From the NCBI GenBank assembly GCA_020846885.1, contig JADLDC010000267.1, positions 5,308 to 69,307 on the forward strand: DNA of 64,000 nucleotides. The letters are read 5' to 3'. How positions within the stretch are numbered: the stretch's first letter is position 1; each line of letters begins with the position of its first letter. The position numbers and the translations under genes were made by a program. This DNA comes from Acidobacteriota bacterium. Lineage in GTDB: Bacteria; Acidobacteriota; Blastocatellia; Pyrinomonadales; Pyrinomonadaceae. The notes beneath the pieces were generated by a model. That model saw only the letters and a list, made by a program, of their open reading frames with translations. It was not told the DNA's origin and made no database searches. Positions 1 to 64,000 of this stretch are shown here, piece by piece.

Positions 1-1300
1 ATCCGGCAAAGCTGAGCTTGCGGTCCTTTAGATTAAAGATCGCGTCGGCACCCCAAACGTTCGGGTCGTTCGCACGGCACCGGGCACCGAGCCCGCCGCC
101 CCATTCGTCGGTATATACGACCTTTTTTCCGTCGTTCGAGAACGCGGCGGAGTGCCAGTAAGAATAATTCGGATCATTCACCGCATCGACCCGCTTCGGG
201 TTGGCCGGATCGCTGATGTCAAGCAAAATTCCGTTACCCGAACACGCACCGGCGGCAAGCCCGATCTCGGAATAAACAGTAATGTCGTGGCACTGATCGG
301 TCGGCGACGGCGTTCCTTTGCCGTGTGTCGCGGCGCTTTTAAGGCCGGCGATCTCGCCGCTGCGGGCGTCCATGAAAACGCGCGGGCTTGATACGATCTT
401 GGCCGTCTGCGGCGCGGCGACAGGCACCTTTATCACGTCAATCCGGAAAAGCGACGTGTTCGGGTCCTTGTCCGGATCGCCGCCGGAACACCCGGCAAGC
501 TCGGCGTCAGGCCGCACGAACGAAGTTCCCGAAACATAGATGTAAACATTTGCCTTGTCCTTTGGATCGACGACCAAAGTGTGCGTGTGCGAGCCGCGGC
601 AGGTTTGCACGGCACCGACCTGTTTGGGATTGGCGATGTCGCTTATGTCAAAGATGCGTACTCCGCGAAAGCGTTCCTTGTTCGCGGCCAGCGGCTGGCC
701 CGCCGCCGGTGCGGGAAACGCCTGCGTACCGCAATCAAGGCGTCCGTTCGGCATTTCGACGGACATGAACATCAAATTCTTATAAACCGATACATCGCCC
801 TGGCCGCCGGGACAGATTATCGAGGTCAAAAGCTTTGCCTTGCCCGGGTCGGAGATGTCGAAGATGTTGACGCCGTAGAAATTTCCGAGGAAAAGATGGT
901 TGCCCTGGAACGCAAGGTCCGAATTGCCGAACGCAAGCTGTGCAAGGACAAGCTGAAGCGGTTTGGGTACGTTCGTTGTGTCGCCGATGCCCATTGAGCC
1001 GAGCGCCGTTTTGACCTTAGGGTCGTTCACATCGTCAGAACCAAGCTGGAACGCGTCCGGTTTTTTGAGAAGCTGAAGATGTTTCATCCCCATCGCGGCC
1101 TCGCCGGCGTCATAAAGGCCGGGCGAAAGCTTTGCACGCGGGTCAGCGGCGTTCGAACCGGTCATCCCGGCCGGAAGCGGCGGAGCGGCCTCGGGGGCGA
1201 ATGGATTGGCGGCCTGGGCAAACGCCGCGGCAGCAAAACAGGCGGCCAGCATAGCGCCGACAGCCACTGAAGAGAAGGCTTTATAAATTGATCTGATCAT
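1..1300 (-). CDS. secreted LVIVD-repeat (beta-propeller) family protein; 3' end lies beyond the window edge
   Basis: ATG at 1300 preceded by GAGGA. Manual minus-strand translation stays open to nt 1. It starts MIRSIYKAFSSVAVGAMLAACFAAAAFAQA (signal peptide). Recurring motifs such as NIFDISDPGKAK, VRIFDISDIANPK and ILLDISDPANPK fit LVIVD repeats. Absent from the ORF track because there is no stop in the window. Confidence 0.6.
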   Translation of the reverse strand, partial: MIRSIYKAFSSVAVGAMLAACFAAAAFAQAANPFAPEAAPPLPAGMTGSNAADPRAKLSPGLYDAGEAAMGMKHLQLLKKPDAFQLGSDDVNDPKVKTALGSMGIGDTTNVPKPLQLVLAQLAFGNSDLAFQGNHLFLGNFYGVNIFDISDPGKAKLLTSIICPGGQGDVSVYKNLMFMSVEMPNGRLDCGTQAFPAPAAGQPLAANKERFRGVRIFDISDIANPKQVGAVQTCRGSHTHTLVVDPKDKANVYIYVSGTSFVRPDAELAGCSGGDPDKDPNTSLFRIDVIKVPVAAPQTAKIVSSPRVFMDARSGEIAGLKSAATHGKGTPSPTDQCHDITVYSEIGLAAGACSGNGILLDISDPANPKRVDAVNDPNYSYWHSAAFSNDGKKVVYTDEWGGGLGARCRANDPNVWGADAIFNLKDRKLSFAG

Positions 1301-1312
1301 ATTTTCCTCGTG

Positions 1313-2134
1313 TTACGATTTTTCACCCAGCATGTTCTCCATTATCCGGATCTCGGCCCGCTGGCCGCTGTCCACATCTGTCGCAAAATTAAAGAGCTCG
1401 GCGTCCTGTCCTGCTCCCGCCGTTTTGAAAAGTTCATCGACCATGACAAGGGCACCGCCGTGATGCTGGATCATGCCGGTCAGGAACAAACGGTCAAACT
1501 CGGCGCCTTTCGCCTGCTTTAACGCTTCCATTTGTTTGGGCGTGAGCATTCCCGGCATCATCATGTGATGCTGATGGGCGGACATATCCATGTCGGACAT
1601 GTCCATATCCATCTTCATCGACGTCGGCTGGCCGCGATTTTCAAGCCAGCGTTTCATAAAATTCATCTCGTCAGACTGCGACTGGCTGATGCGCGCTCCC
1701 AAGAGCCGCAGAGGTTTGTTCTCGGTGCGTCCATTCATCAGCGCGACCATCTCAACCGCCTGGGCGTGGTGCATTATCATTCCCTGCATGAACTCGACAT
1801 CCTTTTTTGACGTCGGCGGCAGCTTTGCGCGGGTCGATGCGGGAAGCGCTCTGCTAGGCTGGCCGGGCGCTCCGGGCTGGATTATCACATGCCCGGCCTT
1901 TGTGCCGTCGCTTTGGCCGAAGGCGATCAGTGAAAGCAGAAGTATCAGTCCAATTGCCGGCACCAGGCCCACGGCAGAGGGGGCGGAAAAGCGACGCGAG
2001 AGAATAGACGATCTGTTGAGCGGATCTAACATAACAAGTTCGGTGGTTTTAACGAAAAACATTATCACAAACGCGAGCCATGATGCACATCTGTGCGGCC
2101 TTTGTGTTACTGGTTTAAACACAAAGTTCACCAA
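1313..2134 (-). CDS. DUF305 family protein (metal-stress associated, secreted or membrane anchored)
   Basis: Two DUF305-type helices (MIMHHAQAVEM and GMIQHHGGALVMV). Hydrophobic segment VGLVPAIGLILLLSLIAFG. The true start is probably an internal Met (e.g. 2032). Confidence 0.75.
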   Translation of the reverse strand: MVNFVFKPVTQRPHRCASWLAFVIMFFVKTTELVMLDPLNRSSILSRRFSAPSAVGLVPAIGLILLLSLIAFGQSDGTKAGHVIIQPGAPGQPSRALPASTRAKLPPTSKKDVEFMQGMIMHHAQAVEMVALMNGRTENKPLRLLGARISQSQSDEMNFMKRWLENRGQPTSMKMDMDMSDMDMSAHQHHMMMPGMLTPKQMEALKQAKGAEFDRLFLTGMIQHHGGALVMVDELFKTAGAGQDAELFNFATDVDSGQRAEIRIMENMLGEKS

Positions 2135-2249
2135 GTTGAAAACTCAAAGGGCACAAAGGTAATTGCGTTTCATTTTCACCGATCCAAATGCCCACGGAGG
2201 CTCTCTTGGTTGACCTATCAGTGGATACGGAACAAATAACAAAAAGGTT

Positions 2250-2546
2250 CTAAAAAATAAGAACACTTGCAAACGGAATTCGGGTCAGATAATCGCTCAG
2301 GGTGAGCGAAAATAGGATTCCCAGCCACAATAGCGCGGCGCCGATGACCATCCACGTGAGGTGCGAGCTGTAGCGCGCGTGCATAAAGAACAGAATTATC
2401 AGCGAACCTTTTACCGCGGCAATAATAAGGGCGACAACAAGGTTCCATTCACCAAGATCGACCAGCGCGGCCAGGTATGTGAGGACGGTGAAAACCAAAA
2501 GGGAACCGCAGATGATGTAATAGGTTGTTTCGGATATAACTTTCAT
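2250..2546 (-). CDS. ctaF: cytochrome c oxidase subunit IV (prokaryotic small subunit)
   Basis: 98 aa with three TM segments. The motif AAVKGSLIILFFMHARY is typical of bacterial COX4. It lies directly downstream of subunit III. Confidence 0.8.
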   Translation of the reverse strand: MKVISETTYYIICGSLLVFTVLTYLAALVDLGEWNLVVALIIAAVKGSLIILFFMHARYSSHLTWMVIGAALLWLGILFSLTLSDYLTRIPFASVLIF

Positions 2547-2549
2547 CGG

Positions 2550-3197
2550 TTACTTGTGCACGTCGATCAAATACAGAAGCGGGAACAGAAAGATCCAGAT
2601 AATGTCCACAAAATGCCAGTACAACACGGCGTTCTCGACCGGCGTGTAGTAATCGGGGGAGAACCGCCGGCGATAGGCCAGGTACAGAATAATGCAAACC
2701 AGCACAATGCCGATCGTAAGATGGATCGCGTGGAGGCCTGTCATTGCGAAATACAGGAAAAAGAACACCTGTTTTCCTTTAGCATCGGGCACGGAATAAT
2801 CGAATCTAAGCCCCGGGAATTCGGCGTTCAGATAGTGGTGGTAATATTCAATGCCTTTGAGCACCATAAAGGCCGTTCCGAACACAATTGCCGCGATCAA
2901 GCCGAACAACAACCGTTTTCGCTTTGCGGTTTGGGCACCGTAAACCGCGAGTGCCATTCCGAGGCTGCTGATGATAAGTATCCCTGTGTTGACGGTGCCG
3001 ATCACCGTATCCAGATGCCGGCTTGCTTCGGCAAAGACCTCCGGATAGGTGTGCCGATAGACCGCATACGAGATGAACAGGCCGCCGAACAGGAGGAGTT
3101 CGGTCGTCAGAAATATCCACATCCCCAACTCGGCGGCCTCTCGCTGCTGGTCGAGGTCGCGATACTGCAATTCCGGAAATTGTTCGGCTTTCTGCAT
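2550..3197 (-). CDS. ctaE: cytochrome c oxidase subunit III
   Basis: 215 aa polytopic protein. It has subunit III-like TM helices (FFLYFAMTGLHAIHLTIGI, WHFVDIIWIFLF) and sits in the position following subunit I. Confidence 0.9.
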   Translation of the reverse strand: MQKAEQFPELQYRDLDQQREAAELGMWIFLTTELLLFGGLFISYAVYRHTYPEVFAEASRHLDTVIGTVNTGILIISSLGMALAVYGAQTAKRKRLLFGLIAAIVFGTAFMVLKGIEYYHHYLNAEFPGLRFDYSVPDAKGKQVFFFLYFAMTGLHAIHLTIGIVLVCIILYLAYRRRFSPDYYTPVENAVLYWHFVDIIWIFLFPLLYLIDVHK

Positions 3198-3203
3198 AGA
3201 TCT

Positions 3204-4832
3204 TTATTCGTCATCGTCCACGGTCGGATAATTGTACGGCGGCTCGGTGACCACCGGTGTTATGTCGAAGTTGAACTCGGGCGGCGGCGAAGGCGTCGTC
3301 CATTCCAGCCCGGTCGCTCCCCACGGATTATTACCGGCCTTCGGGCCGAACTTCCACGCCCATATCATATAAATTAGCGGCAAAATATACCCGACACCGA
3401 GTATCGAGGCGCCGGCGGTCGATAGAACATTGAGGACCTGAAACTCCGGCGGATAGGCGTAGTAGCGACGCGGCATTCCCATGTAGCCAAGCACGAACTG
3501 CGGAAAGAATGTCAGATTAAAGCCGACAAAAACGATCAACGCCGCCAGTTTTGCCCAGCCTTCGGGATAAAGCCGGCCGGAGATCTTCGGGAACCAGTAA
3601 TGCAGCCCACTGAAATATGCCATCACCATTCCGCCGACCATGATGTAGTGAAAATGGGCGATGATGAAGTAGGTGTCATGCACGTGGACGTTCACACCAA
3701 GCGATGCGATGAAAAGCCCCGTCATTCCGCCGATCGTAAAGAGGCCGATAAAGCCAAGCGAATAGAGCATCGGCGTGTCGTATGAGATCGAGCCTTTATA
3801 AAGTGTCGCCGTCCAGTTGAACACCTTGATCGCGGAGGGCACGGCTACGGCAAAACTAAGCACCGAGAACGCCATCGCCGCGTACATCGATTCGCCGGCG
3901 ACGAACATATGATGCCCCCAGACCAAAAAGCTAAAGAATGCGATGCCAAAGGTTGAATAAGCGACGAAGTTGTATCCAAAGATAGGCCGCCGCGCGAAGG
4001 TAGGTATGACTTCGCTGACGACGCCCATGCCGGGCAGGATCATAATGTAAACCGCCGGATGGGAATAGAACCAGAACAGATGCTGAAACAATATAGGGTC
4101 GCCGCCAAGCGTCGGGTCAAAGATGCCTACACGAAAAACGCGCTCGACCGCGATCAAGGTCAGGGATATCGCCAGCACCGGAGTTCCAAGCACCTGGATC
4201 ATGCTTGTCGCATAGATCGTCCAAACAAAAAGCGGAAGGCGGAACCACGTCAAACCGGGAGCCCGAAGTTTATGAATTGTGGTAATGAAATTCAGCCCGG
4301 TCAGGATCGACGAAAACCCGACGATAAAAACGCCTGTTATTCCCTTGATCACCTGTGTATTCGAGAATGCGGTCGATAACGGCGCATAAAAGGTCCAGCC
4401 TGTATCCAAACCACCGGTAGCGAGGCACCAAATGATAAATGCGGAGCCGAGAAGGTAGAGATACCAGCTCAACAGGTTAAGGCGCGGAAACGCGAGATCT
4501 TTCGCCCCGATCATCAGCGGAAGAATAAAATTACCGAGCACGGTCGGGACCGACGGGATCAGGAAAAAGAAGACCATTACCAGGCCGTGCAATGTGAAAA
4601 GTTTGTTGTATGTATCAGCCGTGACCAGGTCGCCCTGCGGCGTGAGCAATTCGAGGCGTATCAATATCGCAAAGAAGCCGCCGACAAAGAACATCAGCGT
4701 CAGCGAGATCATATAGAGCAGAGCGATCCGCTTATGATCGGTCGTCAAGAGCCACGAAGCTATCCCGTGGCGGGCGTTCAGATAATTGATCGGTTCGATC
4801 TCGGGCCGCTCCAATGTGATCTCGCTGTTCAC
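3204..4832 (-). CDS. ctaD: cytochrome c oxidase subunit I (heme-copper oxidase catalytic subunit)
   Basis: 542 aa. Canonical motifs are present: [41 protein letters not shown]. Confidence 0.97.
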
Positions 4833-4879
4833 AATATTTTCCTGCGGGTCAACCCGGATAGGCCGGGTTCGGTCTCTCC

Positions 4880-5968
4880 TTATTCTTGATCGGTGCTATT
4901 CGCGTTTGTCCGCGGCTGATTCCCAGCGTTTGCGTTGGTCTCGCTTTGCCTGATCGCATCGCCGACCGGCGACGGCTGCGGGCCGGCCGGATCAGAGACC
5001 GGCGGTATCTGCTCACGGCCCTCTTTTAGTGATCGAATGAATGAGATAAGCAGCATTATCTGCTCCTCATCCACCTGGCCCTTAAAGGTCGGCATTATCG
5101 GCTTGTACCCGGCCACGATCCTTGCCTCCGGATCGACGATCGATTGACGGATATAGTTATCGTCAGCAAGTAGGGTATCGCCGCCCTGCAAATTGACCTG
5201 CTTGCCGTAGAGACCGCCAAGGAAAGGCGCCCGCGCCGTCGAATCGCCGGTATGGCACGTGTTGCAGGAAAGCTGCCTGAATAGCTTTTGCCCTTCAGAA
5301 GCGGCCGAACCTTCCGATCCGCTGTTCAACCAGCGGGCGTATTCTTCAGGCTCCATCACAACGACATCGCCTTTCATCCCGGAATGCTGTGTTCCGCAAT
5401 ATTGCGAGCAGAACAGGTGAAAAGTTCCGGTTTCGGTTGCCTTGAACCATATCGTCCGGTAACGGCCGGGCACGACGTCCAGATGAATGCGAAATGCGGG
5501 AACGAAAAAGCTGTGGATCACGTCCTGCGATGCAATGGCCAGCTTTACAGGCCGGCCGAGAGGAACGTGGAGCGTATTGATCTCACGCTGGCCCTCGGGA
5601 TGCTGGACCTTCCACATCCATTGCCGGCCGACCATATTGATCTCAATTGCATCCTCCGGCGGCGTCATGAGATTGAAATAAAGTTTTGCTCCCCAATAGA
5701 AGATGAATAGAAAGATGGCAAACGGGATCAATGTCCAGGCTAATTCGAGCGTCCTGTAAGAGCGTCCGCTCAGTGCCAGTTGATCGGGCGTTCGGCGGCG
5801 GTACTTAACCACAAAATAGAGGATGAATATTATGATCAGTGTCGCAACGGTCCCGCATAGGGCGACAAGAAAAAAGAAAAGCGAGTCCAGCTTTGCCGCC
5901 TCGCTCGAGGCAGTAGGCGGCAGGAGTTGGAAATCTAACAGCAAGAGCATGCCTGCGACTTTTATCAT
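4880..5968 (-). CDS. ctaC: cytochrome c oxidase subunit II with C-terminal cytochrome c domain (caa3 type)
   Basis: CuA site [15 protein letters not shown] plus a C-terminal heme c motif CNTCH. Two N-terminal TM helices. Confidence 0.93.
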
Positions 5969-6369
5969 TTCGTTTCCTGGACCTGTTGGCCGGCCGGTTT
6001 CGTTTCAGCCCCGCCGCGTTCAGCGATCATCTTCATCGCCTGATCGATCGGGATATGGATGATGCCTTTGTCTTTATCCACCCAGCCGTAGGTGCGAAGT
6101 TTCTGTTCCTCCGTTCGGCGTAGTTGATCAATATCCGTTTCAGGAACTACCAGAAGCTGCGGCGCGGCCGATGCAGGCGTTTTGCGGTCGCGCACTTCGG
6201 TCTCGCGGCCGGAAGCGGCAAAATCCACCGAGAATATTCCATACAGAAAGGACAGGCCGAAATGCAAGGCGATCCCGCAGGCAACTATCGCGGCCAACAG
6301 CCAGCCTAAGGCATGAACGCTTACATCGCTGCGTTCAAAATCAGTATTTGCGTTGATCGTTTCGCTCAT
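5965..6369 (-). CDS. actG: small single-TM membrane protein in the ActG position of the ACIII cluster
   Basis: 134 aa with one TM helice (LGWLLAAIVACGIALHFGLSFLYGIF). Its start overlaps the actF stop and its stop overlaps the coxII start. Assignment is by position only. Confidence 0.5.
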   Translation of the reverse strand: MSETINANTDFERSDVSVHALGWLLAAIVACGIALHFGLSFLYGIFSVDFAASGRETEVRDRKTPASAAPQLLVVPETDIDQLRRTEEQKLRTYGWVDKDKGIIHIPIDQAMKMIAERGGAETKPAGQQVQETK

Positions 6370-7468
6370 AGATCCACAAAAATAAAGCCAGCCAAAGACC
6401 GCCCACGCCCACGGTCGCGGCGAAGTCCATCCAATTGACGACTGACGGAGCGAACGCCGGTTTTATCAACCAGCAAATGTCCACAAACCGCATCAGGAGA
6501 AGAAAAAGCACGAGCAGCAGCAACGCTTTGCGGTTTTCCTTCAAATCGCGCGAAAGAAGAAGAAAGAACGGAACAAAAAAGTGAAATACAACGAGTGCGA
6601 GAGCGATGATGCCCCAGGCTCCGACGGTCCGCGGCAAGTACCACGTGATCTCTTCGCGTAGATTCCCGGACCAGATCAGCAGAAACTGCGAAAAGGCGCA
6701 GTAGGCCCAAAGCATCACGAAGGTCAGAAGCAGATTGCCAAGATCGCGAAATCGCTTCGGATCGATGCTCTCGGCAAACCGCGGCGATAGAAGAAGCACG
6801 GCGGCGATCGAGAAGGCAAAACCGGCCAGCATCTCGCCGGCGATGAAAACCGCCGCGTAGATGGTCGAGTACCAGTGCGGTTCGAGCGTCATGACCCAAT
6901 CGATCATAGCCAGTGAAAGGATCACGGCCGTGACGAACATTCCGGCGCCGCTCAAATGTTCAAGCCGCCACTGATACCTCGGATCTTCGATCGTCTTCCA
7001 TTTTGCGGCCCATGATGTGAGCAGCCATGCAAAAATGATCAATACCGCGAAATAAACTAGCTGCCGTGCGACAAAGAACGGAATGTTCAAATAGATATGC
7101 TTCGCCTGCAGGCGCGGATCGGCGGCAACAGCGGCCGGGTCGGCCCAGATGTATAAAAGAGGCAAACCGAGCAAGACCGGTGCAAAGAGAACCGCCAACA
7201 GCGGCAGCGTTAGGCTTGCGGCCTCAAGCGGCCTCTGCAGGATCTTTCCCCATCGGCCGCCGGTGACGTACTGCATCATTAAAACGCCGAGGCATCCGAC
7301 CGTGAGGCCGGTCCAGAACACAAATGCCAAAAGGTAAGAACGAAAGAACTGAACGGGCATCGACACCAGGCCGGCCAGACATGCCAGCAATGCCACGATA
7401 CCGACAACTATCGATACATTCCGCCAACGGCGCACGTCCGGAAGGTTGTATGAAGTTTCCGTTCTCAT
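6341..7468 (-). CDS. actF: Alternative Complex III subunit ActF (NrfD/PsrC-like polytopic membrane protein)
   Basis: 375 aa multi-TM protein in conserved ACIII gene order after the monoheme ActE. Confidence 0.75.
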   Translation of the reverse strand: MRTETSYNLPDVRRWRNVSIVVGIVALLACLAGLVSMPVQFFRSYLLAFVFWTGLTVGCLGVLMMQYVTGGRWGKILQRPLEAASLTLPLLAVLFAPVLLGLPLLYIWADPAAVAADPRLQAKHIYLNIPFFVARQLVYFAVLIIFAWLLTSWAAKWKTIEDPRYQWRLEHLSGAGMFVTAVILSLAMIDWVMTLEPHWYSTIYAAVFIAGEMLAGFAFSIAAVLLLSPRFAESIDPKRFRDLGNLLLTFVMLWAYCAFSQFLLIWSGNLREEITWYLPRTVGAWGIIALALVVFHFFVPFFLLLSRDLKENRKALLLLVLFLLLMRFVDICWLIKPAFAPSVVNWMDFAATVGVGGLWLALFLWIYERNDQRKY

Positions 7469-8121
7469 TTGTCGAGTTCGTTCCTCAGTTCAGGCGGCAG
7501 ATCCGCCATCTCCGCATTTTGGCTTAACTGCAACGCTCTGATGTACGCGGCAATCGCCCAGCGGTCGCGCGGCTCCACCTGATTCGCATAGCTCGCCATT
7601 CCGCCAAAGCCATGCGTGATGACATCATAAAAATGTCCGATCGGCGCCTGCCGCAGGCGGTCGCTGTGATAAGTTGGCGGTGCCGAAAAACCGCGGCGGA
7701 CGACCATGCCGTCGCCTTCACCCGTGCGGCCGTGACAGACGGCGCAGTAGATATTGAATCTCGCCTGTCCGCGTTCGAGTATTTCAAGCGTTACCGGAAA
7801 TGGCGGCTTCGTCGCGTTTTGATCAAACGTTTGCTCAGGTGCGGCCCGTCCGTTCATCCGCGTAAACCCGCTCGGGACCGTTCCTTTAACGGGCTCGCGG
7901 GCCGACCGGCCGTCCGGGAAGACGGGGCTCGCTTCGAGCGGCTTCAGGCTTGGCTGATCCGCCATCTTCTGTGTACACGATGCAGCGAATAAGAGCGTAA
8001 GAAGAAGGACCTGCCCACGAAATACACGAAATACGCGAAAAGAAAGAGGTTCGCGCCAGAATGCATTTCGCGTCTTTTCGCGTGTTTTGCGGGCAGACAT
8101 TTCTTTTGCGCCGTTCATCAT
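7465..8121 (-). CDS. actE: Alternative Complex III monoheme cytochrome c subunit ActE (probable lipoprotein)
   Basis: Single CAVCH heme motif with a downstream Met ligand region. Lipobox-like LLFAASC. The annotated N-terminus overlaps a REP-like repeat, so the start is uncertain. Confidence 0.8.
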   Translation of the reverse strand: MMNGAKEMSARKTREKTRNAFWREPLSFRVFRVFRGQVLLLTLLFAASCTQKMADQPSLKPLEASPVFPDGRSAREPVKGTVPSGFTRMNGRAAPEQTFDQNATKPPFPVTLEILERGQARFNIYCAVCHGRTGEGDGMVVRRGFSAPPTYHSDRLRQAPIGHFYDVITHGFGGMASYANQVEPRDRWAIAAYIRALQLSQNAEMADLPPELRNELDK

Positions 8122-8123
8122 GA

Positions 8124-8678
8124 CTATGACTCAAAAACAGCTGCGACCTCGACCGGTTCCAGATCTTCCAGGAACTTTCGTGTTTCTAAAGGATCGAATT
8201 TTTCGTCAGTTGACTGCACACATAAGAAAAACCGGTCATTCGTTGCCGACCGAAATTGCGGCATCGTAAATACCGGATGAAAAAGCCGCGGCAGCCCATT
8301 CAGTATGAGCATTCCGAAGGCACCGAAAAGTGCTCCGCCCAAAACCGTTAACTCAAACGTGATAGGTATGAACGAGGGCCAGCTAAACAGCGGCCGTCCG
8401 CCAACGTTTATCGGATACGAAACTCCCGCCGCATACCATTGCATCAGGAATCCGGTAAGTCCGCCGAAGATCCCGCCGATCAGAACGATAACCGGGACCC
8501 AATTCTTTCGTCTCACATTCACAAATTCAGACAGCCCGTCGATCGGGAACGGAGTGTACGCCTGAATCTCGACAAAGCCCGCTTCCTGTGCACGGCGGGA
8601 CGCATCAAGCAGTGTTTCGGCGTTCTCGAATTCCGCGATCAGGCCGTAAAGTTTTGTTCGCTGTTCTTCCATCAGCAA
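8124..8678 (-). CDS. actD: Alternative Complex III subunit ActD (DUF3341)
   Basis: 184 aa. It has an N-terminal soluble domain (LYGLIAEFENAETLLDASRRAQEAGF) followed by two TM helices, in ACIII order. Confidence 0.8.
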   Translation of the reverse strand: MLMEEQRTKLYGLIAEFENAETLLDASRRAQEAGFVEIQAYTPFPIDGLSEFVNVRRKNWVPVIVLIGGIFGGLTGFLMQWYAAGVSYPINVGGRPLFSWPSFIPITFELTVLGGALFGAFGMLILNGLPRLFHPVFTMPQFRSATNDRFFLCVQSTDEKFDPLETRKFLEDLEPVEVAAVFES

Positions 8679-8692
8679 TATCGAGATCTTTA

Positions 8693-10069
8693 TCAGTCCG
8701 CTTCTTTAACATCCGCCGGGGCGATCGCCTTGCGCATCTCGGCCATCGAGATGGCGGGGAGCAGCCGTACGAACAGGAACATCAATGCGACGAATAGCCC
8801 GATCGTTCCCGCAAGCGTTGCGTAGTCCCACCAGGTCCCCGAATACATTCCCCACGCAGACGGCATATAATCGCGGTGCAGGCTTGTTACGACGATCACA
8901 TACCGCTCGGTCCACATTCCTATATTGACCACAAGCGACAGGATGAAAAGCACCGGCACACTTGTTCGAAAGCGTTTGAACCACATCAATTGCGGTGCTA
9001 CGACGTTGCCCAGGATGAGGATCCAGTACATTACCGAATAATTTCCGATCATCCGGTTGATCTCCATGTAGCGTTCGAAAATATTTCCGCTGTAGAACGC
9101 AAAGAACAATTCGAACAGATAGCTGTATGTGACGATCAAACCGGTCGCAAGCAGTATCTTTGCCATGTTGTCGAGATGCCGGAGGGTTATGAAATCCTGA
9201 AGGCCGAAAGCGGAACGGATCGGGATCGCCAGCGAAAGCACCATCGCAAAACCAGAAAAGATCGCACCGGCGACGAAATATGGCGGAAATATCGTTGAGT
9301 GCCAGCCGGGAACAATTGCCACCGCAAAATCAAAACTGACGACCGTATGCACAGATACGACCAGCGGCGTCGCGAGCCCCGCCAAAAGCAGATACAACTT
9401 TTCATAATGGTGCCAATGTTCGGCCGAGCCCCGCCATCCGAGTGATAGAACGCCAAAGCTGAACCACGCGAATTTGCCTTTTGCCTTGTCGCGCATTGTC
9501 GCGAGATCGGGTATCAGGCCGATATACCAAAAGACAAGCGAGACCGTGAAATAGGTCATCACCGCAAACACATCCCAAACGAGCGGGCTGCGAAACTGCG
9601 GCCACAGAAGCATTGTGTTCGGGTACGGCAGCAGCCAATAAAAATAGTACGGCCGCCCCATGTGAAGCAGCGGAAAAAGACCGGCACACGCAACAGCAAA
9701 GATGGTCATCGCTTCGGCAAAGCGGTTGATGGATGTGCGCCAATGCTGATTCATCAGCAGCAGGATCGCCGAGATCAGCGTGCCGGCGTGCCCAATGCCG
9801 ATCCACCAGACAAAATTCGCGATCGCAAATCCCCAACCTACCGGAATGTTCACACCCCAGATCCCGATGCCGACAAATAGAAGTTTTCCGACCGCAAACA
9901 GCAGCAGCATCACGAACAGGAACGCCACGCCGAACCCAAGAAGCCACCGCAATGGCGACTTGGGCGAAAGAACAACAGACGCGATCTTGTCACCAACTTC
10001 GGCATAAGTGTGCTTGCCGATAATGACCGGTTGTTCTTGCGAAGAATTTTTTGGAACAGGCTGCATCAA
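8693..10069 (-). CDS. actC: Alternative Complex III quinol-interacting membrane subunit ActC (NrfD/PsrC family)
   Basis: 458 aa polytopic protein of NrfD-like architecture, immediately downstream of actB. Confidence 0.85.
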   Translation of the reverse strand: MMQPVPKNSSQEQPVIIGKHTYAEVGDKIASVVLSPKSPLRWLLGFGVAFLFVMLLLFAVGKLLFVGIGIWGVNIPVGWGFAIANFVWWIGIGHAGTLISAILLLMNQHWRTSINRFAEAMTIFAVACAGLFPLLHMGRPYYFYWLLPYPNTMLLWPQFRSPLVWDVFAVMTYFTVSLVFWYIGLIPDLATMRDKAKGKFAWFSFGVLSLGWRGSAEHWHHYEKLYLLLAGLATPLVVSVHTVVSFDFAVAIVPGWHSTIFPPYFVAGAIFSGFAMVLSLAIPIRSAFGLQDFITLRHLDNMAKILLATGLIVTYSYLFELFFAFYSGNIFERYMEINRMIGNYSVMYWILILGNVVAPQLMWFKRFRTSVPVLFILSLVVNIGMWTERYVIVVTSLHRDYMPSAWGMYSGTWWDYATLAGTIGLFVALMFLFVRLLPAISMAEMRKAIAPADVKEAD

Positions 10070-10219
10070 AATGTTTGCCGCGGATCTTCGCTGATAAAAC
10101 GGATATGAAATTTGTCGGCGTACGAGTGGAAATCATTCGTCCGATTGCCACCATTGAACTTGTAACTCTTCAGTTATTCATACATCCGCGCACATCCGCG
10201 TAAATCCGCGGCTAAAGTC

Positions 10220-13141
10220 TCATTCTTTCTCCATCATCTTCTCGTTTCGATCTCTCACCGTTGCCAGATAGGTTGTTCGCGGCCGCGTGTTCAGCTCGGC
10301 AAGGAGGCCGTAATTTGTCGCCTCGCGTTTTAGCCGCGTAACGCGCGAGTCTGGATCGTTGATGTCGCCGAAGACTATTGCTTCGGTAGGACACGCCTGC
10401 TGGCAAGCAGTGACGATCTCACCATCGCGGAGTTCACGGCCTTCGACCTCGGCCTTGATCTTTGCGTTCTGGATGCGTTGGACACAGTACGTGCATTTTT
10501 CCATTACGCCGCGGCTTCTGACCGTTACCTGCGGATTTCGCTGAAGCTGTACGAGCGGCGTTTCATAATCGGCAAAACCAAAGAAGTTGAATCGGCGTAC
10601 TTTGTACGGACAGTTGTTCGAACAATAGCGGGTACCGACGCAGCGGTTGTAGGTCATCTCGTTCAGGCCTTCGCTGCTATGGGTTGTCGCTTCGACGGGG
10701 CAAACCAGTTCGCACGGCGCATTTTCGCAGTGCTGGCACATCACCGGCTGAAGCAGGGTCGCACCATTCTCGTAATAGTGGTCGATCCGGATCCAATGCA
10801 TCTCTCGTGCCCGCATGACCTCCGTCTTGCCGACGACCGGGATATTGTTCTCCGCCTGGCAGGCCGCGACGCACGCGTTGCAGCCGATGCAACTCGCCGT
10901 ATCTACGGCCATTCCCCAGGCGTGGCCGTTGTATTCCCAGCCCGGATACAGTGATATCTGCTTTTCAGGATCGTCTGCATCGCGTTTTGCGAAATTCTGA
11001 TCCTGTTCGTATTCGGCAAGTGTTGCTATGCGAACAAGATCACGTCCTTCCATGTTCGTATGATTCTGCGTGCAGGCGAGTGAGAACCGCTCGGTCGTCT
11101 TTGCAACGTTTAAGCCCGCGGCCGACCACATCGCATTCGAGTTTCGCAAAGCGTAAGCGTTAAACCCCGTACCGTTCCCAAGCTGTCCCGCGCGGTCTCT
11201 GCCGTAACCGAGACTGACGGTAATCGAATTGTCCGCGTGGTCGGGCAAAATAAACGCAGGTGCGCGAAGCGTCACGCCATTGAGATTTAATTCGACAACA
11301 TCGGCGATGACCTGTCCGTGCGAACCGCCGGTGTTAGCTATGTCATTTTCAATTCCAAGGCGTTCGGCAGTGGCGGGGCTCATCAGCGCGGCGTTGTCCC
11401 ACGTCAGTTTCGTCAGTGGCTTTGGCATTTCCTGCAGCCAGCCGTTATTCGCAAACCGGCCGTCGTAAACGGACGGATCGGCGCGAAAGATGAGGACGAA
11501 TGATCGCTGGTCGCCGGTTGGCCGCGAACCTGTCAGTTCGAACGGCCCGGCGCTTGCGCTCACATTTTTTGGCGAAAACGCCGTGTCCCGAATATATCCG
11601 TCACGTAATGCCTGTTTCCAGGATGCTTCGAATGAGTTCGCCCGGTCAGCGATATTGTCTTCGGCCGATGATGAATTCGCGTTTGCCGATCCGACATTGG
11701 CTTCTGTTCGTGGAACCGGCCCGGCCGGCACGGTTTTCTGAACCGTTCCGATGCCGTGCGTCCGCCAAAACCGCCGAACAACATCGTAACCCGCCGCTTG
11801 CGGCGAGTCGGAAAACATCGCGAGAAGTTCGTGCGGCGATCTGCCGTTAAAAAGCGGCTCTATCAACGGCTGAATGATCGAAGCGGTGCCGTCGAAGCTT
11901 CGGGCGTCGCTCCACATCTCAAGTTCGTGGGTCGCCGGAAGATGCCACTCGCAATGCGCGGACGTTTCGGCGTTGTACAAACTCAAATGGGCCGCCCATC
12001 CTGCTTTCCGCAGGCTCTCCGCAAAATGAAGATCGGCCGGAGCGTTGTAAACGGGATTCCCGCCCAAGACAAGAAGTGTTTCGACGCGTCCGGCGTCCAG
12101 ATCATTCACTAATGCACTAAGGGATTCAGTTGAATCGACAGAATTCGCGGCGACGGTTTCTGTGTAGTAAACGGTTTGTCCTACATTGCCCAAAGCAGAA
12201 TTTACCGCATGGGCAATTGCATGAACCGCCGGCGGCTGGCTTCGGCCGGCAATGACAAGGGAGGAACCCCGATGAGCGGCAAGATCTTCGATTATCGCGC
12301 TTCGCCGGGCATCGGGCGATGACATGCTGATGAGCTCCTGCGCAAACGATCCGATCTCGGCGGGAAGCATTGCAATGCAATGGTCCGCCGCGGCGCCGGT
12401 TATAGTGGGCGTCGTCTGGAGCACATACAAGCGGCTGAGGCCTGTTTCACCCTGGCGGATCCGACGGCGTTGGATAAAGTCTCGCGCATAGCGGACGCTT
12501 CCGGGGCGGCCAAGAAGAAAATCCGCATCAAGCGAAACGATCACGTCCGCCTTGTCGAACCGATAAACGGTCTCGACGTCCGTGCCAAACGCGCTTATGG
12601 CACCCTTTCGTTCATTGCTGCGATCGATCGGTTCAAATTGATGCCATACGGCACCGGGGAATGTCTTTTGAAGTTCACCGATCTGAAACGCAAGTGTCGG
12701 CGATGTGATGGTTTCCGTCAGCAAATGCAATCCGGCACCGCCATTCTGACGTTGAGCGGCAATGATCTTTCGAATGTCCGACGAAAAGGTTTCCCATGTT
12801 GAGATCTGTCCATTTCGCAATACGTCCTTTGAACGGTCCGGATCGTACAAGGACAAGACGGACGCCTGGGCGAAAACGTCGGTCGCGCCAAGGCTTGACG
12901 GATGCAGCGGATTGCCCTCGATCTTTGTCGGACGGCCTAAATGACTCTCTACAAGGATACCGAGCGCGTAGCCGCCAAGCGTCGTTACGGTCGAGTAAAA
13001 CAGCGGCTCACCCGGAACAATATCGAGTGGTTCGCGTACGTAAGGCACAATTTCTTCGACCGGCGGGCTTACATTGCACGAGGTACCCGCCAACGCAAGC
13101 GATGCTCCCATCAAACGTAAAAATTCGCGACGATCGATCAT
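10220..13141 (-). CDS. actB: Alternative Complex III subunit ActB (molybdopterin-oxidoreductase-like domain fused to a 4Fe-4S ferredoxin domain, Tat-exported)
   Basis: Twin-arginine signal [19 protein letters not shown]. Large MopB-like N-terminal part. The C-terminal part has several Cys clusters ([44 protein letters not shown]). Confidence 0.9.
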
Positions 13142-13196
13142 TTTTCTACTTCCGACATTAGGCAGCCGGGCCAGTTGCTATCGCTGCCCCTTTGAC

Positions 13197-13937
13197 CTAT
13201 CTGTGGCAGGTCGAACAATTTGTCAATGTCTGCACGTCCTTTACGTGATACTGCTTCGCAAGCCTCGCTCCCTCCTCCGCCTGATCGGGCGGCGGCTCCC
13301 AGTTCATATTGAAAACCTCTTCGCGCGGACGAATGAACTCTTCCGGCTGGCGGTGGCAGGACAAGCACCATTCCATCGTCAGCGGAGCGAACTGATACGT
13401 CAGCTGCATTTTGTCCACCCGGCCATGGCACGTTGAACAGCCGACGCCTTTTGCAACGTGGATCGAGTGATCGAAGAAAACAAAATCCGGAAGGTTGTGC
13501 ACACGCTTCCAGCGAAGCGGCTGCCCCGAACGGAAACTTTCGCGGACCGGTTCGAGCATTTCGCTTGTCGTCCAAAGCTGTGAATGACAATTCATACACG
13601 TCTCGGTCGGCGGTATCCCGGCGAAGGCGGACCTTTCGGCTGTCGTGTGGCAATACCTGCAATCGATGCCGTCGTCCGACACGTGATGCTTGTGCGAAAA
13701 AGGGACCGGCTGCGGCTCAACGATCCCGGCCCGAGTGACGAATGGAGACTTGAATACTTCAAACGCAACGACCCCGCCGATCGCTGTCGCCGCAACCGCC
13801 AGCAATATCACAAGACGAACTACTGTGTTCGCCGATGGTGTGAAATATCTGTGTTCGTGGCCGTTAGGCGGCATGCTGATGAATAGTTTCGCCTTTCGCC
13901 GTGCAGAGATATGTACATCCGGGTACAAAAGATACAT
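13197..13937 (-). CDS. actA: Alternative Complex III pentaheme cytochrome c subunit ActA
   Basis: Five CxxCH motifs (CRYCH, CMNCH, CSTCH, CLSCH, CSTCH) after an N-terminal TM anchor. First gene of the act cluster. The start may be the internal Met at 13874. Confidence 0.88.
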   Translation of the reverse strand: MYLLYPDVHISARRKAKLFISMPPNGHEHRYFTPSANTVVRLVILLAVAATAIGGVVAFEVFKSPFVTRAGIVEPQPVPFSHKHHVSDDGIDCRYCHTTAERSAFAGIPPTETCMNCHSQLWTTSEMLEPVRESFRSGQPLRWKRVHNLPDFVFFDHSIHVAKGVGCSTCHGRVDKMQLTYQFAPLTMEWCLSCHRQPEEFIRPREEVFNMNWEPPPDQAEEGARLAKQYHVKDVQTLTNCSTCHR

Positions 13938-14060
13938 ATCAGTTCATTCACGATAGAAAGCGAAGGACAATTGCAGTCGGAAGAGACACTGGCTCGGTGT
14001 GAGCGATCGGGACCGTGCGCGAATTGGGCGCACGAGAAAGCTCTAAGTGAGGATGAAACT

Positions 14061-15812
14061 ATGGCCGAAACAGCGGCGGATATCTTGATCGAAACGATCA
14101 TAAAATGGGGCGTAGATACTGTCTTTGGAATACCTGGCGATGGGATAAACGGAATAATGGAGGCGTTGCGGGTCCGCCAGGACCGCATACGGTTCTTCCA
14201 GGTCAGACATGAAGAAGCCGCCGCGTTCATGGCATGCGCCTACGGCAAATATACGGGCAGGCTTGGCTGCTGCCTTGCTACCTCGGGGCCGGGCGGGATT
14301 CATCTTTTGAACGGATTGTACGACGCAAAAATGGACCAGTCGCCGGTCTTGGCGATAACCGGCCAGACGTTTTCGGACCTGAAAGGCAGCTTGTTTCAGC
14401 AGGAAGTCAATATGGTCCGCCTGTTCGACGACGTTTCGGTCTATAACGAAGAGGTCATTAATCCAAACCAGGTAGAGATGCTGGCAAACGAAGCATGCCG
14501 CCGTGCGCTCAATAACCGCGGCGTCGCGCACATTACCTTCCCGGTCGATTATCAGGAGGTTGAGCCATCAGGTGAAACGTCGATGCACAAGGTCGAAGGT
14601 TCGCCGGACGGCGCATGGAGGCTGCCGGTAAATACGCCGCCTGACGTGGACCTGCGGGATGCCGCCGCAATATTGAACGCGGCGGAGAAACCCGTGATCC
14701 TTGTCGGCCAAGGAGCAAAATTAGCCGGTGAAGAGGTGATAGAGATCGCCGACCGCATGGGTGCCCCTATCGTCAAAGCCTTGCTCGGCAAGGAAGTCGT
14801 TCCAGACGATCATCCGCTGACGACCGGCGGGCTCGGCCTGCTCGGCACCACACCGTCTCAAGAGGCGATGGAGAAGGCCGACACTATCCTGATCATTGGT
14901 TCGTCATTTCCGTATATGGAATATCTCCCTGACCACGAGAACGCTCGCGGCGTTCAGATCGACGATAAGGCCGATCGCATCGGCCTGCGCTTTCCGGTGG
15001 ATGTAGGATTGGTCGGCGACGCGAAACCGACATTGGCGGCATTGCTGCCTTACATCGAAAAGAAAGAAGACCGGTCGTTCCTTGAAACGGCGCAGGACGG
15101 AATGAAGGACTGGTGGGAGCTGATGGAAGAACGGGCAATGAATGACGCCGTGCCGATCAAACCGCAGCGTGTTGCCTGGGAGCTTTCAAAGCTGGCCCCG
15201 GACAACGCCATAATCTCCGGCGATTCGGGGACAAATACTTCGTGGATAGCCCGCCATTTTGTAATGCGCGGCACACAGAAGTTCAGCTGCTCAGGCACGC
15301 TGGCGACAATGGCACCGGGCCTGCCGTACTCAATTGCCGCCCAGATCGCATTCCCGGACAGAAAGTCGATCGCCTTTGTCGGCGACGGTGCTTTCACAAT
15401 GCTGATGGGCGAGTTTGCCACGGCGGTCAAATACAATTTGCCGATCACCGTCGTGATCATAAAGAACAATACGCTCGGACAGATCAAATGGGAACAGATC
15501 GTTTTCCTCGGTAATCCCGAATACGGCTGCGAGCTACAAGAGATCAATTTCGCAAAATATGCCGAAGCCTGCGGCGGGATGGGTTTGACGGTCGAGAAAC
15601 CCGAGGATATTGCGCCGGCGCTTGAAAAGGCATTGTCGTCCAATAGACCAAGCGTGGTCGAAGTGTATGTTGATCCGTTCGAACCGCCGATGCCGCCAAA
15701 GGTCACGGTCAAACAGGCCAAACACTTTGCAGAGGCCTTGATAAAAGGGCAGCCCAACGGCGGAAAGATCGCACTCACGATCTTTCGGAACAAGTTAAAC
15801 GAACTTATTTAA
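14061..15812 (+). CDS. poxB: thiamine-diphosphate/FAD pyruvate dehydrogenase (quinone), PoxB type
   Basis: Colinear resemblance to E. coli PoxB as I recall it. Matches include GIPGDGINGIMEAL, RHEEAAAFMA, SGPGGIHLLNGLYDA, the GDGAF TPP motif and a C-terminal lipid-activation-like tail PPKVTVKQAKHFAEALIKG. The track start 13911 would overlap actA, so ATG 14061 is preferred. Confidence 0.8.
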   Translation: MAETAADILIETIIKWGVDTVFGIPGDGINGIMEALRVRQDRIRFFQVRHEEAAAFMACAYGKYTGRLGCCLATSGPGGIHLLNGLYDAKMDQSPVLAITGQTFSDLKGSLFQQEVNMVRLFDDVSVYNEEVINPNQVEMLANEACRRALNNRGVAHITFPVDYQEVEPSGETSMHKVEGSPDGAWRLPVNTPPDVDLRDAAAILNAAEKPVILVGQGAKLAGEEVIEIADRMGAPIVKALLGKEVVPDDHPLTTGGLGLLGTTPSQEAMEKADTILIIGSSFPYMEYLPDHENARGVQIDDKADRIGLRFPVDVGLVGDAKPTLAALLPYIEKKEDRSFLETAQDGMKDWWELMEERAMNDAVPIKPQRVAWELSKLAPDNAIISGDSGTNTSWIARHFVMRGTQKFSCSGTLATMAPGLPYSIAAQIAFPDRKSIAFVGDGAFTMLMGEFATAVKYNLPITVVIIKNNTLGQIKWEQIVFLGNPEYGCELQEINFAKYAEACGGMGLTVEKPEDIAPALEKALSSNRPSVVEVYVDPFEPPMPPKVTVKQAKHFAEALIKGQPNGGKIALTIFRNKLNELI

Positions 15813-15816
15813 GACT

Positions 15817-16329
15817 ATGGAAACGAATGGAAAGATCAACGCGGGAGATATCGCCAAAGGAGCAGCAGCGGGGCTGATAGGCGGCCTGGTCGCATCGTTC
15901 GTTATGAACGAATTCCAGTCGCTCTGGTCCGCGCTTTCAGGCAGTAAGGATCAGGGGTCTGGTCAAACAAAGCAAGAACCGTCAACCGTCAAAGCGGCCG
16001 CCGCGATCTCAGAAGAGGTTTTCGACCATCAACTGTCGGAGAGCGAAAAGGCCATTGCAGGTCCGGCGATGCATTACGCCATGGGCGGGACGTCAGGGGC
16101 GATCTACGGAGCGCTTTCCGAACTGGCACCGGCCGCTCGTGCCGGCGCCGGCCTTCCGTTCGGTACGGCGGTTTGGCTCGTCGCTGACGACGTCGTCGTT
16201 CCGGCATTGGGCCTTTCAAAGCCGGCAACCGAGTATCCGCTTTCCACCCACGCGTATGCACTCGCTTCGCATCTGGTTTACGGGGCGACTACCGAGGCGG
16301 TCCGCGGTGTTGTTCGGGGCGTACTCTAA
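15817..16329 (+). CDS. DUF1440-like small membrane protein
   Basis: 170 aa with Gly/Ala-rich TM segments (GAAAGLIGGLVASFVMNEF ... HLVYGATTEA). The family assignment is tentative. Confidence 0.45.
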   Translation: METNGKINAGDIAKGAAAGLIGGLVASFVMNEFQSLWSALSGSKDQGSGQTKQEPSTVKAAAAISEEVFDHQLSESEKAIAGPAMHYAMGGTSGAIYGALSELAPAARAGAGLPFGTAVWLVADDVVVPALGLSKPATEYPLSTHAYALASHLVYGATTEAVRGVVRGVL

Positions 16330-16346
16330 GGGATCGGTGAATATAT

Positions 16347-17627
16347 ATGGCCAATGTACAAACAATGGCATTTCCACGGATGACTGCGCCTCCGCTTGCG
16401 CGCGTCCGGCAAAAGCTTTCCGATGAGCATATTGCGGATGTACGAAATGACGTATGCCGCAAACTTCTCGGGTCTGAATACCTTGACGGCCTTAGAACCG
16501 GCGCATCGATCGCGATCACCGCCGGAAGCCGCGGGATAGGAAGCTTTATCGATCTGCTCGGCGGCACCATCGACGCCGCTCGTGCAAAAGGATGTGAACC
16601 CTTTCTCTTCCCGGCAATGGGCAGTCATGGCGGTGCAACAGAAAAAGGGCAGGCAGAAGTGCTGCATCGGCTTGGGGTCGATGAGAATGAGCTTGGCGCC
16701 GAGATCCGGGCGACGATGAAAACGCACGCTCTCGGCACCGTAAATACCGGGGCGATAGCTCACCTTGACGACCTGGCGGCGGCGGCCGATGGCATTATCG
16801 TCCTCGGCCGCACAAAGACTCACCCTGAAAATCGGGAAGGCATCGCTTCAGGCCTGTTAAAGATGGTAACAGTTGGCCTAGGCAAGCAGGCGGGAGCTCA
16901 GGAGGCGCACACGCACGGCCTGTGGGACTCCGTCCGGGCGGTCCCTGAACTGACAATGACGAAAGCGAAGATACTTTGCGGCGTCGCCGTTGTCGAGAAC
17001 GCCTATCACCAGCCGGCCGTGATCGAAGTGGTCGCACCGCAATACGGCGCATTCAAGGATGCGGATGAAAGACTTCTTAAGATCGCGAAGCCTTTATTCG
17101 CCGATCTTCCGTTTCAACAGCTCGACCTGCTGATCGTTGACGAGCTTGGCAAAGATATCTCAGGGACAGGCATGGACCTGAATGTGATCGGGAATTGGCG
17201 GATGAACGGCGGGCCTCATGATCCTGACTTTCGCCGGATCGTCGTGCTGTCGCTCACGCATGGGAGCCTTGGCAACGGCCTCGGCATCGGCATGGCGGAT
17301 TTTACCACGCAAAGATTTGTTGACCAGTTCGACTGGAACACGACCTACGTAAATCTATTTACAGCGACCGAACCCGGAGCGATGAACTCGCGTGAAGGGC
17401 AGCTCCCGCTTGGCCTGCCGTCGGACCGTGAAGCGATAGAGGCGGCGCTCTTCTCATCCCTTGCGTCATCCGAAACGCCGAGAGTTTGCAGAATTAGGAA
17501 TACATCGCATCTCGGCGAGTTCTGGATCTCGCCCGCACTTATCGAAGAGTTGGAAAGCAGGGACAACTTTCAGATCGAAACTGAGGCGTCCACGCTCAAG
17601 TATGACAAAGACGGAAACCTATTTTGA
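16347..17627 (+). CDS. LarA-like (lactate racemase N-terminal domain / DUF2088) protein
   Basis: 426 aa. The layout and motifs (ITAGSRGIG, PAMGSHGG, GRTKTHP) resemble the DUF2088/LarA family. It lies directly upstream of an FAD/Fe-S 2-hydroxyacid-type dehydrogenase. Confidence 0.5.
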   Translation: MANVQTMAFPRMTAPPLARVRQKLSDEHIADVRNDVCRKLLGSEYLDGLRTGASIAITAGSRGIGSFIDLLGGTIDAARAKGCEPFLFPAMGSHGGATEKGQAEVLHRLGVDENELGAEIRATMKTHALGTVNTGAIAHLDDLAAAADGIIVLGRTKTHPENREGIASGLLKMVTVGLGKQAGAQEAHTHGLWDSVRAVPELTMTKAKILCGVAVVENAYHQPAVIEVVAPQYGAFKDADERLLKIAKPLFADLPFQQLDLLIVDELGKDISGTGMDLNVIGNWRMNGGPHDPDFRRIVVLSLTHGSLGNGLGIGMADFTTQRFVDQFDWNTTYVNLFTATEPGAMNSREGQLPLGLPSDREAIEAALFSSLASSETPRVCRIRNTSHLGEFWISPALIEELESRDNFQIETEASTLKYDKDGNLF

Positions 17628-17671
17628 GAGGACGGGAGGCTCGAATCGGTCCAACAGGAAGGACGGATAGA

Positions 17672-20600
17672 ATGGCAGACAACGAATTGGTTCAGATCGG
17701 GACCCGGACCCCGCCAACCCGCTTTGAGAACCGGCTGCAAACAGGGACGCCCGGTGCGATGAAGATCGACGTCAATGCTCTGACGACGAACTTGCGGAAC
17801 TCGATCAAAGGCGAAGTCAGATTTTCCGAGGCTGACCGCGGGATGTACGCGTCCGATGCCTCGAACTACCGGATGATCCCGCTGGGTGTGGTCCTGCCGA
17901 AAGATCCTATTGACGTAGAGGCCGCCGTTGCGGCGTGCAGGGCATCTGGTGCTCCGATCCATGCCCGCGGCGGCGGCACCGGCATTCCGGGCCAGACGGT
18001 GAACAGCGGGGTCGTGTTCGATTTTTCCAAGTATATGAACCGCGTCGTCGAACTCGATGCGGAACGGAAACGGGCCCGTGTGCAGCCTGGGACCGTACTC
18101 GACACACTGCGCGATGCCGCCGAGAAACACCACCTTACATTCGGCCCCGACCCGGCGACGCACAGTCGCTGCACGCTTGGCGGAATGATCGGCAATAACT
18201 CATGCGGAGTCCATTCAGTGATGGCCGGCGAGACGGCGGAAAACGTTGAGCAATTGAATATTCTGCTCTACGACGGCACGCGAATGACCGTCGGGGAAAC
18301 AAGCGATGAGGCATATCGGCGGATCATCAGTGCCGGCGGCAGGCAGGCAGAGATCTATGAAAGGCTGCGGGCGCTTCGGGACCGGTATGCTGACGGAATT
18401 AGACGCAGCTTCCCAAAGATCCGCCGACGCGTTTCAGGTTACAATCTGCCCGCTCTTTTGCCGGAGAATAATTTTAATGTGGCCCGTGCATTGGTAGGTT
18501 CAGAATCGACTTGCATCCTTGTTCTCGAAGCGACAGTAAAGCTTGTACCGAGCCCGCCGGTCCGTTCGCTGCTTGTGATCGGATATTCGGATATATTTCA
18601 TGCCGCAGACAACGTCCTTGTGCCTATGCCTTTCGGGCCCATTGCACTCGAGGCCCTTGACGATACATTCATCACTGATATGAAGAAAAAAGGCATGCAC
18701 CCGCAGCATCTCAACATGATGCCGGACGGAAAGGCATGGCTGCTGGTCGAGTTCGGCGGGGACACAAAACAGGAAGCGGATGCCAATGCCCAAAAACTCA
18801 TAGATCATCTGAAGCAAAACGGGCAGCATCCATACAAGTTATTCGACGACCCGGCCCAGGAAAAGCTTATCTGGTATCTCCGCGAAGAAGGCCTCGGGGC
18901 GACGGCAAAGATACCGGGCGAGCCTGATAATCACGAAGGATGGGAAGATTCATCCGTGCCGCCGGAAAATCTCGGCAAATATCTGCGGGATCTGCAGGCG
19001 CTTCTGGACAGATATGGCTACTACGGCGCTCTTTACGGACATTTTGGCGAGGGCTGTGTTCACACGCGTCTAAATTTCGATCTTGAAACCGCCGAAGGCA
19101 TTGGCCAATTCAGATCATTCCTCGAAGAAGCCTCTGACCTTGTGGTCGGGTATGGCGGATCGCTTTCGGGCGAACACGGGGACGGACAGGCCCGCGGCGA
19201 ACTCTTGCCGCGGATGTTCGATGACGAAATGCTTGAGGCCTTCCGCGAGTTCAAGTCCATCTGGGACCCGGATTGGAAAATGAACCCCGGAAAATTGATC
19301 GATCCGTATGGAGTGGATGAGAACCTTCGCCTCGGGACCGCATACAACCCGGAAAGGCCCGAGACGCATTTTAGTTTTCATACCGATAATTTCAATTTTG
19401 CCCAGGCTGCCGAACGCTGTGTGGGTGCGGGCGTGTGCCGTCGGCATGGCGGCGGCGTGATGTGCCCGAGCTATATGGTCACGTTCGAGGAGAAGCATTC
19501 GACACGCGGCCGGGCACGGCTGCTTGGCGAAATGACGCGCGGCGAAACGATCAGGGACGGTTGGAAGAGCGAGGAGGTAAAGGAAGCACTTGACCTTTGT
19601 CTGGCCTGCAAAGGATGCAAGGGCGAATGCCCCGTGCAGGTCGATATGGCGACGTATAAGTCCGAGTTCCTTTCGCATTACTACGAACACAAAATGCGGC
19701 CGCGGTCAGCATTCACAATGGGCCGCATTCACCGCTGGGCGCGATTGGCATCGATCGCTCCGTCCATAGCTAATTTTTTTGCCCAGGCGCCGGTATTCAA
19801 CCGGATAGCGCGCTTTGCGGCGGATGTGCATCCGAACCGGCAGATACCGAAGTTTGCTCCGGAATCGTTCAAAAAGTGGTTTGAGAAAAGGAACCGGACT
19901 GAAACCCGTCAGGGCTCGCGGCCGGCGGGCCCGAGATCGGTCATCCTTTGGGCAGATACGTTCAATAACTATTTTCATCCGCGCGTCGCCCAGGCCGCAA
20001 CCGAAGTATTGGAAGCCGCGGGTTTTGAAGTAATGGTGCCGAAACAGAACCTGTGCTGCGGCCGGCCGCTTTATGACTGGGGAATGCTGGATGACGCTAA
20101 GGCGCTGCTAAGCGAGATATTGAACACGCTCGCTTTGGAAATTGAAGCCGGCACTCCGATCGTTGTCCTTGAACCAAGCTGCGCATCAGTTTTTAAGGAA
20201 GAGCTGGTCAACTTATTCCCAAACGATGAAAATGCCAAGCGCCTTGCGGCTCAGGTATATCTTCTCAGCGGCTTCCTCGAACATCGGGCGGCGGATTTCA
20301 CTCCGCCGAAGTTGGCGAAGAAAGCCCTTGTACAAGGCCATTGTCACCAAAGCTCGATCTTCAAAATGGACGATATGGAAAGCGTCCTAAAAAAGATGGG
20401 CCTCGACTATCAGATGCCGGAAAGCGGCTGCTGCGGCATGGCGGGAGCGTTCGGTTTTGAACGTTCACATTACGACATATCTATGAAATGCGGCGAACGC
20501 GTTTTGTTACCGGCAGTCCGCTCGCTCGAACACGATGCGCTGATAATTGCGGACGGATTCAGCTGTCATGAACAGATAGTCCAATCGGCCGGGCGAGAGG

Positions 20601-20971
20601 TCTTTCATCTCGCTGAAGTGATGCAGATGGCATTGCATGGATCCGATGAGATCACAAAGGAGTTAACAACAATGGCAAAAACTACGTGGGAACCAAACAC
20701 CAAACACGGCGAATTGAGCACAAAGCAAAAGAACGATCTGCCTGAGAGCGTCTTCGCGTTTCCGAAGCAGCGGAAAGAGCCGCTCACAGATGCGGAACAC
20801 GTCCAGAACGCATTGGCCCGCTTTGATCAGGTCAAGGATGTATCTGACGCCGACCGCGACATCGCTTTCGCGAACATCAAGAAAGCGGCGAAACATTACG
20901 ACGTCGAAATTGCCGAAGACGACTGGCATCAGCTTGGCAAAAAGCCGCATACAAAGAATGCGGCGCATTAG
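17672..20971 (+). CDS. YdiJ-like FAD-binding plus (Fe-S)/CCG-domain oxidoreductase (2-hydroxyacid dehydrogenase type) with a C-terminal DUF6582-like extension
   Basis: N-terminal FAD_binding_4-like region (ARGGGTGIPGQ). Cys clusters CVGAGVCRRHGGGVMCPS and CLACKGCKGECP. Two CCG-type Cys-rich repeats. ATG 17672 has an AGGAAGGA RBS, whereas the track start 17624 overlaps the upstream gene. Confidence 0.8.
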   Translation: MADNELVQIGTRTPPTRFENRLQTGTPGAMKIDVNALTTNLRNSIKGEVRFSEADRGMYASDASNYRMIPLGVVLPKDPIDVEAAVAACRASGAPIHARGGGTGIPGQTVNSGVVFDFSKYMNRVVELDAERKRARVQPGTVLDTLRDAAEKHHLTFGPDPATHSRCTLGGMIGNNSCGVHSVMAGETAENVEQLNILLYDGTRMTVGETSDEAYRRIISAGGRQAEIYERLRALRDRYADGIRRSFPKIRRRVSGYNLPALLPENNFNVARALVGSESTCILVLEATVKLVPSPPVRSLLVIGYSDIFHAADNVLVPMPFGPIALEALDDTFITDMKKKGMHPQHLNMMPDGKAWLLVEFGGDTKQEADANAQKLIDHLKQNGQHPYKLFDDPAQEKLIWYLREEGLGATAKIPGEPDNHEGWEDSSVPPENLGKYLRDLQALLDRYGYYGALYGHFGEGCVHTRLNFDLETAEGIGQFRSFLEEASDLVVGYGGSLSGEHGDGQARGELLPRMFDDEMLEAFREFKSIWDPDWKMNPGKLIDPYGVDENLRLGTAYNPERPETHFSFHTDNFNFAQAAERCVGAGVCRRHGGGVMCPSYMVTFEEKHSTRGRARLLGEMTRGETIRDGWKSEEVKEALDLCLACKGCKGECPVQVDMATYKSEFLSHYYEHKMRPRSAFTMGRIHRWARLASIAPSIANFFAQAPVFNRIARFAADVHPNRQIPKFAPESFKKWFEKRNRTETRQGSRPAGPRSVILWADTFNNYFHPRVAQAATEVLEAAGFEVMVPKQNLCCGRPLYDWGMLDDAKALLSEILNTLALEIEAGTPIVVLEPSCASVFKEELVNLFPNDENAKRLAAQVYLLSGFLEHRAADFTPPKLAKKALVQGHCHQSSIFKMDDMESVLKKMGLDYQMPESGCCGMAGAFGFERSHYDISMKCGERVLLPAVRSLEHDALIIADGFSCHEQIVQSAGREVFHLAEVMQMALHGSDEITKELTTMAKTTWEPNTKHGELSTKQKNDLPESVFAFPKQRKEPLTDAEHVQNALARFDQVKDVSDADRDIAFANIKKAAKHYDVEIAEDDWHQLGKKPHTKNAAH
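20672..20971 (+). CDS. DUF6582-like module, in frame with the oxidoreductase but carrying its own SD and ATG (possible independent or internally initiated product)
   Basis: AAGGAG lies 9 nt before ATG 20672. The peptide MAKTTWEPNTKHGELSTKQKNDLPESVFAFPKQRKEPLTDAEHVQNALARFDQV resembles stand-alone roughly 100-aa DUF6582 proteins. Confidence 0.35.
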   Translation: MAKTTWEPNTKHGELSTKQKNDLPESVFAFPKQRKEPLTDAEHVQNALARFDQVKDVSDADRDIAFANIKKAAKHYDVEIAEDDWHQLGKKPHTKNAAH

Positions 20972-20983
20972 GGCAAGGGGAAC

Positions 20984-21421
20984 ATGAGATCACAACTACT
21001 TGGGCAAACACCGGCGAATATCTACGTACTTGTCTTTGAGACGGGCGATTCGGTCATCGATGGCCTGCTTGCGTTTGCAAAGAAACAGGATATCAGAAGC
21101 GGATTCTTCTACGGAGTCGGTGCATGTCACCACGTGACGCTCGGCTTCTTTGACCATAAGCGAAAGGAATACCTCCGTACGCCGGTCGAAGAACAGGTCG
21201 AAGTAATGTCGCTGGCTGGCAACATCACGCTGTTCGAAGACGCTCCGAAGATCCATGCGCATATTGTGATCGGTAAGCAGGACTCGACCGCGCATGGCGG
21301 CCATCTTATTGAAGCGATCGTGAGCCCTACGCTTGAGGTGTTCTTTTCGACTTCGCCTGAAGTGCTGCACCGCACGCGTGACGCCGAAACGAACTTGCCA
21401 TTGATAGAACTGGGCGAATGA
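20984..21421 (+). CDS. PPC (DUF296) domain protein
   Basis: 145 aa. It has the PPC-like pattern VLVFETGDSVIDGLLAFAKKQDI ... GNITLFED ... HAHIVIG ... GGHLIEAIVSPTLEV. Confidence 0.7.
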   Translation: MRSQLLGQTPANIYVLVFETGDSVIDGLLAFAKKQDIRSGFFYGVGACHHVTLGFFDHKRKEYLRTPVEEQVEVMSLAGNITLFEDAPKIHAHIVIGKQDSTAHGGHLIEAIVSPTLEVFFSTSPEVLHRTRDAETNLPLIELGE

Positions 21422-21969
21422 ACGACGAGGCCAACTTTCCTCCGGACTGGGACTACAACCCTTCGGGGTGGTCGCAGCGGCTGCCGATCGTTGGCGTGGC
21501 GATCGTCGGATTTTTGATAGCTCTTTATCTTGCTCTTTACCAATGGCGGGTGATAGGCGACGTATGGGAACCGTTTTTTGGAAATGGCAGCCGCGTGATC
21601 TTGAACTCGGGGCTCTCGCGAATATTGCCGGTGCCGGATGCGGCCCTCGGTGCCGCGGGCTACTTGGCCGATGCTATCTCCGGCGTGATCGGCGGCCGCG
21701 GCCGCTGGCGAACAATGCCGTGGATCGTCATCGTGTTCGGCCTAATGGTCGGGCCGCTCGGCCTGGTCAGCATCATTCTCGTTATCCTGCAGCCGACGGT
21801 CTTTGGAGCATGGTGCACGCTTTGTCTCGCGTCCGCGGTGATCTCGCTCGGAATGATCTATCCGGCGATGGACGAAGTTGTTGCGAGCTTTCAATTTCTG
21901 AGACGGGTAAAGCGCGAAGGAAGATCTGTTTGGCCAGCCTTCTGGCGAGGAGCTGACGCCGAGAACTAA
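21418..21969 (+). CDS. vitamin K epoxide reductase (VKOR) family membrane protein
   Basis: Four TM helices and a CTLC redox motif in the last helix (GAWCTLCLASAVISL). The start overlaps the previous stop (ATGA). Confidence 0.7.
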   Translation: MNDEANFPPDWDYNPSGWSQRLPIVGVAIVGFLIALYLALYQWRVIGDVWEPFFGNGSRVILNSGLSRILPVPDAALGAAGYLADAISGVIGGRGRWRTMPWIVIVFGLMVGPLGLVSIILVILQPTVFGAWCTLCLASAVISLGMIYPAMDEVVASFQFLRRVKREGRSVWPAFWRGADAEN

Positions 21970-21991
21970 CAAATAATTCAGGCCGCTTTGT

Positions 21992-22804
21992 ATGGAACGG
22001 GACGAGGAAAGAATTGAAAGAAACCGCATGACGATCAAGGAGGAAAACCTTGACGCATTGGTATGCACTCTGCCGATGAACGTCCTGCTCCTTTCCGGAT
22101 ACTGGCCGGTCATCGGCACGTCAGCCGCTATATTCACGCGCGACGGAAAGATAACTTTGCTTGTGCCGGAAGATGAGCAAAGCCTCGCGGAACTCGGCTT
22201 TGCAGATGAGGTATTCACCTTTAGCACCGGCGGGCTGGATGAAATGAAGGAGTTGTACGTATCCATTTCGACGCCTCTGTCGCAGATAGCCGGCAGATCG
22301 AAGATCGCCGGGCGGGTGGGCTATGAGAGCGGCCCTGCCAGTGTACCTGTCTCATACGCTTCGATGAATGTATATGGGGCCGCGATGCCGGAGCTGCTCG
22401 AAACGGCATTCCCGAATTCGGTGCTTGTTCCCGCGGGTGCCGTTCTAACGCGGCTTCGTTCAACGCTGACGCAACAGGAGATCGTCCGCGTCACGACCGC
22501 CTGCGATATCGCCGCCGCGGCCTTCACAACCGAAGCCTCAAAGATAAGGCCAGGCCAGGCGGAGGCCGAGATCGCGAGCGCATTCCGGCGGCACCTCAGC
22601 GGCCTCGCGACGAAACGGGACGGACCTGATAGGGCGGATGGATTTATCTATTGCATGTCAGGTGAAAATTCTTACGAGGCCTTTGCGGCATTTCAGCGAA
22701 CGGGTCGGAGGCGTGTGCTGAACGGCGATCTGGTGCTGGTGCATTGCAATTCGTACCTCAACGGATTCTGGACGGACATCACACGCACGTTTTGTATCGG
22801 TGAG
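21992..22804 (+). pseudogene. M24 family Xaa-Pro peptidase/creatinase-like gene, 3'-truncated by prophage insertion
   Basis: Creatinase-like N-domain followed by the M24 core up to NGDLVLVHCNSYLNGFWTDITRTFCIGE. The rest of the catalytic domain (remaining metal ligands) is missing. The ORF then reads through unrelated phage-end DNA to a stop at 22909. Confidence 0.75.
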
Positions 22805-22813
22805 TACTGGTAT

Positions 22814-22852
22814 ACACGATATTCCGACCGTCGTGAACACGATATTGGTCGG
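22814..22852 (+). repeat. phage-end direct repeats ACACGATATT (22814-22823 and 22837-22846), 23 bp apart; candidate transposase-binding sites
   Basis: Exact 10-mer repeated within 50 bp of the host/phage junction. It is followed by CCGACC in one copy and GGTCGG in the other, which are mutually complementary. Confidence 0.45.
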
Positions 22853-22894
22853 AATTTTTGTATACTCTTGGGAATTTTGGCATCCTTTTTCTTC

Positions 22895-23686
22895 CTATTC
22901 CAGCCGTGAGAGGGTTGGAGGGGAAAGCCAGAGTGATTCGGTTCGTTTGGTGTTTCCGATCGTCATCGACTCCTTGTCAAAACACTTCCAGCCGCGGGTT
23001 TCGAACAGATCCGCATATATTTTCGACGGATAACCACTCACGATAACCGATCCTTTTAATTCATAAATGACCTCGGCGAATTGTCGGTGGTCGCCGTTGC
23101 TCATTTCGTGCGAGTAGCATTTTTTCACTGTTCGCGTCGAAAGTACGTAGGGCGGATCGAGGTAGAAAAGCGTGTTGGGAGCGTCGAGTTCCTGCATTAA
23201 CTGGAATGCGTCGCGGCTTTCAATTTGTACGGTCAGGAAGCGGGCCGAGGCCTCAAAGAGGTTTTCGGGTTTAATATCTTTAACGACTGATCGTCTGCCG
23301 TTGGTGTGGCGGCGGAAGTTTCCTTTGCAGGGTGACATACTTCCCTGGTAACTCATCCAGAGACGGCAGAATAGACGGCGAGCTCGTTCAAGCGGTTCAG
23401 TGGATGGGTCAAGGCAGGCAACGAATTCATCACGCTCCCATGGGGTGAGTTTTATTTTCTCGACCAACTCCGCTGGCCGATCGCGGAGTATGCGAAAGAA
23501 ATTAACTAGATCGCCGTTGAGGTCGTTATATGTTTCAAGCCGAGACGGTTCCTTTACAAGAAGGACGTTTGCGGCACCGCCGAAAGGTTCAACGTAGTGG
23601 CGGTGGGCCGGGAAGTGTTCGATGATCCAGTTAGCCAAACGGAATTTACTCCCGTAATACTTCAAGACAGGGTGTTTTACAGACAT
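22895..23686 (-). CDS. dam: DNA adenine methyltransferase (Dam / D12 class N6-MTase)
   Basis: Motifs LKYYGSKFRLANWI, EPFGGAANV and YLDPPY. It is the last gene of the leftward operon at the prophage end. Confidence 0.9.
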   Translation of the reverse strand: MSVKHPVLKYYGSKFRLANWIIEHFPAHRHYVEPFGGAANVLLVKEPSRLETYNDLNGDLVNFFRILRDRPAELVEKIKLTPWERDEFVACLDPSTEPLERARRLFCRLWMSYQGSMSPCKGNFRRHTNGRRSVVKDIKPENLFEASARFLTVQIESRDAFQLMQELDAPNTLFYLDPPYVLSTRTVKKCYSHEMSNGDHRQFAEVIYELKGSVIVSGYPSKIYADLFETRGWKCFDKESMTIGNTKRTESLWLSPPTLSRLE

Positions 23687-23855
23687 TTTATTTATTACTG
23701 CTTGAGAGACGACTGGACTGCGATTTGCACCTTACCAAGTTTTCAAAGATCAAAACAATCGTCCGGATGAGAGTATATTGCTCTCACGCGTGAGATTACC
23801 GCCGCCGACAGTATTCCCTATATTTCTGGGGATGATAACACCCAGAGTACGTCGG

Positions 23856-24050
23856 ATGGCCGCGAAACGCGGGATCGTGAATGCCTACCAACTTCAAAAG
23901 ATCATGGATATCCCGATCGGCCACGCGTACCGGCTTTGGGACGAGGATTAGAAGCAGATCAAACTATCCACGCTTGACCGATTGTGCAAGGCTCTTAGTT
24001 GCCGTCCGGGCGATTTGCTCGAATTCTCGCATGATGCAGTCGAAGAATGA
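23856..24050 (+). pseudogene. XRE-family HTH gene interrupted by an in-frame TAG (23949-23951)
   Basis: Translation is MAAKRGIVNAYQLQKIMDIPIGHAYRLWDED*KQIKLSTLDRLCKALSCRPGDLLEFSHDAVEE. The second half is the classic C-terminal half of short Cro/CI-type HTH proteins (TLDRLCKAL.C.PGDLLE). Confidence 0.55.
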
Positions 24051-24069
24051 TCTATTTTGGTCGGGGTCC

Positions 24070-24312
24070 TTAAGGTATTTCGCTATGTTCGGAACAGAAA
24101 TCGACATCCGGTGTCTCACCTTTCGTAGAATGCCGCGAACAAATCGGACGATCGCAGGTTCTTATAGGTTTCCCGTCATTCGAGCGGTTTAACACAAAAT
24201 CACACAAGCGATTACCGACCCCTTTGCATTGCCAGCATTTCTGGCGGCGATGACCGCTTGAGCAAACGACGGCGACCATCTCATCATCGAATTCTATTAA
24301 GGTACAACGCAT
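24070..24312 (-). CDS. small Cys-rich (zinc-binding-like) phage protein
   Basis: 80 aa. GGAGG lies 7 nt upstream of the ATG. Multiple Cys pairs (CWQC, CDRPIC, C..H). Confidence 0.55.
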   Translation of the reverse strand: MRCTLIEFDDEMVAVVCSSGHRRQKCWQCKGVGNRLCDFVLNRSNDGKPIRTCDRPICSRHSTKGETPDVDFCSEHSEIP

Positions 24313-24354
24313 TTTCCCACCTCCGGCCAGGTGACGGTTCCATTAAGTTGATAT

Positions 24355-24972
24355 TTAGGCATTGGTTGCGGCCTCCTTATTTTGCGTCAGGTTGTAGAAG
24401 ACCATGAGGAAAACGGTTTCGGCACCTGATGGTCCCCACGGAGAGATATCGAACCGCAAGTTGGATTTATTGAGCGGCATTTGCCAGTCCGCGTGGGTAG
24501 GGTGCATAAGCGCCGGCGACGCCGCCTCGTGATAGATCATTTCGTGGTCGAAAAGCTCGATCAGCTTCTGCTGTACGTCGGTAAGGCTGATGTTGAATTT
24601 TTGGAGGATCATGCTTTGGAGCTGATCTTCGGCTTCGCGGTAGAACGCGAACTGGGGAAGATGTTTGAGCGGCCGCGGCAGATCGGAGAGATAAGCTTCG
24701 GATGCATCGTGTAGTAGTGCTGCTAGCCGCATGTGTCGCGAGTTGAAAAACTTCTGCGACAGGATCACGCAGTGCTGTGCGACAGAATAGAACTGTTTCG
24801 TATGGCCGTTATAGCGGCAGAGCATCGCCAAGCTGTGAGCTATGTCCTCAATGCAGATCTGATCAGGGTCGGGTTCGAGCGGGTAGAATTTCTTACCGGT
24901 GTAGGTTTGTATCCAGTCGGTTTTTTTTGTTTCAGTCTGCTGTTTATTTAGTTTGGTATTTACACGGATCAT
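24355..24972 (-). CDS. HD-domain phosphohydrolase (YfbR-like 5'-deoxynucleotidase type)
   Basis: The motifs IAHSLAMLCRYNGH, VAQHCVIL and LLHDASEAYLSDLP fit the H...HD...D pattern. Confidence 0.75.
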   Translation of the reverse strand: MIRVNTKLNKQQTETKKTDWIQTYTGKKFYPLEPDPDQICIEDIAHSLAMLCRYNGHTKQFYSVAQHCVILSQKFFNSRHMRLAALLHDASEAYLSDLPRPLKHLPQFAFYREAEDQLQSMILQKFNISLTDVQQKLIELFDHEMIYHEAASPALMHPTHADWQMPLNKSNLRFDISPWGPSGAETVFLMVFYNLTQNKEAATNA

Positions 24973-25333
24973 TTATTCGAACTCCTTTTTTATTTGAGAT
25001 TTGAGATTTGAGACGGCTTAATGCTTCTGCTTCGGGGACTTCGATAATGCCGGGTTCGTCTGCGAAATGATGGGCGACGACGGACGGGACGGCTGTGACG
25101 TATTGTGTGGACAGAGTCCGCTGAAGCGTGAACGTGATCGTGGTTTGCCCGGTAACGACCGGTATCGTTACTTGAAGAGTTACCTTGTAAAGATGTAATT
25201 TTGGAAAGCGAGCCGGGTCGGCCATGAAATAGCGGTAGCCCTCTGAGCGGAGCCAGTCTCTACAGAATTTCGTGGTGGCACGGGACAGTTTGGCTTTTTG
25301 TGTTTTGGTGAGTTTTGTATTTACGTGAATCAT
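24944..25333 (-). CDS. hypothetical early protein
   Basis: ATG 25333 with GGAG 8 nt upstream. The N-terminus MIHVNTKL is duplicated in the next gene (MIRVNTKL). Confidence 0.5.
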   Translation of the reverse strand: MIHVNTKLTKTQKAKLSRATTKFCRDWLRSEGYRYFMADPARFPKLHLYKVTLQVTIPVVTGQTTITFTLQRTLSTQYVTAVPSVVAHHFADEPGIIEVPEAEALSRLKSQISNKKGVRINDPCKYQTK

Positions 25334-25387
25334 TATTACCACTCCTTTTTTTTATTTCAGATTTGAGATTTGATATTTCAGAGAGAT

Positions 25388-26539
25388 TCAGCTTCGGCCT
25401 CCTGCTACGCTTTTTAGTTTTCGGGTTTCGGGTTCGGTGTCTTTTTCGAGGAAGCGGGCGAGGACGCGGGGTTCGCCTTTTTTGTAGGCTTCGATCAGGC
25501 CGCGGTTGGCGAGGTTGCCGATCGCGAGCGGGGAGCCGGATTGTGCGGCGATGATGCGGACGGCGGCGGGTTCGAAAAGAGCGTCGGCGTCGCCGCCGGC
25601 AAGGCGGACTCGGTGTGCGATGTAATCGGCGGCGTATTTGGCCATTGACGGCATGTTGAGGACCTGGACGCGTTCGGCGATCTCGCGGAATTCGATATTT
25701 TCGAGTTTCTCGGCCTTGAACCGCGGCTGGCCGAAACAGATAACCGAAAGGAACCGCTCGTAACCGCCGGTGCCCATTTCGAGAAAGTTTTTGAGCGCGG
25801 TTAGCGTATTGTTCGAAAGGCGGTGGACCTCGTCGATGAATAGCGAAATGCGCTGGCCGTTGTCGGTCAGGTTCTGGAGATGGCGTTCAAGCTGGACCTG
25901 TGCGAGCGGGAGACGGATGCGGCCTTTCTGGCCGAAATATTCGAGCATAAAATGGACGATGCCGGCGGCATTTAGCTTTCCCATTTCGACGAATTTTGGA
26001 AAGATCAGATGCGTCTTACCCTCGGTGCGAAGCCGGTCGGCGATACGTGCCTTGAGCGTTGATTTACCGCACCCGATATCACCGAGGACGCAGATGAAGT
26101 CTTGGTGTTTGACGGCCATTTCGACGATGCGGACGATGCGGTCGAGTTCCTTTGTTGTGAGTACCTCGGCGGCATTTCGGGGGTCGGTTGCGGCCGCGAA
26201 CGGGTCGCGGTCGAGATTGAAAAACTCGATCATTTCAGGGTCGAGCTTTGAGCGTTCGGTCATCATAGGTTCATAGGCCTCCTCAAAAATTTGTTCCAGG
26301 ACACGGTTGATCTCGTGGACAGGTTTGCCGCGGTCCTCTAAAAAGCGTTGGCAGTATCGGATGACGTGCGGGCCGATCTTCTTCCACTGTGTCGGGCTGA
26401 TGCCGTCGCCGAAATTCGGTTTGGTGAGCCGGTGGATAGTGGACGTACTGATCAGCCCGGACGGGTGGCAATAATGCTCGAACTCGCGGACGGATGTCGC
26501 GTTGTCGGCGAGAAATTGTTTGAATGCGTCATGGTTCAT
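25388..26539 (-). CDS. MuB/TniB-like AAA+ ATPase, transposition target-capture protein
   Basis: Walker A GDIGCGKST and Walker B LFIDEVH. It has an N-terminal HTH-like region and lies downstream of the DDE transposase, as in Mu A-B. Confidence 0.8.
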   Translation of the reverse strand: MNHDAFKQFLADNATSVREFEHYCHPSGLISTSTIHRLTKPNFGDGISPTQWKKIGPHVIRYCQRFLEDRGKPVHEINRVLEQIFEEAYEPMMTERSKLDPEMIEFFNLDRDPFAAATDPRNAAEVLTTKELDRIVRIVEMAVKHQDFICVLGDIGCGKSTLKARIADRLRTEGKTHLIFPKFVEMGKLNAAGIVHFMLEYFGQKGRIRLPLAQVQLERHLQNLTDNGQRISLFIDEVHRLSNNTLTALKNFLEMGTGGYERFLSVICFGQPRFKAEKLENIEFREIAERVQVLNMPSMAKYAADYIAHRVRLAGGDADALFEPAAVRIIAAQSGSPLAIGNLANRGLIEAYKKGEPRVLARFLEKDTEPETRKLKSVAGGRS

Positions 26540-26841
26540 AGGTCTTTCCGCCGCGCTGATCGAAACTGTTTAAATTCTTCAATGATCTGCCGCCAATTGT
26601 CCTTTTCGTCTTGAGAGGTTCCGACAATATCGCGAGTGATCCACTGAAATACGAAAGCATCCGACTCGGCCGCTTCGGCGGCTTCGAGGATCCCAAGAGC
26701 GTGTTCACGGGCTTCTCGCAGCCCCAGTTGAGCCGAGAGATCACCCCAATCAATCTGAACCAAGGGCTCAAAAGTTCGACCTGAAACAATGGATGTGACC
26801 GAGATCATCCCCTCAGCTTCCTTTCGATTTGCTATTCCCAT
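26536..26841 (-). CDS. hypothetical early protein
   Basis: 101-aa ORF with AAGGA upstream. Its stop overlaps the MuB-like start (ATGA). Confidence 0.5.
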   Translation of the reverse strand: MGIANRKEAEGMISVTSIVSGRTFEPLVQIDWGDLSAQLGLREAREHALGILEAAEAAESDAFVFQWITRDIVGTSQDEKDNWRQIIEEFKQFRSARRKDL

Positions 26842-26846
26842 TACAT

Positions 26847-27023
26847 TTATCCTTCGAGCTGTGCGATCAGCTCTTCGATGTCGTCCTCGTGCCAGAAACC
26901 TTTGATCGACCGGGCGAGTTGAAGCACGTCATGCTCGTCGATCAGTGATTCGAAAAGTTCAACGTTTTCCTCGGCGGTCAGAAGGCCGCGAATTTCATTT
27001 ATGCGTTCCAGATTTTTGCTCAT
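26847..27023 (-). CDS. hypothetical small acidic protein (58 aa)
   Basis: Below the track cutoff. AAAGGAG lies 7 nt before ATG 27023. Translation is MSKNLERINEIRGLLTAEENVELFESLIDEHDVLQLARSIKGFWHEDDIEELIAQLEG. Confidence 0.45.
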   Translation of the reverse strand: MSKNLERINEIRGLLTAEENVELFESLIDEHDVLQLARSIKGFWHEDDIEELIAQLEG

Positions 27024-27035
27024 GAATTACTCCTT

Positions 27036-28823
27036 TTAGCTAACGGCCGCGAGCCGTTGATCGGCTGCGGGTTTTGGGTTGTTAAAGGCCGTTTCGAGAT
27101 CGGCCTCGGTGATGAAGGTTTCGCCGGCGAAGATCTCGACGAGACGGGATTTGATCTCGGTTAGCTCGGCGCATGGTTCGGACGGTGCACGGCCGTCGCG
27201 TTGGAGAAGTTCGAGGGCGTCGAAGAGGTCGATGCTCCGATCGAGGAGGCCGGCCGCTGCGGCTCCCGGTTCTGACAGGAAATGGGTCAATTCGTTCAGG
27301 CGGTCGGTGTCGCCGGTTTCGATTCGCCGCGGAAAATCGAGTATTTTTTCGCCGCGTTCGGCTTCGGCGATTTCGGTGTCGAGGCCGGGGACGATAAGAG
27401 GCACACTCCCCGCGGCCCGTGTTTCCGCCTTCAGGGCCGCGACGCGTTCCTTCTGTGAGGCCTTGAGAGCCTTTCTCGTCGTTTTGCCGCGTGTTTCGGG
27501 AAGAGATTTTTGCACGCCGACGGTGTCAGCTACGGCGACGACCTTTTGAATTGTGTATTGATCGCCGGCCGGCGTGACGCAGGCAAAGAAATCGTCGTCA
27601 TCGACCCAGTAAACCTCGATCTTTTGGCGGGCGACGGCGAGTTCCTGAAACGGAAATTCAGCTTTACGTGAAAGCTGATAGCGAACGCCGTCAACGCTGA
27701 TGGTGATATCCGGATGGATGCGGAGCAGGAGGTCGCGAGCCTTGAAAGCGGCGTCGAATTGATCAGGGTCGATCTTTCGAAAGGGATTGGTTGTCGCGCG
27801 GAAAGCGACGTTTGGGGCGATGCCGGTTGAGCGGTGCGTTCGGCTGTTGTCACGCTGGCAGATCAGATCAGCAAGCGTATTGAGTTTTTCGATCGTGGGT
27901 GCGTTGCCGAATTCGACCTTTATGCCGATCAGCTTTTCGTACTCTTCGATAGATTGATGCATGCGCTCGACCTTGCCGGTGGCCTGAGGACGGCCGGGCT
28001 CGTGCTGGAGCATTCGGAAGCCGCCAGAATCGGCAAATGCCTGGTTAAGGAAGTCGGCTCCGCGCCGTGTCCGCTTGTTGACGATAATGCTGTCGTTGTC
28101 GGTGTAAAGGATGAACGGGAGACCGAGAGTGCCAAACGCCTCTCTTAGAAAATCAACGACATGGACGGTATTCGCTTTCTGACAAGCGACGAACCGGATG
28201 AACTTCTTTCGGCTCTTGTCGTCGATCAGCGAAAATTTCCAAACGGGAACGCGGTCCATGCGGCGGTTGGGGTGATTTTTTGAAACATCGAGAACACCGG
28301 CCTTGAAAACGCGGCGGGTTTTAATGTCCATCCAGCGTTCCTTGACGCCGGAAATATCGAATTGGTAAACCTGGCCGGGAAACTCGGCCTCGAATGGTCG
28401 GTATGTCATACGCTGTGTTTGTGTCTGAACGCGGCTGATGCCGTGTTGGCGCAGATAGCGGCGGACGGTGCCGAGGCTGATCGCCGGAAGGTCGCCGAAT
28501 AAGTGAGGGTTGGTCTGGACGGTCATCGCCGCAAGCTCGGGCGAGACGCCCTGATTGGAGACGAATTCGGCGATGCCGCGAGTGGCGGAATTGCCCAATA
28601 GATCGACCTTTCGTTTTCCGGCGTCGGAGCGTTTTTTACGTCCAGGGCGAGCGGCCCTGGAAGCGGCGTAGATCCGCTCTTTATGAACACCGTAAAAGGA
28701 TGCCAGTGCCGCTACTTCGGCGGCGAGGCGAGGGCCTTTAAGCCCGGCGAGTCCGCGGGAGATATCTTGTCGATCGGTGTCGGATAATTTATACTTAGGC
28801 ATAGAAAGCGATCGTTTTCTCAA
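27036..28823 (-). CDS. DDE (rve-type) transposase, MuA-like
   Basis: Catalytic triad context QFDISG ... LYTDNDS ... GKVERMHQS. N-terminal HTH-like DNA-binding region. The track start is TTG 28823, and ATG 28802 (MPKYKL) is an alternative. Confidence 0.88.
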   Translation of the reverse strand: MRKRSLSMPKYKLSDTDRQDISRGLAGLKGPRLAAEVAALASFYGVHKERIYAASRAARPGRKKRSDAGKRKVDLLGNSATRGIAEFVSNQGVSPELAAMTVQTNPHLFGDLPAISLGTVRRYLRQHGISRVQTQTQRMTYRPFEAEFPGQVYQFDISGVKERWMDIKTRRVFKAGVLDVSKNHPNRRMDRVPVWKFSLIDDKSRKKFIRFVACQKANTVHVVDFLREAFGTLGLPFILYTDNDSIIVNKRTRRGADFLNQAFADSGGFRMLQHEPGRPQATGKVERMHQSIEEYEKLIGIKVEFGNAPTIEKLNTLADLICQRDNSRTHRSTGIAPNVAFRATTNPFRKIDPDQFDAAFKARDLLLRIHPDITISVDGVRYQLSRKAEFPFQELAVARQKIEVYWVDDDDFFACVTPAGDQYTIQKVVAVADTVGVQKSLPETRGKTTRKALKASQKERVAALKAETRAAGSVPLIVPGLDTEIAEAERGEKILDFPRRIETGDTDRLNELTHFLSEPGAAAAGLLDRSIDLFDALELLQRDGRAPSEPCAELTEIKSRLVEIFAGETFITEADLETAFNNPKPAADQRLAAVS

Positions 28824-28889
28824 GTCCTCTGAGAGAGGGGGATGATCGAGGCTGCGTGGCCGAACGTGGACACGCAGCCTCTTCTTGTT

Positions 28890-29552
28890 TTAGGCCGCGG
28901 CCCGCCGGATCTCCGGTTCGGCCGTCAAGCTTTTCAGATAGGCGACCCAATCCGCCAACTCAGGCTCGGACAAAAGGCTGCTGCTGCTTGTTTTGAACCT
29001 CCTGCTCAAAAGCCGATACCAGAGCGTTTTATCGTCGCCATAGATCAGGCCGCTCTCGGTGCCGAGTGCGTGGGCCTGAGCGATGAGGTTTGAGCGGTTA
29101 GACCGTTGCGGGGAACCGGCGACAAACTGAAGTTTGTCGGACTGTTTGAAATGGAGTTTAAGCAGGTCGATGCCGCGGATGCGCAACGCGCTTCGAAGGG
29201 CACGCGAGCTGGCGAGCCAGACGATCTGCTGGTCGCTCTGCTTTTCGCCGTCGATCGTTTCGTTGACGTTGGCAACGCCGACGGCACTTGCACCGGTCGT
29301 ATCGGGCCATTGAAGGCTGACGGAATATGCCACGCTGTCGGGGCTGACCGGCGGGACAGGCTCGATATTTACGTGGCTCGGTTTGTAAAGGCGGTTGAGC
29401 ATAACGCACTGCGTTTCGTAGCCAAGCAGCGGTTTAACATCGGCCGAGAAAAATACGATATCATCGGGTTCGGTGCCGTAGGTCGAGCTGATCTCGGCGA
29501 CCAGGTTGGCCTGTTCTTTGTTTAAAGGTCGCTTTGGTTTTTTGTCGTTCAT
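28890..29552 (-). CDS. hypothetical early protein
   Basis: ATG 29552 with GGAGA upstream. It contains one copy of the dispersed palindrome (29120-29139) in frame (SDKLQFVAG). Confidence 0.55.
   Translation of the reverse strand: MNDKKPKRPLNKEQANLVAEISSTYGTEPDDIVFFSADVKPLLGYETQCVMLNRLYKPSHVNIEPVPPVSPDSVAYSVSLQWPDTTGASAVGVANVNETIDGEKQSDQQIVWLASSRALRSALRIRGIDLLKLHFKQSDKLQFVAGSPQRSNRSNLIAQAHALGTESGLIYGDDKTLWYRLLSRRFKTSSSSLLSEPELADWVAYLKSLTAEPEIRRAAA
29120..29139 (+). repeat. palindrome family copy CGACAAACTGAAGTTTGTCG
   Basis: The arm positions changed relative to the consensus remain complementary (G...C). Located inside a minus-strand CDS. Confidence 0.85.
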
Positions 29553-29565
29553 GGTTCTCCTTAAC

Positions 29566-30351
29566 TTAGTCATTTAACAGATCGGCGATATGGTCGCCGT
29601 CAGTTTCTAAAAGCTCGATCGAATCGACGCCGATCTTTGAACTAAGCAGCGTGTTGATGCGATTGAACTGTGAAGCGAGCAGCAGCAATTGCCCGTCGGC
29701 GTATTGCAGAAGTTCGGCCTCGGTAGCCTGTTCAAGCTCGGCCGCGAGAGCGGCCAGGCCGCCAATGGCGACAGTGTGAACCTGGTCGAAGGTTGAGACG
29801 GTGCGGCCGGATGCGGGATCGTCCTCAATCTTAAGAAGTCTTTCCTTGAGACGGCGAAAGTCGTCTTTTCCTTTTTCGAGCTTTTTGGTCTTGTCGGCGT
29901 TTGATTTGGCGAGAGCGGAAACGAGCTCGATGAAGCGAGTTGTCTCGCCATGTCCGACATGCACGTCGCCGCTATCGGTGTGTACATAAATGCCTTCGGC
30001 GGAAATTTCGACCTGGCCGGCGGCGAGGAGTTTTCGTTTATGGAGCGGTATGCCGGAGATCGAAAAGAGATCGAATAGCTCGTCGCCCTCAGTTTCAAGT
30101 AGCTTTTTCCTGTTATAGAACTCATGCTTGGTCATCACCGAAACGTCAGAGTCCGCGAGATAATCGACGAACTGCTGATAGCCGAGTGCACGATATGCCT
30201 TGCATTCTTCGATCAGGATCAATGTTCGAACGACTTCGGCGGTGAGGTTGTTTGCGATGCGGTCGGTAGCCTGGATTCGGCCGAGCAAGAGTAGGGCTTT
30301 TTCCTTGTCCATTACCGGATTTTCTTCAACAGTTCGTTTTGGTGCTGCCAT
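29566..30351 (-). CDS. hypothetical early protein
   Basis: 261-aa ORF with helical, protein-like composition. No motif recognised. Confidence 0.55.
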   Translation of the reverse strand: MAAPKRTVEENPVMDKEKALLLLGRIQATDRIANNLTAEVVRTLILIEECKAYRALGYQQFVDYLADSDVSVMTKHEFYNRKKLLETEGDELFDLFSISGIPLHKRKLLAAGQVEISAEGIYVHTDSGDVHVGHGETTRFIELVSALAKSNADKTKKLEKGKDDFRRLKERLLKIEDDPASGRTVSTFDQVHTVAIGGLAALAAELEQATEAELLQYADGQLLLLASQFNRINTLLSSKIGVDSIELLETDGDHIADLLND

Positions 30352-30366
30352 AATTTTCTTTCTTAA

Positions 30367-30387
30367 AAATTCCGCTAAGCGGAATTT
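30367..30387 (-). terminator. hairpin AAATTCCGC-TAA-GCGGAATTT followed by a T-run on the minus strand (terminator or operator)
   Basis: Perfect 9-bp arms. On the transcribed (minus) strand the stem is followed by TTTTTAAG. Confidence 0.45.
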
Positions 30388-30429
30388 CAGTTTTCAATAA
30401 AATCAATAACTTACGGTCAAAAAGGTGCG

Positions 30430-30457
30430 AAAAAATTCCGTTATGGCGGAATTTTTT
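30430..30457 (-). terminator. hairpin AAAAAATTCCG-TTATGG-CGGAATTTTTT (bidirectional terminator-like, or operator)
   Basis: Perfect 11-bp arms sharing the core AATTCCG/CGGAATT with the 30367 hairpin. It lies in the 265-bp gap inside the leftward operon. Confidence 0.45.
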
Positions 30458-30616
30458 TACCATCCGCGTTGCTCCTTGAGGAGCTGGCGGAGGATGGCGA
30501 TCAGATCTTTCCGAATATCTATCGAGACATTCGGCCGAATCTGTTTGGATGGCCGTCCGCGGCGGCGTTCGATTTGCTGCCTGTTCCATGGATCGACGCG
30601 ATGGAGCGGAGCGGGT

Positions 30617-31195
30617 TCAAACATCGCTGTCCTCCAGAGCGTTCAAAAAATCGAATTCCTGCTGATCGGCAAGGATGGGGAACACGGCCCGTGCGGCATT
30701 CCAGATAGTCGCGAGCTGGGTCTTGGGTGCATGGCTGGCCCGACGCAGCCACTGTTTGCAATCGTCAAGATCGGTAATTATCCAATAGCCGGCGGGTGCG
30801 ATGCGGCGGTTGCCGACCGGAAGCCGCCAAACCCGGCGAAGTTCTTCGACCAGCGAGGCAAGTTTGCGAAGCTGTTCGGTGCGGGTCATCAAGGTGTCGG
30901 CGAAAAAGTAATCAAGCATCCGGCGCGTGTCGCACGGGCGGTCGCTGGTGAAATGCGTCAATGCACGGGCGAGGTCGAACGCCATTCGGCCGGGCTTTTG
31001 AGATTGTTTACCGAGAAGCAGGTAGGCCATTTGTGCCGCCGGGTTCCGCGTCGGGTGGCCGGCGTCAGACGATCGCGGACAGGCGGAGGCATAACCGGCG
31101 TAGTCAAGCCAGAAGCCGGTATCGAAGCACCGCTCGCAGCGATAGCGGAACGGGGCATTTGCGAACAACGGCATTCTTTCAGGGTCAATTCGCAT
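30617..31195 (-). CDS. hypothetical early protein
   Basis: ATG 31195 with GGAGG 10 nt upstream (MRIDPERMPLF...). The longer track ORF (to 31366) would overlap the upstream gene. Confidence 0.5.
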   Translation of the reverse strand: MRIDPERMPLFANAPFRYRCERCFDTGFWLDYAGYASACPRSSDAGHPTRNPAAQMAYLLLGKQSQKPGRMAFDLARALTHFTSDRPCDTRRMLDYFFADTLMTRTEQLRKLASLVEELRRVWRLPVGNRRIAPAGYWIITDLDDCKQWLRRASHAPKTQLATIWNAARAVFPILADQQEFDFLNALEDSDV

Positions 31196-31415
31196 ATTCG
31201 AGTGCCCTCCTTGCCCCGACCATCCTTTCGACGATCTCGGCTTCTTCGGCGATCCGTTCCCCGGCCCGCGGCGTGAAGCGGCACGCGGGGCAGAAATGAT
31301 AGCGGAGGCCGTTAAACCAGCGAGACTCGAAAGCCTCGCGGCTGGCCAGGTCGTTGAGGATCTCAACCTTGTGGCAGTCCTCGCATTGAATTACATCGAT
31401 CATTGCCAGGATCAT
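31185..31415 (-). CDS. small zinc-ribbon protein
   Basis: 76 aa with CEDC ... CPAC. GGGAGG upstream. The start overlaps the previous stop. Confidence 0.55.
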   Translation of the reverse strand: MILAMIDVIQCEDCHKVEILNDLASREAFESRWFNGLRYHFCPACRFTPRAGERIAEEAEIVERMVGARRALEYAN

Positions 31416-31651
31416 GCGGCCACCTCCCGTGCGAGAAGCGTGATCGATTCGACCGGGTAGAACGTAAACCAGCGGAGGCCTTCGCGTTTGACGGCCAAGG
31501 CGATGAGGCCGGGGCCGGTTTGAAAGATCCTGCCGGTAAACGAGCCGTCAAAATTTTCAGCCGCTTTGAAAAAGCCTTCACGAAGACGGAGCCGAACGCG
31601 ATCGCCTTTTCGCAGATTCATTGTGGTGTTGGCAAAGTCCTGTTTTGTCAT
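31412..31651 (-). CDS. hypothetical early protein
   Basis: 79-aa ORF with GAGGAG upstream, in an operon-packed arrangement. Confidence 0.5.
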   Translation of the reverse strand: MTKQDFANTTMNLRKGDRVRLRLREGFFKAAENFDGSFTGRIFQTGPGLIALAVKREGLRWFTFYPVESITLLAREVAA

Positions 31652-31902
31652 GACAGATCTGTCTCCTCAAGGATCCCGTAGGTATTTCGTCGGGCGACCG
31701 CAGCGGCCGATGCGTTTGCGAGCCGCGTATCGGCCCGCTGCTTGACCTGCCGGAGGTAGTTGGTACGCTCGTGATCAATGCGTCGCTGAACGGACGCGAG
31801 AATGTGCCGCTGCCCCATGCCGAAGCCGACAGCCAGGCCGACCATGGAACCCGAAAGAAAGAAACCGGCAAAGAGCGAGAGTACTGTTGTCCAGTCAGTC
31901 AT
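31648..31902 (-). CDS. small membrane protein
   Basis: ATG 31902 with GGAGG 5 nt upstream. TM helix VLSLFAGFFLSGSMVGLAVGFGMG. Confidence 0.5.
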   Translation of the reverse strand: MTDWTTVLSLFAGFFLSGSMVGLAVGFGMGQRHILASVQRRIDHERTNYLRQVKQRADTRLANASAAAVARRNTYGILEETDLS

Positions 31903-32126
31903 ACGGACCTCCGTTCGATTGCGGGTTGCGGATCGCGGATCGCGGATTCGTGTTCGGAGCAAAACCATCTGCCCGACGGCAGATGTGTCCAGCCGCCATC
32001 CTCGAAATATTCGACGGCCCCTACCCATGTACCGTCAAAATCGTCAGCGAAGAGCGGCTGGGCGTTGTAGATCCCGTTCCGGAAACACTCGGTGCAGTTG
32101 ACGACGAATTGAACGTTTACCTTCAT
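31899..32126 (-). CDS. hypothetical early protein
   Basis: ATG 32126 with GGAGG upstream. 75 aa (MKVNVQFVVNCTECF...). Confidence 0.5.
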   Translation of the reverse strand: MKVNVQFVVNCTECFRNGIYNAQPLFADDFDGTWVGAVEYFEDGGWTHLPSGRWFCSEHESAIRDPQPAIERRSV

Positions 32127-32410
32127 TCGGCACCTCCGTTTTTGACGGGATAGAGATGAAAGCTGACGGTGAAATGAGCGCCGAGGCTGATGCTGATCTG
32201 GCCGCCCAATCCGTAGGTTGAAACTTGCAAGGCCGTGCATGTTTGTTGTTCGTAATTAAGCCGGTCAATCTCATGGCGGATCGACGCGATGAAACCTTTC
32301 TCGTCGTAAACCAGTTGATTGCTCTCGTCCTGCAGGAAGCGAAGGGCGAGATGCTGAAGCTTGTTCTTGGGCTGGTTGAAGCTTGCAAGATGCGAGAAGT
32401 ATTTGATCAT
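32123..32410 (-). CDS. hypothetical early protein
   Basis: 95 aa. GGAGG 4 nt upstream of ATG 32410. Confidence 0.5.
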   Translation of the reverse strand: MIKYFSHLASFNQPKNKLQHLALRFLQDESNQLVYDEKGFIASIRHEIDRLNYEQQTCTALQVSTYGLGGQISISLGAHFTVSFHLYPVKNGGAE

Positions 32411-32898
32411 GCGGCCTCCTTTGAAGAACCCACCCGCTCACGCGAGGTGGTTCTGACTCGGTCGCGGGCGTTCATGGCCTTTATTGCCTCAATGATCTTG
32501 TTTGCTTCGGCGGATGTGCGGGGCCGCGGTTTTTTGATCATCCGGGTGCAGAGATTTTTGAGGCCGGCGTCGGTGATACCGCGGCCGGCGGCAAGATCAT
32601 TCAAAAACTTCATTTGTGCAGCGGTGGCGATCTGTGGAACGCCGCCCTTCTGACGACGATAATTCACCGTCCGGCGAGATGTCAGCCTGGAGCCCGGAGG
32701 GTTGAGGGGCTCGCCGCCGAGACGGTGAATTATCGCGTTGGCCTGGTCGAACGACAGACAGGATAAGCGTTCGACCAGACCGCCGGAAACCTGTGAAGCA
32801 ATATCTTCAAGAAATTCTTTCGGCTCCCAACCGGCCTCGCGTGCGGGCCGGCTGGCAAGGCCGAACATGCGCTTGATCTGTTCATTTGTCTTTAGCAT
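32407..32898 (-). CDS. GemA-like (Mu gp16 / DUF1018-like) regulatory protein
   Basis: Two repeats of the pattern seen in GemA family proteins (SCLSFDQANAIIHRLGG and TSAEANKIIEAIKAM). Located in the early operon of a Mu-like phage. Confidence 0.5.
   Translation of the reverse strand: MLKTNEQIKRMFGLASRPAREAGWEPKEFLEDIASQVSGGLVERLSCLSFDQANAIIHRLGGEPLNPPGSRLTSRRTVNYRRQKGGVPQIATAAQMKFLNDLAAGRGITDAGLKNLCTRMIKKPRPRTSAEANKIIEAIKAMNARDRVRTTSRERVGSSKEAA
32425..32454 (+). repeat. solitary copy of hairpin AGAACCCACCCGCTCACGCGAGGTGGTTCT
   Basis: Same stems as the 36.0-kb and 47.0-kb copies with a different loop (TCAC). It lies at the 3' end of the GemA-like gene. Confidence 0.8.
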
Positions 32899-32920
32899 TT
32901 AACGGATCTCCTTTTCGGAA

Positions 32921-33373
32921 TTAAGACAGGTCAAACTGAAGTTTGACGGTGATCATGTTGCTGACGGAGATGGTCGGGCGGGTTTCGTCAATATCAACGC
33001 GGAGGCCGGGGAAGAGATTCATCTGTTCGATGCGGCCGTCCTTGAGATTTCGGCGTTGCAGCTCGGCCTCCATCTGGTTGAAGGCGGTGATGTACGCCTC
33101 CTGCCAGATGGTCGCTTCCGTGCCGGTAAACGACATAGCGATCATTGCAAAGCCGTCGCGGGTAACGTTGAAGATCGGGTGCGGTTTTCCGTTGCGTCCG
33201 ATGTAGGTTGAGCCGTCAAAATTAACGGCTGAAAACGCCGCTGAACAATCGAGCATCTTGTTTCGAATAGCCTTCAACACATTGTCGTGAGACTTCTGGA
33301 AGTGAGCGGAAATGTCGAGTGATGTGGCGTACGCCTGGCCGTGGATGACTTTTAGTTTTGGTCCGTTTTTCAT
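32921..33373 (-). CDS. Rha family phage regulatory protein
   Basis: The N-terminal domain VIHGQAYATSLDISAHFQKSHDNVLKAIRN ... FNVTRDGFAMIAMSFTG matches the Phage_pRha pattern. Confidence 0.75.
   Translation of the reverse strand: MKNGPKLKVIHGQAYATSLDISAHFQKSHDNVLKAIRNKMLDCSAAFSAVNFDGSTYIGRNGKPHPIFNVTRDGFAMIAMSFTGTEATIWQEAYITAFNQMEAELQRRNLKDGRIEQMNLFPGLRVDIDETRPTISVSNMITVKLQFDLS
32930..32947 (+). repeat. palindrome family copy GTCAAACTGAAGTTTGAC
   Basis: Core AAACTGAAGTTT is intact and the outer arms differ but stay complementary. It covers the last codons of the Rha gene. Confidence 0.75.
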
Positions 33374-33400
33374 ATTTCCTCCGAGAGAGAGTTTTTGATA

Positions 33401-33646
33401 CTAAGCGACGTTCTTGAGCCGCACTTTCGGTCGATAGGCTTCGGGCCGGGAGAGCTTAAGGCCAAATTCGTCCTTCAGCCTGAGAGCCAGCGATGGATAC
33501 CAACGGCGGGCGTAGAACAGATCTGACAGCATTTGTGCCAAAGACCGGAGGCGTGTGTCCGTCGCCCCGGGCTCAATCCGCCGGGCCATTTCAGCCAGCG
33601 TCAGCTCGCGGTCGATCATGAATTTCTTGATTTCCTTGTAGTTCAT
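33401..33646 (-). CDS. Ner/Cro-like small HTH DNA-binding protein (first gene of the leftward early operon)
   Basis: ATG 33646 (MNYKEIKKFMIDRELTLAEMARRI...) with GGAAG upstream. It is divergent from the repressor gene. Confidence 0.6.
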   Translation of the reverse strand: MNYKEIKKFMIDRELTLAEMARRIEPGATDTRLRSLAQMLSDLFYARRWYPSLALRLKDEFGLKLSRPEAYRPKVRLKNVA

Positions 33647-33765
33647 TGTTATGCTTCCCTGTTGCTTTAACTTCAAAGCCTTTGTGAGCGGATCGCCGGC
33701 TCATTTTTCTGTCGGCGATACTTTTAGCTCAGGCTTTATAGAAACGCTAGAAGAATATTACGGTA
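33647..33765. promoter_or_regulatory. divergent regulatory region between the Ner/Cro-like gene and the repressor
   Basis: 119-bp gap containing the inverted repeat ATCGCCG-N14-CGGCGAT and AT-rich stretches. Promoters are inferred from the divergent gene arrangement only. Confidence 0.4.
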
Positions 33766-34575
33766 ATGTCGAAATCACGTCAGGGCAAAAATACGACAAT
33801 CTCGAATTATCCAGGCATGTGGGAGCGCATTACTGACGCGCTCGCGACTATTAGGACCAATGAAATTGCGTCGGCTTTAGAGGTTTCGGTGTCCCTTGTC
33901 TCTGACTGGAAAGCGGGGAGAGCGTTCCCGACCCTGGTTCATTTGTTCAAGATTGCGGAAATAGGACACACGTCGCTCGACTGGATTGTAACTGGCGAAT
34001 CCCCGAGGAACCTCGAAATAAAAGTCGATGACCAACTCACATCCTTCTCAGGAATCGATCGAAGATTCATTTTGAGTTTAGCCAACGAGAATGGGGCCAC
34101 CATCGAAGAGACGGTCCGACGTTTGGTCAATGACGGGCTTGCTGCCCACGGGCACGTAAAACCGGAGTTGGAGGAATTACGAGAAGCCGACTGGAAGACA
34201 ATACTGCTGATATTGAAGCGAATCGACAACATGCCCAGGGCGGATAGTCACAATTTCGGAATGAAGCTGATCAATCTTGTCGTAAACAAGCTCATTCGAA
34301 CGTCGGTTAAGGACCGGCAGGCTGAGCCTCAGGATTTTGGAACGGTCGATGAATTCGACTTTTCACGTGCAATGGAGGAGACAAACGATCCGCATGAAAT
34401 TATGCGGCGTTGGTTTACGAGCGAAGGGCGTGAATATCCGGAAGACTTTGGCGTCGTGTTCTTTCAAGGATGGGAAAGTTTCTCCGAGCAAGAGAAGCTC
34501 GACGCTATTAACGATGCGAAGAAGGTGCTCGACAGGACGTTGAAATCTCGAAAAGGAGCGAAAACAAAACGATGA
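33766..34575 (+). CDS. phage repressor-like XRE-family HTH protein (no S24 peptidase domain seen)
   Basis: N-terminal HTH NEIASALEVSVSLVSDWKAGRAFPTLVHLFKIAEIGHTSLDWIVTGE. It is divergent from the early operon. Confidence 0.7.
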   Translation: MSKSRQGKNTTISNYPGMWERITDALATIRTNEIASALEVSVSLVSDWKAGRAFPTLVHLFKIAEIGHTSLDWIVTGESPRNLEIKVDDQLTSFSGIDRRFILSLANENGATIEETVRRLVNDGLAAHGHVKPELEELREADWKTILLILKRIDNMPRADSHNFGMKLINLVVNKLIRTSVKDRQAEPQDFGTVDEFDFSRAMEETNDPHEIMRRWFTSEGREYPEDFGVVFFQGWESFSEQEKLDAINDAKKVLDRTLKSRKGAKTKR

Positions 34576-35012
34576 AAAATTCTCTCACTATGAAGACCAT
34601 TTTCCTAATAATTTTGATTCTGATAGCTGGTCTGGCAATTAGCGGACAGTCTACTGATCCAGCTAAGTTTTCTGATCTTAATGACGCAGAGAAGAAACTG
34701 CTGGATGATGTAATGGCCGCAAGAGCAAATATGTCGGGATGTGGGCTCGTCCCCGAATCGGAAAGTTGCAAAAAGACGAATTATGAACAGGTTTATCGCG
34801 AAGCCGTAAGAAAAGCAGTCGCGAACCCGAATGTTCTGCTCGCAATTGCCACCAGTGCGGCTCAAAATTACGATGCCTTTCGCCTCGCCCCGAAATCAGC
34901 TCCGCAGGCATCTCAAATCGCCGATCAACAAAATGCGGAATTGTTGCGGGTGATCGTATTCCAAAACCAACGGATCATCGAGCTACTCGACCAGCTAGTG
35001 AAAAAGAAATAG
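34572..35012 (+). CDS. secreted or membrane-anchored moron protein
   Basis: Signal/TM segment MKTIFLIILILIAGLAISG. The local sequence is visibly AT-richer than its surroundings. Confidence 0.55.
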   Translation: MKNSLTMKTIFLIILILIAGLAISGQSTDPAKFSDLNDAEKKLLDDVMAARANMSGCGLVPESESCKKTNYEQVYREAVRKAVANPNVLLAIATSAAQNYDAFRLAPKSAPQASQIADQQNAELLRVIVFQNQRIIELLDQLVKKK

Positions 35013-35027
35013 GGGTGAAGGTTGGTG

Positions 35028-35315
35028 ATGCAAGAATATCGGCGACAGTGTAACGCGTGCGGGAAGGTCTGGCACTCGCTGGTCTCGCGCGAGAGCCAGG
35101 TAGAATCGATCGGGAGGGTTGGGACTTTGACTTCGTGTGGTCGGGCGATACAAGCATGCGGGAGTGGACGGCGCGACGAAGCCGCTCGAAGGGCGCAAGC
35201 GGATCGGAATATTCAGGCCGGACGGAGCGAACTGCAACGGATGCAGAGTTGCCCGGACTGCGGATCGGCGAGCTATCAGCAGATCGTGATCGACCATGCC
35301 CATCGGCTTCATTAA
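35028..35315 (+). CDS. zinc-ribbon protein
   Basis: CNAC ... CPDC pairs. ATG 35028. Confidence 0.45.
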   Translation: MQEYRRQCNACGKVWHSLVSRESQVESIGRVGTLTSCGRAIQACGSGRRDEAARRAQADRNIQAGRSELQRMQSCPDCGSASYQQIVIDHAHRLH

Positions 35316-35535
35316 TAAGATAGCGATCGCGATGATCGAGCTAGTGTGGCAAAAGCGTCTCAGCCGGCGATACGCCGAGAAGCGGAACTGCATTTGCCGG
35401 TTCTTTCCCTCGTGTTCTGAATACTCAAAGTTGGCTCTTGGCAAGTATGGGTTTGTTGACGCGGTGGCTAAAACCCATTGCAGGATCAGGCGTTGCACGC
35501 CGGACAATACGGATACCTGTATCGACTTTCCTTAG
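35296..35535 (+). CDS. yidD: YidD-family (membrane protein insertion efficiency factor-like) protein
   Basis: The YidD hallmarks CRFFPSCSEYSKLAL ... RIRRCTP ... D.P are all present in a 79-aa ORF. Confidence 0.7.
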   Translation: MPIGFINKIAIAMIELVWQKRLSRRYAEKRNCICRFFPSCSEYSKLALGKYGFVDAVAKTHCRIRRCTPDNTDTCIDFP

Positions 35536-35618
35536 CCCATCTCTTCGTTCCAAAATCGTATGAGCATCATTGTTTTGGTTGCCGATCTTCCTGAAGGTTC
35601 CGCCGGCGTTCAAGGGCT

Positions 35619-35858
35619 TCATGTTTCGTCCTCGACATAGCCGGCCCATTTCCAGAACGAATCTTCATAGACTTCCCAGCCGGAGCGGGCGGCGGTGCCG
35701 GTTGGGGTTTCTAAAATACCTTCTTCGCACAATCTGATCAGAGTTTGCCTGGACGGGCACGGAACAATAATACGGTAAAGCCGGATAATCCGCTCGACCT
35801 CGGAGAGGCGGAGACGTGTGCGCGGCCGAAAGTTCGGGGGCAAGAGTATCTGGGCCAT
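35619..35858 (-). CDS. small HTH-like protein downstream of repeat module copy 1
   Basis: 79 aa (RLSEVERIIRLYRIIVPCPSRQTLIRLCEEGILE). Weak resemblance to the small ORF at 46652-46870, which sits behind repeat module copy 2. Confidence 0.45.
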   Translation of the reverse strand: MAQILLPPNFRPRTRLRLSEVERIIRLYRIIVPCPSRQTLIRLCEEGILETPTGTAARSGWEVYEDSFWKWAGYVEDET

Positions 35859-35900
35859 ATCTCAAGAGAAGATCACCCGCCAAGAGCATAGGCGGTACTA

Positions 35901-36051
35901 ACCTTTCCAAATGCGGTAAATCATTCCAACCGGAATAAACCTTCACATCTGCTATTTATTCGGACGTTCGTAATTCTTTAATCTCGACGTGGCAAATTAA
36001 GAACCCACCCGCTAAAGGCGAGATGGTTGCGGACTGATCATGAGCAAGAAA
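35901..36051 (+). repeat. 151-bp module, copy 1 (AT-rich promoter-like core, hairpin, then ATGAGCAAGAAA)
   Basis: Near-identical to 46927-47077 apart from a 6-nt block and a few point changes. Confidence 0.9.
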
Positions 36052-36142
36052 ATGAAGAACCCACCCGCTAACGCGAGGTGGTTCTGACTGATCATGAGCA
36101 AGAAAATAAAGAACCCACCCGCTAACGCGAGGTGGTTCTGAC
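35996..36142 (+). repeat. tandem array (54-bp period, about 2.7 units) of hairpin AGAACCCACCCGCTAA.G.GAGGTGGTTCT plus ATGAGCAAGAAA
   Basis: Hairpins at 36000-36030, 36056-36085 and 36110-36139. Two 15-codon mini-ORFs (36040-36087 MSKKMKNPPANARWF and 36094-36141 MSKKIKNPPANARWF). Confidence 0.9.
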
Positions 36143-36205
36143 GAGCAAGGCTGCCGAGAGAGGGGCCGTTCTGGCCTAATTTAAATATTTTCCGTGGAGA
36201 AATCA

Positions 36206-36673
36206 ATGGCAAAAATGACGCGTGCCGAAGTCAGGGAGACGGTCGGCAAATGGGCGGCACTCTCCTTTAGGATCAGGAAACTTGAGGATGCCAAAGGCAA
36301 AGCCGTAAAAACGTTCAACGACGCACACGGCGCGGAGCTGGCGGCGATAGACGAGGCCCATGACCCGAAGATATTTGCCCTGACGTCAGAAAGGGCCGTG
36401 CTGGAGCGGCAGGTGATAGCGTGGCTTGAGGAATACAGGAAGCCGGTGACGATCGATGCCGGCGGAGCAACGGCGGCGAATGTGGAGAAGGCGGGCAACC
36501 GCGTGCTTCCGCCGCAGCGGTTCTTTGACTACTGCAAGGAGAAGAACGGGCAGTTCTGGGAATGCGTGACGATCGCGATCGGGCGTGCCGACGCGTTTCT
36601 CGGCAAGCAGGCCGTGACCGAACTGAGCGACAAGCCGACGAAGATCGAGGCCTCGCTCACACTAAGCAAGTAA
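36206..36673 (+). CDS. Gam-like host-nuclease inhibitor (Mu Gam family), tentative
   Basis: About 155 aa. N-terminal coiled coil followed by EKAGNRVLPPQRFFDYCKEKNGQFWECVTIAIGRADAFLG. Size and layout fit Mu Gam. GGAGA lies 5 nt before ATG 36206. Confidence 0.45.
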   Translation: MAKMTRAEVRETVGKWAALSFRIRKLEDAKGKAVKTFNDAHGAELAAIDEAHDPKIFALTSERAVLERQVIAWLEEYRKPVTIDAGGATAANVEKAGNRVLPPQRFFDYCKEKNGQFWECVTIAIGRADAFLGKQAVTELSDKPTKIEASLTLSK

Positions 36674-37855
36674 ATGGCATTTTCCCAAAAAACAAAGGTC
36701 ATCGCCGCGGCGATCGTACACATCTTCGAGACATCGAAGCCGCTTGGCGATTACGCTGCATACGCCGTTCTGGATGACGGTGCCGGCGTGTCCTACGGGA
36801 TCAACCAGTTCACGCACCGGTCGGGCTCGCTTTACGAGGTAATTGCGGCGTATCTCGGATCTGGCGGCGACGCGGGCCGGGCGGTGTTTGTGGAACTGCT
36901 GCCGATCCTGGCCCAGAAAACGAAGCGGGCGATCGACGCCCTGGCCGCGAACGCAAAATTTCGAAACGCGCTGAAAGCGGCCGCGGCGACCGCCGAGATG
37001 CGCCTGGCCCAGCAGGAGATCGCCTTTGGCCGGTACATGAGTGCGGCGATCGCGGCATGCGAGGGTTCGAACTTTGTTCAGCCGTTGACGCTGGCGGTCG
37101 TTTACGATTCGACGGTGCACGGGTCGTATGAGCGGATCCGCGACCGGGTGACGGTAAAGCGCGAACAATTTATGGCCGACGGGCATTTTGAGAAAGCGTG
37201 GGTGGCCGAATATACGGCCCGACGCGATGCCTGGCTCGAATCGGTCCCGAGGTTGAAAAAGACCGATTACCGGACGGACTTTTTTCTCGTGCAGATCGCG
37301 CGCGGGAACTGGGACCTCGACCTGCCGATGAACGTGCACGGCTACAAGCTGACAAGCAAGATCGTTGAGGGGCTCGACGTTCATGATACAAAAGATTTGA
37401 CGGCTGAAGCGGCGAAAGCCACTCAGACAAACCCTGCCAGTAACTTTCCTGAAATCGAGGACCCGCAAGATACCGCCGATGTGATCCCGCCAGCCGAAAG
37501 CTCTCAGCCGTCAAATGAAGAATCTCATAATTTTTCTTTTGCGGGATACGCCGGAAAGGCCGAGACGGCGGTGAACACGGCGGCCGAGAAGTTCGACCGC
37601 GTGAACAATGTGGCCGGCGTCGTTCTGAACCGAAAGGATTCGGCAAAATCGCTTTGGACGATGATAGGCGGAACGCTGTGGCAGGCGAAGATCGCCTTTA
37701 TTACGTTCTTTCTCGGGGTCCCGCGTGAGATATGGATAGTGGTTGCGGTGATATCAGGCCTGCTGATGCTGTTATACCTGTACCGGCAGATATCCTTAGG
37801 CAAGATACGCGAAAATGCAAAGGCCGCCCTGCAGGGCGTGGCCGATATGATCTAA
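36674..37855 (+). CDS. endolysin candidate: GH46/chitosanase-like glycosidase domain with C-terminal TM segments
   Basis: The N-terminus IFETSKPLGDYAAYAVLDDGAGVSYGINQFT fits the catalytic-Glu pattern of chitosanase-like lysozymes. Two C-terminal hydrophobic helices. It lies immediately upstream of holin- and spanin-like genes. Confidence 0.55.
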   Translation: MAFSQKTKVIAAAIVHIFETSKPLGDYAAYAVLDDGAGVSYGINQFTHRSGSLYEVIAAYLGSGGDAGRAVFVELLPILAQKTKRAIDALAANAKFRNALKAAAATAEMRLAQQEIAFGRYMSAAIAACEGSNFVQPLTLAVVYDSTVHGSYERIRDRVTVKREQFMADGHFEKAWVAEYTARRDAWLESVPRLKKTDYRTDFFLVQIARGNWDLDLPMNVHGYKLTSKIVEGLDVHDTKDLTAEAAKATQTNPASNFPEIEDPQDTADVIPPAESSQPSNEESHNFSFAGYAGKAETAVNTAAEKFDRVNNVAGVVLNRKDSAKSLWTMIGGTLWQAKIAFITFFLGVPREIWIVVAVISGLLMLLYLYRQISLGKIRENAKAALQGVADMI

Positions 37856-37860
37856 ATGTG

Positions 37861-38058
37861 ATGTCATTCCCTTCGGAGAACATGGCGAATGTATTTTTTG
37901 TTTCCGTGACCGGCGGCCCGGCCACGTTTTTCGCATTGGCGTTGAACCAGGTGGATATTGCGCTGATCGCGATCGGGGTCAATGTGCTGCTGGCGGTGCT
38001 GATGAAATGCATCGATATTGCGGTGCGGGTCTATTTTAAGGAGAAGAATGACAGGTAA
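37861..38058 (+). CDS. holin-like small membrane protein
   Basis: 65 aa with two TM helices and a charged C-terminus (YFKEKNDR). Assigned by position in the lysis cassette. Confidence 0.5.
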   Translation: MSFPSENMANVFFVSVTGGPATFFALALNQVDIALIAIGVNVLLAVLMKCIDIAVRVYFKEKNDR

Positions 38059-38491
38059 ACTGCCGATCACCGATGGCATTCGCGATCTGCTGGATGATCT
38101 GACAGGCGGCCAAAAGCTGCTGATAGGCGGTGTCGTTCTGGCGGTGCTGATCGCGGTTTGCTTTGGCGGATACGCATGGTCGGGATGGAAGATATCGCGG
38201 CTGGAAAAGGAAACCGCCGAGGCAAAGGTGCGGGCCGGACGGCTTGAGGACCTGGCGGCGAAGAAAGAAATCGAGGCCGAGCAATACAAACAAAAGATCG
38301 AACACCTTGAGGGCAGTTTGGCCGAGATCAAGGAGATAGCAAAAACCCAGGATGAGGAACTTGAAAAGCTTAATTTTAGTGTTCGCGGCAGTCGGGCTGA
38401 TGTTGAGCGTGCCCGCGGCATACGGTCAATCAGAACAACAGCCGACGAACTCTGCAAGCGGCTCGGCGAAGTCGGACATCCGTGCGAGTGA
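38048..38491 (+). CDS. i-spanin-like protein (N-terminal TM plus coiled coil)
   Basis: AAGGAG upstream of ATG 38048. TM segment LLIGGVVLAVLIAVCFGGYAW followed by a long coiled coil. Confidence 0.5.
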   Translation: MTGKLPITDGIRDLLDDLTGGQKLLIGGVVLAVLIAVCFGGYAWSGWKISRLEKETAEAKVRAGRLEDLAAKKEIEAEQYKQKIEHLEGSLAEIKEIAKTQDEELEKLNFSVRGSRADVERARGIRSIRTTADELCKRLGEVGHPCE

Positions 38492-38861
38492 AGAAGTTCA
38501 ACGTAAAGACGCGGAGACGCAAAGCAGGATCGTAAACGCATGCGCGGCGGCGGTTGATGAACTGAAAAAGATCAGGGCCTTTGCCGACGTTCTGGAGCGT
38601 GAAAACATTCTGCTTCGGGAACGGCTGGACACCGAAAAGGCGGCGGTAAAGGTCCTGACGGAATTAAATGAGACGCGCCGGTCGGAGGCCGAGGCCCTGC
38701 GAACGGCGGTGGCGGCGAAGAACGAAACGATCGCGGCCAAGGATGCGGTGATCGCAAGGCAGGACGAGCTTGTCGGGGTTTTGAAGAAAAAGAAATCGTC
38801 GCCCTGGAAACGGGTTGGCGATGTGCTGATCGGGGTTGCGGTCGCGGCGATTCTGAAATAG
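38352..38861 (+). CDS. secreted coiled-coil protein overlapping the i-spanin-like gene out of frame (o-spanin position but no lipobox; C-terminal TM)
   Basis: Signal peptide MRNLKSLILVFAAVGLMLSVPAAYG, then a coiled coil and a C-terminal helix VLIGVAVAAILK. It overlaps 38352-38491 in another frame. Confidence 0.45.
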   Translation: MRNLKSLILVFAAVGLMLSVPAAYGQSEQQPTNSASGSAKSDIRASEEVQRKDAETQSRIVNACAAAVDELKKIRAFADVLERENILLRERLDTEKAAVKVLTELNETRRSEAEALRTAVAAKNETIAAKDAVIARQDELVGVLKKKKSSPWKRVGDVLIGVAVAAILK

Positions 38862-38869
38862 GAGCGGAG

Positions 38870-38957
38870 CAACAAACTGAAGTTTGTTGGACATCGGGGA
38901 GCAACAAACTGAAGTTTGTTGGACATTGGGGAGCAACAAACTGAAGTTTGTTGGACA
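38870..38957 (+). repeat. three tandem copies (32-bp period) of CAACAAACTGAAGTTTGTTGGACA
   Basis: Copies at 38870-38893, 38902-38925 and 38934-38957. Each is preceded by GGAG/GGGAG. The last runs into the start codon region of the next gene. Confidence 0.95.
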
Positions 38958-39538
38958 TGGGCATGCCGAAGAAGATACATCCCGAATGCATCAGTGACTG
39001 CTTTGACCTGTATTTGAAATATAACGGGTCGAACTTTCCTGCGATCCAGAAAGAGATGCGGGAGAAAGGCTGGTCCACGTTTACGAGCCAGAACATCCGC
39101 AAAAAGGTGAAAGGCGAGTATGAGGGTTGGGAGATCGATTTTGGGTGGAAGAAAGCTTTAGACGAACGCAACGCCCGCAAAGGCCAGGTTGCGATGACCT
39201 CGGCCGAAGGGCTGCATTATGAGGTCGAATCGGTGCGGAAAAACCTTTACGAGGTGATCCTCGAAAAGGGTATCAGAGACCCCGATAACAAATGGCTGCT
39301 GTGGGAGCACGGCAAATACGTTAAGAAAACGGCGGAAATCTTGTCGTCGATGGACGCGGCCCGCGACAATTACGCGAACTTTGTTTTCTTTTTGAAGCAC
39401 CTGCTATCGGCCGCAACGAAGATATCGCCGGAGATGGCCAGAGCGTTGTGCGAGGCCGAGGATGCGTTGCTCGATTGGGCGGAGAAGAAATTTGTTGTGG
39501 AGGATGTTCACCACAGAGACACTGAGACACAGAGGTAG
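38957..39538 (+). CDS. putative small terminase / packaging accessory protein (by position)
   Basis: About 193 aa, first gene after the lysis cassette and upstream of the large terminase. No motif recognised. ATG at 38957 or 38963. Confidence 0.4.
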   Translation: MGMPKKIHPECISDCFDLYLKYNGSNFPAIQKEMREKGWSTFTSQNIRKKVKGEYEGWEIDFGWKKALDERNARKGQVAMTSAEGLHYEVESVRKNLYEVILEKGIRDPDNKWLLWEHGKYVKKTAEILSSMDAARDNYANFVFFLKHLLSAATKISPEMARALCEAEDALLDWAEKKFVVEDVHHRDTETQR

Positions 39539-39566
39539 TAGAAAAAATAGTGAAGGAGAAAAAAAT

Positions 39567-39767
39567 ATGCACGATAAAAATGGAAATCCGATCAAGAAAG
39601 GCGACCGTGTAACCGTGGAAGCCGAGATAATCGAGACCTCGGGCGGCGTTGAATTTTGCAATGTCGAGATCAAGGTTTCCGAAAAAGACCAGGAACACGG
39701 CGCGCACAATGTTACGTCTCAAATTTGGGTGAACAGCAAACAGACGACTCTGATCGAGGCAGACTAA
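39567..39767 (+). CDS. hypothetical small protein
   Basis: GAAGGAG upstream of ATG 39567. 66 aa. Confidence 0.45.
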   Translation: MHDKNGNPIKKGDRVTVEAEIIETSGGVEFCNVEIKVSEKDQEHGAHNVTSQIWVNSKQTTLIEAD

Positions 39768-39776
39768 ATACCAAAC

Positions 39777-41339
39777 TTGAAACGACCGACAAAACACGAT
39801 CATCGCCAGGCGGCGAAGCGGGAGATAAACAAGACCAGGCGGGAGCTTGGTCTTAATGCGTTGGAGTTTCCGGCGTGGCTGCCGGCGGTGTCGCCTTACT
39901 GGTCATGGAACTGGCGGCATCAGCTTTATCTTTACGAAAAGCTCGATCTGGTGACGCGCGGGCTTTGCAAGCGGCTGATGATCTTTATGCCGCCGCGTCA
40001 TTCAAAGAGCGAGACGGTGACGGTCAGGTATTCGGCGTATCGGCTTGAGCAAAATCCGCGGATGAACATCATTCTCGGCTGCTATAACCAAAAGCTGGCA
40101 AACCGATTTTCGAGAAAGACACGGCGGATATGTGCAAGCCGGATCGCGTTGGCTTCCGATCGGAAAGCGGTCGAGGAATGGGAGACGGCGATCGGCGGCG
40201 GTTTTCGTGCCGTCGGTGTCGGCGGCGGAATTACCGGTTTCGGCGGCGATCTGATAATGATCGACGATCCGGTGAAGAACCGCGAGGAAGCCGAATCGAA
40301 AACCTATCGCGAAAAGTGCTGGGATTGGTTCAAGGACGATCTTTATACGCGCCTGGAGCCGGGAGCGGCGATGGTGTTAACAATGACACGTTGGCACGAC
40401 GACGATCTGGCCGGACGGCTGTTGAAAGAAATGGCCGAGGATGGCGGCGAGCATTGGGAAGTGGTTAGCTTGCCGGCGATCGCGGAAGAGGGTTTCACCA
40501 CAGAGGCACAGAGTCACGGAGAAGAGGAAGAAGAGATTAACGCAGAGACGCGGAGACGCGGAGTGCAAGAAGGAGAAAGCCTGTCGGAAGGCAGTAGCGG
40601 ATCAAATCCTCTGCGTCTCGGCGTCTCTGCGTTGAACAGTTCTTCTGATCCGCTTGGCCGCGAGCCGGGTGAAGCTCTTTGCCCGGAGCGGTATGACATT
40701 GAGGCACTCGAACGGCTGAAGAAGAAACTTGGGGCATACTCGTTCGCGGCGTTGTTTCAGCAGCGGCCGATACCGATCGAGGGTGCATTGTTCAAGCGAA
40801 GCTGGTTTCCGGCGGATAAGATCCGCGACAAGGCACCGGAAGGTTTACGCTGGGCCCGCGGATATGATCTGGCGGTTTCGACGAAAACATCGGCCGACTA
40901 CACCGCCAGCTTCCGGTGTGCTTTCGACAAGGAAGGAAACTTGTGGATCGCCGACGGATTTCGAAAGCGGATCGAATACCCGGAGCAGCGGCGGTATGCG
41001 GTCCAGCGGATGGTTGCCGAGGGCAGGACGCAGCACGGCATCGAGAAAGCCCTGCACGGCCAGGCGTTCGTGCAGGACCTGCGGCGCGTTCCGGCGGTGA
41101 GAAATGTCGCGTTCAAGGCGGTGAAGGTCGATACGGATAAATTTACGCGAGCGTTGCCGTGGGCGAATCTTGCTGAAGAAGGGAAAGTTTATCTGGTCCG
41201 CGGGACATGGCTAAATGACCTGCTGGACGAATTAACAAGATTTACCGGAAACGGGGACACGCACGATGACCAGGTGGACGCCATTTCAATTGCAGTTTCG
41301 ATGTTAACCAAGCGTTCAGGAAAACTTCTTACGTTCTAG
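39777..41339 (+). CDS. terL: terminase large subunit (with an in-frame repeat-element insertion of about 51 aa)
   Basis: ATPase region MIFMPPRHSKSETVT (Walker A-like) and LIMIDDP (Walker B-like). The C-terminal nuclease region with HDDQVDA is typical of TerL. The start codon is TTG. Confidence 0.85.
   Translation: MKRPTKHDHRQAAKREINKTRRELGLNALEFPAWLPAVSPYWSWNWRHQLYLYEKLDLVTRGLCKRLMIFMPPRHSKSETVTVRYSAYRLEQNPRMNIILGCYNQKLANRFSRKTRRICASRIALASDRKAVEEWETAIGGGFRAVGVGGGITGFGGDLIMIDDPVKNREEAESKTYREKCWDWFKDDLYTRLEPGAAMVLTMTRWHDDDLAGRLLKEMAEDGGEHWEVVSLPAIAEEGFTTEAQSHGEEEEEINAETRRRGVQEGESLSEGSSGSNPLRLGVSALNSSSDPLGREPGEALCPERYDIEALERLKKKLGAYSFAALFQQRPIPIEGALFKRSWFPADKIRDKAPEGLRWARGYDLAVSTKTSADYTASFRCAFDKEGNLWIADGFRKRIEYPEQRRYAVQRMVAEGRTQHGIEKALHGQAFVQDLRRVPAVRNVAFKAVKVDTDKFTRALPWANLAEEGKVYLVRGTWLNDLLDELTRFTGNGDTHDDQVDAISIAVSMLTKRSGKLLTF
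40494..40646 (+). repeat. REP-like element inside terL: TTCACCACAGAGGCACAGAG box plus a 25-nt inverted repeat (40539-40563 / 40608-40633)
   Basis: AACGCAGAGACGCGGAGACGCGGAG pairs with CCTCTGCGTCTCGGCGTCTCTGCGTT. The CACAGAG box also occurs at 39507-39535 and 55886-55917. Confidence 0.8.
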
Positions 41340-42323
41340 ATGAAGCAGTTGTCGCAATCTTTTAATTTCCCTTTCCATTGCTGTAACCGCCGTATGCTCT
41401 TTCGGTGTGACGATCTGCAGGTTTTCTACACGGTTATCCGTTTTCTCTTTATTCAAATGATGCACCTGCTCCCAGGGTTCCAGGCATCTGCCCAAGCTCA
41501 TTGCCATCACAAGGCGATGTTCGAGAATACGTCCAGAACCGTTCTTTTTAAAATTCGCTGCCATTTGAATCATCGGATGGTTAGCACCGATAACGACAAC
41601 CTTATAACCTTGCGGCGTAATCCAATAGCCTTTCTTAAAATTTGGATTATTCTGTCGAGCTATTCGCTGGCCGTGTTTTTGGTCGGCACACTTCCGACAA
41701 ATTGTTTTTCGCACAATCCCTTTTCGATATATCGCCCCAACTTGCCGTTTTCGCCGGTGTCCGCAAGAGCAAATAACATCAACCAAAAAAGCTGTGCCGC
41801 TGAAACCGCGCGGCGGTGCCTCGATGGTTCGCCAATCAATTACGGTTCCGTCGGGCAGTTCCTGGCGCCCGCGGGATCGATAATCCTCAAGACAGCGTTG
41901 GCGCTTCAGAAGAGGAGCACACTCCTTACAGCGTCCCGTGAAGTTGCGACGAGCTATTTGATAAAGCAGAGACCCGGCATCGACGATTCGTTCGGATCCG
42001 CAGTTAGAGCAGCTGATGGGGACGACACGCCTCTTGCGGCCGCCACGTTGGACAGTTATCGCTCGATCCCAAAAAATAGGGCAGCTATTCACGATCTGAA
42101 CGCCGCCCGTTGTTTGGATCGAGGGTGTACGGAGACGATTGCGACGAGGATTCGTCACGTGATCGTGATAGTGGGAGCGGCATTTTGCCGAGCAGAATTT
42201 TGTCCACGCTCGTACCTGTTGAGTTTGGTTGCCGCAGTTCATACAAGCAATCACTCCCGCAGAATTCTCAGAATGTTCAGATAGGCTGGTAAGGGTCATC
42301 GGCGTTCTAAAAATGCGTAGCAA
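41316..42323 (-). CDS. HNH homing-type endonuclease with N-terminal zinc-ribbon modules
   Basis: The C-terminus LEHRLVMAMSLGRCLEPWEQVHHLNKEKTDNRVENLQIVTPKEH is an HNH_3-type motif. Several CxxC pairs lie upstream. The start is uncertain (TTG 42323 or ATG 42299). Confidence 0.8.
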   Translation of the reverse strand: MLRIFRTPMTLTSLSEHSENSAGVIACMNCGNQTQQVRAWTKFCSAKCRSHYHDHVTNPRRNRLRTPSIQTTGGVQIVNSCPIFWDRAITVQRGGRKRRVVPISCSNCGSERIVDAGSLLYQIARRNFTGRCKECAPLLKRQRCLEDYRSRGRQELPDGTVIDWRTIEAPPRGFSGTAFLVDVICSCGHRRKRQVGAIYRKGIVRKTICRKCADQKHGQRIARQNNPNFKKGYWITPQGYKVVVIGANHPMIQMAANFKKNGSGRILEHRLVMAMSLGRCLEPWEQVHHLNKEKTDNRVENLQIVTPKEHTAVTAMEREIKRLRQLLHLERKKFS

Positions 42324-42343
42324 CGCATATTGTAAGGCAAGAA

Positions 42344-43750
42344 ATGGCAGAACAAAAGGATATCGAGACAGCGATCACGCGATTTAAGGAATCGTGCGGA
42401 GCTTATGAGAAATCGGATCGGTACTATCGAGGCGATCACGATCTTAAATTTGCGACGGAGAAATTCAAGAATGTGTTTGGCCCGTTGTTCCGCGAGTTTG
42501 CTTTGAACCTGTGCCCGGCGGTGGTCGATGCGTTGCGCGACAAGTTGATCCTCACGGAGTTTGGCGTTGAAGACGGCGGCGATACCGGATTGCCCGAGGC
42601 CGCCTGGAAGATCTGGCAGGCGAACCGGATGGGAAAGCGGTCGGGCGAGGTGCACAAGGAAGCGGTCAAGAACGGCGATTCGTACGTTATCGTCTGGCCG
42701 AACCCGGCGGGCGAGGTGACGATCTATCCAAACCGTGCGGCGACGTGCACGGTCATCTATGACGAAGAGACGCCGGGGAAGGTTCTTTGGGCGGCGAAAC
42801 ACTGGCGGGCAGCCGACAAGCGATTCAGGCTGAATCTTTACTACACGGACCGGATCGAAAAGTACATATCGAAGAAGACGCCGGGCGACCGGATCGAAGC
42901 GACGGCGAGCTTTTACGACAAGAATTTCACCGGCGGCAACACGGCCGCCGCGGCGAACGTTTTGCCGGACGCGAAAGATTTTGTGCCGATCGACGATGAT
43001 ATTCCGGTCGTAAGGAACCCGTACGGCGTCGTGCCGGTCTTTCATTTCGCGAACAACTCCGATATCGGAATGCACGGCCAATCCGAATTATCGGGGGCGG
43101 TCCCGATCCAGGACGCGCTGAACAAATCGGTGCTGGACATGCTGGTCGCAATGGAATTTGCGTCCTACCGGCAGCGGTGGGCGTCAGGGATCGAGATCGA
43201 GTACAACGACGATGGCGACCCGATACCGCCGTTCACAGCAGGGATCGAGAAGCTGTGGACGACAGAAAACCCGGAGGCGAAGTTTGGCGATTTCGAGGCC
43301 GCCAACCTGGAACAGTTCCTGAAAGTGAAAGACGGATTCCGAACGGACATGGCGTGCGTGACGGGAACGCCGATCTGGTATTTCATGCAGGCGAAGGGCG
43401 ACTTCCCTTCAGGCGAGGCCCTGCGAAAAAGCGAAACGCGGTTTACGAACAAGGTCCGCGACCGGCAGCAGTCCTTCGGCCAGGTGTGGGAAGACGTGAT
43501 GGCGTTTGCCCTGATGATCGAGAACAAGGGCAAAGGCGTTCGCCTTTTTGCGGGATGGGAAGATCCTTCGCCGCTTTCTGAGAAAGAAGAGCTTGAGAAC
43601 CTGATGATCAAAAAGGACCTCGGCATCTCGGACGAACAGGCGTTGATGGAGGCCGGCTACGGCGACGAGGACGTGAAGCGGATGATGGCCGCAAATCTGG
43701 CAAAGCGTGACGCAATGGTCGATTCATTCAACGCCGGCGAGGATGGGTGA
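42344..43750 (+). CDS. portal protein (SPP1 gp6-like family)
   Basis: 468 aa located between terminase and the MuF-like gene. The N-terminal pattern YYRGDHDLKF and overall size fit portal proteins. Confidence 0.75.
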   Translation: MAEQKDIETAITRFKESCGAYEKSDRYYRGDHDLKFATEKFKNVFGPLFREFALNLCPAVVDALRDKLILTEFGVEDGGDTGLPEAAWKIWQANRMGKRSGEVHKEAVKNGDSYVIVWPNPAGEVTIYPNRAATCTVIYDEETPGKVLWAAKHWRAADKRFRLNLYYTDRIEKYISKKTPGDRIEATASFYDKNFTGGNTAAAANVLPDAKDFVPIDDDIPVVRNPYGVVPVFHFANNSDIGMHGQSELSGAVPIQDALNKSVLDMLVAMEFASYRQRWASGIEIEYNDDGDPIPPFTAGIEKLWTTENPEAKFGDFEAANLEQFLKVKDGFRTDMACVTGTPIWYFMQAKGDFPSGEALRKSETRFTNKVRDRQQSFGQVWEDVMAFALMIENKGKGVRLFAGWEDPSPLSEKEELENLMIKKDLGISDEQALMEAGYGDEDVKRMMAANLAKRDAMVDSFNAGEDG

Positions 43751-44409
43751 CCAATCATAAATTTATGAACTACATTCTACCGTTTACATTGACGGGCGTC
43801 GTGATCACCATATTCGTTTATCTTTGGCTGCGAAAGAGAAGCGCGGAAAGCTGGCATCTCGACCCTGAAACACGAGGGCTGCGGCTGCTCGGCCAGGTGA
43901 AGCCGGTCGAGACGCCCGGCGGGCACGAGATCTACTTTGAAGAAGGCAGCGGGCCGGACTTTGCAAGGTTTGGCGGGGCTATCGACGCCGGCGTTGAAAA
44001 AACATTCAGAAAGCTCGAATGTGCGGGATATCCGGTTGACCGGTCAAAGCACCGGATAAAGGCGACCGTGTTCGCGGCCGAGCCGTCGGCGGACGGCAGC
44101 CCAAGTTTCAGGGTACCGATCAGGCCCGGCAATCCGTATTTCAACGGCGAGTTCGACAAGATGGCCGGCCGGCCGGATTGGCCGCATTATATCCTGGCCG
44201 CCGGGCAAACGATCGCTGTCGGCGAACCGTACGGCGACGTGTTCATAGTTCCGTACTGCACCGAAGATCACCTTGATTATCTGGCCCGGGCCGCGGAATA
44301 CGAAATGGAGCACGTCGGTTTAGCGTGGTACGACGGCGAAAAGTTTGAAGCGACGAAATACCATACTACCGGCGGCCATCCGTTAGTTGCCGACTGTCCG
44401 AAGGTATAA
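43747..44409 (+). CDS. membrane-anchored hypothetical protein inserted between the portal and MuF-like genes
   Basis: N-terminal TM segment ILPFTLTGVVITIFVYLWL. No recognisable domain. Confidence 0.5.
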   Translation: MTNHKFMNYILPFTLTGVVITIFVYLWLRKRSAESWHLDPETRGLRLLGQVKPVETPGGHEIYFEEGSGPDFARFGGAIDAGVEKTFRKLECAGYPVDRSKHRIKATVFAAEPSADGSPSFRVPIRPGNPYFNGEFDKMAGRPDWPHYILAAGQTIAVGEPYGDVFIVPYCTEDHLDYLARAAEYEMEHVGLAWYDGEKFEATKYHTTGGHPLVADCPKV

Positions 44410-44432
44410 ACAGGCTGGGAGGCCCGGTCAAG

Positions 44433-46634
44433 ATGTCCGCTCTCGAAGATCTACTCAAAAAACATCGGCAGCGGATCGCGACGCGTGAGGCGGCGGCGTT
44501 TCGTGAAATGCTGGCGGCGTACGAGCCGATCGAGCGGGAACTGCAAAGCTCGTATCGGGACCTCCAGAAAAAGATCAAAGCGGCCCAGGCAGCGGGCGAA
44601 ACGATCAGCCCCTCGTGGTTTTATCGCGAACGGCGGTTGAAGCTGCTGCTGGAACAGGTGCGGGAACAGATCGAGCGGTTTGGCCGGAACGCGGCCCCGA
44701 TCGTCGAGCGGGAACAGCGCGAGGCGATACGGATAGCGATAGAGCAGGAGAGAGAGACGGTCCGGCTTGTCGCCGGGCCCGCAAACTCAAGTTTGCGGGA
44801 CATTGGGAGCCAGCTTTCGCATCGGGTTGTCGAGAACGCGGTCGGGATGATGGGCGACGGCTCGCCGATACTGAGCTATTACGCCGAGAACTTAGCGCCG
44901 GCGGTCGCCGAAAAGCTCAAAAGCGAAGTGATCAAGGCGGCGGCGATGGGAACGGATTTTAGCACGATCGCCCGACGGCTGGCGGCGACGGGCGAGATCA
45001 CCAGGCGGCGGGCGTTGACAATGGCACGGACGGAGGTGAACCGCGTGAGGCGGGAGGCGAAGCGGCAGTTCTATGAGGACCATTCAGACGTGATCAGCGG
45101 ATGGGAGTGGATAGCGTCCAAGAGCACACGGACCTGTGTGGTGTGCCTGGCAATGGACGGCACGGTGCATAAATTAAAGGAAGAGTTTCCGCAGCATATT
45201 AATTGTTTGACAGCGGGCACAATAGTTTGTTCGCCGGAAACTCGGACGGCGACCCGAAGATTTTACGAAGGCGATGTTGTGGAGATCGAAACGTCAAGCG
45301 GCCTTCGGCTGACCGTCACCCCAAATCATCCGATAATGACGCGGAATGGCTGGGTAGCGGCGGACCCCATTGAGAAAGGAAACTATGTAGTCGGCACAGG
45401 CGACGGACAAAGGGTGTGTATTGATATCAATCCACACGTAGACAACAAACCATCCGTTGTCGATCAGATATTTATTGCGGCGATGGAACGCCGCGGCATG
45501 ATATCCGAAGTTGTGCCACATTCCCCCGCAAATTTCCACGGCGACGGGAAAGGCAGCGATGTCGATGTTATATTTATCGACCGCCATCTGAGGCGTGATC
45601 TGGATTCCGCGTTCGGTAAGCCAGCGGCCGAGACGCAGTTCATAAGCGGACGCGAAGGTCTGGGAGTGTTGGCGGGACAAAGCCCGTTTGACGAGCTGTT
45701 CATGCGGCACCTTCCGCCCTCGGACCGCATCATGAGCGGCCTTGACATTTCGAGCGTTTTCCCCGGGCGTCCGCTGTTCCATCATCATGCGGTTGGCATC
45801 AAGAACAGATCGGATCGGGACGCCTATCTCGATGAGGCGACGCCGTATCACCTGACGCGACACTCCGAAATGTTTAGCGAGGGCGTTCTCGGAGGTTCCA
45901 CTTTTGTATCGGGAAGCAAGTTCGGCGGTGGGAAGGTCATGGCGATTAGTACAGGTGATTCCGCGTTCCTTCAAAATTCCGTAGAAGCGGCGGGAAGCGA
46001 CATTGAATTTTGCCGCGATTTCCTTAACAGGCACTCCGTCAATGTAAGCCTTGATCGCGTCGTCAAGGTTAGTCGGTATTTTTATCGCGGTCATGTTTTC
46101 AACCTTGAGACATCCACTGGATATTATATCGCGAATGGCATAGTGACCCATAATTGCCGGTGCAACATTATCGCCGTGATCGACGGTGTTGAGCGGGAAC
46201 CGCGGACGACGGCCGGTGAATGGTTTCACGGCCAACCGGCGGACGTGCAGGAAAAGATATTGGGCAAGGACGCTCTTGCGGCATACAAGAGAGGTGATGT
46301 GGACCTTTCTGATTTTGTCGGGTACTCGACGCACCCGGCGTTCGGAGTCAGCGTAAAACGCCGGAAGCTGGCGGATGCACTTGGCAAGGCGGTGCATGAC
46401 GACGCGCGGGAATATGAAGGAATTCTGCAAGCCGCGGGATACGGCACGAAGCGAGTTAAGACCAAGAGCACAAACTCGGTGTACATCGTGGTTGATATAA
46501 ACGGGGTCCGCGGAAAGATAAGGGTCTCAGACCATGCGGCGGCACGGACGGACAATATTCTGGACCTGCGGCCGAGCAAGAAGATCACAAAAGAGAAGCT
46601 GATCGAAGGCGTTGACAGGCACTTTGGCAGGTAA
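44433..46634 (+). CDS. MuF-like / SPP1 gp7-family head morphogenesis protein interrupted by an intein
   Basis: The exteins give ...CVVCLAMDGTVHKLKEEFPQHIN|CRCNIIAV..., the conserved MuF motif. The intein is at 45204-46154. Confidence 0.85.
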   Translation: MSALEDLLKKHRQRIATREAAAFREMLAAYEPIERELQSSYRDLQKKIKAAQAAGETISPSWFYRERRLKLLLEQVREQIERFGRNAAPIVEREQREAIRIAIEQERETVRLVAGPANSSLRDIGSQLSHRVVENAVGMMGDGSPILSYYAENLAPAVAEKLKSEVIKAAAMGTDFSTIARRLAATGEITRRRALTMARTEVNRVRREAKRQFYEDHSDVISGWEWIASKSTRTCVVCLAMDGTVHKLKEEFPQHINCLTAGTIVCSPETRTATRRFYEGDVVEIETSSGLRLTVTPNHPIMTRNGWVAADPIEKGNYVVGTGDGQRVCIDINPHVDNKPSVVDQIFIAAMERRGMISEVVPHSPANFHGDGKGSDVDVIFIDRHLRRDLDSAFGKPAAETQFISGREGLGVLAGQSPFDELFMRHLPPSDRIMSGLDISSVFPGRPLFHHHAVGIKNRSDRDAYLDEATPYHLTRHSEMFSEGVLGGSTFVSGSKFGGGKVMAISTGDSAFLQNSVEAAGSDIEFCRDFLNRHSVNVSLDRVVKVSRYFYRGHVFNLETSTGYYIANGIVTHNCRCNIIAVIDGVEREPRTTAGEWFHGQPADVQEKILGKDALAAYKRGDVDLSDFVGYSTHPAFGVSVKRRKLADALGKAVHDDAREYEGILQAAGYGTKRVKTKSTNSVYIVVDINGVRGKIRVSDHAAARTDNILDLRPSKKITKEKLIEGVDRHFGR
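44778..44799 (+). repeat. palindrome family variant CCCGCAAACTCAAGTTTGCGGG (followed by ACATTGGG)
   Basis: 10-bp perfect arms with two compensated arm changes. The trailing ACATTGGG matches tandem copy 2. Located inside the MuF-like CDS. Confidence 0.8.
45204..46154 (+). other. intein (317 aa) in the MuF-like gene
   Basis: Block A CLTAGTIV, block B LTVTPNHPIMTRNGWVAADPIEKGNYV, blocks F/G HVFNLETSTGYYIANGIVTHN followed by +1 Cys. The flanks reconstitute H-I-N-C-R-C. Confidence 0.85.
45294..46094 (-). CDS. antisense-encoded HTH plus Vsr/DUF559-like PD-(D/E)xK endonuclease (putative homing endonuclease), nested in the intein
   Basis: ATG 46094 (AAGG 9 nt upstream). Two HTH-like segments (VKEIAAKFNVASRRFYGILKERGI and ALAKHFGVSRQVIRRRLIEIGV). 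Nuclease core YNIDIAAFPVAVEICGGMWH ... HRRNKYLIDNGWFVVYVW fits the D..E.DG..H...R..L...GW.V.R pattern. Confidence 0.65.
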   Translation of the reverse strand: MTAIKIPTNLDDAIKAYIDGVPVKEIAAKFNVASRRFYGILKERGITCTNRHDLPTAELASRYKSGTSENALAKHFGVSRQVIRRRLIEIGVPIRSVLDANRMMMEQRTPGENARNVKAAHDAVRGRKVPHEQLVKRALSRQHSQTFASAYELRLGRWLTERGIQITPQMAVDKYNIDIAAFPVAVEICGGMWHNFGYHAAAFHRRNKYLIDNGWFVVYVWIDINTHPLSVACADYIVSFLNGVRRYPAIPRHYRMIWGDGQPKAA

Positions 46635-46651
46635 AGGGCGGGCGTTGATCG

Positions 46652-46870
46652 TTATTCGATAGCGATATCGCCGTCATCGAAATTTACGATCTCAATTTCC
46701 TCTGAATCGTCCAGTTCGCGAACAAGGGCGGAGAGCGGCCCGGCGGCCACTTTTTGACGGGACGGGTATTTTTCGGCAACGACGCGGGCTGCCCGCTCGC
46801 TGACCACGATAACGCGGTCAAGGGCGATAAGGCCGTCGGCGATCTCATTGAATCGTGCTTCGGAAACCAT
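46652..46870 (-). CDS. small acidic hypothetical protein downstream of repeat module copy 2
   Basis: 72 aa from ATG 46870. The longer track ORF start (46972) lies inside the repeated non-coding module. Confidence 0.4.
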   Translation of the reverse strand: MVSEARFNEIADGLIALDRVIVVSERAARVVAEKYPSRQKVAAGPLSALVRELDDSEEIEIVNFDDGDIAIE

Positions 46871-46926
46871 CCTTTGCAATATAACACGGTTTTGGATGCC
46901 GGGCGGCAAAAAGAACCTGGCGAAGC

Positions 46927-47077
46927 ACCTTTCCAAATGCGGTAAATCATTCCAAGAGCGGTAAACCTTCACATCTGCTATTTATTCGGACGTTCGTAAT
47001 TCTTTAATCTCGACGTGGAAAATGAAGAACCCACCCGCTAAAGGCGAGGTGGTTGCAGACTGATTATGAGCAAGAAA
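46927..47077 (+). repeat. 151-bp module, copy 2 (includes hairpin 47026-47056, mini-ORF 47022-47063 and the scaffold gene start)
   Basis: Aligns base-for-base with 35901-36051 except for a 6-nt block and a few substitutions. Confidence 0.9.
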
Positions 47078-47653
47078 GCTGACGAGAGGCCGGCCGAAGA
47101 AAAGCCCGCTGAAGATGAAAAGCCCGCCGAGGGGACACCGGCCGCGGAGAAGTCCGCCGCCGAAGAGAAGCCGGCCACGGAGAAAAAGGAAAAGACCTAC
47201 ACGAAGGCCGAGATCGAGGCTGAGCGGAAGAAGGCCGTGGCCGATGCCCAGAAGAAATGGGAAGAGGAAAAGGACCTGACCGAGCTTGAGCGGATCAAAA
47301 AAGAAAACGAAGATCTGCGGTCGGCGAACCGGCTTCGCGACGCGCGGGATGAAGTTGTCACAGCGCTGAAAACAGCCGGTGCGAAGTCGGCCGAGTTTGC
47401 GTTTGACGCGATCCAGGCACGGCTGAAGTTTGACGATGCCGGAAAGCTGGTCAACGCAAAGGACCTGATCGACGGCCTGAAATCGACTTATCCCGATCAG
47501 TTCGGGATCGACAAGCCCGAAGGCGGAGCCGACGGCGGTGTCGGACAGGGCAAGCAGGGCGAGAAGCTGACCGCCGAAAAACTTGCGGCGATGACGCCGG
47601 CCGAGATCAACAAGCTTGACTGGAAAGAAGTCTCCGCGGTACTGGCCGGATAA
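47066..47653 (+). CDS. scaffolding protein
   Basis: Highly charged, coiled-coil, Ala/Glu/Lys-rich 195-aa protein immediately upstream of the major capsid gene. Confidence 0.65.
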   Translation: MSKKADERPAEEKPAEDEKPAEGTPAAEKSAAEEKPATEKKEKTYTKAEIEAERKKAVADAQKKWEEEKDLTELERIKKENEDLRSANRLRDARDEVVTALKTAGAKSAEFAFDAIQARLKFDDAGKLVNAKDLIDGLKSTYPDQFGIDKPEGGADGGVGQGKQGEKLTAEKLAAMTPAEINKLDWKEVSAVLAG

Positions 47654-47663
47654 AGTAAAAATC

Positions 47664-47727
47664 GGGGAACCACCCCGTCAGTCTGCCAAAAACGCAGCCT
47701 GCCAACCTCTCCTTAAACAAGGAGGGG
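47664..47727 (+). repeat. structured element A: GGAACCACCCC box, variable hairpin, then CCTCTCCTT-AAAC-AAGGAGGGG hairpin
   Basis: Related copies at 55653-55701 and 61073-61126. It lies between the scaffold stop and the capsid start. Confidence 0.8.
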
Positions 47728-47746
47728 AATTAAGAAAAAAAAACAC

Positions 47747-48595
47747 ATGGCACTCACTTTTATTCCAACAGTCTGGGTTGCTCGATTGCTGACGGCACTT
47801 GAGAAGGCCCTTGTTTACGGGCAACCGGGAACCGTCAATCGCGATTACGAAGGCGAGATCGCGGAGGCGGGCGACACGGTAAAGATCGCGTCGATCGGCG
47901 ACCCGACGATCGGGACGTACACGAAAAACGTGGACATTCCGAATCCGGAGATACTGACCGACGCCGAGCAGACGCTGATCATCGATCAGTCGAGATACTT
48001 TAACTTTTACGTCGATTCGATCGACCGGGCACAGCAGAACGTCAATGTGATGGACGAGGCGATGCGGCGTGCGGCATACGGGCTGCGGGATGTGCAGGAC
48101 CAGTTCATCGCGGCGGCCCATGCACAGGTGCCGGCGGCGAACCTTATAGGCTCGGATGCCGTTCCGATCACACCGACGAACGCAAACGCGTACGAGTATC
48201 TGGTGGACCTGAGCGTGAAGCTGGACGAGGCGAACATTCCGACCGAAGGCCGGTTCTGCATCGTGCCATCGTGGTTTCACGGGCGGCTCCTGAAGGACAA
48301 CCGGTTTGTTTCGGCGGGCACGTCGAAGACGGATTCGGTGCTTGCAAACGGAATGGTCGGCGAGGCGGCGGGATTCAACATCCTGAAATCGAACAATGTT
48401 CCGAACACGGCCGGCACGAAATACAAGATCCTTGCCGGGCACTCGATGGCGTATTCGTTCGCCCTGCAGATCACATCGCTCGAAGCTTATAAACCTGAAA
48501 AGCGGTTCGGCAACGCGGTGAAGGGACTGAATGTTTACGGCGGAAAGCTTGTCCGTCCGACGGCGTGGGCGGTACTGACGGCCAACGCGGCGTAA
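47747..48595 (+). CDS. major capsid protein
   Basis: 282 aa following the scaffold gene. Motifs VNRDYEGEIAEAGDTVKI, GRFCIVPSWF, GFNILKSNNVP and VKGLNVYGGKLVRP are typical of a widespread coat-protein family. Confidence 0.8.
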   Translation: MALTFIPTVWVARLLTALEKALVYGQPGTVNRDYEGEIAEAGDTVKIASIGDPTIGTYTKNVDIPNPEILTDAEQTLIIDQSRYFNFYVDSIDRAQQNVNVMDEAMRRAAYGLRDVQDQFIAAAHAQVPAANLIGSDAVPITPTNANAYEYLVDLSVKLDEANIPTEGRFCIVPSWFHGRLLKDNRFVSAGTSKTDSVLANGMVGEAAGFNILKSNNVPNTAGTKYKILAGHSMAYSFALQITSLEAYKPEKRFGNAVKGLNVYGGKLVRPTAWAVLTANAA

Positions 48596-48610
48596 CCTGA
48601 GCAAGCAATT

Positions 48611-48650
48611 TGAACGCAGTGAAGCGTTCACTGGCGGACTAAAGTCCGCC
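48611..48650 (+). terminator. two stem-loops after the capsid gene (TGAACGC-N6-GCGTTCA and GGCGGAC-TAAA-GTCCGCC)
   Basis: 7-bp stems 15 to 55 nt after the capsid stop. There is no T-tract, so a terminator role is only a possibility. Confidence 0.3.
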
Positions 48651-48664
48651 TATCCGATAAGATT

Positions 48665-49042
48665 ATGGCAAATCCAGCTTCATTTACAGTTAATGCTTTG
48701 TCGGCAAACGGCTCGATCGCCCAACCGGCGGTACAGACCATCGACACGAACGGTACTGTTCCGATCCCCGCGGCGACGCCGTCGGACCGGCTATTTCTCG
48801 AATGTGTCAATTCGGCCGCAAACGCGATCGATGTGACGGTCAAAGGCGGCGTTAACCCACCGTCGCACCTGTCGCGTGACCTGGCCGTGACCATTGCGGC
48901 GACGACCGGAAAGTCGATCATCGGGCCGTTTGAATCACAGCGGTTTACAAAGGCCGACGGTTCGTTCGACGTGCAGTTTCAGGCGGCATCGGGAGCACCA
49001 AACCTTGCGGTCCGTGTTTATCGCCTGCCGAAGCAGATATAG
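48665..49042 (+). CDS. hypothetical head protein (possible decoration protein)
   Basis: 125-aa ORF directly after the capsid gene. Confidence 0.5.
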   Translation: MANPASFTVNALSANGSIAQPAVQTIDTNGTVPIPAATPSDRLFLECVNSAANAIDVTVKGGVNPPSHLSRDLAVTIAATTGKSIIGPFESQRFTKADGSFDVQFQAASGAPNLAVRVYRLPKQI

Positions 49043-49049
49043 GAGACCT

Positions 49050-49364
49050 ATGAAAGAACTTTGGTTCAAGCGGAGCGACGGTATTGAGTTCGCCTGCGTG
49101 GAAGGCAGCGAGACGCATCAGCTGATGGAACGCGACGGTGCGTTCAGGCGCGTTGAAGAAACCACCCCGTCACCCGAAGCGGACGACACCGATCCACAGA
49201 CAGGCGGAGAGCTTGTGAAGAAGCCGCTGGCGAAGATGAACAAGACCGAACTTCTGGCCGAGGCCGCGGAGATCGGGGTAACGATAGAAGACGCCGACGC
49301 GGTGACGAAGGCACAGATCATTGCTGCGATCGGGGAAACGAATTCACCCAAGGCCGGTGAATAG
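49050..49364 (+). CDS. hypothetical protein with C-terminal Rho-N/HeH-like motif
   Basis: AGGAG upstream of ATG 49050. MNKTELLAEAAEIGVTIEDADAVTKAQIIAAI resembles Rho_N/SAP-like helices. Confidence 0.5.
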   Translation: MKELWFKRSDGIEFACVEGSETHQLMERDGAFRRVEETTPSPEADDTDPQTGGELVKKPLAKMNKTELLAEAAEIGVTIEDADAVTKAQIIAAIGETNSPKAGE

Positions 49365-49367
49365 ACG

Positions 49368-49691
49368 ATGGGCCAGTGGACGCTCGAACTTCAAACATTC
49401 AGGGACCACGTAACTGAGATCGTTCTAAAGGACGAAAACGGGATACCGCTGGATGTTTCCGGCTGGTTTTTGAAAGTCGATATCGAGCATACGGACGGTA
49501 CCATTACATGGTCAAGCGTGACGGGCCATATTGTGATAGCCGCCCCGACGAGCGATGGCAAAGCGACACTGACGGTAACGAAGACCGAGATCGCGACGCT
49601 TCCGTTCGACTGGGCGGCATTCAGCTTTTACGCCGGTGCAAACGCCGGCAATCCGGACCTGATCTATGAGGGCAAGGCGAAACGATCATGA
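49368..49691 (+). CDS. hypothetical structural protein
   Basis: 107-aa ORF, tightly packed in the operon. Confidence 0.5.
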   Translation: MGQWTLELQTFRDHVTEIVLKDENGIPLDVSGWFLKVDIEHTDGTITWSSVTGHIVIAAPTSDGKATLTVTKTEIATLPFDWAAFSFYAGANAGNPDLIYEGKAKRS

Positions 49692-50035
49692 GCTTACGGC
49701 AGGTCGAGGTAATCCAGAAACGATACCAGGTCGAGGTGACCGAGCCGGCAAGCGTTGTGATCACGGTATCCGGCACACAGGGGCCGCAAGGGCCGCCGGG
49801 CCCATCGGGCCTTGCCGCCCAGGTCGTCGGTGAAACGCCCGCCGGTGCCGTTGACGGCAGCAACGCCACGTTCACGACCGCGTTTGCGTTTATCCCGGAA
49901 TCGGTCGATGTAACGGTCAACGGTTTGCGTCAGAAGCGGATCGATGATTTCAACACAAGCGGGGCAAGCACGATCTTGCTGGCCGTCTCGCCCGGACCGG
50001 GAGAAAAGGTCCTGATCAACTACCTCAGAGCATAA
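49688..50035 (+). CDS. structural protein with a short collagen-like G-x-y run and a shared C-terminal beta domain
   Basis: GTQGPQGPPGPSG, then GSNATFTTAFAFIPESVDVTVNGL...GEKVLINY, which is similar to the C-terminus of the next gene. Confidence 0.55.
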   Translation: MSLRQVEVIQKRYQVEVTEPASVVITVSGTQGPQGPPGPSGLAAQVVGETPAGAVDGSNATFTTAFAFIPESVDVTVNGLRQKRIDDFNTSGASTILLAVSPGPGEKVLINYLRA

Positions 50036-50036
50036 A

Positions 50037-50864
50037 ATGGCTTCAACAACTATCAAATCCAGACAGATCGAAGACGGTGCGATAACCGACGCAAAGGTTG
50101 CGGCCGGTGCAGCGATCGCGAGCTCGAAACTCGCCGACGGGGCGAATTTCGTCAAAAGGGACGGAACGGTCGCGATGACCGGAAATCTTGATCTAGGCTC
50201 GCAGCGGATCACGAACGTCAACACGCCGTCGGGCAGCAACGACGCCTGTAATAAATCGTATGTCGATACGCTGATCGCCGGGTTGAACTCGCTTTTCGAT
50301 TCAAAGGGATCGTGCAAGGCGGCATCGACTGGCAACGTGACGATCTCGAACCCGGGCACGGCCATCTTTGACGGCGTAACGCTTTCAAACGGCGACCGCA
50401 TCCTGCTCAAAAATCAATCGACCGGTGCGGAAAACGGCATTTACGTTTTCAACGGGTCGGGTTCGGCGATGACGCGGGCCGATGACATGAACGCCTGGGC
50501 GGAGATACCGGGAGCTCTTGTCGCGATCGAGGAAGGTTCGACGAACGCCGATACGTTGTGGCTGTGTACGGCAAACGCCGGCGGCACGATCGGCTCAACG
50601 AGCGTGACGTGGCAGCAGGTGAACAGTTCCGGCCTGACGAACTCGAACTTTGTGGACAAGGAAACGCCGTCCGGTTCGGTGAACGGTTCGAACACTACGT
50701 TTACGCTGGCGAACACACCGACCAGCGGCAGCGAGCATGTCCACCTAAACGGCATTTTGCTCGAGCCGGGTGCGGGCAACGATTACACGATCTCGGGTGC
50801 GACGATAACGATGCTTTCGGCCCCGCTTTCGGGTGAGAAGATCCGCGTAAGCTACAGGAAGTAA
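50037..50864 (+). CDS. fibre-like structural protein sharing a C-terminal domain with the preceding gene
   Basis: The C-terminus GSNTTFTLANTPTSGSEHVHLNGILLEPGAGNDYTISGATITMLSAPLSGEKIRVSY parallels the C-terminus of 49688-50035. Confidence 0.55.
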   Translation: MASTTIKSRQIEDGAITDAKVAAGAAIASSKLADGANFVKRDGTVAMTGNLDLGSQRITNVNTPSGSNDACNKSYVDTLIAGLNSLFDSKGSCKAASTGNVTISNPGTAIFDGVTLSNGDRILLKNQSTGAENGIYVFNGSGSAMTRADDMNAWAEIPGALVAIEEGSTNADTLWLCTANAGGTIGSTSVTWQQVNSSGLTNSNFVDKETPSGSVNGSNTTFTLANTPTSGSEHVHLNGILLEPGAGNDYTISGATITMLSAPLSGEKIRVSYRK

Positions 50865-50866
50865 AA

Positions 50867-51220
50867 ATGGCAGTAACGGTACTTTCACAAAGACAAGTTT
50901 CGCCGGGAGTGGTAACGCTGACGGACGGGGCTAACATCGCGACAGACTGTGCACTTGGCCGCCGCTTTCAGGTGACGCTTGCCGGCAACCGGACGCTGGA
51001 TAACCCGACGAATATGCAGGACGGCGTTCAGTATGTATGGGAGTTTGTGCAGGACGGGACGGGTTCGCGGACGATAACGCTCGGGTCAAAATTTGCGTTC
51101 GGGACGGACATAACCGGACTGACGCTGACGACGGCCGCAGCGAAGCGTGACTTTATGACGGGGATTTATGATTCGACATCCGACAAGATCTTTGTCGTCG
51201 GGGTCAGCAAGGGCTATTGA
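50867..51220 (+). CDS. hypothetical structural protein
   Basis: 117-aa ORF. Confidence 0.5.
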   Translation: MAVTVLSQRQVSPGVVTLTDGANIATDCALGRRFQVTLAGNRTLDNPTNMQDGVQYVWEFVQDGTGSRTITLGSKFAFGTDITGLTLTTAAAKRDFMTGIYDSTSDKIFVVGVSKGY

Positions 51221-51318
51221 TGGAACGGCATCGGGTGAGATTAGGCAATGTTGGGTTGGTGCTGATGGTGACCGTGTTCTGCCTGGTGCTTTATTGGATA
51301 GTAAGTTTCGCGGGATGA
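51220..51318 (+). CDS. possible 32-aa membrane peptide
   Basis: ATGA start/stop overlap with the upstream gene. Translation is MERHRVRLGNVGLVLMVTVFCLVLYWIVSFAG. It is followed by the inverted repeat TTTCGCGGG/CCCGCGAAA. Confidence 0.25.
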   Translation: MERHRVRLGNVGLVLMVTVFCLVLYWIVSFAG

Positions 51319-51427
51319 GGGCGACGAAAGACCCGCGAAAGATGGTGGGGCGGGCGGCAATACTTTGGGGGGACTTAGTAGGCAAGCCGCCTCACCAAAA
51401 ATTCATTTGATTTAGGAGTCACACGAA

Positions 51428-51913
51428 ATGGCTACACAAACGATCAACTACGGGACCGAGACGGCCATCACAGCGACGAATATAAATTCGCTGGCGAACA
51501 ACCAGGCAAAACCGCTTCCGGTTGTGGACAACTCATCGACGAAAGCGATAGACGCGAAGGTCCATTTTGAGGCGACGCTTGGGAGTTCAGGCGTGTCGGC
51601 GACGGGCACGATCGAACTGTATTTGCTCGAATCGACCGAATCGACGACAGCGGATTTTAGCGATGGCATTGACCCGACAAGCGCGTCAGACGTTGCCGCC
51701 TCGATCAAGAATGCGACGCTGCTGCGGATTTTGAACGCAAACGCGAACAGCCAGGTAGTGAAGGTGATCTTTGACCTGACGGCGGATGTGCGGAACGAGT
51801 TGGCGAACTGCCCGAAATATTGGTCGGTGCTGGTGCTGAACAAATCCGGTGCAGCTCTTGCGGCCAGCGGCCACGAGGCCAACTATACGGCCATTAAGAT
51901 GGACTTTGCCTAA
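51428..51913 (+). CDS. hypothetical structural protein
   Basis: 161-aa ORF with AGGAG upstream. Confidence 0.5.
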   Translation: MATQTINYGTETAITATNINSLANNQAKPLPVVDNSSTKAIDAKVHFEATLGSSGVSATGTIELYLLESTESTTADFSDGIDPTSASDVAASIKNATLLRILNANANSQVVKVIFDLTADVRNELANCPKYWSVLVLNKSGAALAASGHEANYTAIKMDFA

Positions 51914-51915
51914 AC

Positions 51916-52686
51916 ATGGCGCTTCGATTCACATTGAATGGCTCCCAGCGTGTCGATTACGGCACTGCGGTCGGACTCTTTCCTGATACGTGTCTGATTG
52001 GTGCATGGATCTACCCGACGACGTTAGATTCAACGTACCAGGTCGTTCTCGAAAAGACCCCAAGCGGATACTCAGACTATCGCGGACTAGGCATCAATGC
52101 CTCGACTGGTACGATCAGCGCGTTCATGCGGCGTGGAGCTCCGTTCGACACGGGTATCGATATGCAATCAGCCGCGGTGCTGATCGCCAATAGGTGGCAA
52201 TTCATTGCGGCACAACTAGACGCGGCGAGTGCGGAAGACCTTGAGCAGCAAATATATTACGGGCTTGAACGTAATCCGGCGGCTGAGGTCTCGTATCTGA
52301 GCCAGACGGCGGGCACGGGTTCGACCACACCCGTTGCAACGCCGCTGACGGTCGGCAACAACATAGGCGGTGGTGCGGAAGGTTTTCCAGGGTTGATCCA
52401 ATACCCGTTCGTGATCGAGGGCAGGCCGTCGCTCAAAGAGATCGTTGATTTTCAATTTAATCCGCGAATCGTTCCGGGTTTGAAATTCCTGAGTATTCTT
52501 GGACGGCCAGGTGTCCAGCCGGTGCTTGCCGGCGGTACACACGGCACAGTGACCGGAGCGGTCATGGCGAAAGGCGAACCGCCGATACTGCCGCTTTCAC
52601 GGCCGGCCAAACGATATTCGTTTGCGTCCGTCAGCGGCGGTGGGGGACCGGCGAAGCGTGACGGGATGTTTTTTGGGGTGATGTAA
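51916..52686 (+). CDS. hypothetical protein, possibly LamG/concanavalin-like fold
   Basis: 256 aa. The beta-rich pattern (WQFIAAQLD, LTVGNNIGGGAEGFPGLIQYPFVIEG) is weakly reminiscent of LamG jelly-rolls. Confidence 0.4.
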   Translation: MALRFTLNGSQRVDYGTAVGLFPDTCLIGAWIYPTTLDSTYQVVLEKTPSGYSDYRGLGINASTGTISAFMRRGAPFDTGIDMQSAAVLIANRWQFIAAQLDAASAEDLEQQIYYGLERNPAAEVSYLSQTAGTGSTTPVATPLTVGNNIGGGAEGFPGLIQYPFVIEGRPSLKEIVDFQFNPRIVPGLKFLSILGRPGVQPVLAGGTHGTVTGAVMAKGEPPILPLSRPAKRYSFASVSGGGGPAKRDGMFFGVM

Positions 52687-52716
52687 TGCCGGGCCAGATG
52701 TTTTTTGGATTTTGAA

Positions 52717-53049
52717 ATGGACCACTTCGAACAGCTAAAGCGAATGACGGCGGCCGCGGCCGAGCCGGTGCTGGCGAATGATGAGATCGAATCGCTGCTT
52801 GCGATGTTCGCCGTTGTCGACGCCGACGGGCTCAAGCCGACAGATCCCGAATGGCGGCCGACGTACCGGCTGAAGGCGGCGGCGGCCGAGGGCTGGCGGT
52901 GGAAGGCGGCGAAGGCGGCGGAGTTGATATCGTCGGACCTTGACGGCGACCGAATGAGCGCGCACCAGGTTTTTTACCATTGTCAGGATATGGTGAAGAT
53001 CTATTCGAGGGGAACGGCGACGACGAGCATGAGCGGAGCAACAAACTAA
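52717..53049 (+). CDS. head-tail connector/adaptor-like protein
   Basis: 110 aa. The pattern PTDPEWRPTYRLKAAAAEGWRWKAAKAA is common in phage head-tail adaptor proteins. The stop lies in the palindrome loop. Confidence 0.45.
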   Translation: MDHFEQLKRMTAAAAEPVLANDEIESLLAMFAVVDADGLKPTDPEWRPTYRLKAAAAEGWRWKAAKAAELISSDLDGDRMSAHQVFYHCQDMVKIYSRGTATTSMSGATN

Positions 53050-53062
53050 AGTTTGTTGGACA
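53039..53062 (+). repeat. palindrome family copy CAACAAACTAAAGTTTGTTGGACA
   Basis: Preceded by GGAGCGGAG exactly as at 38861. The loop variant TAA is the stop codon of the upstream gene (53047-53049). Confidence 0.9.
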
Positions 53063-53064
53063 CT

Positions 53065-53409
53065 ATGAACGAGGTCCTTAAATTAGCGGCGATCAACAGG
53101 CATAGGCGGCGGTTGTTTGGGGATGTGCCGCTGTTGGCCTATACGGTGACGCCGGAGGCGGGCGAGACGCTGGCGGCAACCTTTCTGATCGACTGGTTCG
53201 GGCAGCGGATCGAGAAAACGACGACCGGTTCGGCGGCGGAAGCGGGCGCATGGCAATTCCAGGTAAAGGCCGCGGACGATTGGGCAAACAGCCAGGCGTT
53301 CATGTTGAAAATAGCGGCACTTGCCATCGGTGCCCGGAGGTGGAGGGCGACGAAGGTCGAGAAGCCGATCGGGGTTTCGATGGTTTGGAAGATAAGGGCA
53401 ACAAACTGA
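53065..53409 (+). CDS. hypothetical head-tail joining protein
   Basis: About 114 aa, flanked on both sides by palindrome copies. Confidence 0.45.
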   Translation: MNEVLKLAAINRHRRRLFGDVPLLAYTVTPEAGETLAATFLIDWFGQRIEKTTTGSAAEAGAWQFQVKAADDWANSQAFMLKIAALAIGARRWRATKVEKPIGVSMVWKIRATN

Positions 53410-53422
53410 AGTTTGTTGGACA
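53399..53422 (+). repeat. palindrome family copy CAACAAACTGAAGTTTGTTGGACA
   Basis: The loop TGA (53407-53409) is the upstream stop codon. The next ATG is at 53422. Confidence 0.9.
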
Positions 53423-53910
53423 TGTTGTCGGACATTTTGATGATCACTGTGAGTGTAAAGGACAGGACACCGGAGCTGATGCAGAAACTGCAGGCGGCGG
53501 TTGAACAGTTTGTGGTCAAGGGTGCGGCGTATATTGAGGGCGAGCTGGTAAAGGAGTCCGCGGGGAAGAAGACGGGCCGAAGCTATCCGCGCGGAAAGGA
53601 GGCGGTGCACACCGCATCGGCACCGGGCGAGTCGCCGGCGAACGATTCGAGCAATCTGTACGGTTCGATCCAGATCATCAGTGAAAACTCACTGGAAGCG
53701 AAGATCGGGACGGTGGTCGAATATGCGGTTTATTTGGAATACGGAGCGTCGGCACCGGCGACGCGAAAGGTCAAGAAGACCGGCGAGGCGGTGATGGGGC
53801 CGCACATGGGCGGGATGAAGCCGAGGCCGCTATGGGCAAAGACGGCGGCCGAGAGCCTGCCGACACTGGAAAATATGCTGGAGGCGGAAGTGAGGAAGGC
53901 AAACAGGTGA
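53422..53910 (+). CDS. HK97 gp10-like tail/neck component
   Basis: RSYPRGKEAVHTASAPGESPANDSSNLYGSI ... VVEYAVYLEYG fits the HK97-gp10 family pattern. Confidence 0.6.
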   Translation: MLSDILMITVSVKDRTPELMQKLQAAVEQFVVKGAAYIEGELVKESAGKKTGRSYPRGKEAVHTASAPGESPANDSSNLYGSIQIISENSLEAKIGTVVEYAVYLEYGASAPATRKVKKTGEAVMGPHMGGMKPRPLWAKTAAESLPTLENMLEAEVRKANR

Positions 53911-54116
53911 GACGAGACAAATGGCAGCGGTTTCGCGGCTGCACGGAAAAACGGGCGTTTCAGACGCGGTTCTATGCCGAAGCATTTGCCTGGAACGTGC
54001 TGGGAGACGAGGAGGCGAGGGCCTACAGGTGCCGCTTCTGCAATGAATTTCATTTGACGCGAGACGCCGGCGACCAGGCAAAAGACAGACGGCGACCCTA
54101 TGAACGATCTCGATAA
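53907..54116 (+). CDS. small hypothetical protein
   Basis: The GTG start overlaps the upstream stop. 69 aa with YRCRFCNEFH. Confidence 0.3.
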   Translation: MRRDKWQRFRGCTEKRAFQTRFYAEAFAWNVLGDEEARAYRCRFCNEFHLTRDAGDQAKDRRRPYERSR

Positions 54117-54573
54117 GCAAATCAGGCTGGCGATCAAACCGGCGATCAAGACGCCATACGCGACGGCCTCGGTCTATGTGTGGAACGTGTTGTCGCACCG
54201 ACTGGACGAATGGCCGGGCCTGCTGCGGACGACCGATTTCGCGAGCTCGCAGAAGACTCACGGCTGGATCATCAAGCGGGTCGAAGGATCATCGACCTGG
54301 AAGAACACGGTCCGCGACCGTCCGGTCTGGACCTATGACCTGTGGGGTTTTTACGGTTTTCGGTCGGGGAAGGAATCGGACAACTCGGACCTGGAGTGGT
54401 CGGAAGTTTGGGATACGGTCTATGAGAATCTTAAGGCCGCTCCAAACCTCGGGCTTGACGGCGTTGTAGAACATCACGAATTGCTGCAGCTCGCGAACAA
54501 CACGACGATCGACTGCGGCGAGGAGACCCTGCATTTTTCGCACGGGCGGCTGGTAGTGCATTTGTGCTGCTAA
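54100..54573 (+). CDS. hypothetical tail component
   Basis: 157-aa ORF upstream of the major tail protein candidate. Confidence 0.5.
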   Translation: MNDLDKQIRLAIKPAIKTPYATASVYVWNVLSHRLDEWPGLLRTTDFASSQKTHGWIIKRVEGSSTWKNTVRDRPVWTYDLWGFYGFRSGKESDNSDLEWSEVWDTVYENLKAAPNLGLDGVVEHHELLQLANNTTIDCGEETLHFSHGRLVVHLCC

Positions 54574-54594
54574 CAAACTGAAGTTTGTTGGACA
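54571..54594 (+). repeat. palindrome family copy TAACAAACTGAAGTTTGTTGGACA
   Basis: The first three nt are the upstream stop codon TAA. It lies 13 nt before the ATG of the major tail protein candidate. Confidence 0.9.
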
Positions 54595-54606
54595 AGAAAA
54601 AAGAAC

Positions 54607-55647
54607 ATGAGAATAGATACATCGAGAAGCTGGATATCGAAAACGCTCGAATCCTCGTACAACACGCCGGAGGCAACCGGCTCAAACTACAGCGAGATCC
54701 CGACGCAGGAGCCATATTTTGTCCTGCCGAAACTTGAGAAAACATCGGACGCGGACCGCGTCGGGCAGGATGCCCCGACACATCTTTGCAACACGTACTG
54801 GTCGCACGGCGAGATCGGGCTTCGCGACGACGCTGAAACGGATGTGCCGGCGAGATTGTTCCGGCGTGCCCTGGGCGGATCGGTGACGGACACGGTGGTC
54901 AGTGCCGGGGCGGTCTGGGACCACACGTTCGCGATACTGCCGCGAGCGGCAAGCGATTTTCTGCCGAGCTTTTCGGTGGCGACGCTTTTGGGTTCGGCAA
55001 GCTTTCTGCTTGCGGGATGCATGATCGACCGCTTTAAGGTGAGCCAGAAAAACTCTGAGCGTGTGCAGCACGAGACCGACATCCTGAGCGGCGGCAAATT
55101 TACAAACCCGCACGGGCTGACGAGCTTGCCGTCGCTGGTCGATACGGCCTGCATGGACGGGTTCAGGACGAACATCCAGTACACGGATTCTGACGGTTCG
55201 ACGACCGTGAACCTGACGACGGCCGGCAAGGTGATCGAATGGATGGTCGAGCACAAGAACAACATTCGCCGGAACAAACGGCGAACAGGCGACCCGATCC
55301 AGACGGTTTCGAGCAGTGCCGGTGCCTATGTCAGATCGATGCCGCGTGGAAAATACGAAACGTCGGTCCAGATGGTGATCGATTTTGTTGATCTGACGGA
55401 ATGGACGAAGAGCGTGCAGAACGCGGTGTTCACGAACATGAAGATCACGGTCGTCGGCCCGATCATAACCGGGATATATAGGCATGAGTTTGAGATCATC
55501 ATCCCGAAATTCGGCTTTGATTCGCCGGACACAAGCGACGATGAAGGCGACGCCGCGACGCCGATCAACATTATCCCGTTCAAGGACCCGACGAGCGGCG
55601 GCACGATCACGGGGCGGATCAGGAACGCGCAGGGTACGCTGGTTTAA
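54607..55647 (+). CDS. major tail protein candidate
   Basis: 346 aa. Its position two genes upstream of the chaperone pair and tape measure is typical for a siphovirus tail tube protein. No motif-level support. Confidence 0.45.
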   Translation: MRIDTSRSWISKTLESSYNTPEATGSNYSEIPTQEPYFVLPKLEKTSDADRVGQDAPTHLCNTYWSHGEIGLRDDAETDVPARLFRRALGGSVTDTVVSAGAVWDHTFAILPRAASDFLPSFSVATLLGSASFLLAGCMIDRFKVSQKNSERVQHETDILSGGKFTNPHGLTSLPSLVDTACMDGFRTNIQYTDSDGSTTVNLTTAGKVIEWMVEHKNNIRRNKRRTGDPIQTVSSSAGAYVRSMPRGKYETSVQMVIDFVDLTEWTKSVQNAVFTNMKITVVGPIITGIYRHEFEIIIPKFGFDSPDTSDDEGDAATPINIIPFKDPTSGGTITGRIRNAQGTLV

Positions 55648-55652
55648 AAATA

Positions 55653-55701
55653 GACCACCCCACCGACGAAGCGTCGGCACCCCTCCTCAAACCAGGAGGG
55701 G
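55653..55701 (+). repeat. structured element B: GACCACCCC box, CCGACG-AA-GCGTCGG hairpin, then CCCCTCCT-CAAACC-AGGAGGGG hairpin
   Basis: Same architecture as 47664-47727 and 61073-61126. Confidence 0.8.
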
Positions 55702-55714
55702 AGTTTGGAGAGAT

Positions 55715-55951
55715 ATGGCAAGACAAAAAAGTGTTGAGCAGCAGCGGGAAGAATTTCTGGCCCGCGAAGCTCGCGAATGCAGGAAGTGGCAGCAGCCGAA
55801 ACCGTTCGAGCCCGAGCACAACGCGTGCCCGTGGATGGACGCGGAGACGGAAACCGAGGCCTTAGCGGCTGCGGAGGAAGAAGTTTTCACCACAGAGGCA
55901 CAGAGGAACACGGAGAAAGCGGAATTGAAAGGAGAGACTGAAAATAAATGA
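55715..55951 (+). CDS. hypothetical small protein (3' end made of a CACAGAG repeat box)
   Basis: ATG 55715 with GGAGAG upstream. 78 aa ending ...EEEVFTTEAQRNTEKAELKGETENK. Confidence 0.4.
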   Translation: MARQKSVEQQREEFLAREARECRKWQQPKPFEPEHNACPWMDAETETEALAAAEEEVFTTEAQRNTEKAELKGETENK

Positions 55952-56712
55952 ACAGTGATCAGCAGACAGGCGTCAGGGAGTCGATGGAGCCGCGTTGGGA
56001 GAATGCGGAAGGCGGCGGGAAGAAGGCAGATGGCAACCTGCAGCTTTACAGGATCGACTGGGAAACGGCGGAGGTTTCGTTTGCAAAGGGGCGGATGCGG
56101 CAGACGCTGAGACGGCCGACGGCGGACGAGATATTCAAACGCGAAAGCGACCTTGAACAGGAAGTGCCGATGAAGGCCGACGGCAGCTATGCCCTGCCCG
56201 ACCCGACAGTGGCCGAGGCGGTGAACGCCGAGCTTTACGACAAGCTCGTGACGGAAACGGCGGGCGAGGAGATAGAGATATGGGATGTACATAAATCGCA
56301 GGCACTGGAATCGCTCTACTCGAGCGAGATAGAGGTTGAGGGCGACGCTCTTGGCGAGGAAGTCGTGATAGCGGAAGAGATCGGCAGCGGAGACTGGGCG
56401 GACTTTACGGTGCGGCATATCCTGAGACGGCCGACGCGGGCCGAACTGGACAGCTATCGGCGAAAGGCCGCGGTCGGAAGCTATGTGAAACCGGGTAAAC
56501 GCGGACGGCAGATATTGGTAACGCGGTCGAATTTGAAGAATATTGTGCCGTTCTATGATCTGTGGACCGAGCGGGTCGATGGGGCGACGGTGGATGGCGA
56601 AGTGTTTAGCGAGGGCAACAAACTGAAGTTTGTCGGACAGGTTGATCCGCTGGTGAAGCGGAAAGTCGTTCAGGTATTTGCCGAGGCGATCGTTCAAAAA
56701 CTATCGGACTGA
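55948..56712 (+). CDS. tail assembly chaperone candidate (gpG-like, upstream frame)
   Basis: 254 aa, located just upstream of the tape measure. It is followed by an overlapping -1 frame ORF that lacks its own start. Confidence 0.5.
   Translation: MNSDQQTGVRESMEPRWENAEGGGKKADGNLQLYRIDWETAEVSFAKGRMRQTLRRPTADEIFKRESDLEQEVPMKADGSYALPDPTVAEAVNAELYDKLVTETAGEEIEIWDVHKSQALESLYSSEIEVEGDALGEEVVIAEEIGSGDWADFTVRHILRRPTRAELDSYRRKAAVGSYVKPGKRGRQILVTRSNLKNIVPFYDLWTERVDGATVDGEVFSEGNKLKFVGQVDPLVKRKVVQVFAEAIVQKLSD
56616..56639 (+). repeat. palindrome family copy CAACAAACTGAAGTTTGTCGGACA (intragenic)
   Basis: Read in frame as GNKLKFVGQ inside CDS 55948-56712. Confidence 0.85.
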
Positions 56713-57101
56713 CGGAAGCTCTCGCCGAACATTTCTGCGGCCATATCGACTGCCTGAACGAAAACGACGGCGAGAGCTGCCCGGGTGCCGCGGAATGCCG
56801 GATCATTAAACGGTATCCCGGCCAGGGCGAGGATGAGATCTGCGGATCATGCCAATTTCTGCCGACAAAACCGGAGGGCGTGCGAAGCGACTTGCACGAA
56901 TTCGTGAACGCCGCACTCGTGCTAACCGAATTAGAACGGAGCGGGGCCAAATTCCTTTATCCCGACGCACTTACGGCGGCGGAATGGGCAAGCCTGGCCG
57001 GATTGCAGCGGGGACGCGACCGGGCGGAGGGATTGCAGGCGGAACGGGACCGGAAGAAACGCCGGACTGAGGAGGCCAGGAAGAGGTTGAACGGGAAATG
57101 A
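56700..57101 (+). CDS. -1 frame extension (gpGT-like) of the tail assembly chaperone
   Basis: The -1 frame is open from 56646 and protein-like (HFCGHIDC..SCPGAAEC..ICGSCQF). It has no ATG/GTG/TTG before 56880. The overlap contains the A-run TTCAAAAAC at 56693-56701. Confidence 0.45.
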   Translation, partial: TIGLTEALAEHFCGHIDCLNENDGESCPGAAECRIIKRYPGQGEDEICGSCQFLPTKPEGVRSDLHEFVNAALVLTELERSGAKFLYPDALTAAEWASLAGLQRGRDRAEGLQAERDRKKRRTEEARKRLNGK

Positions 57102-57223
57102 TCGACGAACTTATCAGCGATTTTATCGAGACACGGCGGCAAGCCGAGGAGCGAGAGGCGGTGCGGGCGGCCGCGGATCGCGGCGTGCGGAGCAACAAAC
57201 TGAAGTTTGTTGGACTTGGGTGA
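57098..57223 (+). CDS. 41-codon ORF bridging to the tape-measure gene
   Basis: ATGA overlap at its start. Its stop abuts the tape-measure ATG. It contains a palindrome copy in frame. Confidence 0.3.
   Translation: MIDELISDFIETRRQAEEREAVRAAADRGVRSNKLKFVGLG
57193..57216 (+). repeat. palindrome family copy CAACAAACTGAAGTTTGTTGGACT
   Basis: Read in frame as SNKLKFVGL in a 41-codon ORF. It ends 8 nt before the tape-measure ATG. Confidence 0.9.
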
Positions 57224-60200
57224 ATGGCTGATCTCAAAATTTCAATTGATCTTGATTCGAGCGGTGTAAAGACCGGGGCGGCGGCGGTGCGGTCGGAGAT
57301 GAGATCGCTGGCGGCGATCGATCTTACGCGGCTAAAGGCACAACTGGCGGCGATCGGGCCGCAGATCAAGGAGATCGGGAACCAGCTTCGCGGAATGGGA
57401 ACTGCTCTGACGGCTGGATTGTCGCTGCCGCTCGCGGGGCTTGCAACGCTTGGGGTGAAATCGGCGTTGGAGCTGGACGCGGTGCGAACGAAGATCACGG
57501 CACTTGTGGGCGACGCCGAGAATGCGAACGCGAAGATCGCGGAATTGCGCGATCTCGCGGGCAAAAGCGTCGGCGTGACGCAGGCGGCGGCACTTGAGAC
57601 ATTTGCCCAGTTAAAAGGGATCGGCGGGATCGCGGACGAATCGATAAACAAGATCATCGGGAGCCTGGGCAAACTGAACGCGGCGTTCAAGGTCGAAGAC
57701 CAGGCGGGTTTCCTGCGCAATCTGACGCAGATATTCAGCCAGGGCTTTGAGATCGCGGACATCAAGGAAGCGATCGGGCGGGTACCGATCTTTCGGCAAC
57801 TGCTGACACAGGCATTTGGGACGGATGACCCGGAGAAGCTAAAGCAGCTAAAGGACGCGGGCAAGCTGACGCTTGACGGGTTTCTGACGGGAGTTTCGGA
57901 CGCGATAAACAGCGACCCGCGGACGGCGAACATCGGCGAGAATCTGACAACGAAACTGGCCAAGGGAATGGAACGGCTGAATGTCGCCCTGGCGCCGATC
58001 GGGCAGGTGATCCTGGATGTGATCGTTCCGATAATCGAGCAGGCAACGCCGTATATCGAGGCACTGGCCAAGTGGTTTTCGGGCCTCTCGAAACCGGTGC
58101 AGACGGCGATCGTCGCGGTTGCGGCATTCGCGGCGGCGATCGGGCCCGTGCTGATCATTGTCGGCTCGCTGGTAGCGGCGATCGGAACATTGATCGGGTC
58201 AGCGACTGGAATAGGCATTGCGATATTGGCTGTGATGGGGATCATTGTCCAGCTTGGGCCGCTGCTGGCCGTCGTCAGTGCTGAAGTCTATCTGCTGTAT
58301 AAGGCATGGGATACCAATTTTAAGGGGATACGAACGCTCACGGTCGAAACGATCGCGACCGTAAGAGCGGCAATAGACGCGGGGCTCGCGGCGATCACAG
58401 CCTTTTGGGAACGCCACGGCACGCGGATCAAGGAAGTCGCGAGAGCGGCGTGGAACACCGTAAGTTCGGTTGTTTCGGCCGCGATGGGCGTTTTGGGAAA
58501 CGTTGTTCGGCTGGGCCTGCAGATCGTCAACAGAAACTGGTCGGGAGCCTGGCAAACATATCTGGACATCGTCAGGGAGGCCGGCCGTCTGGTGGGCGAG
58601 ATCATTTCGGGAATGCATGAGGTGATCCGAACGATCCTGGCTGCCGTGCTGCCGGTCATTGTCGAGTATGGATCTCAATTCATATCTGCCATGGCGGCCT
58701 GGGCGACGCGGGCTGTGACAAGGGCTGCCTTGATACTTGCAACTCTTCCCGCTCAACTGATTCGATTGGTCCCGCGGCTAATAGCGGCGGGCCGCTCGAT
58801 AGCATCGGCTATATGGGAAGGCATTAAGGCTGGTCTGGCCGCCGGTGCCGAAGCTCAGGCTGGAGGCGAGATCGCGTTTGCCGGGGCACAGGCCGGCGGG
58901 TCGGTACTTGGTGCGTTGACGGCCGGGATCGGAAATATCGCGGGCGATGCGGCAAAGGCCGGACAGGCGGCGGCGAAGGCATTGACGCCAATACAGGAGC
59001 TGCGGCGGCAACTGGCCGACGCACAGGCGGCATACGATCTTCTGGCCAACAACGGCGAAGCTCAGAGGCTGACGGTTGAGACGGCAAAGCTTCAAGAGCA
59101 AAAGGGAGCGTTGGAAGAACTATTAAGACTGCGTGACACCGCCAATATCAACCGGGACCGTGAGCTGCCAAAAACTCTGGCCGGGATCAACGCGGAAATC
59201 GAGGGCATCCGGAAAATATCGCAGGCGGCGAAAGACGCCAAGGATGCGAAAGAGCGGTTGAGAGAGGCACTTGCGGCGAAAGAAGCTTCGATAATCTCGT
59301 CCGGGCGTGATGATCGGACGCGGATCGATGGAGAGATCGCGCAGTTGAATCAGCAGATCGCTTTTGGACGCGAGCTGACGGATGTTGAGAAAGTGATGAT
59401 CCAGAACCGGGTCGAGCTAAAGCTGCTGCAGGGGCAGCTGGCGGACACGGGAGCGTCAGACGCTCAGATCATGGCGGTCGTTCAGCAAATGGAAGAACAG
59501 CAAAAGCTGAATTTGGCGAAGCAGACGGAACTTCAACTCGCCCGCGAGATCGCGGATGCCCAACGAGCGGGCCGCGGACTGATCGCCGATCTTGATGGGG
59601 AAATTGCGGGCTTGAACGTGCAGCTCGGTCTTTCGGCCGAATTGTCGCGGGCGGATGCAGCGGCAAAGTTTTTGCAGACGGAAGCAGGCAAGAAGCTGGA
59701 TGACGCGACGCGGGCGTTGATCATTGCAAAGGCACAGGAGATCGACCGGCTGCGGGAACTGGCACAGGCACAGGCAGAGGCGAGGCGGCAGTATGACGAA
59801 GTTTTCAACACGGTCCGCGACAGCCTTGACGTGCTGGCAAATGAGGGTTTTGGCGGTTTCTTTAAGAGTGTCATCAATAAGTTTCAGAGCTTTCTTCGGG
59901 ATATGCTGGCGGAGTGGCTGACGAGTCAATTCTTTCAGTTGATGAACAAGGGCGGTGGAATTGGGCAGGGAGCGGGAGCATCGGGTTCGGGCGGCGGCTG
60001 GATGTTCGGGTCGATATTGAACGGGCTATTTGGGAAAGGTTCGGGCGGAATGGGGCCGGGCGGAACGCCGATGTACAACGGGAACAGTTCGGGCGGGTTC
60101 AGTTTTGGCGGCGGTTCGGGTATTTCGGCGGGCGACACGCGGATCTACGATCTTAACGGAAACGTGGCCGGCGGATCGCGTGGGGGCGGATCGGGCGGCG

Positions 60201-61057
60201 GCTTTCTCGGAAGCGTCGGCGGGTTGGCGGGCGGGCTTTCGCTGGCCGGTGCGGGAGCAAGCATGCTCGGCGGAATGATCGGCGGACGCGTCGGCGGGTT
60301 TATTTCAAACATCGGGACCGGTGTAGCCCTTGGAGCACAAATTGGTTCGATCATCCCAGGCATCGGCACTGTGGTCGGTGCGGTGGTCGGCGGTGCGGTC
60401 GGGTTTTTCGCCTCGCTATTCGGCGGCGATCCGAAGCGGAAGCGGGATAAGAAGGAGAAGCTGCCGCAGTTGAATCGCGGGTTTACGGACAGCCTGGCCG
60501 AGCTGCGGCAGTTGATCGGGGATGTGCGGACACTGCGTGTTTCGCCGGACTCGGCGTTGGCCAAGGCGACGGAGCTGCGGAGCCAGATCGCCAGTGGTTT
60601 CGGCATCCAGTTCGAGTCAAAGAAATATCGCAATATAGCCGCAGATCTGATCAGGCGGCGGCTCAGCGAAGCGGACGCATTGATCGTCGAGCTAAGGCAG
60701 GCGGCCGAGGTCGCACGTGCGGCCGGCGAACGCGAGCGGCGCATACTGCCGGAGTTTGCGGCGGGCGGTTTTCCACGGGTTGGCCAGGTGTCGCTAGTCG
60801 GCGAACGCGGGCCGGAGCTGTTCGTGCCGAACGTTTCAGGGCGGGTAATTTCGAACGATGAAACTCAAAAGATACTGAACGGCCGAGGCGGCGGCGAACC
60901 GATAACGGTCGTGCTGCAGGTGGAACACACGATCGACTCGGAAGGGATGGTACACACGCAGGTTAAGAATTCGTCAAAAGTACAGCGTGAGATAAAGGTG
61001 GTTGTTCAGGACCAGTTCAGGAACAGCGAGATCGATACGAGACGGAGAGGTATTTGA
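57224..61057 (+). CDS. tail tape measure protein
   Basis: 1277 aa. Ala/Gly-rich TM-like central block, long coiled coils and Gly-rich low-complexity segments, in the canonical position. Confidence 0.85.
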   Translation: MADLKISIDLDSSGVKTGAAAVRSEMRSLAAIDLTRLKAQLAAIGPQIKEIGNQLRGMGTALTAGLSLPLAGLATLGVKSALELDAVRTKITALVGDAENANAKIAELRDLAGKSVGVTQAAALETFAQLKGIGGIADESINKIIGSLGKLNAAFKVEDQAGFLRNLTQIFSQGFEIADIKEAIGRVPIFRQLLTQAFGTDDPEKLKQLKDAGKLTLDGFLTGVSDAINSDPRTANIGENLTTKLAKGMERLNVALAPIGQVILDVIVPIIEQATPYIEALAKWFSGLSKPVQTAIVAVAAFAAAIGPVLIIVGSLVAAIGTLIGSATGIGIAILAVMGIIVQLGPLLAVVSAEVYLLYKAWDTNFKGIRTLTVETIATVRAAIDAGLAAITAFWERHGTRIKEVARAAWNTVSSVVSAAMGVLGNVVRLGLQIVNRNWSGAWQTYLDIVREAGRLVGEIISGMHEVIRTILAAVLPVIVEYGSQFISAMAAWATRAVTRAALILATLPAQLIRLVPRLIAAGRSIASAIWEGIKAGLAAGAEAQAGGEIAFAGAQAGGSVLGALTAGIGNIAGDAAKAGQAAAKALTPIQELRRQLADAQAAYDLLANNGEAQRLTVETAKLQEQKGALEELLRLRDTANINRDRELPKTLAGINAEIEGIRKISQAAKDAKDAKERLREALAAKEASIISSGRDDRTRIDGEIAQLNQQIAFGRELTDVEKVMIQNRVELKLLQGQLADTGASDAQIMAVVQQMEEQQKLNLAKQTELQLAREIADAQRAGRGLIADLDGEIAGLNVQLGLSAELSRADAAAKFLQTEAGKKLDDATRALIIAKAQEIDRLRELAQAQAEARRQYDEVFNTVRDSLDVLANEGFGGFFKSVINKFQSFLRDMLAEWLTSQFFQLMNKGGGIGQGAGASGSGGGWMFGSILNGLFGKGSGGMGPGGTPMYNGNSSGGFSFGGGSGISAGDTRIYDLNGNVAGGSRGGGSGGGFLGSVGGLAGGLSLAGAGASMLGGMIGGRVGGFISNIGTGVALGAQIGSIIPGIGTVVGAVVGGAVGFFASLFGGDPKRKRDKKEKLPQLNRGFTDSLAELRQLIGDVRTLRVSPDSALAKATELRSQIASGFGIQFESKKYRNIAADLIRRRLSEADALIVELRQAAEVARAAGERERRILPEFAAGGFPRVGQVSLVGERGPELFVPNVSGRVISNDETQKILNGRGGGEPITVVLQVEHTIDSEGMVHTQVKNSSKVQREIKVVVQDQFRNSEIDTRRRGI

Positions 61058-61072
61058 TGAAGTCAACGGAGA

Positions 61073-61126
61073 GGAACCACCCCGTCCGCCCAAAGCGGCG
61101 TCCACCCCTCCTCAGACAAGGAGGGG
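61073..61126 (+). repeat. structured element C: GGAACCACCCC box, CCGC-CCAAA-GCGG hairpin, then CCCCTCCT-CAGACA-AGGAGGGG hairpin
   Basis: It ends 10 nt before ATG 61137. Confidence 0.8.
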
Positions 61127-61136
61127 AGCCGGAATA

Positions 61137-62273
61137 ATGGCAAGACCGATGACATCTCCGCTGCAGGCATTGCTTGATCTCGGCTCGTGCAACACGCAGA
61201 CGACGTTGAGCCTGTATCCGGTTTCGGGCAGTCCGGTCCACATCGCGACTGACGCGTTTAACGCGGACGGCAAGGACTTTACGGCCGACCTGCGAAAGAC
61301 GGACGACATTCGCCAAACGATCGGGGCAACGCCCGATCGCGTTAATGTGCAGATCCAGAATGTGGATAAGGCGTTCGGCCTGACATTGAGCTCAGAATCG
61401 CTGGCCAAGGCGACGGCGGTCGTCGGGCGTTTTTTTCGAAAGGAAAACGATCTCGGTGTCAGCGAGTGGAGAGAGCTTTTCCGCGGCCAGGCCGTGCCGA
61501 TTGAGATACTGGACGGGTCGGCGAGGATAGAGGTTTTGCACGATCTGGTCGCGGCGGGCTATTGCGTGGCCGCATGGAGCCTGGGCGAAAACTGCCAGCT
61601 TGTTTACAAGCATGCCGGAACGTGCGGTTTTACGGGAGCCGACCCGACCTGCAACAAGAAACGAAAATCACTGCAGGGCTGTGCCGGAAAGATCGTCACG
61701 GGCACGACAACGAACGAATATCGGTTCGGCGGAATGGAGTTTCCTGACGTTCAGGTACCGGAGCCGCCGAGCGGCGGGACCGGAGGTGGAGGCGGAGTTG
61801 GCCATCCGACGTGTCCGCGGCTGGACCAGTGGGTACGCGTCAGGGGCCGCGGCTGGCTGCCGGTGCCGAAACAGGTCGGCAAACTGACCGTGGCCGATGA
61901 GCTTTACCATCCGATCTGGAAAACGTTTCACGCGATCGGGTCGGCGGTGATCATTCCGGGGCAGCGGATATGGGGCATCGTCGCGACAAACTTCGCACGC
62001 GGATACTCGTCGTTTTCGCACCCGGTATTTCCTGACCGCAAACATTCGGCCGGAATTCCGGTCTCGCGGGTCGCCGGCCATCACTCGTTATTGACATGGA
62101 ATTCCGGCGAGCTTTCGGACACGTCGGTCGGCTCATCGTTCGATACCGGAAAAACGGGCGACGTGATGGAGATCAAAATGGCCGACGGCCACGTTTACTG
62201 TTATTCGGACACTCCGGATGGCCCGTATATCGTGTGCCACAACTCAAAGCCGATCGCCCCGGACCTTCTTTAA
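61137..62273 (+). CDS. gpL-like / DUF2163-like tail-tip protein with a C-terminal Hint (intein-like) domain
   Basis: The Cys cluster CQLVYKHAGTCGFTGADPTCNKKRKSLQGC...NEYRFGGMEFP resembles the Fe-S motif of lambda gpL-type proteins. A Gly-rich linker and a Hint domain follow. Confidence 0.6.
   Translation: MARPMTSPLQALLDLGSCNTQTTLSLYPVSGSPVHIATDAFNADGKDFTADLRKTDDIRQTIGATPDRVNVQIQNVDKAFGLTLSSESLAKATAVVGRFFRKENDLGVSEWRELFRGQAVPIEILDGSARIEVLHDLVAAGYCVAAWSLGENCQLVYKHAGTCGFTGADPTCNKKRKSLQGCAGKIVTGTTTNEYRFGGMEFPDVQVPEPPSGGTGGGGGVGHPTCPRLDQWVRVRGRGWLPVPKQVGKLTVADELYHPIWKTFHAIGSAVIIPGQRIWGIVATNFARGYSSFSHPVFPDRKHSAGIPVSRVAGHHSLLTWNSGELSDTSVGSSFDTGKTGDVMEIKMADGHVYCYSDTPDGPYIVCHNSKPIAPDLL
61812..62243 (+). 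other. Hint / bacterial-intein-like domain (144 aa) at the C-terminus of the tail-tip protein
   Basis: It starts with Cys (HPT|CPRLDQWVRVRG...GKLTVADEL). Block B-like SSFSHPVF. It ends VMEIKMADGHVYCY...GPYIVCHN|S. Only 9 residues follow. Confidence 0.6.
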
Positions 62274-62275
62274 TT

Positions 62276-63916
62276 ATGCCGCTGATAAATCATTTAAAAG
62301 GTGTTGACGCTCAGAACATGTTTCTGGCGGTTGCCTACGGCAAGCATGTGGTCGCCGGCCACCTGACCAAATCGCTGATCACCGGGGCATCAGGCAGCCA
62401 CACGATCAAGCTGCAGCAACTGCTTGGCCGCGGGCCGTGGGATGGCTGTGAAGGCCTCTGGTTCAAAGGCCTGGAAATTACGCCGGCGAACTACAAGTTC
62501 TATCCGGGTATTCAATCGACCGGAATGGGCGACACAACGCAGGGCCAGGACACGGTATTCTCGACAGACACTCCGCACAGCGGCGTCGCATGGATACGGG
62601 CAACGCTGGCGACGGGCGTGGGTGATTTCGATACAAAGAATTCACCGCCTCTGGGCCTTAGCGGGATCTTCAGGACAATGAAGATACAGGACTATGACGA
62701 CATAGGCGACCCGGACGGCGTGCTCGGATATTCAGCGAATCCGGCTTTGGAAGTTGCGGACCTCATCCTTCGCATAGGCGGGCGGCCGGCGTCGAGAATT
62801 CACTGGCCGACATGGGTTGAATGGCGTGATTTTCTGGCCGCCGCGATCCCGCATGACTACACGGCGTTGCCGGGGCAGGACGGGTTTGGACTGCGCGGAG
62901 AATATTACAACGGGGCCAGTTTTAACACGTTGGTCTTTGACCGGATCGATCCGGTCATTGAATTCCCGTTGTCCGCCGGATCGCCGGGAATCGGGATCAA
63001 TGTCGATAACTTCAGCGTCCGATGGGAAGGCAAGATCAAGCCGATGTACACGGAAACGTACACCTTATATATTACACACGATAACGGAGGCAAGCTCTGG
63101 GTCAATAATCTGTCCGTTCCGCTGATCGACCAATGGGGTACGACGGGCACGCATTCCGCGACGATCGCCCTGACGGCCGGCCAGTTTTACGATATCAAGG
63201 TCGAGTGGAACGGGACCGGAGGCAGTGAGGAATTGAGGCTCGAATGGCAAAGCACATCGCAGAACCGCGAGGTCGTATCGCATCGGGCGTTGTACCCCAA
63301 AACCGTCAACCGGCCGCGCTATGAAACGCATCCCTTTTTTGCCGGACCTACGCGACTGGACGACGCCGTGCGGACGATCCTGAACCTGTGCAATTCGACC
63401 TATCAGGAAGTGGATGGCAAGCTGCGGTTTTTCTGCCTCGAACAGCTCGCAACTAAAACCTTCCAGTTCACCAACGACAAGATCGTAAATGGGCAGGTTC
63501 GGGTAATTCCGCGTGATGTTTCAAACCTGCGAAACTCATGGCAGGCGAAGTTTCGCAATCTTGATTCGCAGTATGTTGAAGAAGACCTCGACCCGATCAA
63601 TATCGAACGCGATGCCCTGATAACCGCGGCCGGACGCAAGATCGACGGTGAGGCGATAGATCTGTTCAACTGCAACCGCCACCAGGCCTATCGAACGCTG
63701 GACAACTATATCAAGCGTACGGTTGACAGCAAATTTGACTTTGAACTGGACGGCACCGCGGACACGTTTCAGGTGCTCGCCGGCGATCGCGTCGGCGTAG
63801 ATGTCGAGTTTTTGAATTGGACGAACAAGGACGTGCTTGTGCTGGGATCAAACGACGCATCGTCGGAAGAAACCGCCGACGAAAGGCGTTTTGTGATGCA
63901 GGAATGGACGCTCTAA
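62276..63916 (+). CDS. tail-tip / host-specificity protein carrying a PA14 carbohydrate-binding domain
   Basis: The PA14 signature GLRGEYYNGASFNTLVFDRIDPVIEF...FSVRWEGKIKPMYTETYTLYITHDNGGKLWVNN...YDIKVEWNGTGGSEELRLEW lies at about 62888-63250. Confidence 0.7.
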   Translation: MPLINHLKGVDAQNMFLAVAYGKHVVAGHLTKSLITGASGSHTIKLQQLLGRGPWDGCEGLWFKGLEITPANYKFYPGIQSTGMGDTTQGQDTVFSTDTPHSGVAWIRATLATGVGDFDTKNSPPLGLSGIFRTMKIQDYDDIGDPDGVLGYSANPALEVADLILRIGGRPASRIHWPTWVEWRDFLAAAIPHDYTALPGQDGFGLRGEYYNGASFNTLVFDRIDPVIEFPLSAGSPGIGINVDNFSVRWEGKIKPMYTETYTLYITHDNGGKLWVNNLSVPLIDQWGTTGTHSATIALTAGQFYDIKVEWNGTGGSEELRLEWQSTSQNREVVSHRALYPKTVNRPRYETHPFFAGPTRLDDAVRTILNLCNSTYQEVDGKLRFFCLEQLATKTFQFTNDKIVNGQVRVIPRDVSNLRNSWQAKFRNLDSQYVEEDLDPINIERDALITAAGRKIDGEAIDLFNCNRHQAYRTLDNYIKRTVDSKFDFELDGTADTFQVLAGDRVGVDVEFLNWTNKDVLVLGSNDASSEETADERRFVMQEWTL

Positions 63917-63928
63917 GGGGAGAGACGA

Positions 63929-64000
63929 ATGGCTTACGCAACCAAATGGGCGGATCTTAAACCGATCCCGACCGAAGGCCTTGAAGCCTGGCATCAGGTG
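63929..64000 (+). CDS. next tail gene, 5' fragment only
   Basis: ATG 63929 with GGGGAGAGA upstream. Open to the window end (MAYATKWADLKPIPTEGLEAWHQV). Confidence 0.4.
   Translation, partial: MAYATKWADLKPIPTEGLEAWHQV

Follow-up and report, generated by a model that had tools for sequence, protein, structure and literature searches.

The question raised by this locus is on which strand the endonuclease of an intein is encoded, when the plus-strand reading of a phage head gene is uninterrupted and a second long open reading frame (ORF) runs opposite to it. The locus lies in a window of 64,000 nucleotides, the whole stretch of DNA analysed. We consider it probable that a mobile class-1 intein in a prophage MuF gene carries its homing-endonuclease gene inside itself, in antisense and codon-aligned. 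The features are listed in Table 1.

Table 1. Positions in the window of the host gene, the intein and the nested antisense gene.
Feature	Coordinates	Strand	Basis or detail
MuF/SPP1-gp7-like head-morphogenesis gene	44433..46634	+	ORF call, Pfam Phage_Mu_F
N-extein, C-terminal end ...CVVCLAMDGTVHKLKEEFPQHIN	44433..45203	+	intein junction, in silico splicing
Class-1 intein (predicted), 317 aa	45204..46154	+	Pfam and NCBIfam intein models, junction, AF2/Foldseek
HINT N-lobe, intein residues 1-70	45204..45413	+	AF2 pLDDT 85-98
Block A, CLTAGTIV	45204-45227	+	in HINT N-lobe
Block B, TVTPNHPIMT	45312-45341	+	in HINT N-lobe; T39, N41, H42 nearly invariant across homologues
Conserved sense island, intein residues 83-127; core FHGDG at 45534-45548	45450..45584	+	
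Sense "shadow" linker, intein residues 128-264	45585..45995	+	AF2, substitution rates, Pfam
HINT C-lobe, intein residues 281-317; block F GHVFNLET, block G YIANGIVTHN	46044..46154	+	
C-extein, N-terminal start CRCNIIAV...	46155..46634	+	intein junction, in silico splicing
Antisense nested gene, 266 aa and TGA stop	45294..46094	-	homologues, Pfam, AF2, Foldseek, omega
Two three-helix HTH modules, antisense residues 10-43 and 56-89	45828..46067	-	Pfam, AF2, profile match
Nuclease domain (putative), antisense residues 146-258	45321..45659	-	alignment invariants, pLDDT 92-98, fold matches
Antisense translation-initiation region	46092..46106	-	ATG 46094-46092; SD-like AAGG 46106-46103

The plus-strand ORF encodes a precursor of 733 amino acids (MCC6328980.1, annotated as "hypothetical protein" of an Acidobacteriota metagenome-assembled genome, MAG), or 416 after splicing in silico, and matches Phage_Mu_F of Pfam (E 3.8e-13). 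The GC3 of its N-extein is 0.75, as is usual for sense coding in the host, and the portal, MuF exteins and scaffold genes are all intact at the locus. The 317 aa intein which an earlier note on this DNA had recognised within the ORF has the exact bounds 45204-46154 and is matched by both Pfam and NCBIfam models. Intein_splicing scores 41.9 bits at E 1.1e-10 (cut-off 35.8; model positions 1-40 unmatched), and of the NCBIfam models intein_Nterm reaches 25.0 bits against a cut-off of 24.5 and intein_Cterm 17.3 bits against one of 15.6. The junctions, marked by slashes, read ...PQHIN/CLTAGTIV...GIVTHN/CRCN. The residues expected of class 1 are present, namely C1, T39-P-N-H42 in block B, H316-N317 and C+1, and the splicing residues are nearly invariant among 85 homologues. 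The C-lobe is modelled by AF2 at pLDDT 89-96 and is conserved across homologues; a Foldseek search with the intein model returned the RadA, RecA and DnaB inteins at probability 0.99-1.0 and no structures besides HINT splicing domains. The same note had placed the insertion within the HxNCRC motif, and once the intein is taken out in silico the match to Phage_Mu_F improves from 50.6 to 60.3 bits and reaches the end of the profile, covering positions 2-112 of 112 instead of 2-107. Judged from its sequence, the ORF carries a mobile class-1 intein in the HxNCRC motif of a prophage MuF gene, and this intein is predicted to splice.

The opposite strand holds the 266 aa ORF with the length, strand and position inside the intein that had been reported for it. 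It runs from the ATG at 46094 to the stop at 45294, wholly within the intein, and the two frames share their triplets as had been stated. Its ends reach into splicing blocks B and F, the C-terminal tail being the complement of block B. Pfam matched the protein with HTH_28 (33.8 bits, above cut-off), HTH_23 and HTH_7, and more weakly with REase_MTES_1575. In a profile comparison with the PDB the HTH region matched Cbp1 (2lvs, E 1.3e-8), whose HTH was also found by Foldseek, and further matches were 3hrl (DUF559, 4e-5), 3r3p (2.4e-3) and Vsr 1cw0 (0.054). The AF2 model has a pLDDT of 87, obtained from only 19 sequences, and the best Foldseek match of the nuclease domain is I-Bth0305I (3r3p; probability 1.0, TM 0.61), a domain-level match with a modest E-value of 3.9e-3. 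Conserved in the nuclease domain are E152, Q169, Y175, N176, D178, E187, G190, G191, W193, H194, H199 and R206, all of which are retained by the copy at 46094-45294; E152, D178, E187, H194 and H199 sit in YN-x-D ... AVE-x-F-GG-x-WH, and the Asp position of the DUF559 "E-x-D-G" is Phe or Cys in the antisense family. The HTH_28, HTH_23, 3hrl and 3r3p matches bear out the two HTH segments and the Vsr/DUF559 core proposed earlier, and the protein is a putative homing endonuclease with tandem HTH modules and a Vsr/DUF559-type PD-(D/E)xK nuclease.

Long open stretches are common in the codon-aligned antisense frame of GC-rich DNA. Among control ORFs at the GC of this locus 6-10% of 260-codon windows were open in the aligned frame, and 6-35% of the control windows overall. 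For the locus at 44433-46634 alone 2.4 TTA, CTA or TCA codons were expected, and their absence is not significant (P = 0.08). Across the family the aligned opposite frame was without stops in 120 of 120 related loci of the first locus set, and 66 non-redundant loci showed no stops against 278 expected (summed log10 P = -138). The one rule that holds throughout the family is the absence of TTA, CTA and TCA codons from the antisense gene, and therefore no sense stop arises; the sense frame is kept open by this avoidance, as the earlier note had reasoned.

Substitutions in the two frames were then compared, as that note had suggested. Pooled overlap-aware rates per site were 0.034 (NN), 0.342 (NS), 0.083 (SN) and 0.412 (SS), giving an omega of 0.10-0.20 for the antisense frame and of 0.83 for the sense frame. 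By codon position, 555 changes fell on the antisense wobble base versus 315 and 163 on the other two. The antisense-selected pattern extends over the regions encoding antisense residues 1-222, and in the overlap with block B both frames are constrained. The antisense protein is under strong purifying selection. Selection is found on both frames, as a low omega in antisense and, in sense, as stop avoidance with constraint on block B and the FHGDG island. Homology, predicted structure, selection and stop avoidance agree with the proposal of an endonuclease gene lying antisense inside a contiguous intein.

The translation signals of the antisense gene overlap block F. Its ATG lies opposite CAT, the His codon of block F, and the SD-like AAGG opposite the Asn-Leu(-Gln) codons. 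An SD-like motif is found 8-9 nt upstream of the antisense ATG in 48 of 55 loci, with the consensus CTGGAGGTTGTAGAC-ATG. The block F Leu is encoded by CTC in 45 of 52 loci versus 25% in exteins (P = 1.5e-20), and the His by CAT in 42 of 54 loci versus 38% (P = 2.5e-9). Synonymous codon choice in the sense block F conserves the SD and start codon of the antisense gene. Upstream of this gene the minus strand showed no sigma-70-like promoter.

Between the HINT lobes the plus strand is read through for about 210 aa. No endonuclease is matched in this middle part by Pfam or NCBIfam models, in line with the earlier reading, which had further taken the shadow translation to serve as the intein linker. 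This fits intein residues 128-264, which are predicted to be disordered (pLDDT < 50), have no Pfam or structural match and are nearly unconstrained, the NS rate being about equal to the SS rate and omega about 0.8. It does not fit the motif (E)DFHGDG within residues about 83-127, which is selected in the sense frame, nor the ends, which overlap blocks B and F. The conserved element has the pattern P..IE..F.AL ... VP...EDFHGDG...VDVV, is modelled at pLDDT 57-83 and lies opposite the catalytic strand of the nuclease; at codons 183-186 the antisense wobble base is frozen and the sense wobble varies. FHGDG is retained by inteins with a broken antisense gene. It is conceivable, if rather unlikely, that the element functions together with the antisense nuclease, as a docking or DNA-binding hairpin of a two-chain homing enzyme or as a switch that links splicing with nuclease activity. 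Two proteins that interact would then be encoded by the opposite strands of a single 800-bp segment, and the layout, far from being accidental, would be an adaptive means of separating nuclease expression in time from the late MuF message.

The antisense protein has 18 full-length homologues at 31-47% identity (E down to 1e-59). Relatives of its gene are found in 416 IMG/VR contigs, 34 more in genomes of many phyla, and the gene also occurs in 127 GenBank phage records (Salmonella, Pseudomonas, Klebsiella and others); the protein family comprises 1,922 clusters of 50% identity at E<=1e-30. The antisense layout is conserved across thousands of phages, and more than 100 independent loci that have it span 38-69% GC. 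Intein_splicing is matched by 76 of 85 non-redundant sense ORFs, most of whose host genes match MuF-type models (Phage_Mu_F 48, Phage_min_cap2 8, Phage_portal 9), and the alignment consensus places the intein at a shared site, HPN/C...HN/CRC. Cultured carriers are the Salmonella Jerseyvirus phages, the Aggregatibacter phage Aaphi23 and Gordonia phages. Every GenBank phage record checked annotates only one strand of the overlap, and in metagenomes MuF genes with an antisense-gene intein are often divided into two gene calls.

The proposed mechanism would operate as follows. The plus strand is read through from the N-extein over the HINT N-lobe, the read-through and the HINT C-lobe to the C-extein, and the precursor would splice to the 416 aa MuF protein. 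The antisense protein would be made independently of the late MuF message and would cut intein-less MuF alleles near the DNA coding for HxNCRC; repair after the cut would copy the intein and the nuclease gene into the allele, that is, homing. Most probably the arrangement originated when a Vsr-like endonuclease gene, until then free-standing, entered a mini-intein in reverse orientation; the mini-intein would have stayed open because the insertion fell in the one frame that allowed this.

Three other explanations have to be weighed. That the antisense ORF is a non-coding shadow, the true endonuclease being a novel domain in the sense middle, could appeal to the 6-35% of control windows open in the aligned frame and to the short sense motif FHGDG, which is truly conserved. 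It is refuted by the strand-resolved substitution pattern, in which NS (0.34 versus 0.41 for SS) is neutral and the reverse class four-fold depleted, and we give it next to no credence; the antisense protein also matches curated HTH and nuclease models, its SD and start are conserved via synonymous sense codons, and sense residues 128-264 have neither a confident model nor a match. A different doubt concerns this copy, which might be an inert relic in a decaying prophage with frames open through too little time. An open sense frame at this locus alone has P = 0.08, decayed relatives do occur, and the nearest relative found, at only 54% identity, is too distant for the recent history of the copy to be read. 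Among the decayed relatives is L120, in a dCMP-deaminase gene, where the antisense gene is broken and the sense frame still open; another, L124, has a single sense stop directly after the N-lobe, which may be a step towards the split-intein state. Against a relic stand the intact splicing and conserved nuclease residues of the copy, its SD-like site and ATG, and the intact adjoining portal, exteins and scaffold genes, and we regard it as very unlikely.

More weight belongs to the possibility, still an improbable one, of a real antisense protein under selection which has ceased to act, or never acted, as a homing endonuclease, the intein being a fixed vertical passenger and the protein domesticated as a DNA-binding regulator, a nuclease for superinfection exclusion or against competitors, or another phage-benefit factor. 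Purifying selection this prolonged, with an omega of 0.1-0.2 across an amino-acid divergence of about 40%, is not usual in endonucleases that invade and decay in a homing cycle. Nuclease identity follows extein identity in most of the moderately diverged pairs of loci, a pattern pointing to vertical inheritance more than to frequent homing; in one pair (L027/L086) the two are discordant, the nucleases being 80% and the exteins 30-55% identical. The ORF is kept without GGxWH in Gordonia phage Vivi2, Salmonella phage BPS11Q3 and L124, so some branches of the family may have lost nuclease activity or may have a different role. The copy at 46094-45294, however, holds all conserved nuclease residues, and its closest solved fold, I-Bth0305I, is a proven homing endonuclease. 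The composite of intein and antisense gene is also found in unrelated host genes, a methyltransferase (L121) and the dCMP deaminase, and in phages of more than ten phyla. The accessible text of a preprint on actinophage inteins (bioRxiv 10.1101/2025.01.02.630785) can be cited on both sides, for mostly vertical patterns in the Vsr-like group and for patterns of horizontal transfer in two actinophage clusters. A mobile intein with its homing-endonuclease gene in antisense is the reading we prefer.

The locus belongs to a case of long antisense overlap (about 800 nt) that is very strongly replicated in phages and bacteria, with measurable constraint on each strand, and the more than 100 independent loci of widely differing GC therefore form a natural calibration set for methods of overlapping-gene detection. 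It illustrates concretely how a free-standing endonuclease gene may come to reside in an intein that stays unsplit, and indicates that nuclease translation signals can be anchored in the most conserved intein codons. Annotation pipelines overlook inteins with antisense genes. As cultured carriers exist, expression, splicing and homing are directly testable.

The earlier note had been aware of no previous description of such an arrangement; this no longer holds. Gosselin, Arsenault and Gogarten (2025, bioRxiv 10.1101/2025.01.02.630785) describe contiguous actinobacteriophage inteins with an anti-sense Vsr-like endonuclease which, as far as the accessible part of the preprint goes, share with this locus the full intein, the opposite-strand Vsr-like ORF and the unstructured sense middle. 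HHpred matches their nuclease core, around residues 144-267, to 3R3P, and the hosts include minor capsid proteins. By tblastn, the Gordonia phages Vivi2, Fosterous, Affeca and Angelicage carry antisense genes 36-38% identical over 95% of the query, opposite an annotated MuF-like minor capsid CDS; these four are presumably the preprint's own examples. Unlike those actinophage inteins, the present copy is in an Acidobacteriota MAG, and the architecture, rare according to the preprint, is found here in the 416 contigs, 127 phage records and 1,922 clusters given above. In its accessible text we found no account of family-wide stop avoidance or strand-resolved selection, nor of the block F SD and start codon or the sense FHGDG island. 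The locus is thus, set against that text, a further member of an architecture already described, and the family is much larger than the preprint suggests. As cited there (Gorbalenya 1998; Gogarten 2002), anti-sense LAGLIDADG endonucleases are known in the inteins of Synechocystis DnaX and a Chloroflexus SpoVR-like protein; they likewise lie opposite a contiguous intein and, going by that description, are set apart by being LAGLIDADG rather than Vsr-like PD-(D/E)xK enzymes and by their host genes.

In fractured genes (Dassa et al. 2009, PMC2677866) the intein is split, and its two halves flank a free-standing endonuclease gene of the Vsr-like or GIY-YIG type. Such genes have in common with this locus a phage gene broken by an intein, with a separately translated Vsr-like gene between the lobes. 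There the three ORFs share one strand and the intein consists of two polypeptides; here the endonuclease gene is antisense and the intein one polypeptide. A fractured gene is excluded at this locus by the single uninterrupted ORF of 733 aa with the endonuclease gene on the opposite strand. I-Bth0305I, of the EDxHD family (Taylor et al. 2011, PMC3239194; PDB 3R3P), is encoded by an intron in sense orientation and carries NUMOD-like motifs at its N-terminus. It shares the Vsr-like catalytic fold; the antisense family differs in its two HTH modules and its motif D...AVE-x-F-GG-x-WH, and is closer in sequence to DUF559 (3hrl). ShiLan-type insertions (Arsenault et al. 2025, PMC11855218) are found in phage methylases and conceal an HNH endonuclease out of frame; they resemble this locus in that the endonuclease gene occupies an alternative frame while the host frame stays open. 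Their endonuclease gene shares the strand of the host gene and they lack a detectable splicing domain, whereas here the gene is antisense in the codon-aligned frame and the HINT domain is complete.

Long antisense overlapping genes have also been described in bacteria, e.g. in Pseudomonas aeruginosa (PMC8850804), where, in the portion of that paper available to us, overlaps of around 800 nt or more and purifying selection on the antisense frame recall this locus. The Pseudomonas aeruginosa pairs are described there as evolutionarily novel, an antisense ORF being embedded in an annotated gene. Here the overlapped gene belongs to an old recognisable family, the other frame is selected mainly to stay open, and the layout, unlike that of the Pseudomonas aeruginosa pairs as described in that portion, is replicated in more than 100 independent loci.

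The MuF gene, a phage head-morphogenesis gene of the SPP1-gp7 type, lies between an SPP1-type portal gene upstream and a scaffold protein gene downstream; its precursor is recorded as a "hypothetical protein" (MCC6328980.1) of an Acidobacteriota MAG. The precursor matches Pfam Phage_Mu_F (residues 161-258, E 3.8e-13) and Intein_splicing (residues 273-574, E 1.1e-10), and the NCBIfam models phageSPP1_gp7, intein_Nterm and intein_Cterm. In-silico deletion of the intein gives a 416-aa MuF protein; the intein-less junction reads ...CAGCATATTAAT directly followed by TGCCGGTGCAAC.... As the deletion raises the Phage_Mu_F score from 50.6 to 60.3 bits and completes the profile (positions 2-112 of 112), the extein junction is right, and both the models and the deletion bear out the intein which the earlier note had placed within this gene. 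Two small ORFs without Pfam match flank MuF. The one between portal and MuF has an N-terminal hydrophobic segment. The other, between MuF and the scaffold gene, is on the minus strand of an otherwise plus-strand head operon; it is on the same strand as the antisense gene nested in the intein and upstream of it, and might signal a minus-strand transcription unit.

Coordinates of the features in the window and in related loci (L numbers); slashes within sequences mark predicted splice junctions
Feature	Sequence	Position	Strand	Description
220-aa ORF	window	43747-44409	+	between portal and MuF
MuF precursor ORF	window	44433..46634	+	733 aa
Intein	window	45204-46154	+	317 aa; ...EEFPQHIN/CLTAGTIV ... 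YIANGIVTHN/CRCNII...
Antisense gene	window	46094 (ATG) to 45294-45296 (TGA)	-	266 aa; triplet register shared with sense frame
Sense motif P..IE..F.AL...VP...EDFHGDG...VDVV	window	45450-45584	+	on same nucleotides as nuclease catalytic strand
(E)DFHGDG island	window	45528-45548	+	intein residues 109-115; ANFHGDG in window
106-aa ORF	window	46652-46972	-	between MuF and scaffold gene
Composite in methyltransferase gene	L121	3001-4545		antisense gene intact
Composite in dCMP deaminase gene	L120	747-2111		antisense gene broken
In-frame sense stop	L124	3209-3211		directly after HINT N-lobe (...VGDYLACEIK*)
Closest relative of window element	L123	2826-4131		antisense protein 54% identical; AT-rich
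Frameshifted MuF	L004	2492-3010 / 1260-2684		frameshift between MuF N-terminal part and intein-containing ORF

The complementary-strand ORF lies where the earlier note had put it, using the triplets of the sense frame. Its product, for which no database entry was found, matches HTH_28 at 33.8 bits (above cut-off), HTH_23, HTH_7 and, at lower strength, REase_MTES_1575. Eighteen full-length homologues (31-47% identity, E down to 1e-59) were found among 5.8 billion proteins, and a profile run against 1.84 billion cluster representatives matched 1,922 clusters at E<=1e-30. The AlphaFold2 model, built from only 19 sequences, has a mean pLDDT of 87 (92-98 in the C-terminal domain); in it a pair of three-helix bundles precedes a nuclease fold of the alpha/beta type. 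At the level of domains, the top Foldseek matches are to I-Bth0305I (catalytic domain; 3r3p, probability 1.0, TM 0.61), a homing endonuclease characterised by Taylor et al. 2011 (PMC3239194), and to the HTH protein Cbp1 (2lvs). Compared with PDB sequences, the family profile matches 2lvs (1.3e-8), the DUF559 endonuclease-like 3hrl (4.1e-5), 3r3p (2.4e-3) and Vsr (0.054). The HTH segments and Vsr/DUF559-type core read from the sequence in the earlier note are thus recovered by Pfam, fold and profile matches. Twelve residues are conserved in the family (E152, Q169, Y175, N176, D178, E187, G190, G191, W193, H194, H199 and R206), and the window copy retains them all. Profiles and model together indicate that the antisense ORF represents a genuine protein family. 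Of 79 profile hits, none has this nuclease fused in frame to an intein. Four distant profile hits (P0110, P0112, P0116 and P0117) match only within the N-terminal HTH region and carry LAGLIDADG_3 or GIY-YIG, which suggests a DNA-binding module common to different homing-endonuclease types.

Via the antisense protein, in part with an 8-sequence alignment of its homologues, 119 loci were fetched, giving 120 with the window. The codon-aligned opposite frame is without stop across the match in 120/120, and the two remaining opposite frames contain 3-29 stops each. The spanning sense ORFs are all long (maximum 1,457 aa); among the 85 non-redundant ones Intein_splicing matches 76, Phage_Mu_F 48, Phage_min_cap2 8 and Phage_portal 9. 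The alignment consensus gives one insertion site, ...HPN/C..GT.V ... VTPNHPILT..GWVAA ... EDFHGDG ... GHVYNLQT..GWY.ANGIITHN/CRC. An antisense gene within an intein characterises the family as a whole. According to the earlier note the sense frame is kept open by avoidance of TTA, CTA and TCA in the antisense gene, and this holds: 278 such codons are expected from the extein codon usage of each locus and none is observed in 66 non-redundant loci (summed log10 P = -138). Members at 45-50% GC are expected to carry 3-15 apiece; the window alone, with 2.4 expected, gives weak evidence (P = 0.08). Of the 260-codon windows in other long ORFs of the same loci, only 6-35% have their aligned antisense frame open, against 85/85 for the antisense gene.

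In metagenome annotations gene callers accept one strand only. If they choose the antisense gene, MuF is left as two short "genes" on either side of it, and the locus looks like a free-standing endonuclease amid gene fragments. Two proteins (P0003 and P0008) considered as free-standing homologues with small flanking genes were ruled out as such, since in the DNA of L004 the flanking calls are parts of one MuF-intein ORF that the gene caller had divided. In L004 and L126 the MuF N-terminal part and the ORF with the intein are separated by a frameshift, due to an assembly error or marking a pseudogene.

Codon positions pair 1-3, 2-2 and 3-1 between sense and antisense, and single-base codon differences can be classed by their effect in each frame. 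In six independent pairs of 70-84% nucleotide identity, the rates per site were 0.034 for changes altering both proteins (NN), 0.342 for those altering the sense protein only (NS), 0.083 for those altering the antisense protein only (SN) and 0.412 for those silent in both (SS). Sense-only changes pile up at about the silent rate (omega 0.83), antisense-only changes are five-fold depleted (omega 0.20; NN/NS = 0.10), and the antisense wobble is the most variable base, with 555 differences versus 315 and 163. Thus the comparison of both frames proposed in the earlier note finds the antisense constrained and the sense near neutral. This pattern is valid from antisense residue 1 to 222. In the stretch 223-266, which faces the HINT N-lobe and block B, NS (0.16) and SN (0.19) are each depleted versus SS (0.50), and therefore both frames are constrained there. 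The AlphaFold2 model of the sense intein agrees with this pattern: pLDDT is 85-98 in the N-lobe (residues 1-70) and 89-96 in the C-lobe (281-317), and below 50 without secondary structure in residues 128-264. Foldseek matches of this model are intein splicing domains only.

An exception to the near neutrality of the sense frame is the (E)DFHGDG island, which faces the nuclease strand P-V-A-V-E187. This could be read as a mere shadow of the antisense residues, a reading rejected on the behaviour of the wobble bases. Antisense codon 183 is CCC, TCC, GCC or ACC, its first base variable and its third fixed; codon 184 is GTC or ATC in 81/85, codon 185 GCC in 77/80 with Ala, and codon 186 GTG in 70/71 with Val, whereas Ala and Val wobble freely elsewhere in the gene. 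As the variable base in this region is the sense wobble and the antisense wobble is frozen, the codon pattern carries the signature of selection on the sense residues G-D-G-H. A looser sense pattern, P..IE..F.AL ... VP...[EK]D[FL][HK]GD ... VDVV, is found throughout the family and is retained in dCMP-deaminase inteins, of which at least one (L120) has a broken antisense gene. AlphaFold2 predicts a helix and two strands for the island at intermediate confidence. The island may replace the N-terminal hairpin missed by the Pfam model (Intein_splicing positions 1-40, unmatched in the window intein), or may contact the nuclease. The proposal that the shadow translation serves as linker therefore stands for intein residues 128-264 and is wrong for 83-127, where the island has its own selection.

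The ends of the antisense gene coincide with splicing blocks. Its start codon is the complement of the His codon of block F (G-H-V-Y-N-L-Q): 42 loci have ATG here, with CAT in the sense gene, and 12 have GTG, with CAC. The upstream consensus CTGGAGGTTGTAGAC-ATG is the complement of the V-Y-N-L-Q codons, with GGAGG 8-9 nt before the start; an SD-like motif is present in 48/55 loci, and the window has CTCAAGGTTGAAAAC-ATG with a weaker AAGG. Start and SD-like site therefore need particular synonymous sense codons, and block F is biased relative to the exteins: Leu is CTC in 45/52 (background 25%, P 1.5e-20) and His is CAT in 42/54 (background 38%, P 2.5e-9). This bias is indirect but strong evidence that the antisense gene is translated from the block F site. 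The C-terminal end of the antisense protein, with its conserved V-I-x-G-D-G, is encoded opposite block B (T-V-T-P-N-H), where sense residues are more conserved than antisense ones and the antisense wobble is frozen. A promoter/terminator scan found no minus-strand sigma-70 site upstream of the gene, overall counts being at background. In the window a perfect TATAAT precedes the ATG by 28 nt, but it lacks a -35 box and was dropped as a promoter; in other loci the 30 nt before the start have no -10 motif in common.

The composite also occurs in a methyltransferase gene (L121) and in a dCMP deaminase gene (L120), the latter with an internal stop and the catalytic motif lost in the antisense gene, its sense frame open and FHGDG kept. 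With block A placed by a positional rule, as a sequence pattern missed most loci, L027 and L086 have nucleases 80% identical and exteins 55% and 30% identical; nuclease and extein co-diverge in most other pairs. The single in-frame sense stop of L124 (GCA_021310225.1, JABKAD010000003.1) falls at the classical split-intein break point, and its antisense protein lacks GGxWH; this may represent a natural transition to a "fractured" gene, or plain decay. In L123 intein and C-extein are intact, the N-extein is reduced to a few codons (..KLKDEFPQHVN), and an 832-aa low-complexity ORF upstream ends at 2824, the contig being either chimeric or a rearranged remnant.

Carriers belong to Bacteroidales, Firmicutes, Actinobacteria, Chloroflexi, Cyanobacteria, Proteobacteria, Saccharibacteria and others. 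In GenBank phages blastn with the MuF gene gave no match; the protein-level search found the antisense family in 127 records, including Salmonella (62), Gordonia (15) and Pseudomonas (15) phages, and also Klebsiella, Escherichia, Vibrio and Acinetobacter phages and Aaphi23. Among the matches listed, the overlying CDS is head-morphogenesis, minor-capsid or "hypothetical". In two phage records inspected the annotated CDS runs on the strand opposite to the antisense gene, which itself carries no annotation. Gordonia phage Vivi2 (L127) and Salmonella phage BPS11Q3 (L128) are cultured carriers with the MuF strand alone annotated; their antisense proteins retain D...AVE without the WH of GGxWH (VEVHRSAQH; GGGWACTD), and may be inactive or variant nucleases. 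Salmonella Jerseyvirus phage SE1 and Aggregatibacter phage Aaphi23 are further carriers in culture.

The antisense ORF within the intein is confirmed, and its interpretation as an endonuclease gene inside a contiguous intein is supported; the claim that such an arrangement was undescribed does not hold. Dassa et al. 2009 (PMC2677866) described split inteins with a Vsr-like endonuclease gene lying between the two halves, everything being encoded on the same strand, and a related idea is the hidden out-of-frame HNH in a methylase insertion (PMC11855218). The decisive reference is the preprint of Gosselin, Arsenault & Gogarten (bioRxiv 10.1101/2025.01.02.630785), which reports such inteins in DNA polymerase, minor capsid, terminase and thymidylate synthase, with a Vsr-like endonuclease matching 3R3P and 1CW0 over residues 144-267 and an unstructured sense middle. 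For anti-sense LAGLIDADG endonucleases, known earlier, it cites Gorbalenya 1998 and Gogarten 2002, and as origin it proposes a free-standing endonuclease gene invading an intein. In the parts read, no account was found of the size of the family, of a quantitative proof of dual constraint, of initiation signals within block F, of the two frames shadowing each other at blocks B and F or of the sense FHGDG island. As the antisense genes in Gordonia phage MuF inteins are 36-38% identical to that of the window at the protein level, the window element is of the same kind as those of the preprint and probably of the same family. The window locus is a further example, from an Acidobacteriota prophage, of an already reported architecture.

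Follow-up and report, generated by a model that had tools for sequence, protein, structure and literature searches.

A new REP family of the Blastocatellia lineage at gene ends of a Mu-like prophage

Results

The window, by which we mean the whole 64,000-nt stretch of DNA analysed here, opens with a segment of host chromosome (1 to about 23 kb), beyond which lies a Mu-like prophage. Host-type genes fill bases 1 to about 23,000; together with the best named COX1 matches, in Blastocatellia/Pyrinomonadaceae at 76% identity, they identify the host as acidobacterial. Among the prophage genes are those of a DDE transposase (27036-28823) and an AAA_22 ATPase. The prophage contains 11 copies of a short palindrome (29120-57216), every one in the same (+) orientation. 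An earlier note had recorded five of them, at 53039, 53399, 54571, 56616 and 57193. All five are real, with at most one mismatch to the consensus CAACAAACTGAAGTTTGTTGGACA, and the expected number of matches in 100 dinucleotide-preserving shuffles is 0.00; the list was nevertheless too short, as six further copies lie at 29120, 32929 (weak), 38870, 38902, 38934 and 44779. Most of the 11 are at or near consensus, and none (0/11) has an inverted partner: they are singlets or direct tandems only.

The 24-nt palindrome has the form CAACAAAC-TGAA-GTTTGTTG-GACA, a 20-nt hairpin with an 8-bp stem and a 4-nt loop, followed by an asymmetric GACA tag. Its predicted fold has an energy of -8.3 kcal/mol (z = -3.3). 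The tag, GAC(A) on the 3' side, reads 5'-(T)GTCC at the hairpin foot on the opposite strand, and its bases G21, A22 and C23 are invariant across the family copies. Among these, the stem occurs as CAAC/GTTG (151), CGAC/GTCG (15), CGTC/GACG (11) and CGGC/GCCG (5). Both sides are altered in 30 cells, compared with 9.0 in shuffles, and 0 of 500 shuffles reach the observed value; covariation is seen at stem pairs 2-19 and 3-18, and 92.8% of cells are paired. Compensated changes of this sort indicate that the element acts as a hairpin of one strand and not as a duplex operator. A search of Rfam 15 at the gathering threshold gave no match anywhere in the window.

Two copies fall within minus-strand genes and are antisense to them. 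The divergent copy CGACAAACTGAAGTTTGTCGGACT (29120..29143, +) is inside gene 28890-29573, whose coding strand was judged by its GC3 pattern, and is read there in antisense as SDKLQFVAG; the weak copy GGTCAAACTGAAGTTTGACGGTGA (32929..32952, +), which has no GAC tag, occupies the last codons of the Rha gene 32921-33373. Three perfect copies then stand in tandem (38870..38957, +) with a repeat unit of 32 nt, GGAGCAACAAACTGAAGTTTGTTGGACATYGG, in the gap that separates ORF 38352-38861 from the ATG (38963) of a terS-like (small terminase) gene. The variant CCGCAAACTCAAGTTTGCGGGACA (44779..44802, +), with a compensated stem and an altered loop, is found inside the gene of a minor head protein of the Mu F/SPP1 gp7-like type (44433-46634). 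With a standard loop, this copy would place TGA in frame; the actual loop is TCA (Ser), so that the ORF stays open.

The remaining copies, all on the + strand, belong to the tail module. At 53039..53062 the loop CTAAAG provides the TAA stop (53047-53049) of gene A (52705-53049), and at 53399..53422 a perfect copy with loop CTGAAG provides the TGA stop (53407-53409) of gene B (53053-53409); a duplicated half-site, TTGTCGGACAT, follows the latter directly. The first three bases of the copy at 54571..54594 are the TAA stop of gene D (54100-54573). The copy at 56616..56639 is intragenic and in frame in gene G (55948-56712), where it is read as GNKLKFVG, and that at 57193..57216 lies in the last 10 codons of the small ORF 57098-57223 (gene I), read as SNKLKFVGLG*, directly after which the tape-measure gene starts (57224). 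Downstream of GGACA, gene starts follow at +2 nt for gene B (ATG 53065), +17 nt for the tail completion gene C (ATG 53440, chosen by alignment with relatives), +12 nt for the major tail gene E (54607) and +7 nt for the tape measure. Of the nine late-operon copies, eight lie in a junction or no more than about 100 nt from a gene 3' end. The copies at 38870, 53039 and 57193 have in common an extra 5' flank, (GA)GCGGAG, and those at 38870, 38902, 44779 and 57193 a 3' TYGGG, which points to copying within the prophage.

Two observations of the earlier note thus hold as made, namely that three genes have their stop codon inside the element and that two copies are translated as (G/S)NKLKFVG. Others needed amendment: CTAAAG had been taken for a special loop mutation, but TAAA is a common natural variant, carried by 32 of the roughly 225 tagged copies in host genomes, and the distance from GGACA to the next start is 2-17 nt instead of 3 to 13 nt.

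The comparison of orthologous tail modules that had been suggested revealed empty junctions. The element is absent from 28 related phage loci (248 kb) and from the whole IMG/VR collection. At the D/E junction, relatives have ...TGCTGC-TAA, a short A-rich spacer and ATG; their protein D has the same C-terminus, with ...CC-TAA at the same place and no REP. The T at 54571 does belong to a stop codon, as claimed, but this TAA is ancestral and was not created for the purpose. Gene B ends in ...VWKIRAEVEK* in relatives versus ...VWKIRATN* here, and the junction upstream of terS measures 0-100 nt in relatives, again with no REP. At least five relatives have tight, hairpin-free junctions. The copy at 56616 aligns without gaps to PDKRDEFVA of relatives, its sole mismatch (GTC) being the ancestral codon, and that at 44779 likewise aligns with no change of length; judged from these alignments, both resemble the outcome of patch conversion, at a site already similar in part, more than that of simple insertion.

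Different palindromic inserts are present at the same junctions in the relatives L116-L119 and L128.

A search of the GTDB genome collection found the exact 24-mer in 110 stretches. Among the 80 matches listed, 78 are MAGs of Acidobacteriota / Blastocatellia / Pyrinomonadaceae / Chloracidobacterium, the identical sequence being common to several families or orders of Blastocatellia; one MAG has up to about 14 contigs with it, counted in contig stretches of GTDB species representatives. Scattered in this way, the 24-mer is not a phage-specific signal: it is present beside housekeeping genes and in genomes and loci where phage genes are not found close by. The flanking DNA, 729 kb in all, contains 305 core sites, the majority adjoining gene ends. 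Of 123 copies in host loci, 100 stand no more than 75 nt from an inverted counterpart, both tags pointing outward (outer ends TGTCC...GGACA); this REPIN-like inverted doublet predominates in host loci and does not in the window. The stop codons of ordinary host genes are overlapped by 14 of 227 copies, four of which use the loop TGA. No target-site duplications were seen.

Family copies also occur in frame within genes, on either strand.

A candidate RAYT, a gene of 242 aa, lies at L032:1499-2227 with four elements upstream and four downstream. Its product matches NCBIfam NF047646 (REP-associated tyrosine transposase) with E = 2.9e-16 and 59.7 bits, the curated cut-off being 80, and Pfam PF01797 (Y1_Tnp) with 22.5 bits, the gathering score being 23. 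The sequence contains the HUH motif as NHVHVV, homologues carry the JGI label 'REP element-mobilizing transposase RayT', and eight listed homologues have precomputed PF01797 matches; a PDB sequence search with this protein gave no match. Four homologues at 78%, 76%, 75% and 61% identity are likewise flanked, so that in 5/5 loci (L032, L120, L123, L124, L125) and three different genomic contexts the RAYT gene has this element on both sides, the REPtron arrangement. Paralogues at 55% and 50% identity (L121, L122) are flanked by other hairpin repeats. No RAYT gene was found in the window.

The distribution of clusters within the window is uneven: 9 in about 40 kb of prophage versus none in 23 kb of host DNA. 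The background in host loci is roughly one extra cluster per 38 kb, and sense-oriented, near-consensus REP singlets are about 9-fold more frequent in the prophage than this rough host background.

Discussion

The element is a REP family of the Acidobacteriota/Blastocatellia lineage, itself new and of a known kind. It has the size (20-40 nt) and conserved stem complementarity of REP families. As in the REP/BIME-RAYT (TnpA-REP) system of E. coli and the REPINs of Pseudomonas fluorescens, a short palindrome with an asymmetric foot tag is dispersed in copies that appear mostly extragenic, forms inverted doublets in host DNA, flanks in clusters a single-copy gene for an HUH/Y1 transposase, here a putative one (REPtron), differs in sequence by RAYT paralogue, and occurs now and then in tandem arrays or in frame within genes (PMC3116915, PMC6006769, PMC3733652). 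Contrary to those systems, the stem is AT-rich, the loop is fixed as TGAA/TAAA, an identical 24-mer spans several Blastocatellia families or orders, and the copies in the window are singlets or direct tandems of one orientation, concentrated in a prophage. The canonical tetranucleotide 5' GT[AG]G is absent from the hairpin foot, which carries GTCC instead; REP families that lack GTAG are documented, among them CGTC-tagged repeats and atypical class 2.6 repeats (PMC3733652, PMC6006769). In-frame palindromes that add or replace a short peptide are also tolerated in the Rickettsia palindromic elements (RPE) and the intragenic REPs of Xanthomonas/Stenotrophomonas (PMC3733652); RPEs are longer, about 100-150 bp, whereas here the unit is of eight codons, lies mostly at 3' ends and supplies a stop from its loop.

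We propose, with a probability of roughly 0.8, that a REP of the host lineage entered the Mu-like prophage and that only those copies survived which left phage proteins functional. In host chromosomes the REP would be maintained and spread by its cognate RAYT, a tyrosine transposase of the HUH/Y1 type that works on single-stranded DNA; for this host, analysed through the window, which has no RAYT, we infer the enzyme. It would also have mobilised the particular copies seen in the prophage, some of which, judging by their common flanks, may then have been copied between prophage sites. Selection would act as a filter. The 24-nt core equals eight codons, so the reading frame is preserved. In the stop frame (loop TGA or TAA) near a 3' end, a copy replaces the last codons and supplies a new stop (genes A and B); in the second frame it is open as NKLKFVG and is read through (genes G and I); in the third it stands directly behind a pre-existing TAA (gene D). 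In the only deep-intragenic stop-frame copy, at 44779, the loop change removes the stop. That all copies point the same way is most likely due to strand-specific insertion by way of ssDNA, oriented by the direction of replication; alternatively, the opposite orientation or doublets may be selected against inside a long operon.

The codon-level precision stressed by the earlier note has real coding consequences; its best explanation is that selection acted on inserted copies of an eight-codon element, one frame of which holds a loop stop and the other two of which are open. Its suggestion of a mobile palindrome with a preference for gene ends is borne out as to mobility, by the RAYT and the empty junctions; as host-gene stops are overlapped and in-frame intragenic copies occur, a survival filter is a simpler account of the gene ends than targeting. 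As to a mobile palindrome found at gene ends, the earlier note is essentially right: the palindrome is a REP, and genomes of the host lineage carry its putative RAYT. We count against a RAYT origin the window without such a gene, the singlet form, the GTCC tag, the two alignments without length change that resemble patch conversion, and a prophage density that reverses the one known from Pseudomonas, whose prophages are REP deserts (PMC3390384). Doublets are, moreover, considered the replicative unit and singlets decayed remnants (PMC3116915), and the prophage copies here are all singlets or direct tandems.

The phage might instead have kept, or been selected for, the copies because they work as intercistronic hairpins in its RNA; by attenuated termination/re-initiation at stop/start junctions, or by protection of upstream mRNA from 3' exonucleases, these would set the relative yields of head-tail connector and tail proteins. 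Such a role is compatible with a REP origin and concerns the reason for persistence; we consider it unlikely. The stable fold, the late-operon copies that are all sense and near consensus, their placement at junctions with three stops inside and starts close by, and the other palindromic inserts of some relatives speak in its favour. Classic REPs stabilise upstream mRNA. According to Liang, Rudd and Deutscher 2015, as reported in PMC12306157, E. coli REPs within 15 nt of the stop codon (<16 nt) stall ribosomes and lower the translation and protein yield of the upstream gene. The hairpin here is similarly at or right after a stop codon; unlike in those REPs, the stop is inside the loop or forms the first bases, and any effect on translation is putative. 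Hairpin-free junctions in relatives, two antisense copies whose genomic orientation is unchanged in minus-strand genes, the stop-in-element layout of ordinary host genes and a GGAG prefix unassociated with nearness of the downstream start (Fisher p = 0.20) all weigh against it. Because relatives do without the element and two copies are antisense, translational coupling, re-initiation or mRNA processing, which the earlier note had also suggested, are unsupported as its origin; a secondary effect on translation or mRNA is, by analogy, plausible.

Mycobacteriophage stoperators (cluster A) and start-associated sequences (cluster K) are likewise short, conserved, of one orientation and placed on stop/start junctions; they are phage-specific, conserved among related phages, and repressor-bound or linked to translation starts. 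A superficial likeness to the stoperators of L5/Bxb1, the single orientation, the short intergenic gaps and the triple array directly upstream of the terS-like gene, which would be the main site, could suggest operators of a phage regulator, be they stoperator-like repressor, late activator or terminase (cosB/pac-like) sites. An operator of this kind would be kept in related phages and specific to the phage genome, whereas the element is a host chromosomal repeat, abundant in host chromosomes, where it lies next to housekeeping and RAYT genes, and missing from the 28 related phage loci and from IMG/VR; stem covariation also indicates a single-strand hairpin and not a duplex site. We give this reading next to no credence, the host distribution of the 24-mer having largely refuted it. 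A MITE or a terminal repeat moved by a DDE transposase, such as the Mu-like one of the prophage, with RAYT uninvolved, is likewise very improbable: the doublet ends TGTCC...GGACA do recall TGT...ACA and the prophage has such an enzyme and an AAA_22 ATPase, but the flanked RAYT genes with their paralogue-specific repeat families, the loci with no phage genes nearby and the lack of visible target-site duplications argue otherwise.

On the preferred reading of a host REP that entered the prophage and was filtered by selection, the density, uniform orientation and singlet form inside a Mu-like prophage are noteworthy. As a long shot, the prophage may be more than a passive recipient of the enriched copies: the host RAYT may prefer single-stranded replication intermediates of the phage, or the phage may have co-opted the REP as intercistronic punctuation. 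The former would amount to a previously unrecognised REP/RAYT-phage interaction; under the latter, stop-in-hairpin attenuators and mRNA stabilisers would tune the protein stoichiometry of the tail module. Related prophage fragments in two other MAGs (L007, L085) have the REP at late-gene junctions too.

A REP/RAYT system in Blastocatellia

The element, a 24-nt hairpin repeat with a GACA tag, is a new REP family in a known kind of system, that of REP sequences and the REP-associated tyrosine transposase, RAYT. An exact-match scan over one genome per GTDB species retrieved the 24-mer in 110 stretches; 78 among the 80 matches listed come from Acidobacteriota, Blastocatellia, Pyrinomonadaceae or Chloracidobacterium MAGs. 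In the host loci used for comparison, an inverted partner accompanies 100 of 123 copies at a distance of no more than 75 nt, the tags of such doublets pointing outward (TGTCC-hairpin...hairpin-GGACA). Doublets or singlets tightly fill the intergenic gaps: a same-strand start lies at most 15 nt from GGACA in 28 cases, and the stop of a convergent gene is equally close in 19. Variation in the stem is compensatory (CAAC/GTTG, CGAC/GTCG, CGTC/GACG, CGGC/GCCG), and neither the GAC tag nor the loop, which is TGAA or more rarely TAAA, changes with it. Among 40 distinct variants, stem pairs 2-19 and 3-18 covary: double-change cells number 30, where shuffles give 9.0 (the observed value was reached by 0 of 500); the covariation collapses in slid registers.

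Among these host loci, a motif search turned up one HUH protein, at 1499-2227 of locus L032. Its match to the NCBIfam model 'REP-associated tyrosine transposase' (E = 2.9e-16) falls short of the curated cut-off, and its score against Pfam Y1_Tnp lies just below gathering; many of its 1,287 homologues carry the JGI name 'REP element-mobilizing transposase RayT'. A PDB sequence search with this RAYT-like protein gave no meaningful match. Four REP copies lie upstream of its gene and four downstream, and four further homologues (78%, 76%, 75% and 61% identity), in three unrelated genomic contexts, have REP on both sides; the hairpin repeats around two paralogues (55% and 50% identity) are different ones. 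A RAYT gene flanked by its repeat is what defines the REP-RAYT pair, or REPtron (PMC6006769, PMC3116915), so the element is a REP family of this lineage. In the literature searched we found no description of a REP/RAYT system in Blastocatellia (Acidobacteriota) and no paper on the element sequence itself. The system identified here has an unusually conserved 24-nt unit and a non-canonical foot tag, GTCC, where canonical REPs have GT[AG]G.

One doublet with conserved flanks (...tcttgcgccaagcccttaacttaa...) recurs in several MAGs (loci L011, L015, L020, L048, L062, L065 and L084), apparently as a single orthologous locus. In host loci L052, L014/L077 and L102, the GGACA end lies 8-25 nt upstream of the starts of ribosomal protein genes, named from their first residues only (MPTINQLVRKGRER, MTDPIADML and MPRDNIILQCTE), which resemble S12, S8 and L33.

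Eleven copies in an apparently Mu-like prophage

All five copies of CAACAAACTGAAGTTTGTTGGACA that an earlier note had reported in the tail module (53039, 53399, 54571, 56616 and 57193) are present, with 0-1 mismatch each, in the sequence 52900-57400. They are only part of the set, as a search of the window brought the total to 11: further copies lie at 29120, at 32929 (weak), in a perfect tandem triple of 32-nt period at 38870/38902/38934, and at 44779, a variant with a compensated stem. Every copy, 11 of 11, reads hairpin-then-GACA on the + strand, and 100 dinucleotide-preserving shuffles of the window yielded no match. The single hairpin is moderately stable, with a folding energy of -8.3 kcal/mol; the triple reaches -37.9 kcal/mol.

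Bases 1 to ~23,000 of the window hold ordinary bacterial genes (cytochrome oxidase, NrfD/Fe-S proteins, a TPP enzyme, an FAD oxidase), and COX1 finds its best named relatives in Blastocatellia/Pyrinomonadaceae, at 76% identity. From ~24 kb to the window end runs a prophage, which contains all 11 copies. Its leftward early region encodes a DDE transposase (27036-28823), an AAA_22 ATPase and Rha, and its rightward late operon TerL, portal, a Mu F-like minor head protein, major head, decoration, tail completion and tape-measure proteins. The early genes and the Mu F-like protein suggest a transposable, Mu-like phage. The transposase (595 aa, rve-like) and the ATPase lie on the minus strand at 25388-28823, in the early leftward operon. 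A tRNA scan found none, and blastn of the window region from 50 to 58 kb against GenBank phages gave no match.

Junctions without the element in related phages

We compared orthologous tail modules, as the earlier note had proposed, and found the junctions of relatives to be without the element. Three sets of relatives with conserved synteny, namely nine viral contigs (56-65% identical in the major tail protein), nine contigs reached via TerL and ten metagenome contigs, 248 kb in all, contain no REP copy; in the whole of IMG/VR both the exact 23-mer and a degenerate 21-mer are absent. The element is not a feature of the phage family.

At the junction of late genes D and E (E being the major tail gene), the relatives have Cys-Cys-TAA as the end of protein D, then a short A-rich spacer and ATG. 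Because the relatives finish D in this same way, the TAA of gene D in the window is ancestral, and ~21 nt of the element were added after TAAC(A). Protein B ends in ...VWKIRAEVEK-stop in relatives and in ...VWKIRATN-stop in the window, where the element has thus taken the place of the final codons and provides the stop. Upstream of terS, the relatives have a junction of 0-100 nt without the triple. The copies at 56616 and 44779 align to relatives without gaps, and the right arm of the former (AGTTTGTCG, one mismatch included) equals the ancestral GAG-TTT-GTC; from the alignments, a partly similar site seems in both cases to have undergone patch conversion rather than a clean insertion. Several prophage copies also share sequence beyond the 24-mer, (GA)GCGGAG on the 5' side and TYGGG on the 3' side, which indicates copying from site to site within the prophage. 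To define insertion boundaries we sought near-identical prophages without single copies and found only 100%-identical Logan contigs; the closest relatives, at most 66% identical in the major tail protein, provide no exact empty/filled pairs.

Other palindromes occur in relatives L116-L119 (~4100-4350, 4600-4800, 5900-6000) and L128 (~5520-5600), built from tandem heptamers TTGGACC/TTGGACT, ATTGAGT and CAGGATA/G. They occupy the A/B, B/C, D/E and pre/terS junctions, where the window carries REP; small repeats of different kinds have landed at these places recurrently.

Frame-compatible survival as the best explanation of the placement

The gene ends described in the earlier note are confirmed by the ORF coordinates: gene A (52705-53049) terminates with the TAA of a loop variant, CTAAAG, gene B (53053/53065-53409) with the loop TGA, and gene D (54100-54573) with a TAA with which the 54571 copy begins. 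Likewise, the 56616 and 57193 copies are read in frame, as GNKLKFVG and SNKLKFVG. At 44779 the element stands in the frame where the normal loop is a stop, and its loop, CTCAAG, gives Ser and keeps the ORF open. The copies account for several odd C-termini of these phage proteins (...ATN-stop, ...NKLKFVG...).

The 24-nt core equals 8 codons; one sense frame has the loop stop, two are open, and the antisense frames are open with a TTCA loop. A copy can therefore persist in three situations only: between genes, in frame within a tolerant loop, or at a 3' end, with a few residues lost to the loop stop. Where a phage operon has ~95% coding density and many short genes, the copies that survive will look precisely placed. 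Host genes too end in REP: 14 of 227 family copies contain the stop codon of an ordinary host gene, which uses the loop TGA in 4, and RAYT genes also terminate inside copies. The codon-level precision claimed earlier, a striking placement, is explained by frame-compatible survival.

A candidate tail chaperone frameshift of the G/GT type lies nearby: the -1 frame is open at 56644-57101, from just past the 56616 copy, and overlaps the end of gene G (stop 56712), with a CAAAAAC run near 56695.

Density, form and orientation

The ~40 kb prophage has 9 REP clusters, compared with 0 in the adjoining 23 kb of host DNA and ~1 additional cluster per 38 kb in host loci. This contrast, drawn against loci of other host genomes, is only suggestive. 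Prophages have been described as REP deserts (PMC3390384); here the pattern is the reverse. In host DNA doublets dominate, and a singlet is expected to be a decayed remnant (PMC3116915); every prophage copy is a singlet or part of a direct tandem, with a sequence that equals the consensus or comes close to it. REP also occurs at late-gene junctions of related prophage fragments in two other MAGs, one being a doublet after TerL.

The uniform orientation has a simple binomial p of ~0.001, or 0.004 with the triple taken as one event. It is kept by the copies at 29120 and 32929, which lie in minus-strand genes. This argues for a cause at the level of the DNA strand, probably HUH transposition based on ssDNA and directed into one replication strand, rather than for selection on transcripts; these two copies are, however, the most divergent. 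Density, singlet form and strand uniformity in a prophage are what retains interest: a record of singlets in one orientation could show how RAYT-driven spread is biased by strand and what its minimal mobile unit is, and a REP-rich prophage could act as a clock for prophage residence time.

Alternative readings

The earlier note had offered translational coupling, mRNA processing or a mobile palindrome. It is partly supported, in the mobile palindrome, recognised here as a REP/RAYT element that now populates a Mu-like prophage. REPs can stabilise upstream mRNA. By this analogy, and that of E. coli, where the upstream gene is translated less if REP lies under 16 nt from a stop codon (as PMC12306157 relates, citing Liang et al. 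2015), copies on the A/B, B/C, D/E and I/tape-measure junctions could modulate expression. As the reason for their presence, however, modulation is opposed by the tight, hairpin-free junctions of relatives and by a negative test of GGAG-hairpin-AUG bridging. This idea, a hairpin-bridged Shine-Dalgarno sequence (GGAG at the 5' foot, start 6-11 nt past the 3' foot; terS, B, tape-measure), is not supported: in host copies the GGAG/GAG prefix shows no significant link to a nearby start (6/14 versus 27/109, Fisher p = 0.20, underpowered).

Several other readings were rejected. The TGGACA of two copies makes a weak -35, and promoter-like sites number 7 against 8.7 in shuffles; as terminators, only one copy scores, on the wrong strand; a gathering-level Rfam scan of the window matched no family. 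CRISPR or solitary repeats are contradicted by 8-nt spacers, inverted doublets in host copies and no arrays, and a DNA-uptake or Chi-like sequence by a stem that covaries while its sequence changes. Conserved palindromes on phage stop/start junctions may accordingly be host repeats, not phage regulatory signals, a warning for annotation.

Other repeats in the window

A second family, TTCACCACAGAGGCACAGAG (tandem octamers CACAGAGG), has three + strand copies, each read in frame, where chance predicts none: at the end of a terS-like gene (39507-39526), inside TerL (40494-40513) and inside gene F (55886-55905). TerL holds an in-frame insert of ~170 nt of octamer arrays (40494-40665), arranged as an inverted repeat (ACGCGGAG x3 ... 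CTCTGCGT x3), and PHROG TerL profiles skip its residues ~239-296.

A separate conserved hairpin, CCCCTCCTC-loop-GGAGGGG, stands before the major head gene (47704-47729) and after the major tail (55678-55703) and tape-measure (61103-61128) genes. This hairpin probably belongs to the phage itself and serves termination or processing; it also provides a Shine-Dalgarno sequence. Finally, a 151-nt repeat (93% identical) and a 54-nt unit with a hairpin (GAACCCACC...GGTGGTTC) occupy 35901-36142, 46927-47077 and 32401-32454, the unit occurring four times, twice in tandem.

Follow-up and report, generated by a model that had tools for sequence, protein, structure and literature searches.

A predicted Hint domain at the C-terminus of a gpL-like phage tail-tip protein from an Acidobacteriota contig

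The tail-tip gene and its neighbours

Here, we describe a phage tail-tip gene in a 64,000-nucleotide stretch (the window) of contig JADLDC010000267.1 from an Acidobacteriota bacterium of the Pyrinomonadaceae (assembly GCA_020846885.1), whose product ends in a module with a predicted Hint fold (features and window coordinates in Table 1). Read directly from the DNA, the gene begins with ATG at 61137 and ends with a stop codon at 62271-62273, and the start codon is backed by the homologue consensus (M1 kept in at least 90%) and by GGAGGGGAG upstream. Homologues were compared in an alignment (A1) of 61 sequences, mostly full-length (89-100% of the query covered), and an exact-sequence look-up returned no record of the window's own tail-tip protein. 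The linker stretch just before Cys226 is PSGGTGGGGGVGHPT, with Thr225 as residue -1; linkers measure 19-30 aa and are variable in sequence in all relatives.

Table 1. Features of the tail-tip gene and the adjoining genes, in window coordinates.
Feature	Position	Strand	Basis
Whole gene, tail-tip (gpL / hub HDI-like) protein with C-terminal Hint module	61137..62273	+	ORF; 378 aa + stop
Body, residues 1-203, lambda gpL / RcGTA g13 / T5 pb3 N-terminal-like	61137..61745	+	AF2, Foldseek, Pfam in relatives
Four invariant Cys (C153, C163, C172, C182), putative [4Fe-4S] site as in lambda gpL	61593..61682	+	alignment
Gly/Pro-rich flexible linker, residues 204-225 (DVQVPEPPSGGTGGGGGVGHPT)	61746..61811	+	pLDDT <50
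Hint-fold module, residues 226-369, 144 aa, 'CPRxDQ' type	61812..62243	+	AF2, Foldseek, hhalign
Cys226, block A nucleophile (Cys1), followed by invariant Pro	61812..61814	+	60-homologue alignment
Block B S292-F-S-H295 (SSFSHPVF), TxxH equivalent	62010..62021	+	alignment
Block F-like strand DVMEIKMADGHVYCY	62160..62204	+	aligns with 'VYNFEV..HxYFANG' of canonical-Hint relatives
Block G I-V-C-H368-N369, terminal His-Asn	62229..62243	+	alignment
C-terminal flank SKPIAPDLL (9 aa), Ser370 (+1, potential nucleophile), Lys371 (+2, conserved)	62244..62270	+	sequence
Tape measure protein, 1277 aa, immediately upstream	57224..61057	+	ORF
Next tail protein, 546 aa, PA14 domain	62276..63916	+	Pfam PA14 E 1.2e-21

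A sequence-only reading of this DNA had proposed a gpL-like body, and Foldseek matches to lambda gpL (8iyk_L, E 9.8e-5), an RcGTA virion chain (6tba_7A) and a T5 tail-tip chain (7zqp_b) bear this out, with AlphaFold2 pLDDT values of about 90 for residues 10-135. Weak Pfam matches to Phage_tail_L and Gp84_N were found in three relatives each; the window's own protein matches neither Phage_tail_L nor Phage_phiJL001_Gp84_N. The four-Cys cluster noted in the same reading is invariant across the 61 homologues and falls in a region of low pLDDT in the AlphaFold2 model. Lambda gpL likewise has four conserved Cys, at spacings of x8, x22 and x6 by its residue numbers (PMC10721106), whereas the spacings here are x9, x8 and x9. 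The likeness to lambda gpL and RcGTA g13 extends to the position of the gene directly after the tape measure gene as well as to the fold matches, and the module-less form of the protein, at about 235 aa, is close in size to lambda gpL (232 aa). Unlike in lambda, the tape measure and hub genes are not separated by any gpM-like or gpK/gpI-like genes.

The order of long protein, tail-tip gene and PA14 protein is common to loci L001, L002 and L003, and in L002 and L003 the tape measure position is taken by a 1086-aa protein with a weak PhageMin_Tail match. The PA14 protein adjoins the tail-tip gene in every related locus examined and is probably the rest of the hub; P0088 carries it as an in-frame fusion downstream of the Hint module. 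A frameshift fusion to the PA14 gene was also considered for the window, as the downstream frame is open from 62096, and was set aside when no supporting signal was seen.

Fold and homology of the C-terminal module

The landmarks that led the sequence-only reading to call a Hint (intein/BIL-like) domain are all in place. The module opens with Cys226, its SSFSHPVF block (S292-x-x-H295) aligns with the 'T.EH' of the canonical clade, and its IVCHN end at 62243 is followed at once by Ser370, after which SKPIAPDLL, counted from that Ser, runs its nine residues to the end of the protein. The Gly-rich linker ahead of the module is modelled at a pLDDT below 50. The assignment as a Hint domain is now supported by structure, conservation and transitive homology.

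Structure prediction of residues 226-369 gave a confident Hint fold (module-only AlphaFold2 model; pLDDT 94.9, pTM 0.89). When this model was compared with the PDB by Foldseek, the best 50 matches all belonged to the Hint superfamily (inteins, BIL domains and Hedgehog), with TMq values of 0.55-0.75, mostly at least 0.64, and probability 1.00. The top match was the BUBL BIL2 domain of Tetrahymena (E 1.7e-6).

Searches with sequence profiles gave a different picture. Pfam and PHROGs, run on the whole protein and on the module alone, returned no family for the module, in Pfam even at E=10, and the curated Hint, Hint_2, PT-HINT, Intein_splicing and Vint models did not match the window's own protein; a PHROGs tail tube family match (E 0.04-0.15) was judged to be noise. 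Relatives with a second, canonical type of module at the same site do match Pfam PT-HINT, Hint and Intein_splicing, and hhalign links the 'CPRxDQ' module type to this canonical type with 91% probability (E 1e-6), so that membership of the window's module in the Hint superfamily is supported through Pfam-recognised relatives. The lack of a direct HMM match, which is one half of a refuting outcome named in the sequence-only reading, was therefore literally observed; the earlier call is carried by the fold prediction and the homologues, which outweigh that result.

Searched against PDB sequences, the module profile gave only weak intein matches (E 0.019 and 0.08), among the weak matches being the Pho RadA intein over block B (SHPVL); the designed Kelch-like proteins that ranked at the top of this search were discarded as spurious, owing to a 'DGHIYA.G' repeat. 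Against a set of 5.8 billion proteins the profile added a single protein, P0062, which belongs to the same family and is truncated at its N-terminus, and no 'CPRxDQ' module was seen there in any other architecture. No match was found by tblastn in 50,697 isolated phage genomes. The 'CPRxDQ' version is common in the family and invisible to Pfam, and is hence left unlabelled by standard annotation. As the sequence-only reading had remarked, the same phage carries a canonical intein in its MuF protein (44433-46634; Cys258 to Asn574, then Cys); no similarity between it and the tail module was detectable.

Distribution and conservation in the tail-tip family

The body family is large and mostly metagenomic, with members in Acidobacteriota (Pyrinomonadaceae) prophages and IMG/VR contigs. 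Among its 150 best representatives, 71 have a C-terminal Hint domain, 45 have none (200-262 aa) and 18 are long fusions. Orthologues that lack the module, which the sequence-only reading had put forward for comparison, do exist: P0055 (235 aa), the one whose neighbours were checked, lies in the same gene order, between a long tail protein with a weak PhageMin_Tail match and a PA14 protein. P0091 (240 aa) was examined as a clean truncation allele and rejected, since it belongs to a prophage remnant whose module is broken into two ORFs by a stop or frameshift.

Two very different types of Hint domain occupy one fixed C-terminal site of this family. Mapped on the body tree, the module has a patchy distribution that takes at least 32 state changes among 178 sequences, and module identity is weakly correlated with body identity (r=0.33), the two module types being discordant with body similarity. 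The module has the same GC and GC3 as the body, which rules out a compositionally foreign module. This match, and a length that leaves no space for a homing endonuclease, fit a long residence in the gene. A PSSM anchored on the conserved Lys of the C-flank scored module-less tails above body windows (p=1.7e-5) and not above shuffled tails (p=0.31). The likeness of the 9-aa flank to module-less tails is therefore one of composition only; it was dropped as evidence for an intein-type insertion and makes no case for a protein that splicing would restore.

Conservation was assessed in a close set of 60 homologues that carry the module, with 11-62% identity to the window's protein in that part, and in a wider survey of 123 Hint-bearing proteins of the body family. 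In the close set Cys1, His295 and Asn369 are each present in 60/60 and His368 in 57/60, with Ser (53) or Thr (5) at position 292. Non-conservation of Cys1 and His-Asn, which had been named as an outcome that would speak against a Hint domain, is thus not what the homologues show, and across the aligned sequences the conservation of these motifs is far beyond chance. In the wider survey, Cys1 is found in 122/123 (Cys-Pro in 76, Cys-Phe or Cys-Leu in 46) and the terminal Asn in 123/123, preceded by His in 109, Ser in 13 and Lys in 1. Since an invariant terminal Asn is needed only for cutting at the C-junction, both junctions appear to be processed.

The flank that follows the module has a median length of 8 aa (range 4-23 aa). 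Its first residue is a potential nucleophile (Ser/Thr) in 56/123 proteins and not in the other 67 (54%), the counts at +1 being S52, A23, R12, K10, N7, L6, V5 and T4, with others making up the rest; 24 of the 71 Hint-bearing representatives have such a residue. Lys stands at +2 in 103/123 and at +1 in a further 10, for 113/123 together. Proteins of either module type have this Lys by the C-junction, although the two types share only 11-15% identity, and module-less tails favour Arg over Lys (R 65 vs K 7).

Proposed self-processing and relation to known Hint systems

From these sequences and models, we consider it fairly probable that residues 226-369 form a catalytically competent, self-excising domain of the type-A BIL or mini-intein kind that matures the tail-tip protein. 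Cys226 would attack the carbonyl of Thr225 in an N-to-S acyl shift that leaves the Gly-rich linker ending in a thioester, and Asn369, aided by His368, would cyclise and break the Asn369-Ser370 bond. The thioester could then be hydrolysed, a plain N-cleavage that leaves a body ending in Thr225, or be transferred to the short C-terminal peptide, either by way of the Ser370 side chain, as in class-1 splicing, or by way of the freed alpha-amine, the route proposed for type-A BILs. The products would be a mature protein of about 225-234 aa and a free Hint domain of 144 aa (about 16 kDa). Such a mature size fits lambda gpL (232 aa) and the module-less P0055 (235 aa), which gives removal a size logic. 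Sequence and models allow splicing and plain cleavage alike: what they show is the fold, the conserved catalytic residues, the spread of the domain in the family and the orthologues that lack it, and from these we infer the chemistry and the biological role of the module throughout. The sequence-only reading had further suggested that the C-terminus might be cyclised, an idea that nothing among the results supports.

Across the family, the selected outcome would be self-removal by cutting at both junctions, with ligation optional, since a +1 nucleophile is missing in more than half of the members. As about half of the wider family has such a domain in this position, self-cutting is probably a regular step in the maturation of these tails, and the distribution looks more like that of a recurrently selected maturation device than of a stray selfish element. 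A Hint domain appended in this way would be exposed and free to leave. We lean modestly towards a domesticated step in maturation or assembly timing over a purely selfish element. Several observations count against self-removal. The window's sequence matches no Pfam or PHROGs family, the module sits in a variable linker and not in a conserved motif as classical inteins do, and its flank resembles module-less tails in composition only. Self-removal also leaves the near-universal Lys at +2 or +1 unexplained, and it does not explain why around half of the lineages retain the module when, for mere removal, a stop codon in the linker would do.

A purely selfish class-1 mini-intein would instead be spliced out exactly between Cys226 and His-Asn369/Ser370, restoring a 234-aa protein with no benefit to the phage, and would persist only through being hard to lose. 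The window's protein does have every class-1 residue (Cys1, SxxH, His-Asn and Ser+1) and shares its phage with the classical intein in MuF, and the patchy presence on the body tree is like that of mobile inteins. The weak module-body correlation (r=0.33) and the discordant module types also speak for this account. We nonetheless regard this account as unlikely, because the 67/123 relatives without a +1 nucleophile indicate that exact splicing is not what selection maintains, and because the site is a variable linker with no conserved motif. Neither a homing endonuclease nor a remnant of one is present in the 144 aa, homology of the flank with module-less tails was not demonstrated (p=0.31 vs shuffled), and a nonsense mutation near the C-terminus could easily delete the module, yet 71/150 clusters keep one.

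Three further readings give the thioester another use or none. The conserved Lys by the C-junction might itself accept the Cys226 thioester, a distinctly unlikely lysine-directed ligation that is brought to mind by the presence of Lys in 113/123 proteins and in both module types, at a site held by Cys in polymorphic-toxin Hint relatives, and by the Arg that replaces Lys in module-less tails. If true, an isopeptide within the chain would join the body to a lariat tail, one that linked subunits or reached an adjacent tail protein would lock the tail tip covalently, and the virion would have built into it a splicing class with an amine side-chain nucleophile. In a Hedgehog-like scheme the N-terminal thioester alone would matter, and an external nucleophile would release the body or attach it to a tail protein, glycan or lipid. 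The layout of functional N-domain, linker and terminal Hint is that of Hedgehog/Hog, structures 1at0 and 6tyy match (TMq 0.69-0.70), and the top structural match, the Tetrahymena BUBL BIL2 domain, ligates its flanking domain to lysines. However, Hedgehog-type chemistry requires neither the Asn found in 123/123 proteins nor the near-invariant penultimate His, the module is without a sterol-recognition-like extension, and no acceptor candidate was identified, which makes this scheme highly improbable. Accessory beta-rich domains are frequent in phage tail proteins and the window's sequence is unrecognised by any Pfam Hint model, as might be expected of a fold kept on the virion as decoration after loss of catalysis; such an inert structural or adhesion domain is the hardest reading to credit, as the residues that stay invariant amid 11-62% identity are the catalytic ones (Cys1, block-B His and His-Asn).

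Among phage proteins, Hint domains have been described in terminases, portals, MuF-type minor capsid proteins and tape measure proteins. A literature search returned no such case for a gpL-like tail-tip or hub protein, and the protein described here represents a new host context for these domains. With its invariant Asn, optional +1 nucleophile and conserved +2 Lys, the family offers a compact, testable system for studying how Hint chemistry is tuned between splicing, cleavage and possibly amine ligation, and as a small self-removing tag the module may be of biotechnological interest.

Self-processing at the C-terminus has a functional analogy in the intramolecular chaperone domains that end some phage spike and fibre proteins (Peptidase S74; K1F endosialidase, T5 pb1) and cleave themselves off after folding or assembly; these use a Ser-Lys dyad as against the Cys thioester and Asn cyclisation proposed here, their fold is unrelated, and no result here points to a chaperone role. 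Hedgehog/Hog proteins (1AT0) share the order of a functional N-domain and terminal Hint as well as the fold (TMq 0.69). They are without the terminal His-Asn and cleavage at a C-junction and have a sterol-recognition extension, whereas here the Asn is invariant (123/123) and a tail of only 4-23 aa follows. Likeness to PT-HINT (PF07591) comes through the canonical module type, which stands at the same site in close relatives and matches PF07591 (best E 3.4e-12). The modules closest to this type outside the family carry the annotation polymorphic toxin-type HINT. In the tail-tip proteins a short peptide and no toxin domain follows, the window's module has no PF07591 match, and HN-x-Lys replaces the HN-x-Cys of the PT-HINT relatives (+2 Cys in 10/16, Lys in 0/16).

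Class-1 mini-inteins share blocks A, B, F and G with the module, including Cys1, (S/T)xxH and His-Asn and, in the window's protein, Ser+1, and the gp41-1 intein (6QAZ) gives the best superposition on it (TMt 0.82, rmsd 2.8). Classical inteins sit in conserved host motifs, whereas this module is placed in a variable Gly-rich linker with 9 aa left before the C-terminus; unlike in class-1 mini-inteins, the C-extein has only 9 aa and 54% of relatives are without a +1 nucleophile. Type-A BILs resemble the module in being Hint domains that measure about 140 aa, begin with Cys1 and end in His-Asn (Amitai 2003; Dassa 2004). They have no conserved +1 nucleophile and work by amine attack with cleavage products dominant (PMC4031507), and the family described here likewise lacks a conserved +1 nucleophile and an endonuclease and has variable flanks, for which a mix of cleavage and amine-mediated ligation would be expected (PMC4031507). 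The likeness to a known BIL is one of structure, that of C. thermocellum (2LWY) matching at TMq 0.67 and TMt 0.73. Unlike type-A BILs, the module is hosted by a virion tail-tip protein and not by a secreted bacterial protein, lies 4-23 aa from the C-terminus, and has an N-terminal motif of its own (Cys-Pro-Arg-x-Asp-Gln), with Ser at +1 in the window's protein and Lys conserved at +2.

Identity of the C-terminal module

The tail-tip protein, read from an ATG with GGAGGGGAG just upstream, is taken as 378 aa long because its homologues share the same start Met (coordinates in the table). Its linker, SSFSHP block, IVCHN followed by S and four-Cys cluster are all as a sequence-only reading had described them, and C153, C163, C172 and C182 are invariant among homologues. 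The full AlphaFold2 model also matches lambda gpL (8iyk_L), an RcGTA virion chain (6tba_7A), a T5 tail-tip chain (7zqp_b) and a DT57C baseplate chain in Foldseek, and the Pfam families Gp84_N ('baseplate hub protein, N-terminal attachment domain') and Phage_tail_L are each matched by three relatives. By analogy, the linker and module would project outward and not into the DNA channel.

Residues 226-370 are modelled with a pLDDT of 91-98 in the full-length protein, and the module alone with a pLDDT of 94.9 and pTM of 0.89. All 50 of the module's best PDB matches (Foldseek; TMq 0.55-0.75) belong to the Hint superfamily, including Tetrahymena BUBL BIL2, the gp41-1 intein (TMt 0.82), the M. chimaera DnaB intein, a C. 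thermocellum bacterial intein-like (BIL) domain and Hedgehog. Cys1, the block-B His and the terminal Asn occur in all of 60 homologues that carry a module, and the penultimate His in 57 of them; the identity of these modules to that of the window's protein spans 11-62%. In seven relatives the body is 42-50% identical to that of the window's protein, yet the module in the same place is a quite different, 'canonical' one (CF.G.T ... T.EH ... H.YFANG..V(H/S)N; CF type) that matches Pfam PT-HINT, Hint, Intein_splicing, Hint_2 and Vint. In blocks B, F and G, a profile of the window's own module type ('CPRxDQ'; CP type) matches these canonical modules with 91% probability (E 1e-6); searched against PDB sequences, it matches the Pho RadA intein weakly, in block B. 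Structure, conservation and transitive homology are thus three independent, agreeing lines that support residues 226-369 as a predicted Hint domain, the Hint, BIL or mini-intein assignment that had been proposed. The fold is predicted and Cys1 and His-Asn are conserved, whereas direct HMM searches with the tail-tip protein gave no match (none in Pfam at E up to 10; noise only in PHROGs).

Cys367 (62235-62237; V-C-H-N), two residues before the terminal Asn, occurs in 44 of the 60 homologues, all 44 of CP type; in canonical modules the equivalent position is Ala or Val. The residue belongs to the block that makes up the active site together with Cys226, and a redox disulfide between the two is conceivable.

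Prophage setting

The window carries ordinary cellular genes up to ~23 kb (COX1, NrfD, a TPP enzyme and an FAD oxidase) and, from ~34 kb, a CI-like repressor, TerL, an SPP1-type portal, MuF and a capsid protein; the region bearing the tail-tip gene is a prophage. The repressor gene lies at its host-proximal side. An AAA_22 ATPase adjoining an ORF without a Pfam match is reminiscent, by analogy, of Mu-type transposition proteins B and A, and a protein whose chitosanase-like domain belongs to glycosyl hydrolase family 46 is an unusual candidate for a lysis or wall-degrading enzyme. The protein with the PA14 domain, a carbohydrate-binding type, neighbours the tail-tip gene in every related locus examined, and probably provides the remaining hub domains plus a glycan-binding insertion. 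Relatives are present in Pyrinomonadaceae (Acidobacteriota) MAGs and seven IMG/VR viral contigs, and none was found among 50,697 isolated phage genomes.

The MuF-family protein also contains an intein, which had been noticed earlier and is confirmed as canonical class-1 (317 aa; Cys258 ... TPNH ... VTHN574, then Cys575), inserted at a conserved H-x-N-C-R-C motif. Sequence comparison found no similarity between it and the tail module. Inteins in this minor capsid family (IPR006528) have already been reported for actinophages.

Features of the tail-tip gene and surrounding prophage
Feature	Coordinates	Strand	Remark
AAA_22 ATPase (382 aa) and 594-aa ORF	25388-28823	-	adjoining
CI-like repressor	33766-34575	+	
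GH46-domain protein, 393 aa	36674-37855	+	E 6.5e-14
MuF-family head morphogenesis protein, 733 aa	44433-46634	+	intein at 45204-46154
Tape measure ORF, 1277 aa	57224-61057	+	precedes tail-tip gene
Tail-tip ORF	61002-62273	+	start ATG 61137
Cys226	codon 61812-61814	+	ORF reading
Asn369	last nt 62243	+	ORF reading
C-terminal tail SKPIAPDLL, then stop	stop 62271-62273	+	ORF reading
PA14-domain tail protein, 546 aa	62276-63916	+	follows tail-tip gene; Pfam PA14 at residues 205-333, E 1.2e-21

Module turnover in the family

Searched exhaustively with HMMER, the body alone (residues 1-225) returned 218 representative clusters at E <= 1e-3, the best 150 of which were scored with HMMs of both module types. 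A C-terminal Hint domain is present in 71 of these 150; 45 are 200-262 aa without Hint, 18 exceed 620 aa, their body continuing into a large C-terminal region in the manner of single-chain hub proteins, and 16 are fragments or other. Adding close homologues gave 123 Hint-bearing proteins (76 CP type, 47 CF type). P0055, the one module-less protein checked in genomic context (235 aa; 50% body identity), keeps the gene order, with a long protein that has a weak PhageMin_Tail match before it and a PA14 protein after it, and ends cleanly 19 aa past its Gly-rich run, its stop overlapped by the ATG of the next gene.

A rough neighbour-joining tree built from 178 bodies implies at least 32 changes of module state (CP, CF, none, long), versus a mean of 88 with shuffled labels. 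Some proteins with bodies just 31-32% identical to the window's have modules 40-42% identical, whereas others with bodies 50% identical have modules 14-15% identical. These sequence comparisons therefore indicate that gain, loss or exchange of the module has happened many times, without any change of site. GC and GC3 of module and body are the same, and 144 aa is too small to hold a homing endonuclease. Between a domesticated and a selfish module, we lean towards the former. Since BFVD entry A0A516L6G1 (363 aa) aligns along the entire tail-tip model, the body-plus-Hint architecture probably exists, unnamed, in public databases.

Two relatives vary this arrangement. P0088 is a single 930-aa ORF (locus L009, 2417-5209) with body, Hint, 10-aa tail and PA14 protein in frame (junction FAVSN, then RKDDIFAIKN-MPYFDLL). 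This could be a natural polyprotein that cleaves itself, or a stop codon may have been lost in one metagenomic contig; if the fusion is real, cuts at both junctions would free two tail proteins from one polyprotein. At the P0091 locus (L007 3001-4118; also L008), a prophage remnant amid cellular genes, a stop or frameshift breaks the module in two: the gpL-like gene, a 240-aa ORF, stops 21 aa into it, and a 130-aa ORF in another frame carries the remainder with SxxH and HN-SK motifs intact. Decay is most likely here, a split arrangement less so.

Junction chemistry and likely function

In the 123 Hint-bearing proteins the terminal Asn is invariant and the penultimate residue is His (109), Ser (13) or Lys (1), followed by a C-terminal flank of median 8 aa (range 4-23) whose likeness to module-less tails is compositional only (p=0.31 versus shuffled tails). 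Ser or Thr stands at +1 in just 56 of 123 (24 of 71 representatives); the remainder have Ala, Arg, Lys, Asn, Leu, Val or others. With the +1 nucleophile dispensable, selection is not maintaining exact class-1 splicing. The function is most likely post-translational self-removal of the Hint domain, which would leave a mature protein sized like lambda gpL and the module-less orthologues. The invariant Asn makes sense only with a cut C-terminal junction, and the invariant Cys1 only if an N-terminal thioester forms. An inert Hint-fold domain and Hedgehog-like transfer are both less likely than self-removal.

Lysine-directed ligation is likewise less likely, and bears on the residue beside the junction. 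Lys occupies +2 in 103 of 123 proteins and +1 in 10, across both module types (Arg at +2 once), versus 65 Arg and 7 Lys in the last 16 residues of 43 module-less tails. Outside tail-tip proteins, the closest Hint relatives are polymorphic-toxin-type HINT domains (P0203-P0226). These mostly have HN-x-Cys, with Cys at +2 in 10/16, at +3 in 4/16 and Lys at +2 in 0/16, which in this small sample (n=16) suggests a conserved nucleophile one residue off the classical +1. These counts therefore mark the junction Lys as specific to the tail-tip context and placed where the toxin-type relatives have a thiol. That position prompts the idea that its amine side chain accepts the thioester, a low-probability proposal.

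Phage inteins have been described in terminase, portal, MuF-type minor capsid, tape measure and other proteins, and our literature searches found zero reports of one in gpL-like proteins. Type-A BIL domains have His-Asn and lack a +1 nucleophile, yield predominantly cleavage products and may ligate via a freed alpha-amine (PMC4031507; PMC7664689). The junction profile of the tail-tip family is this published BIL profile, and for class-1 splicing, Ser370 at +1 keeps the route chemically open in the window's protein.
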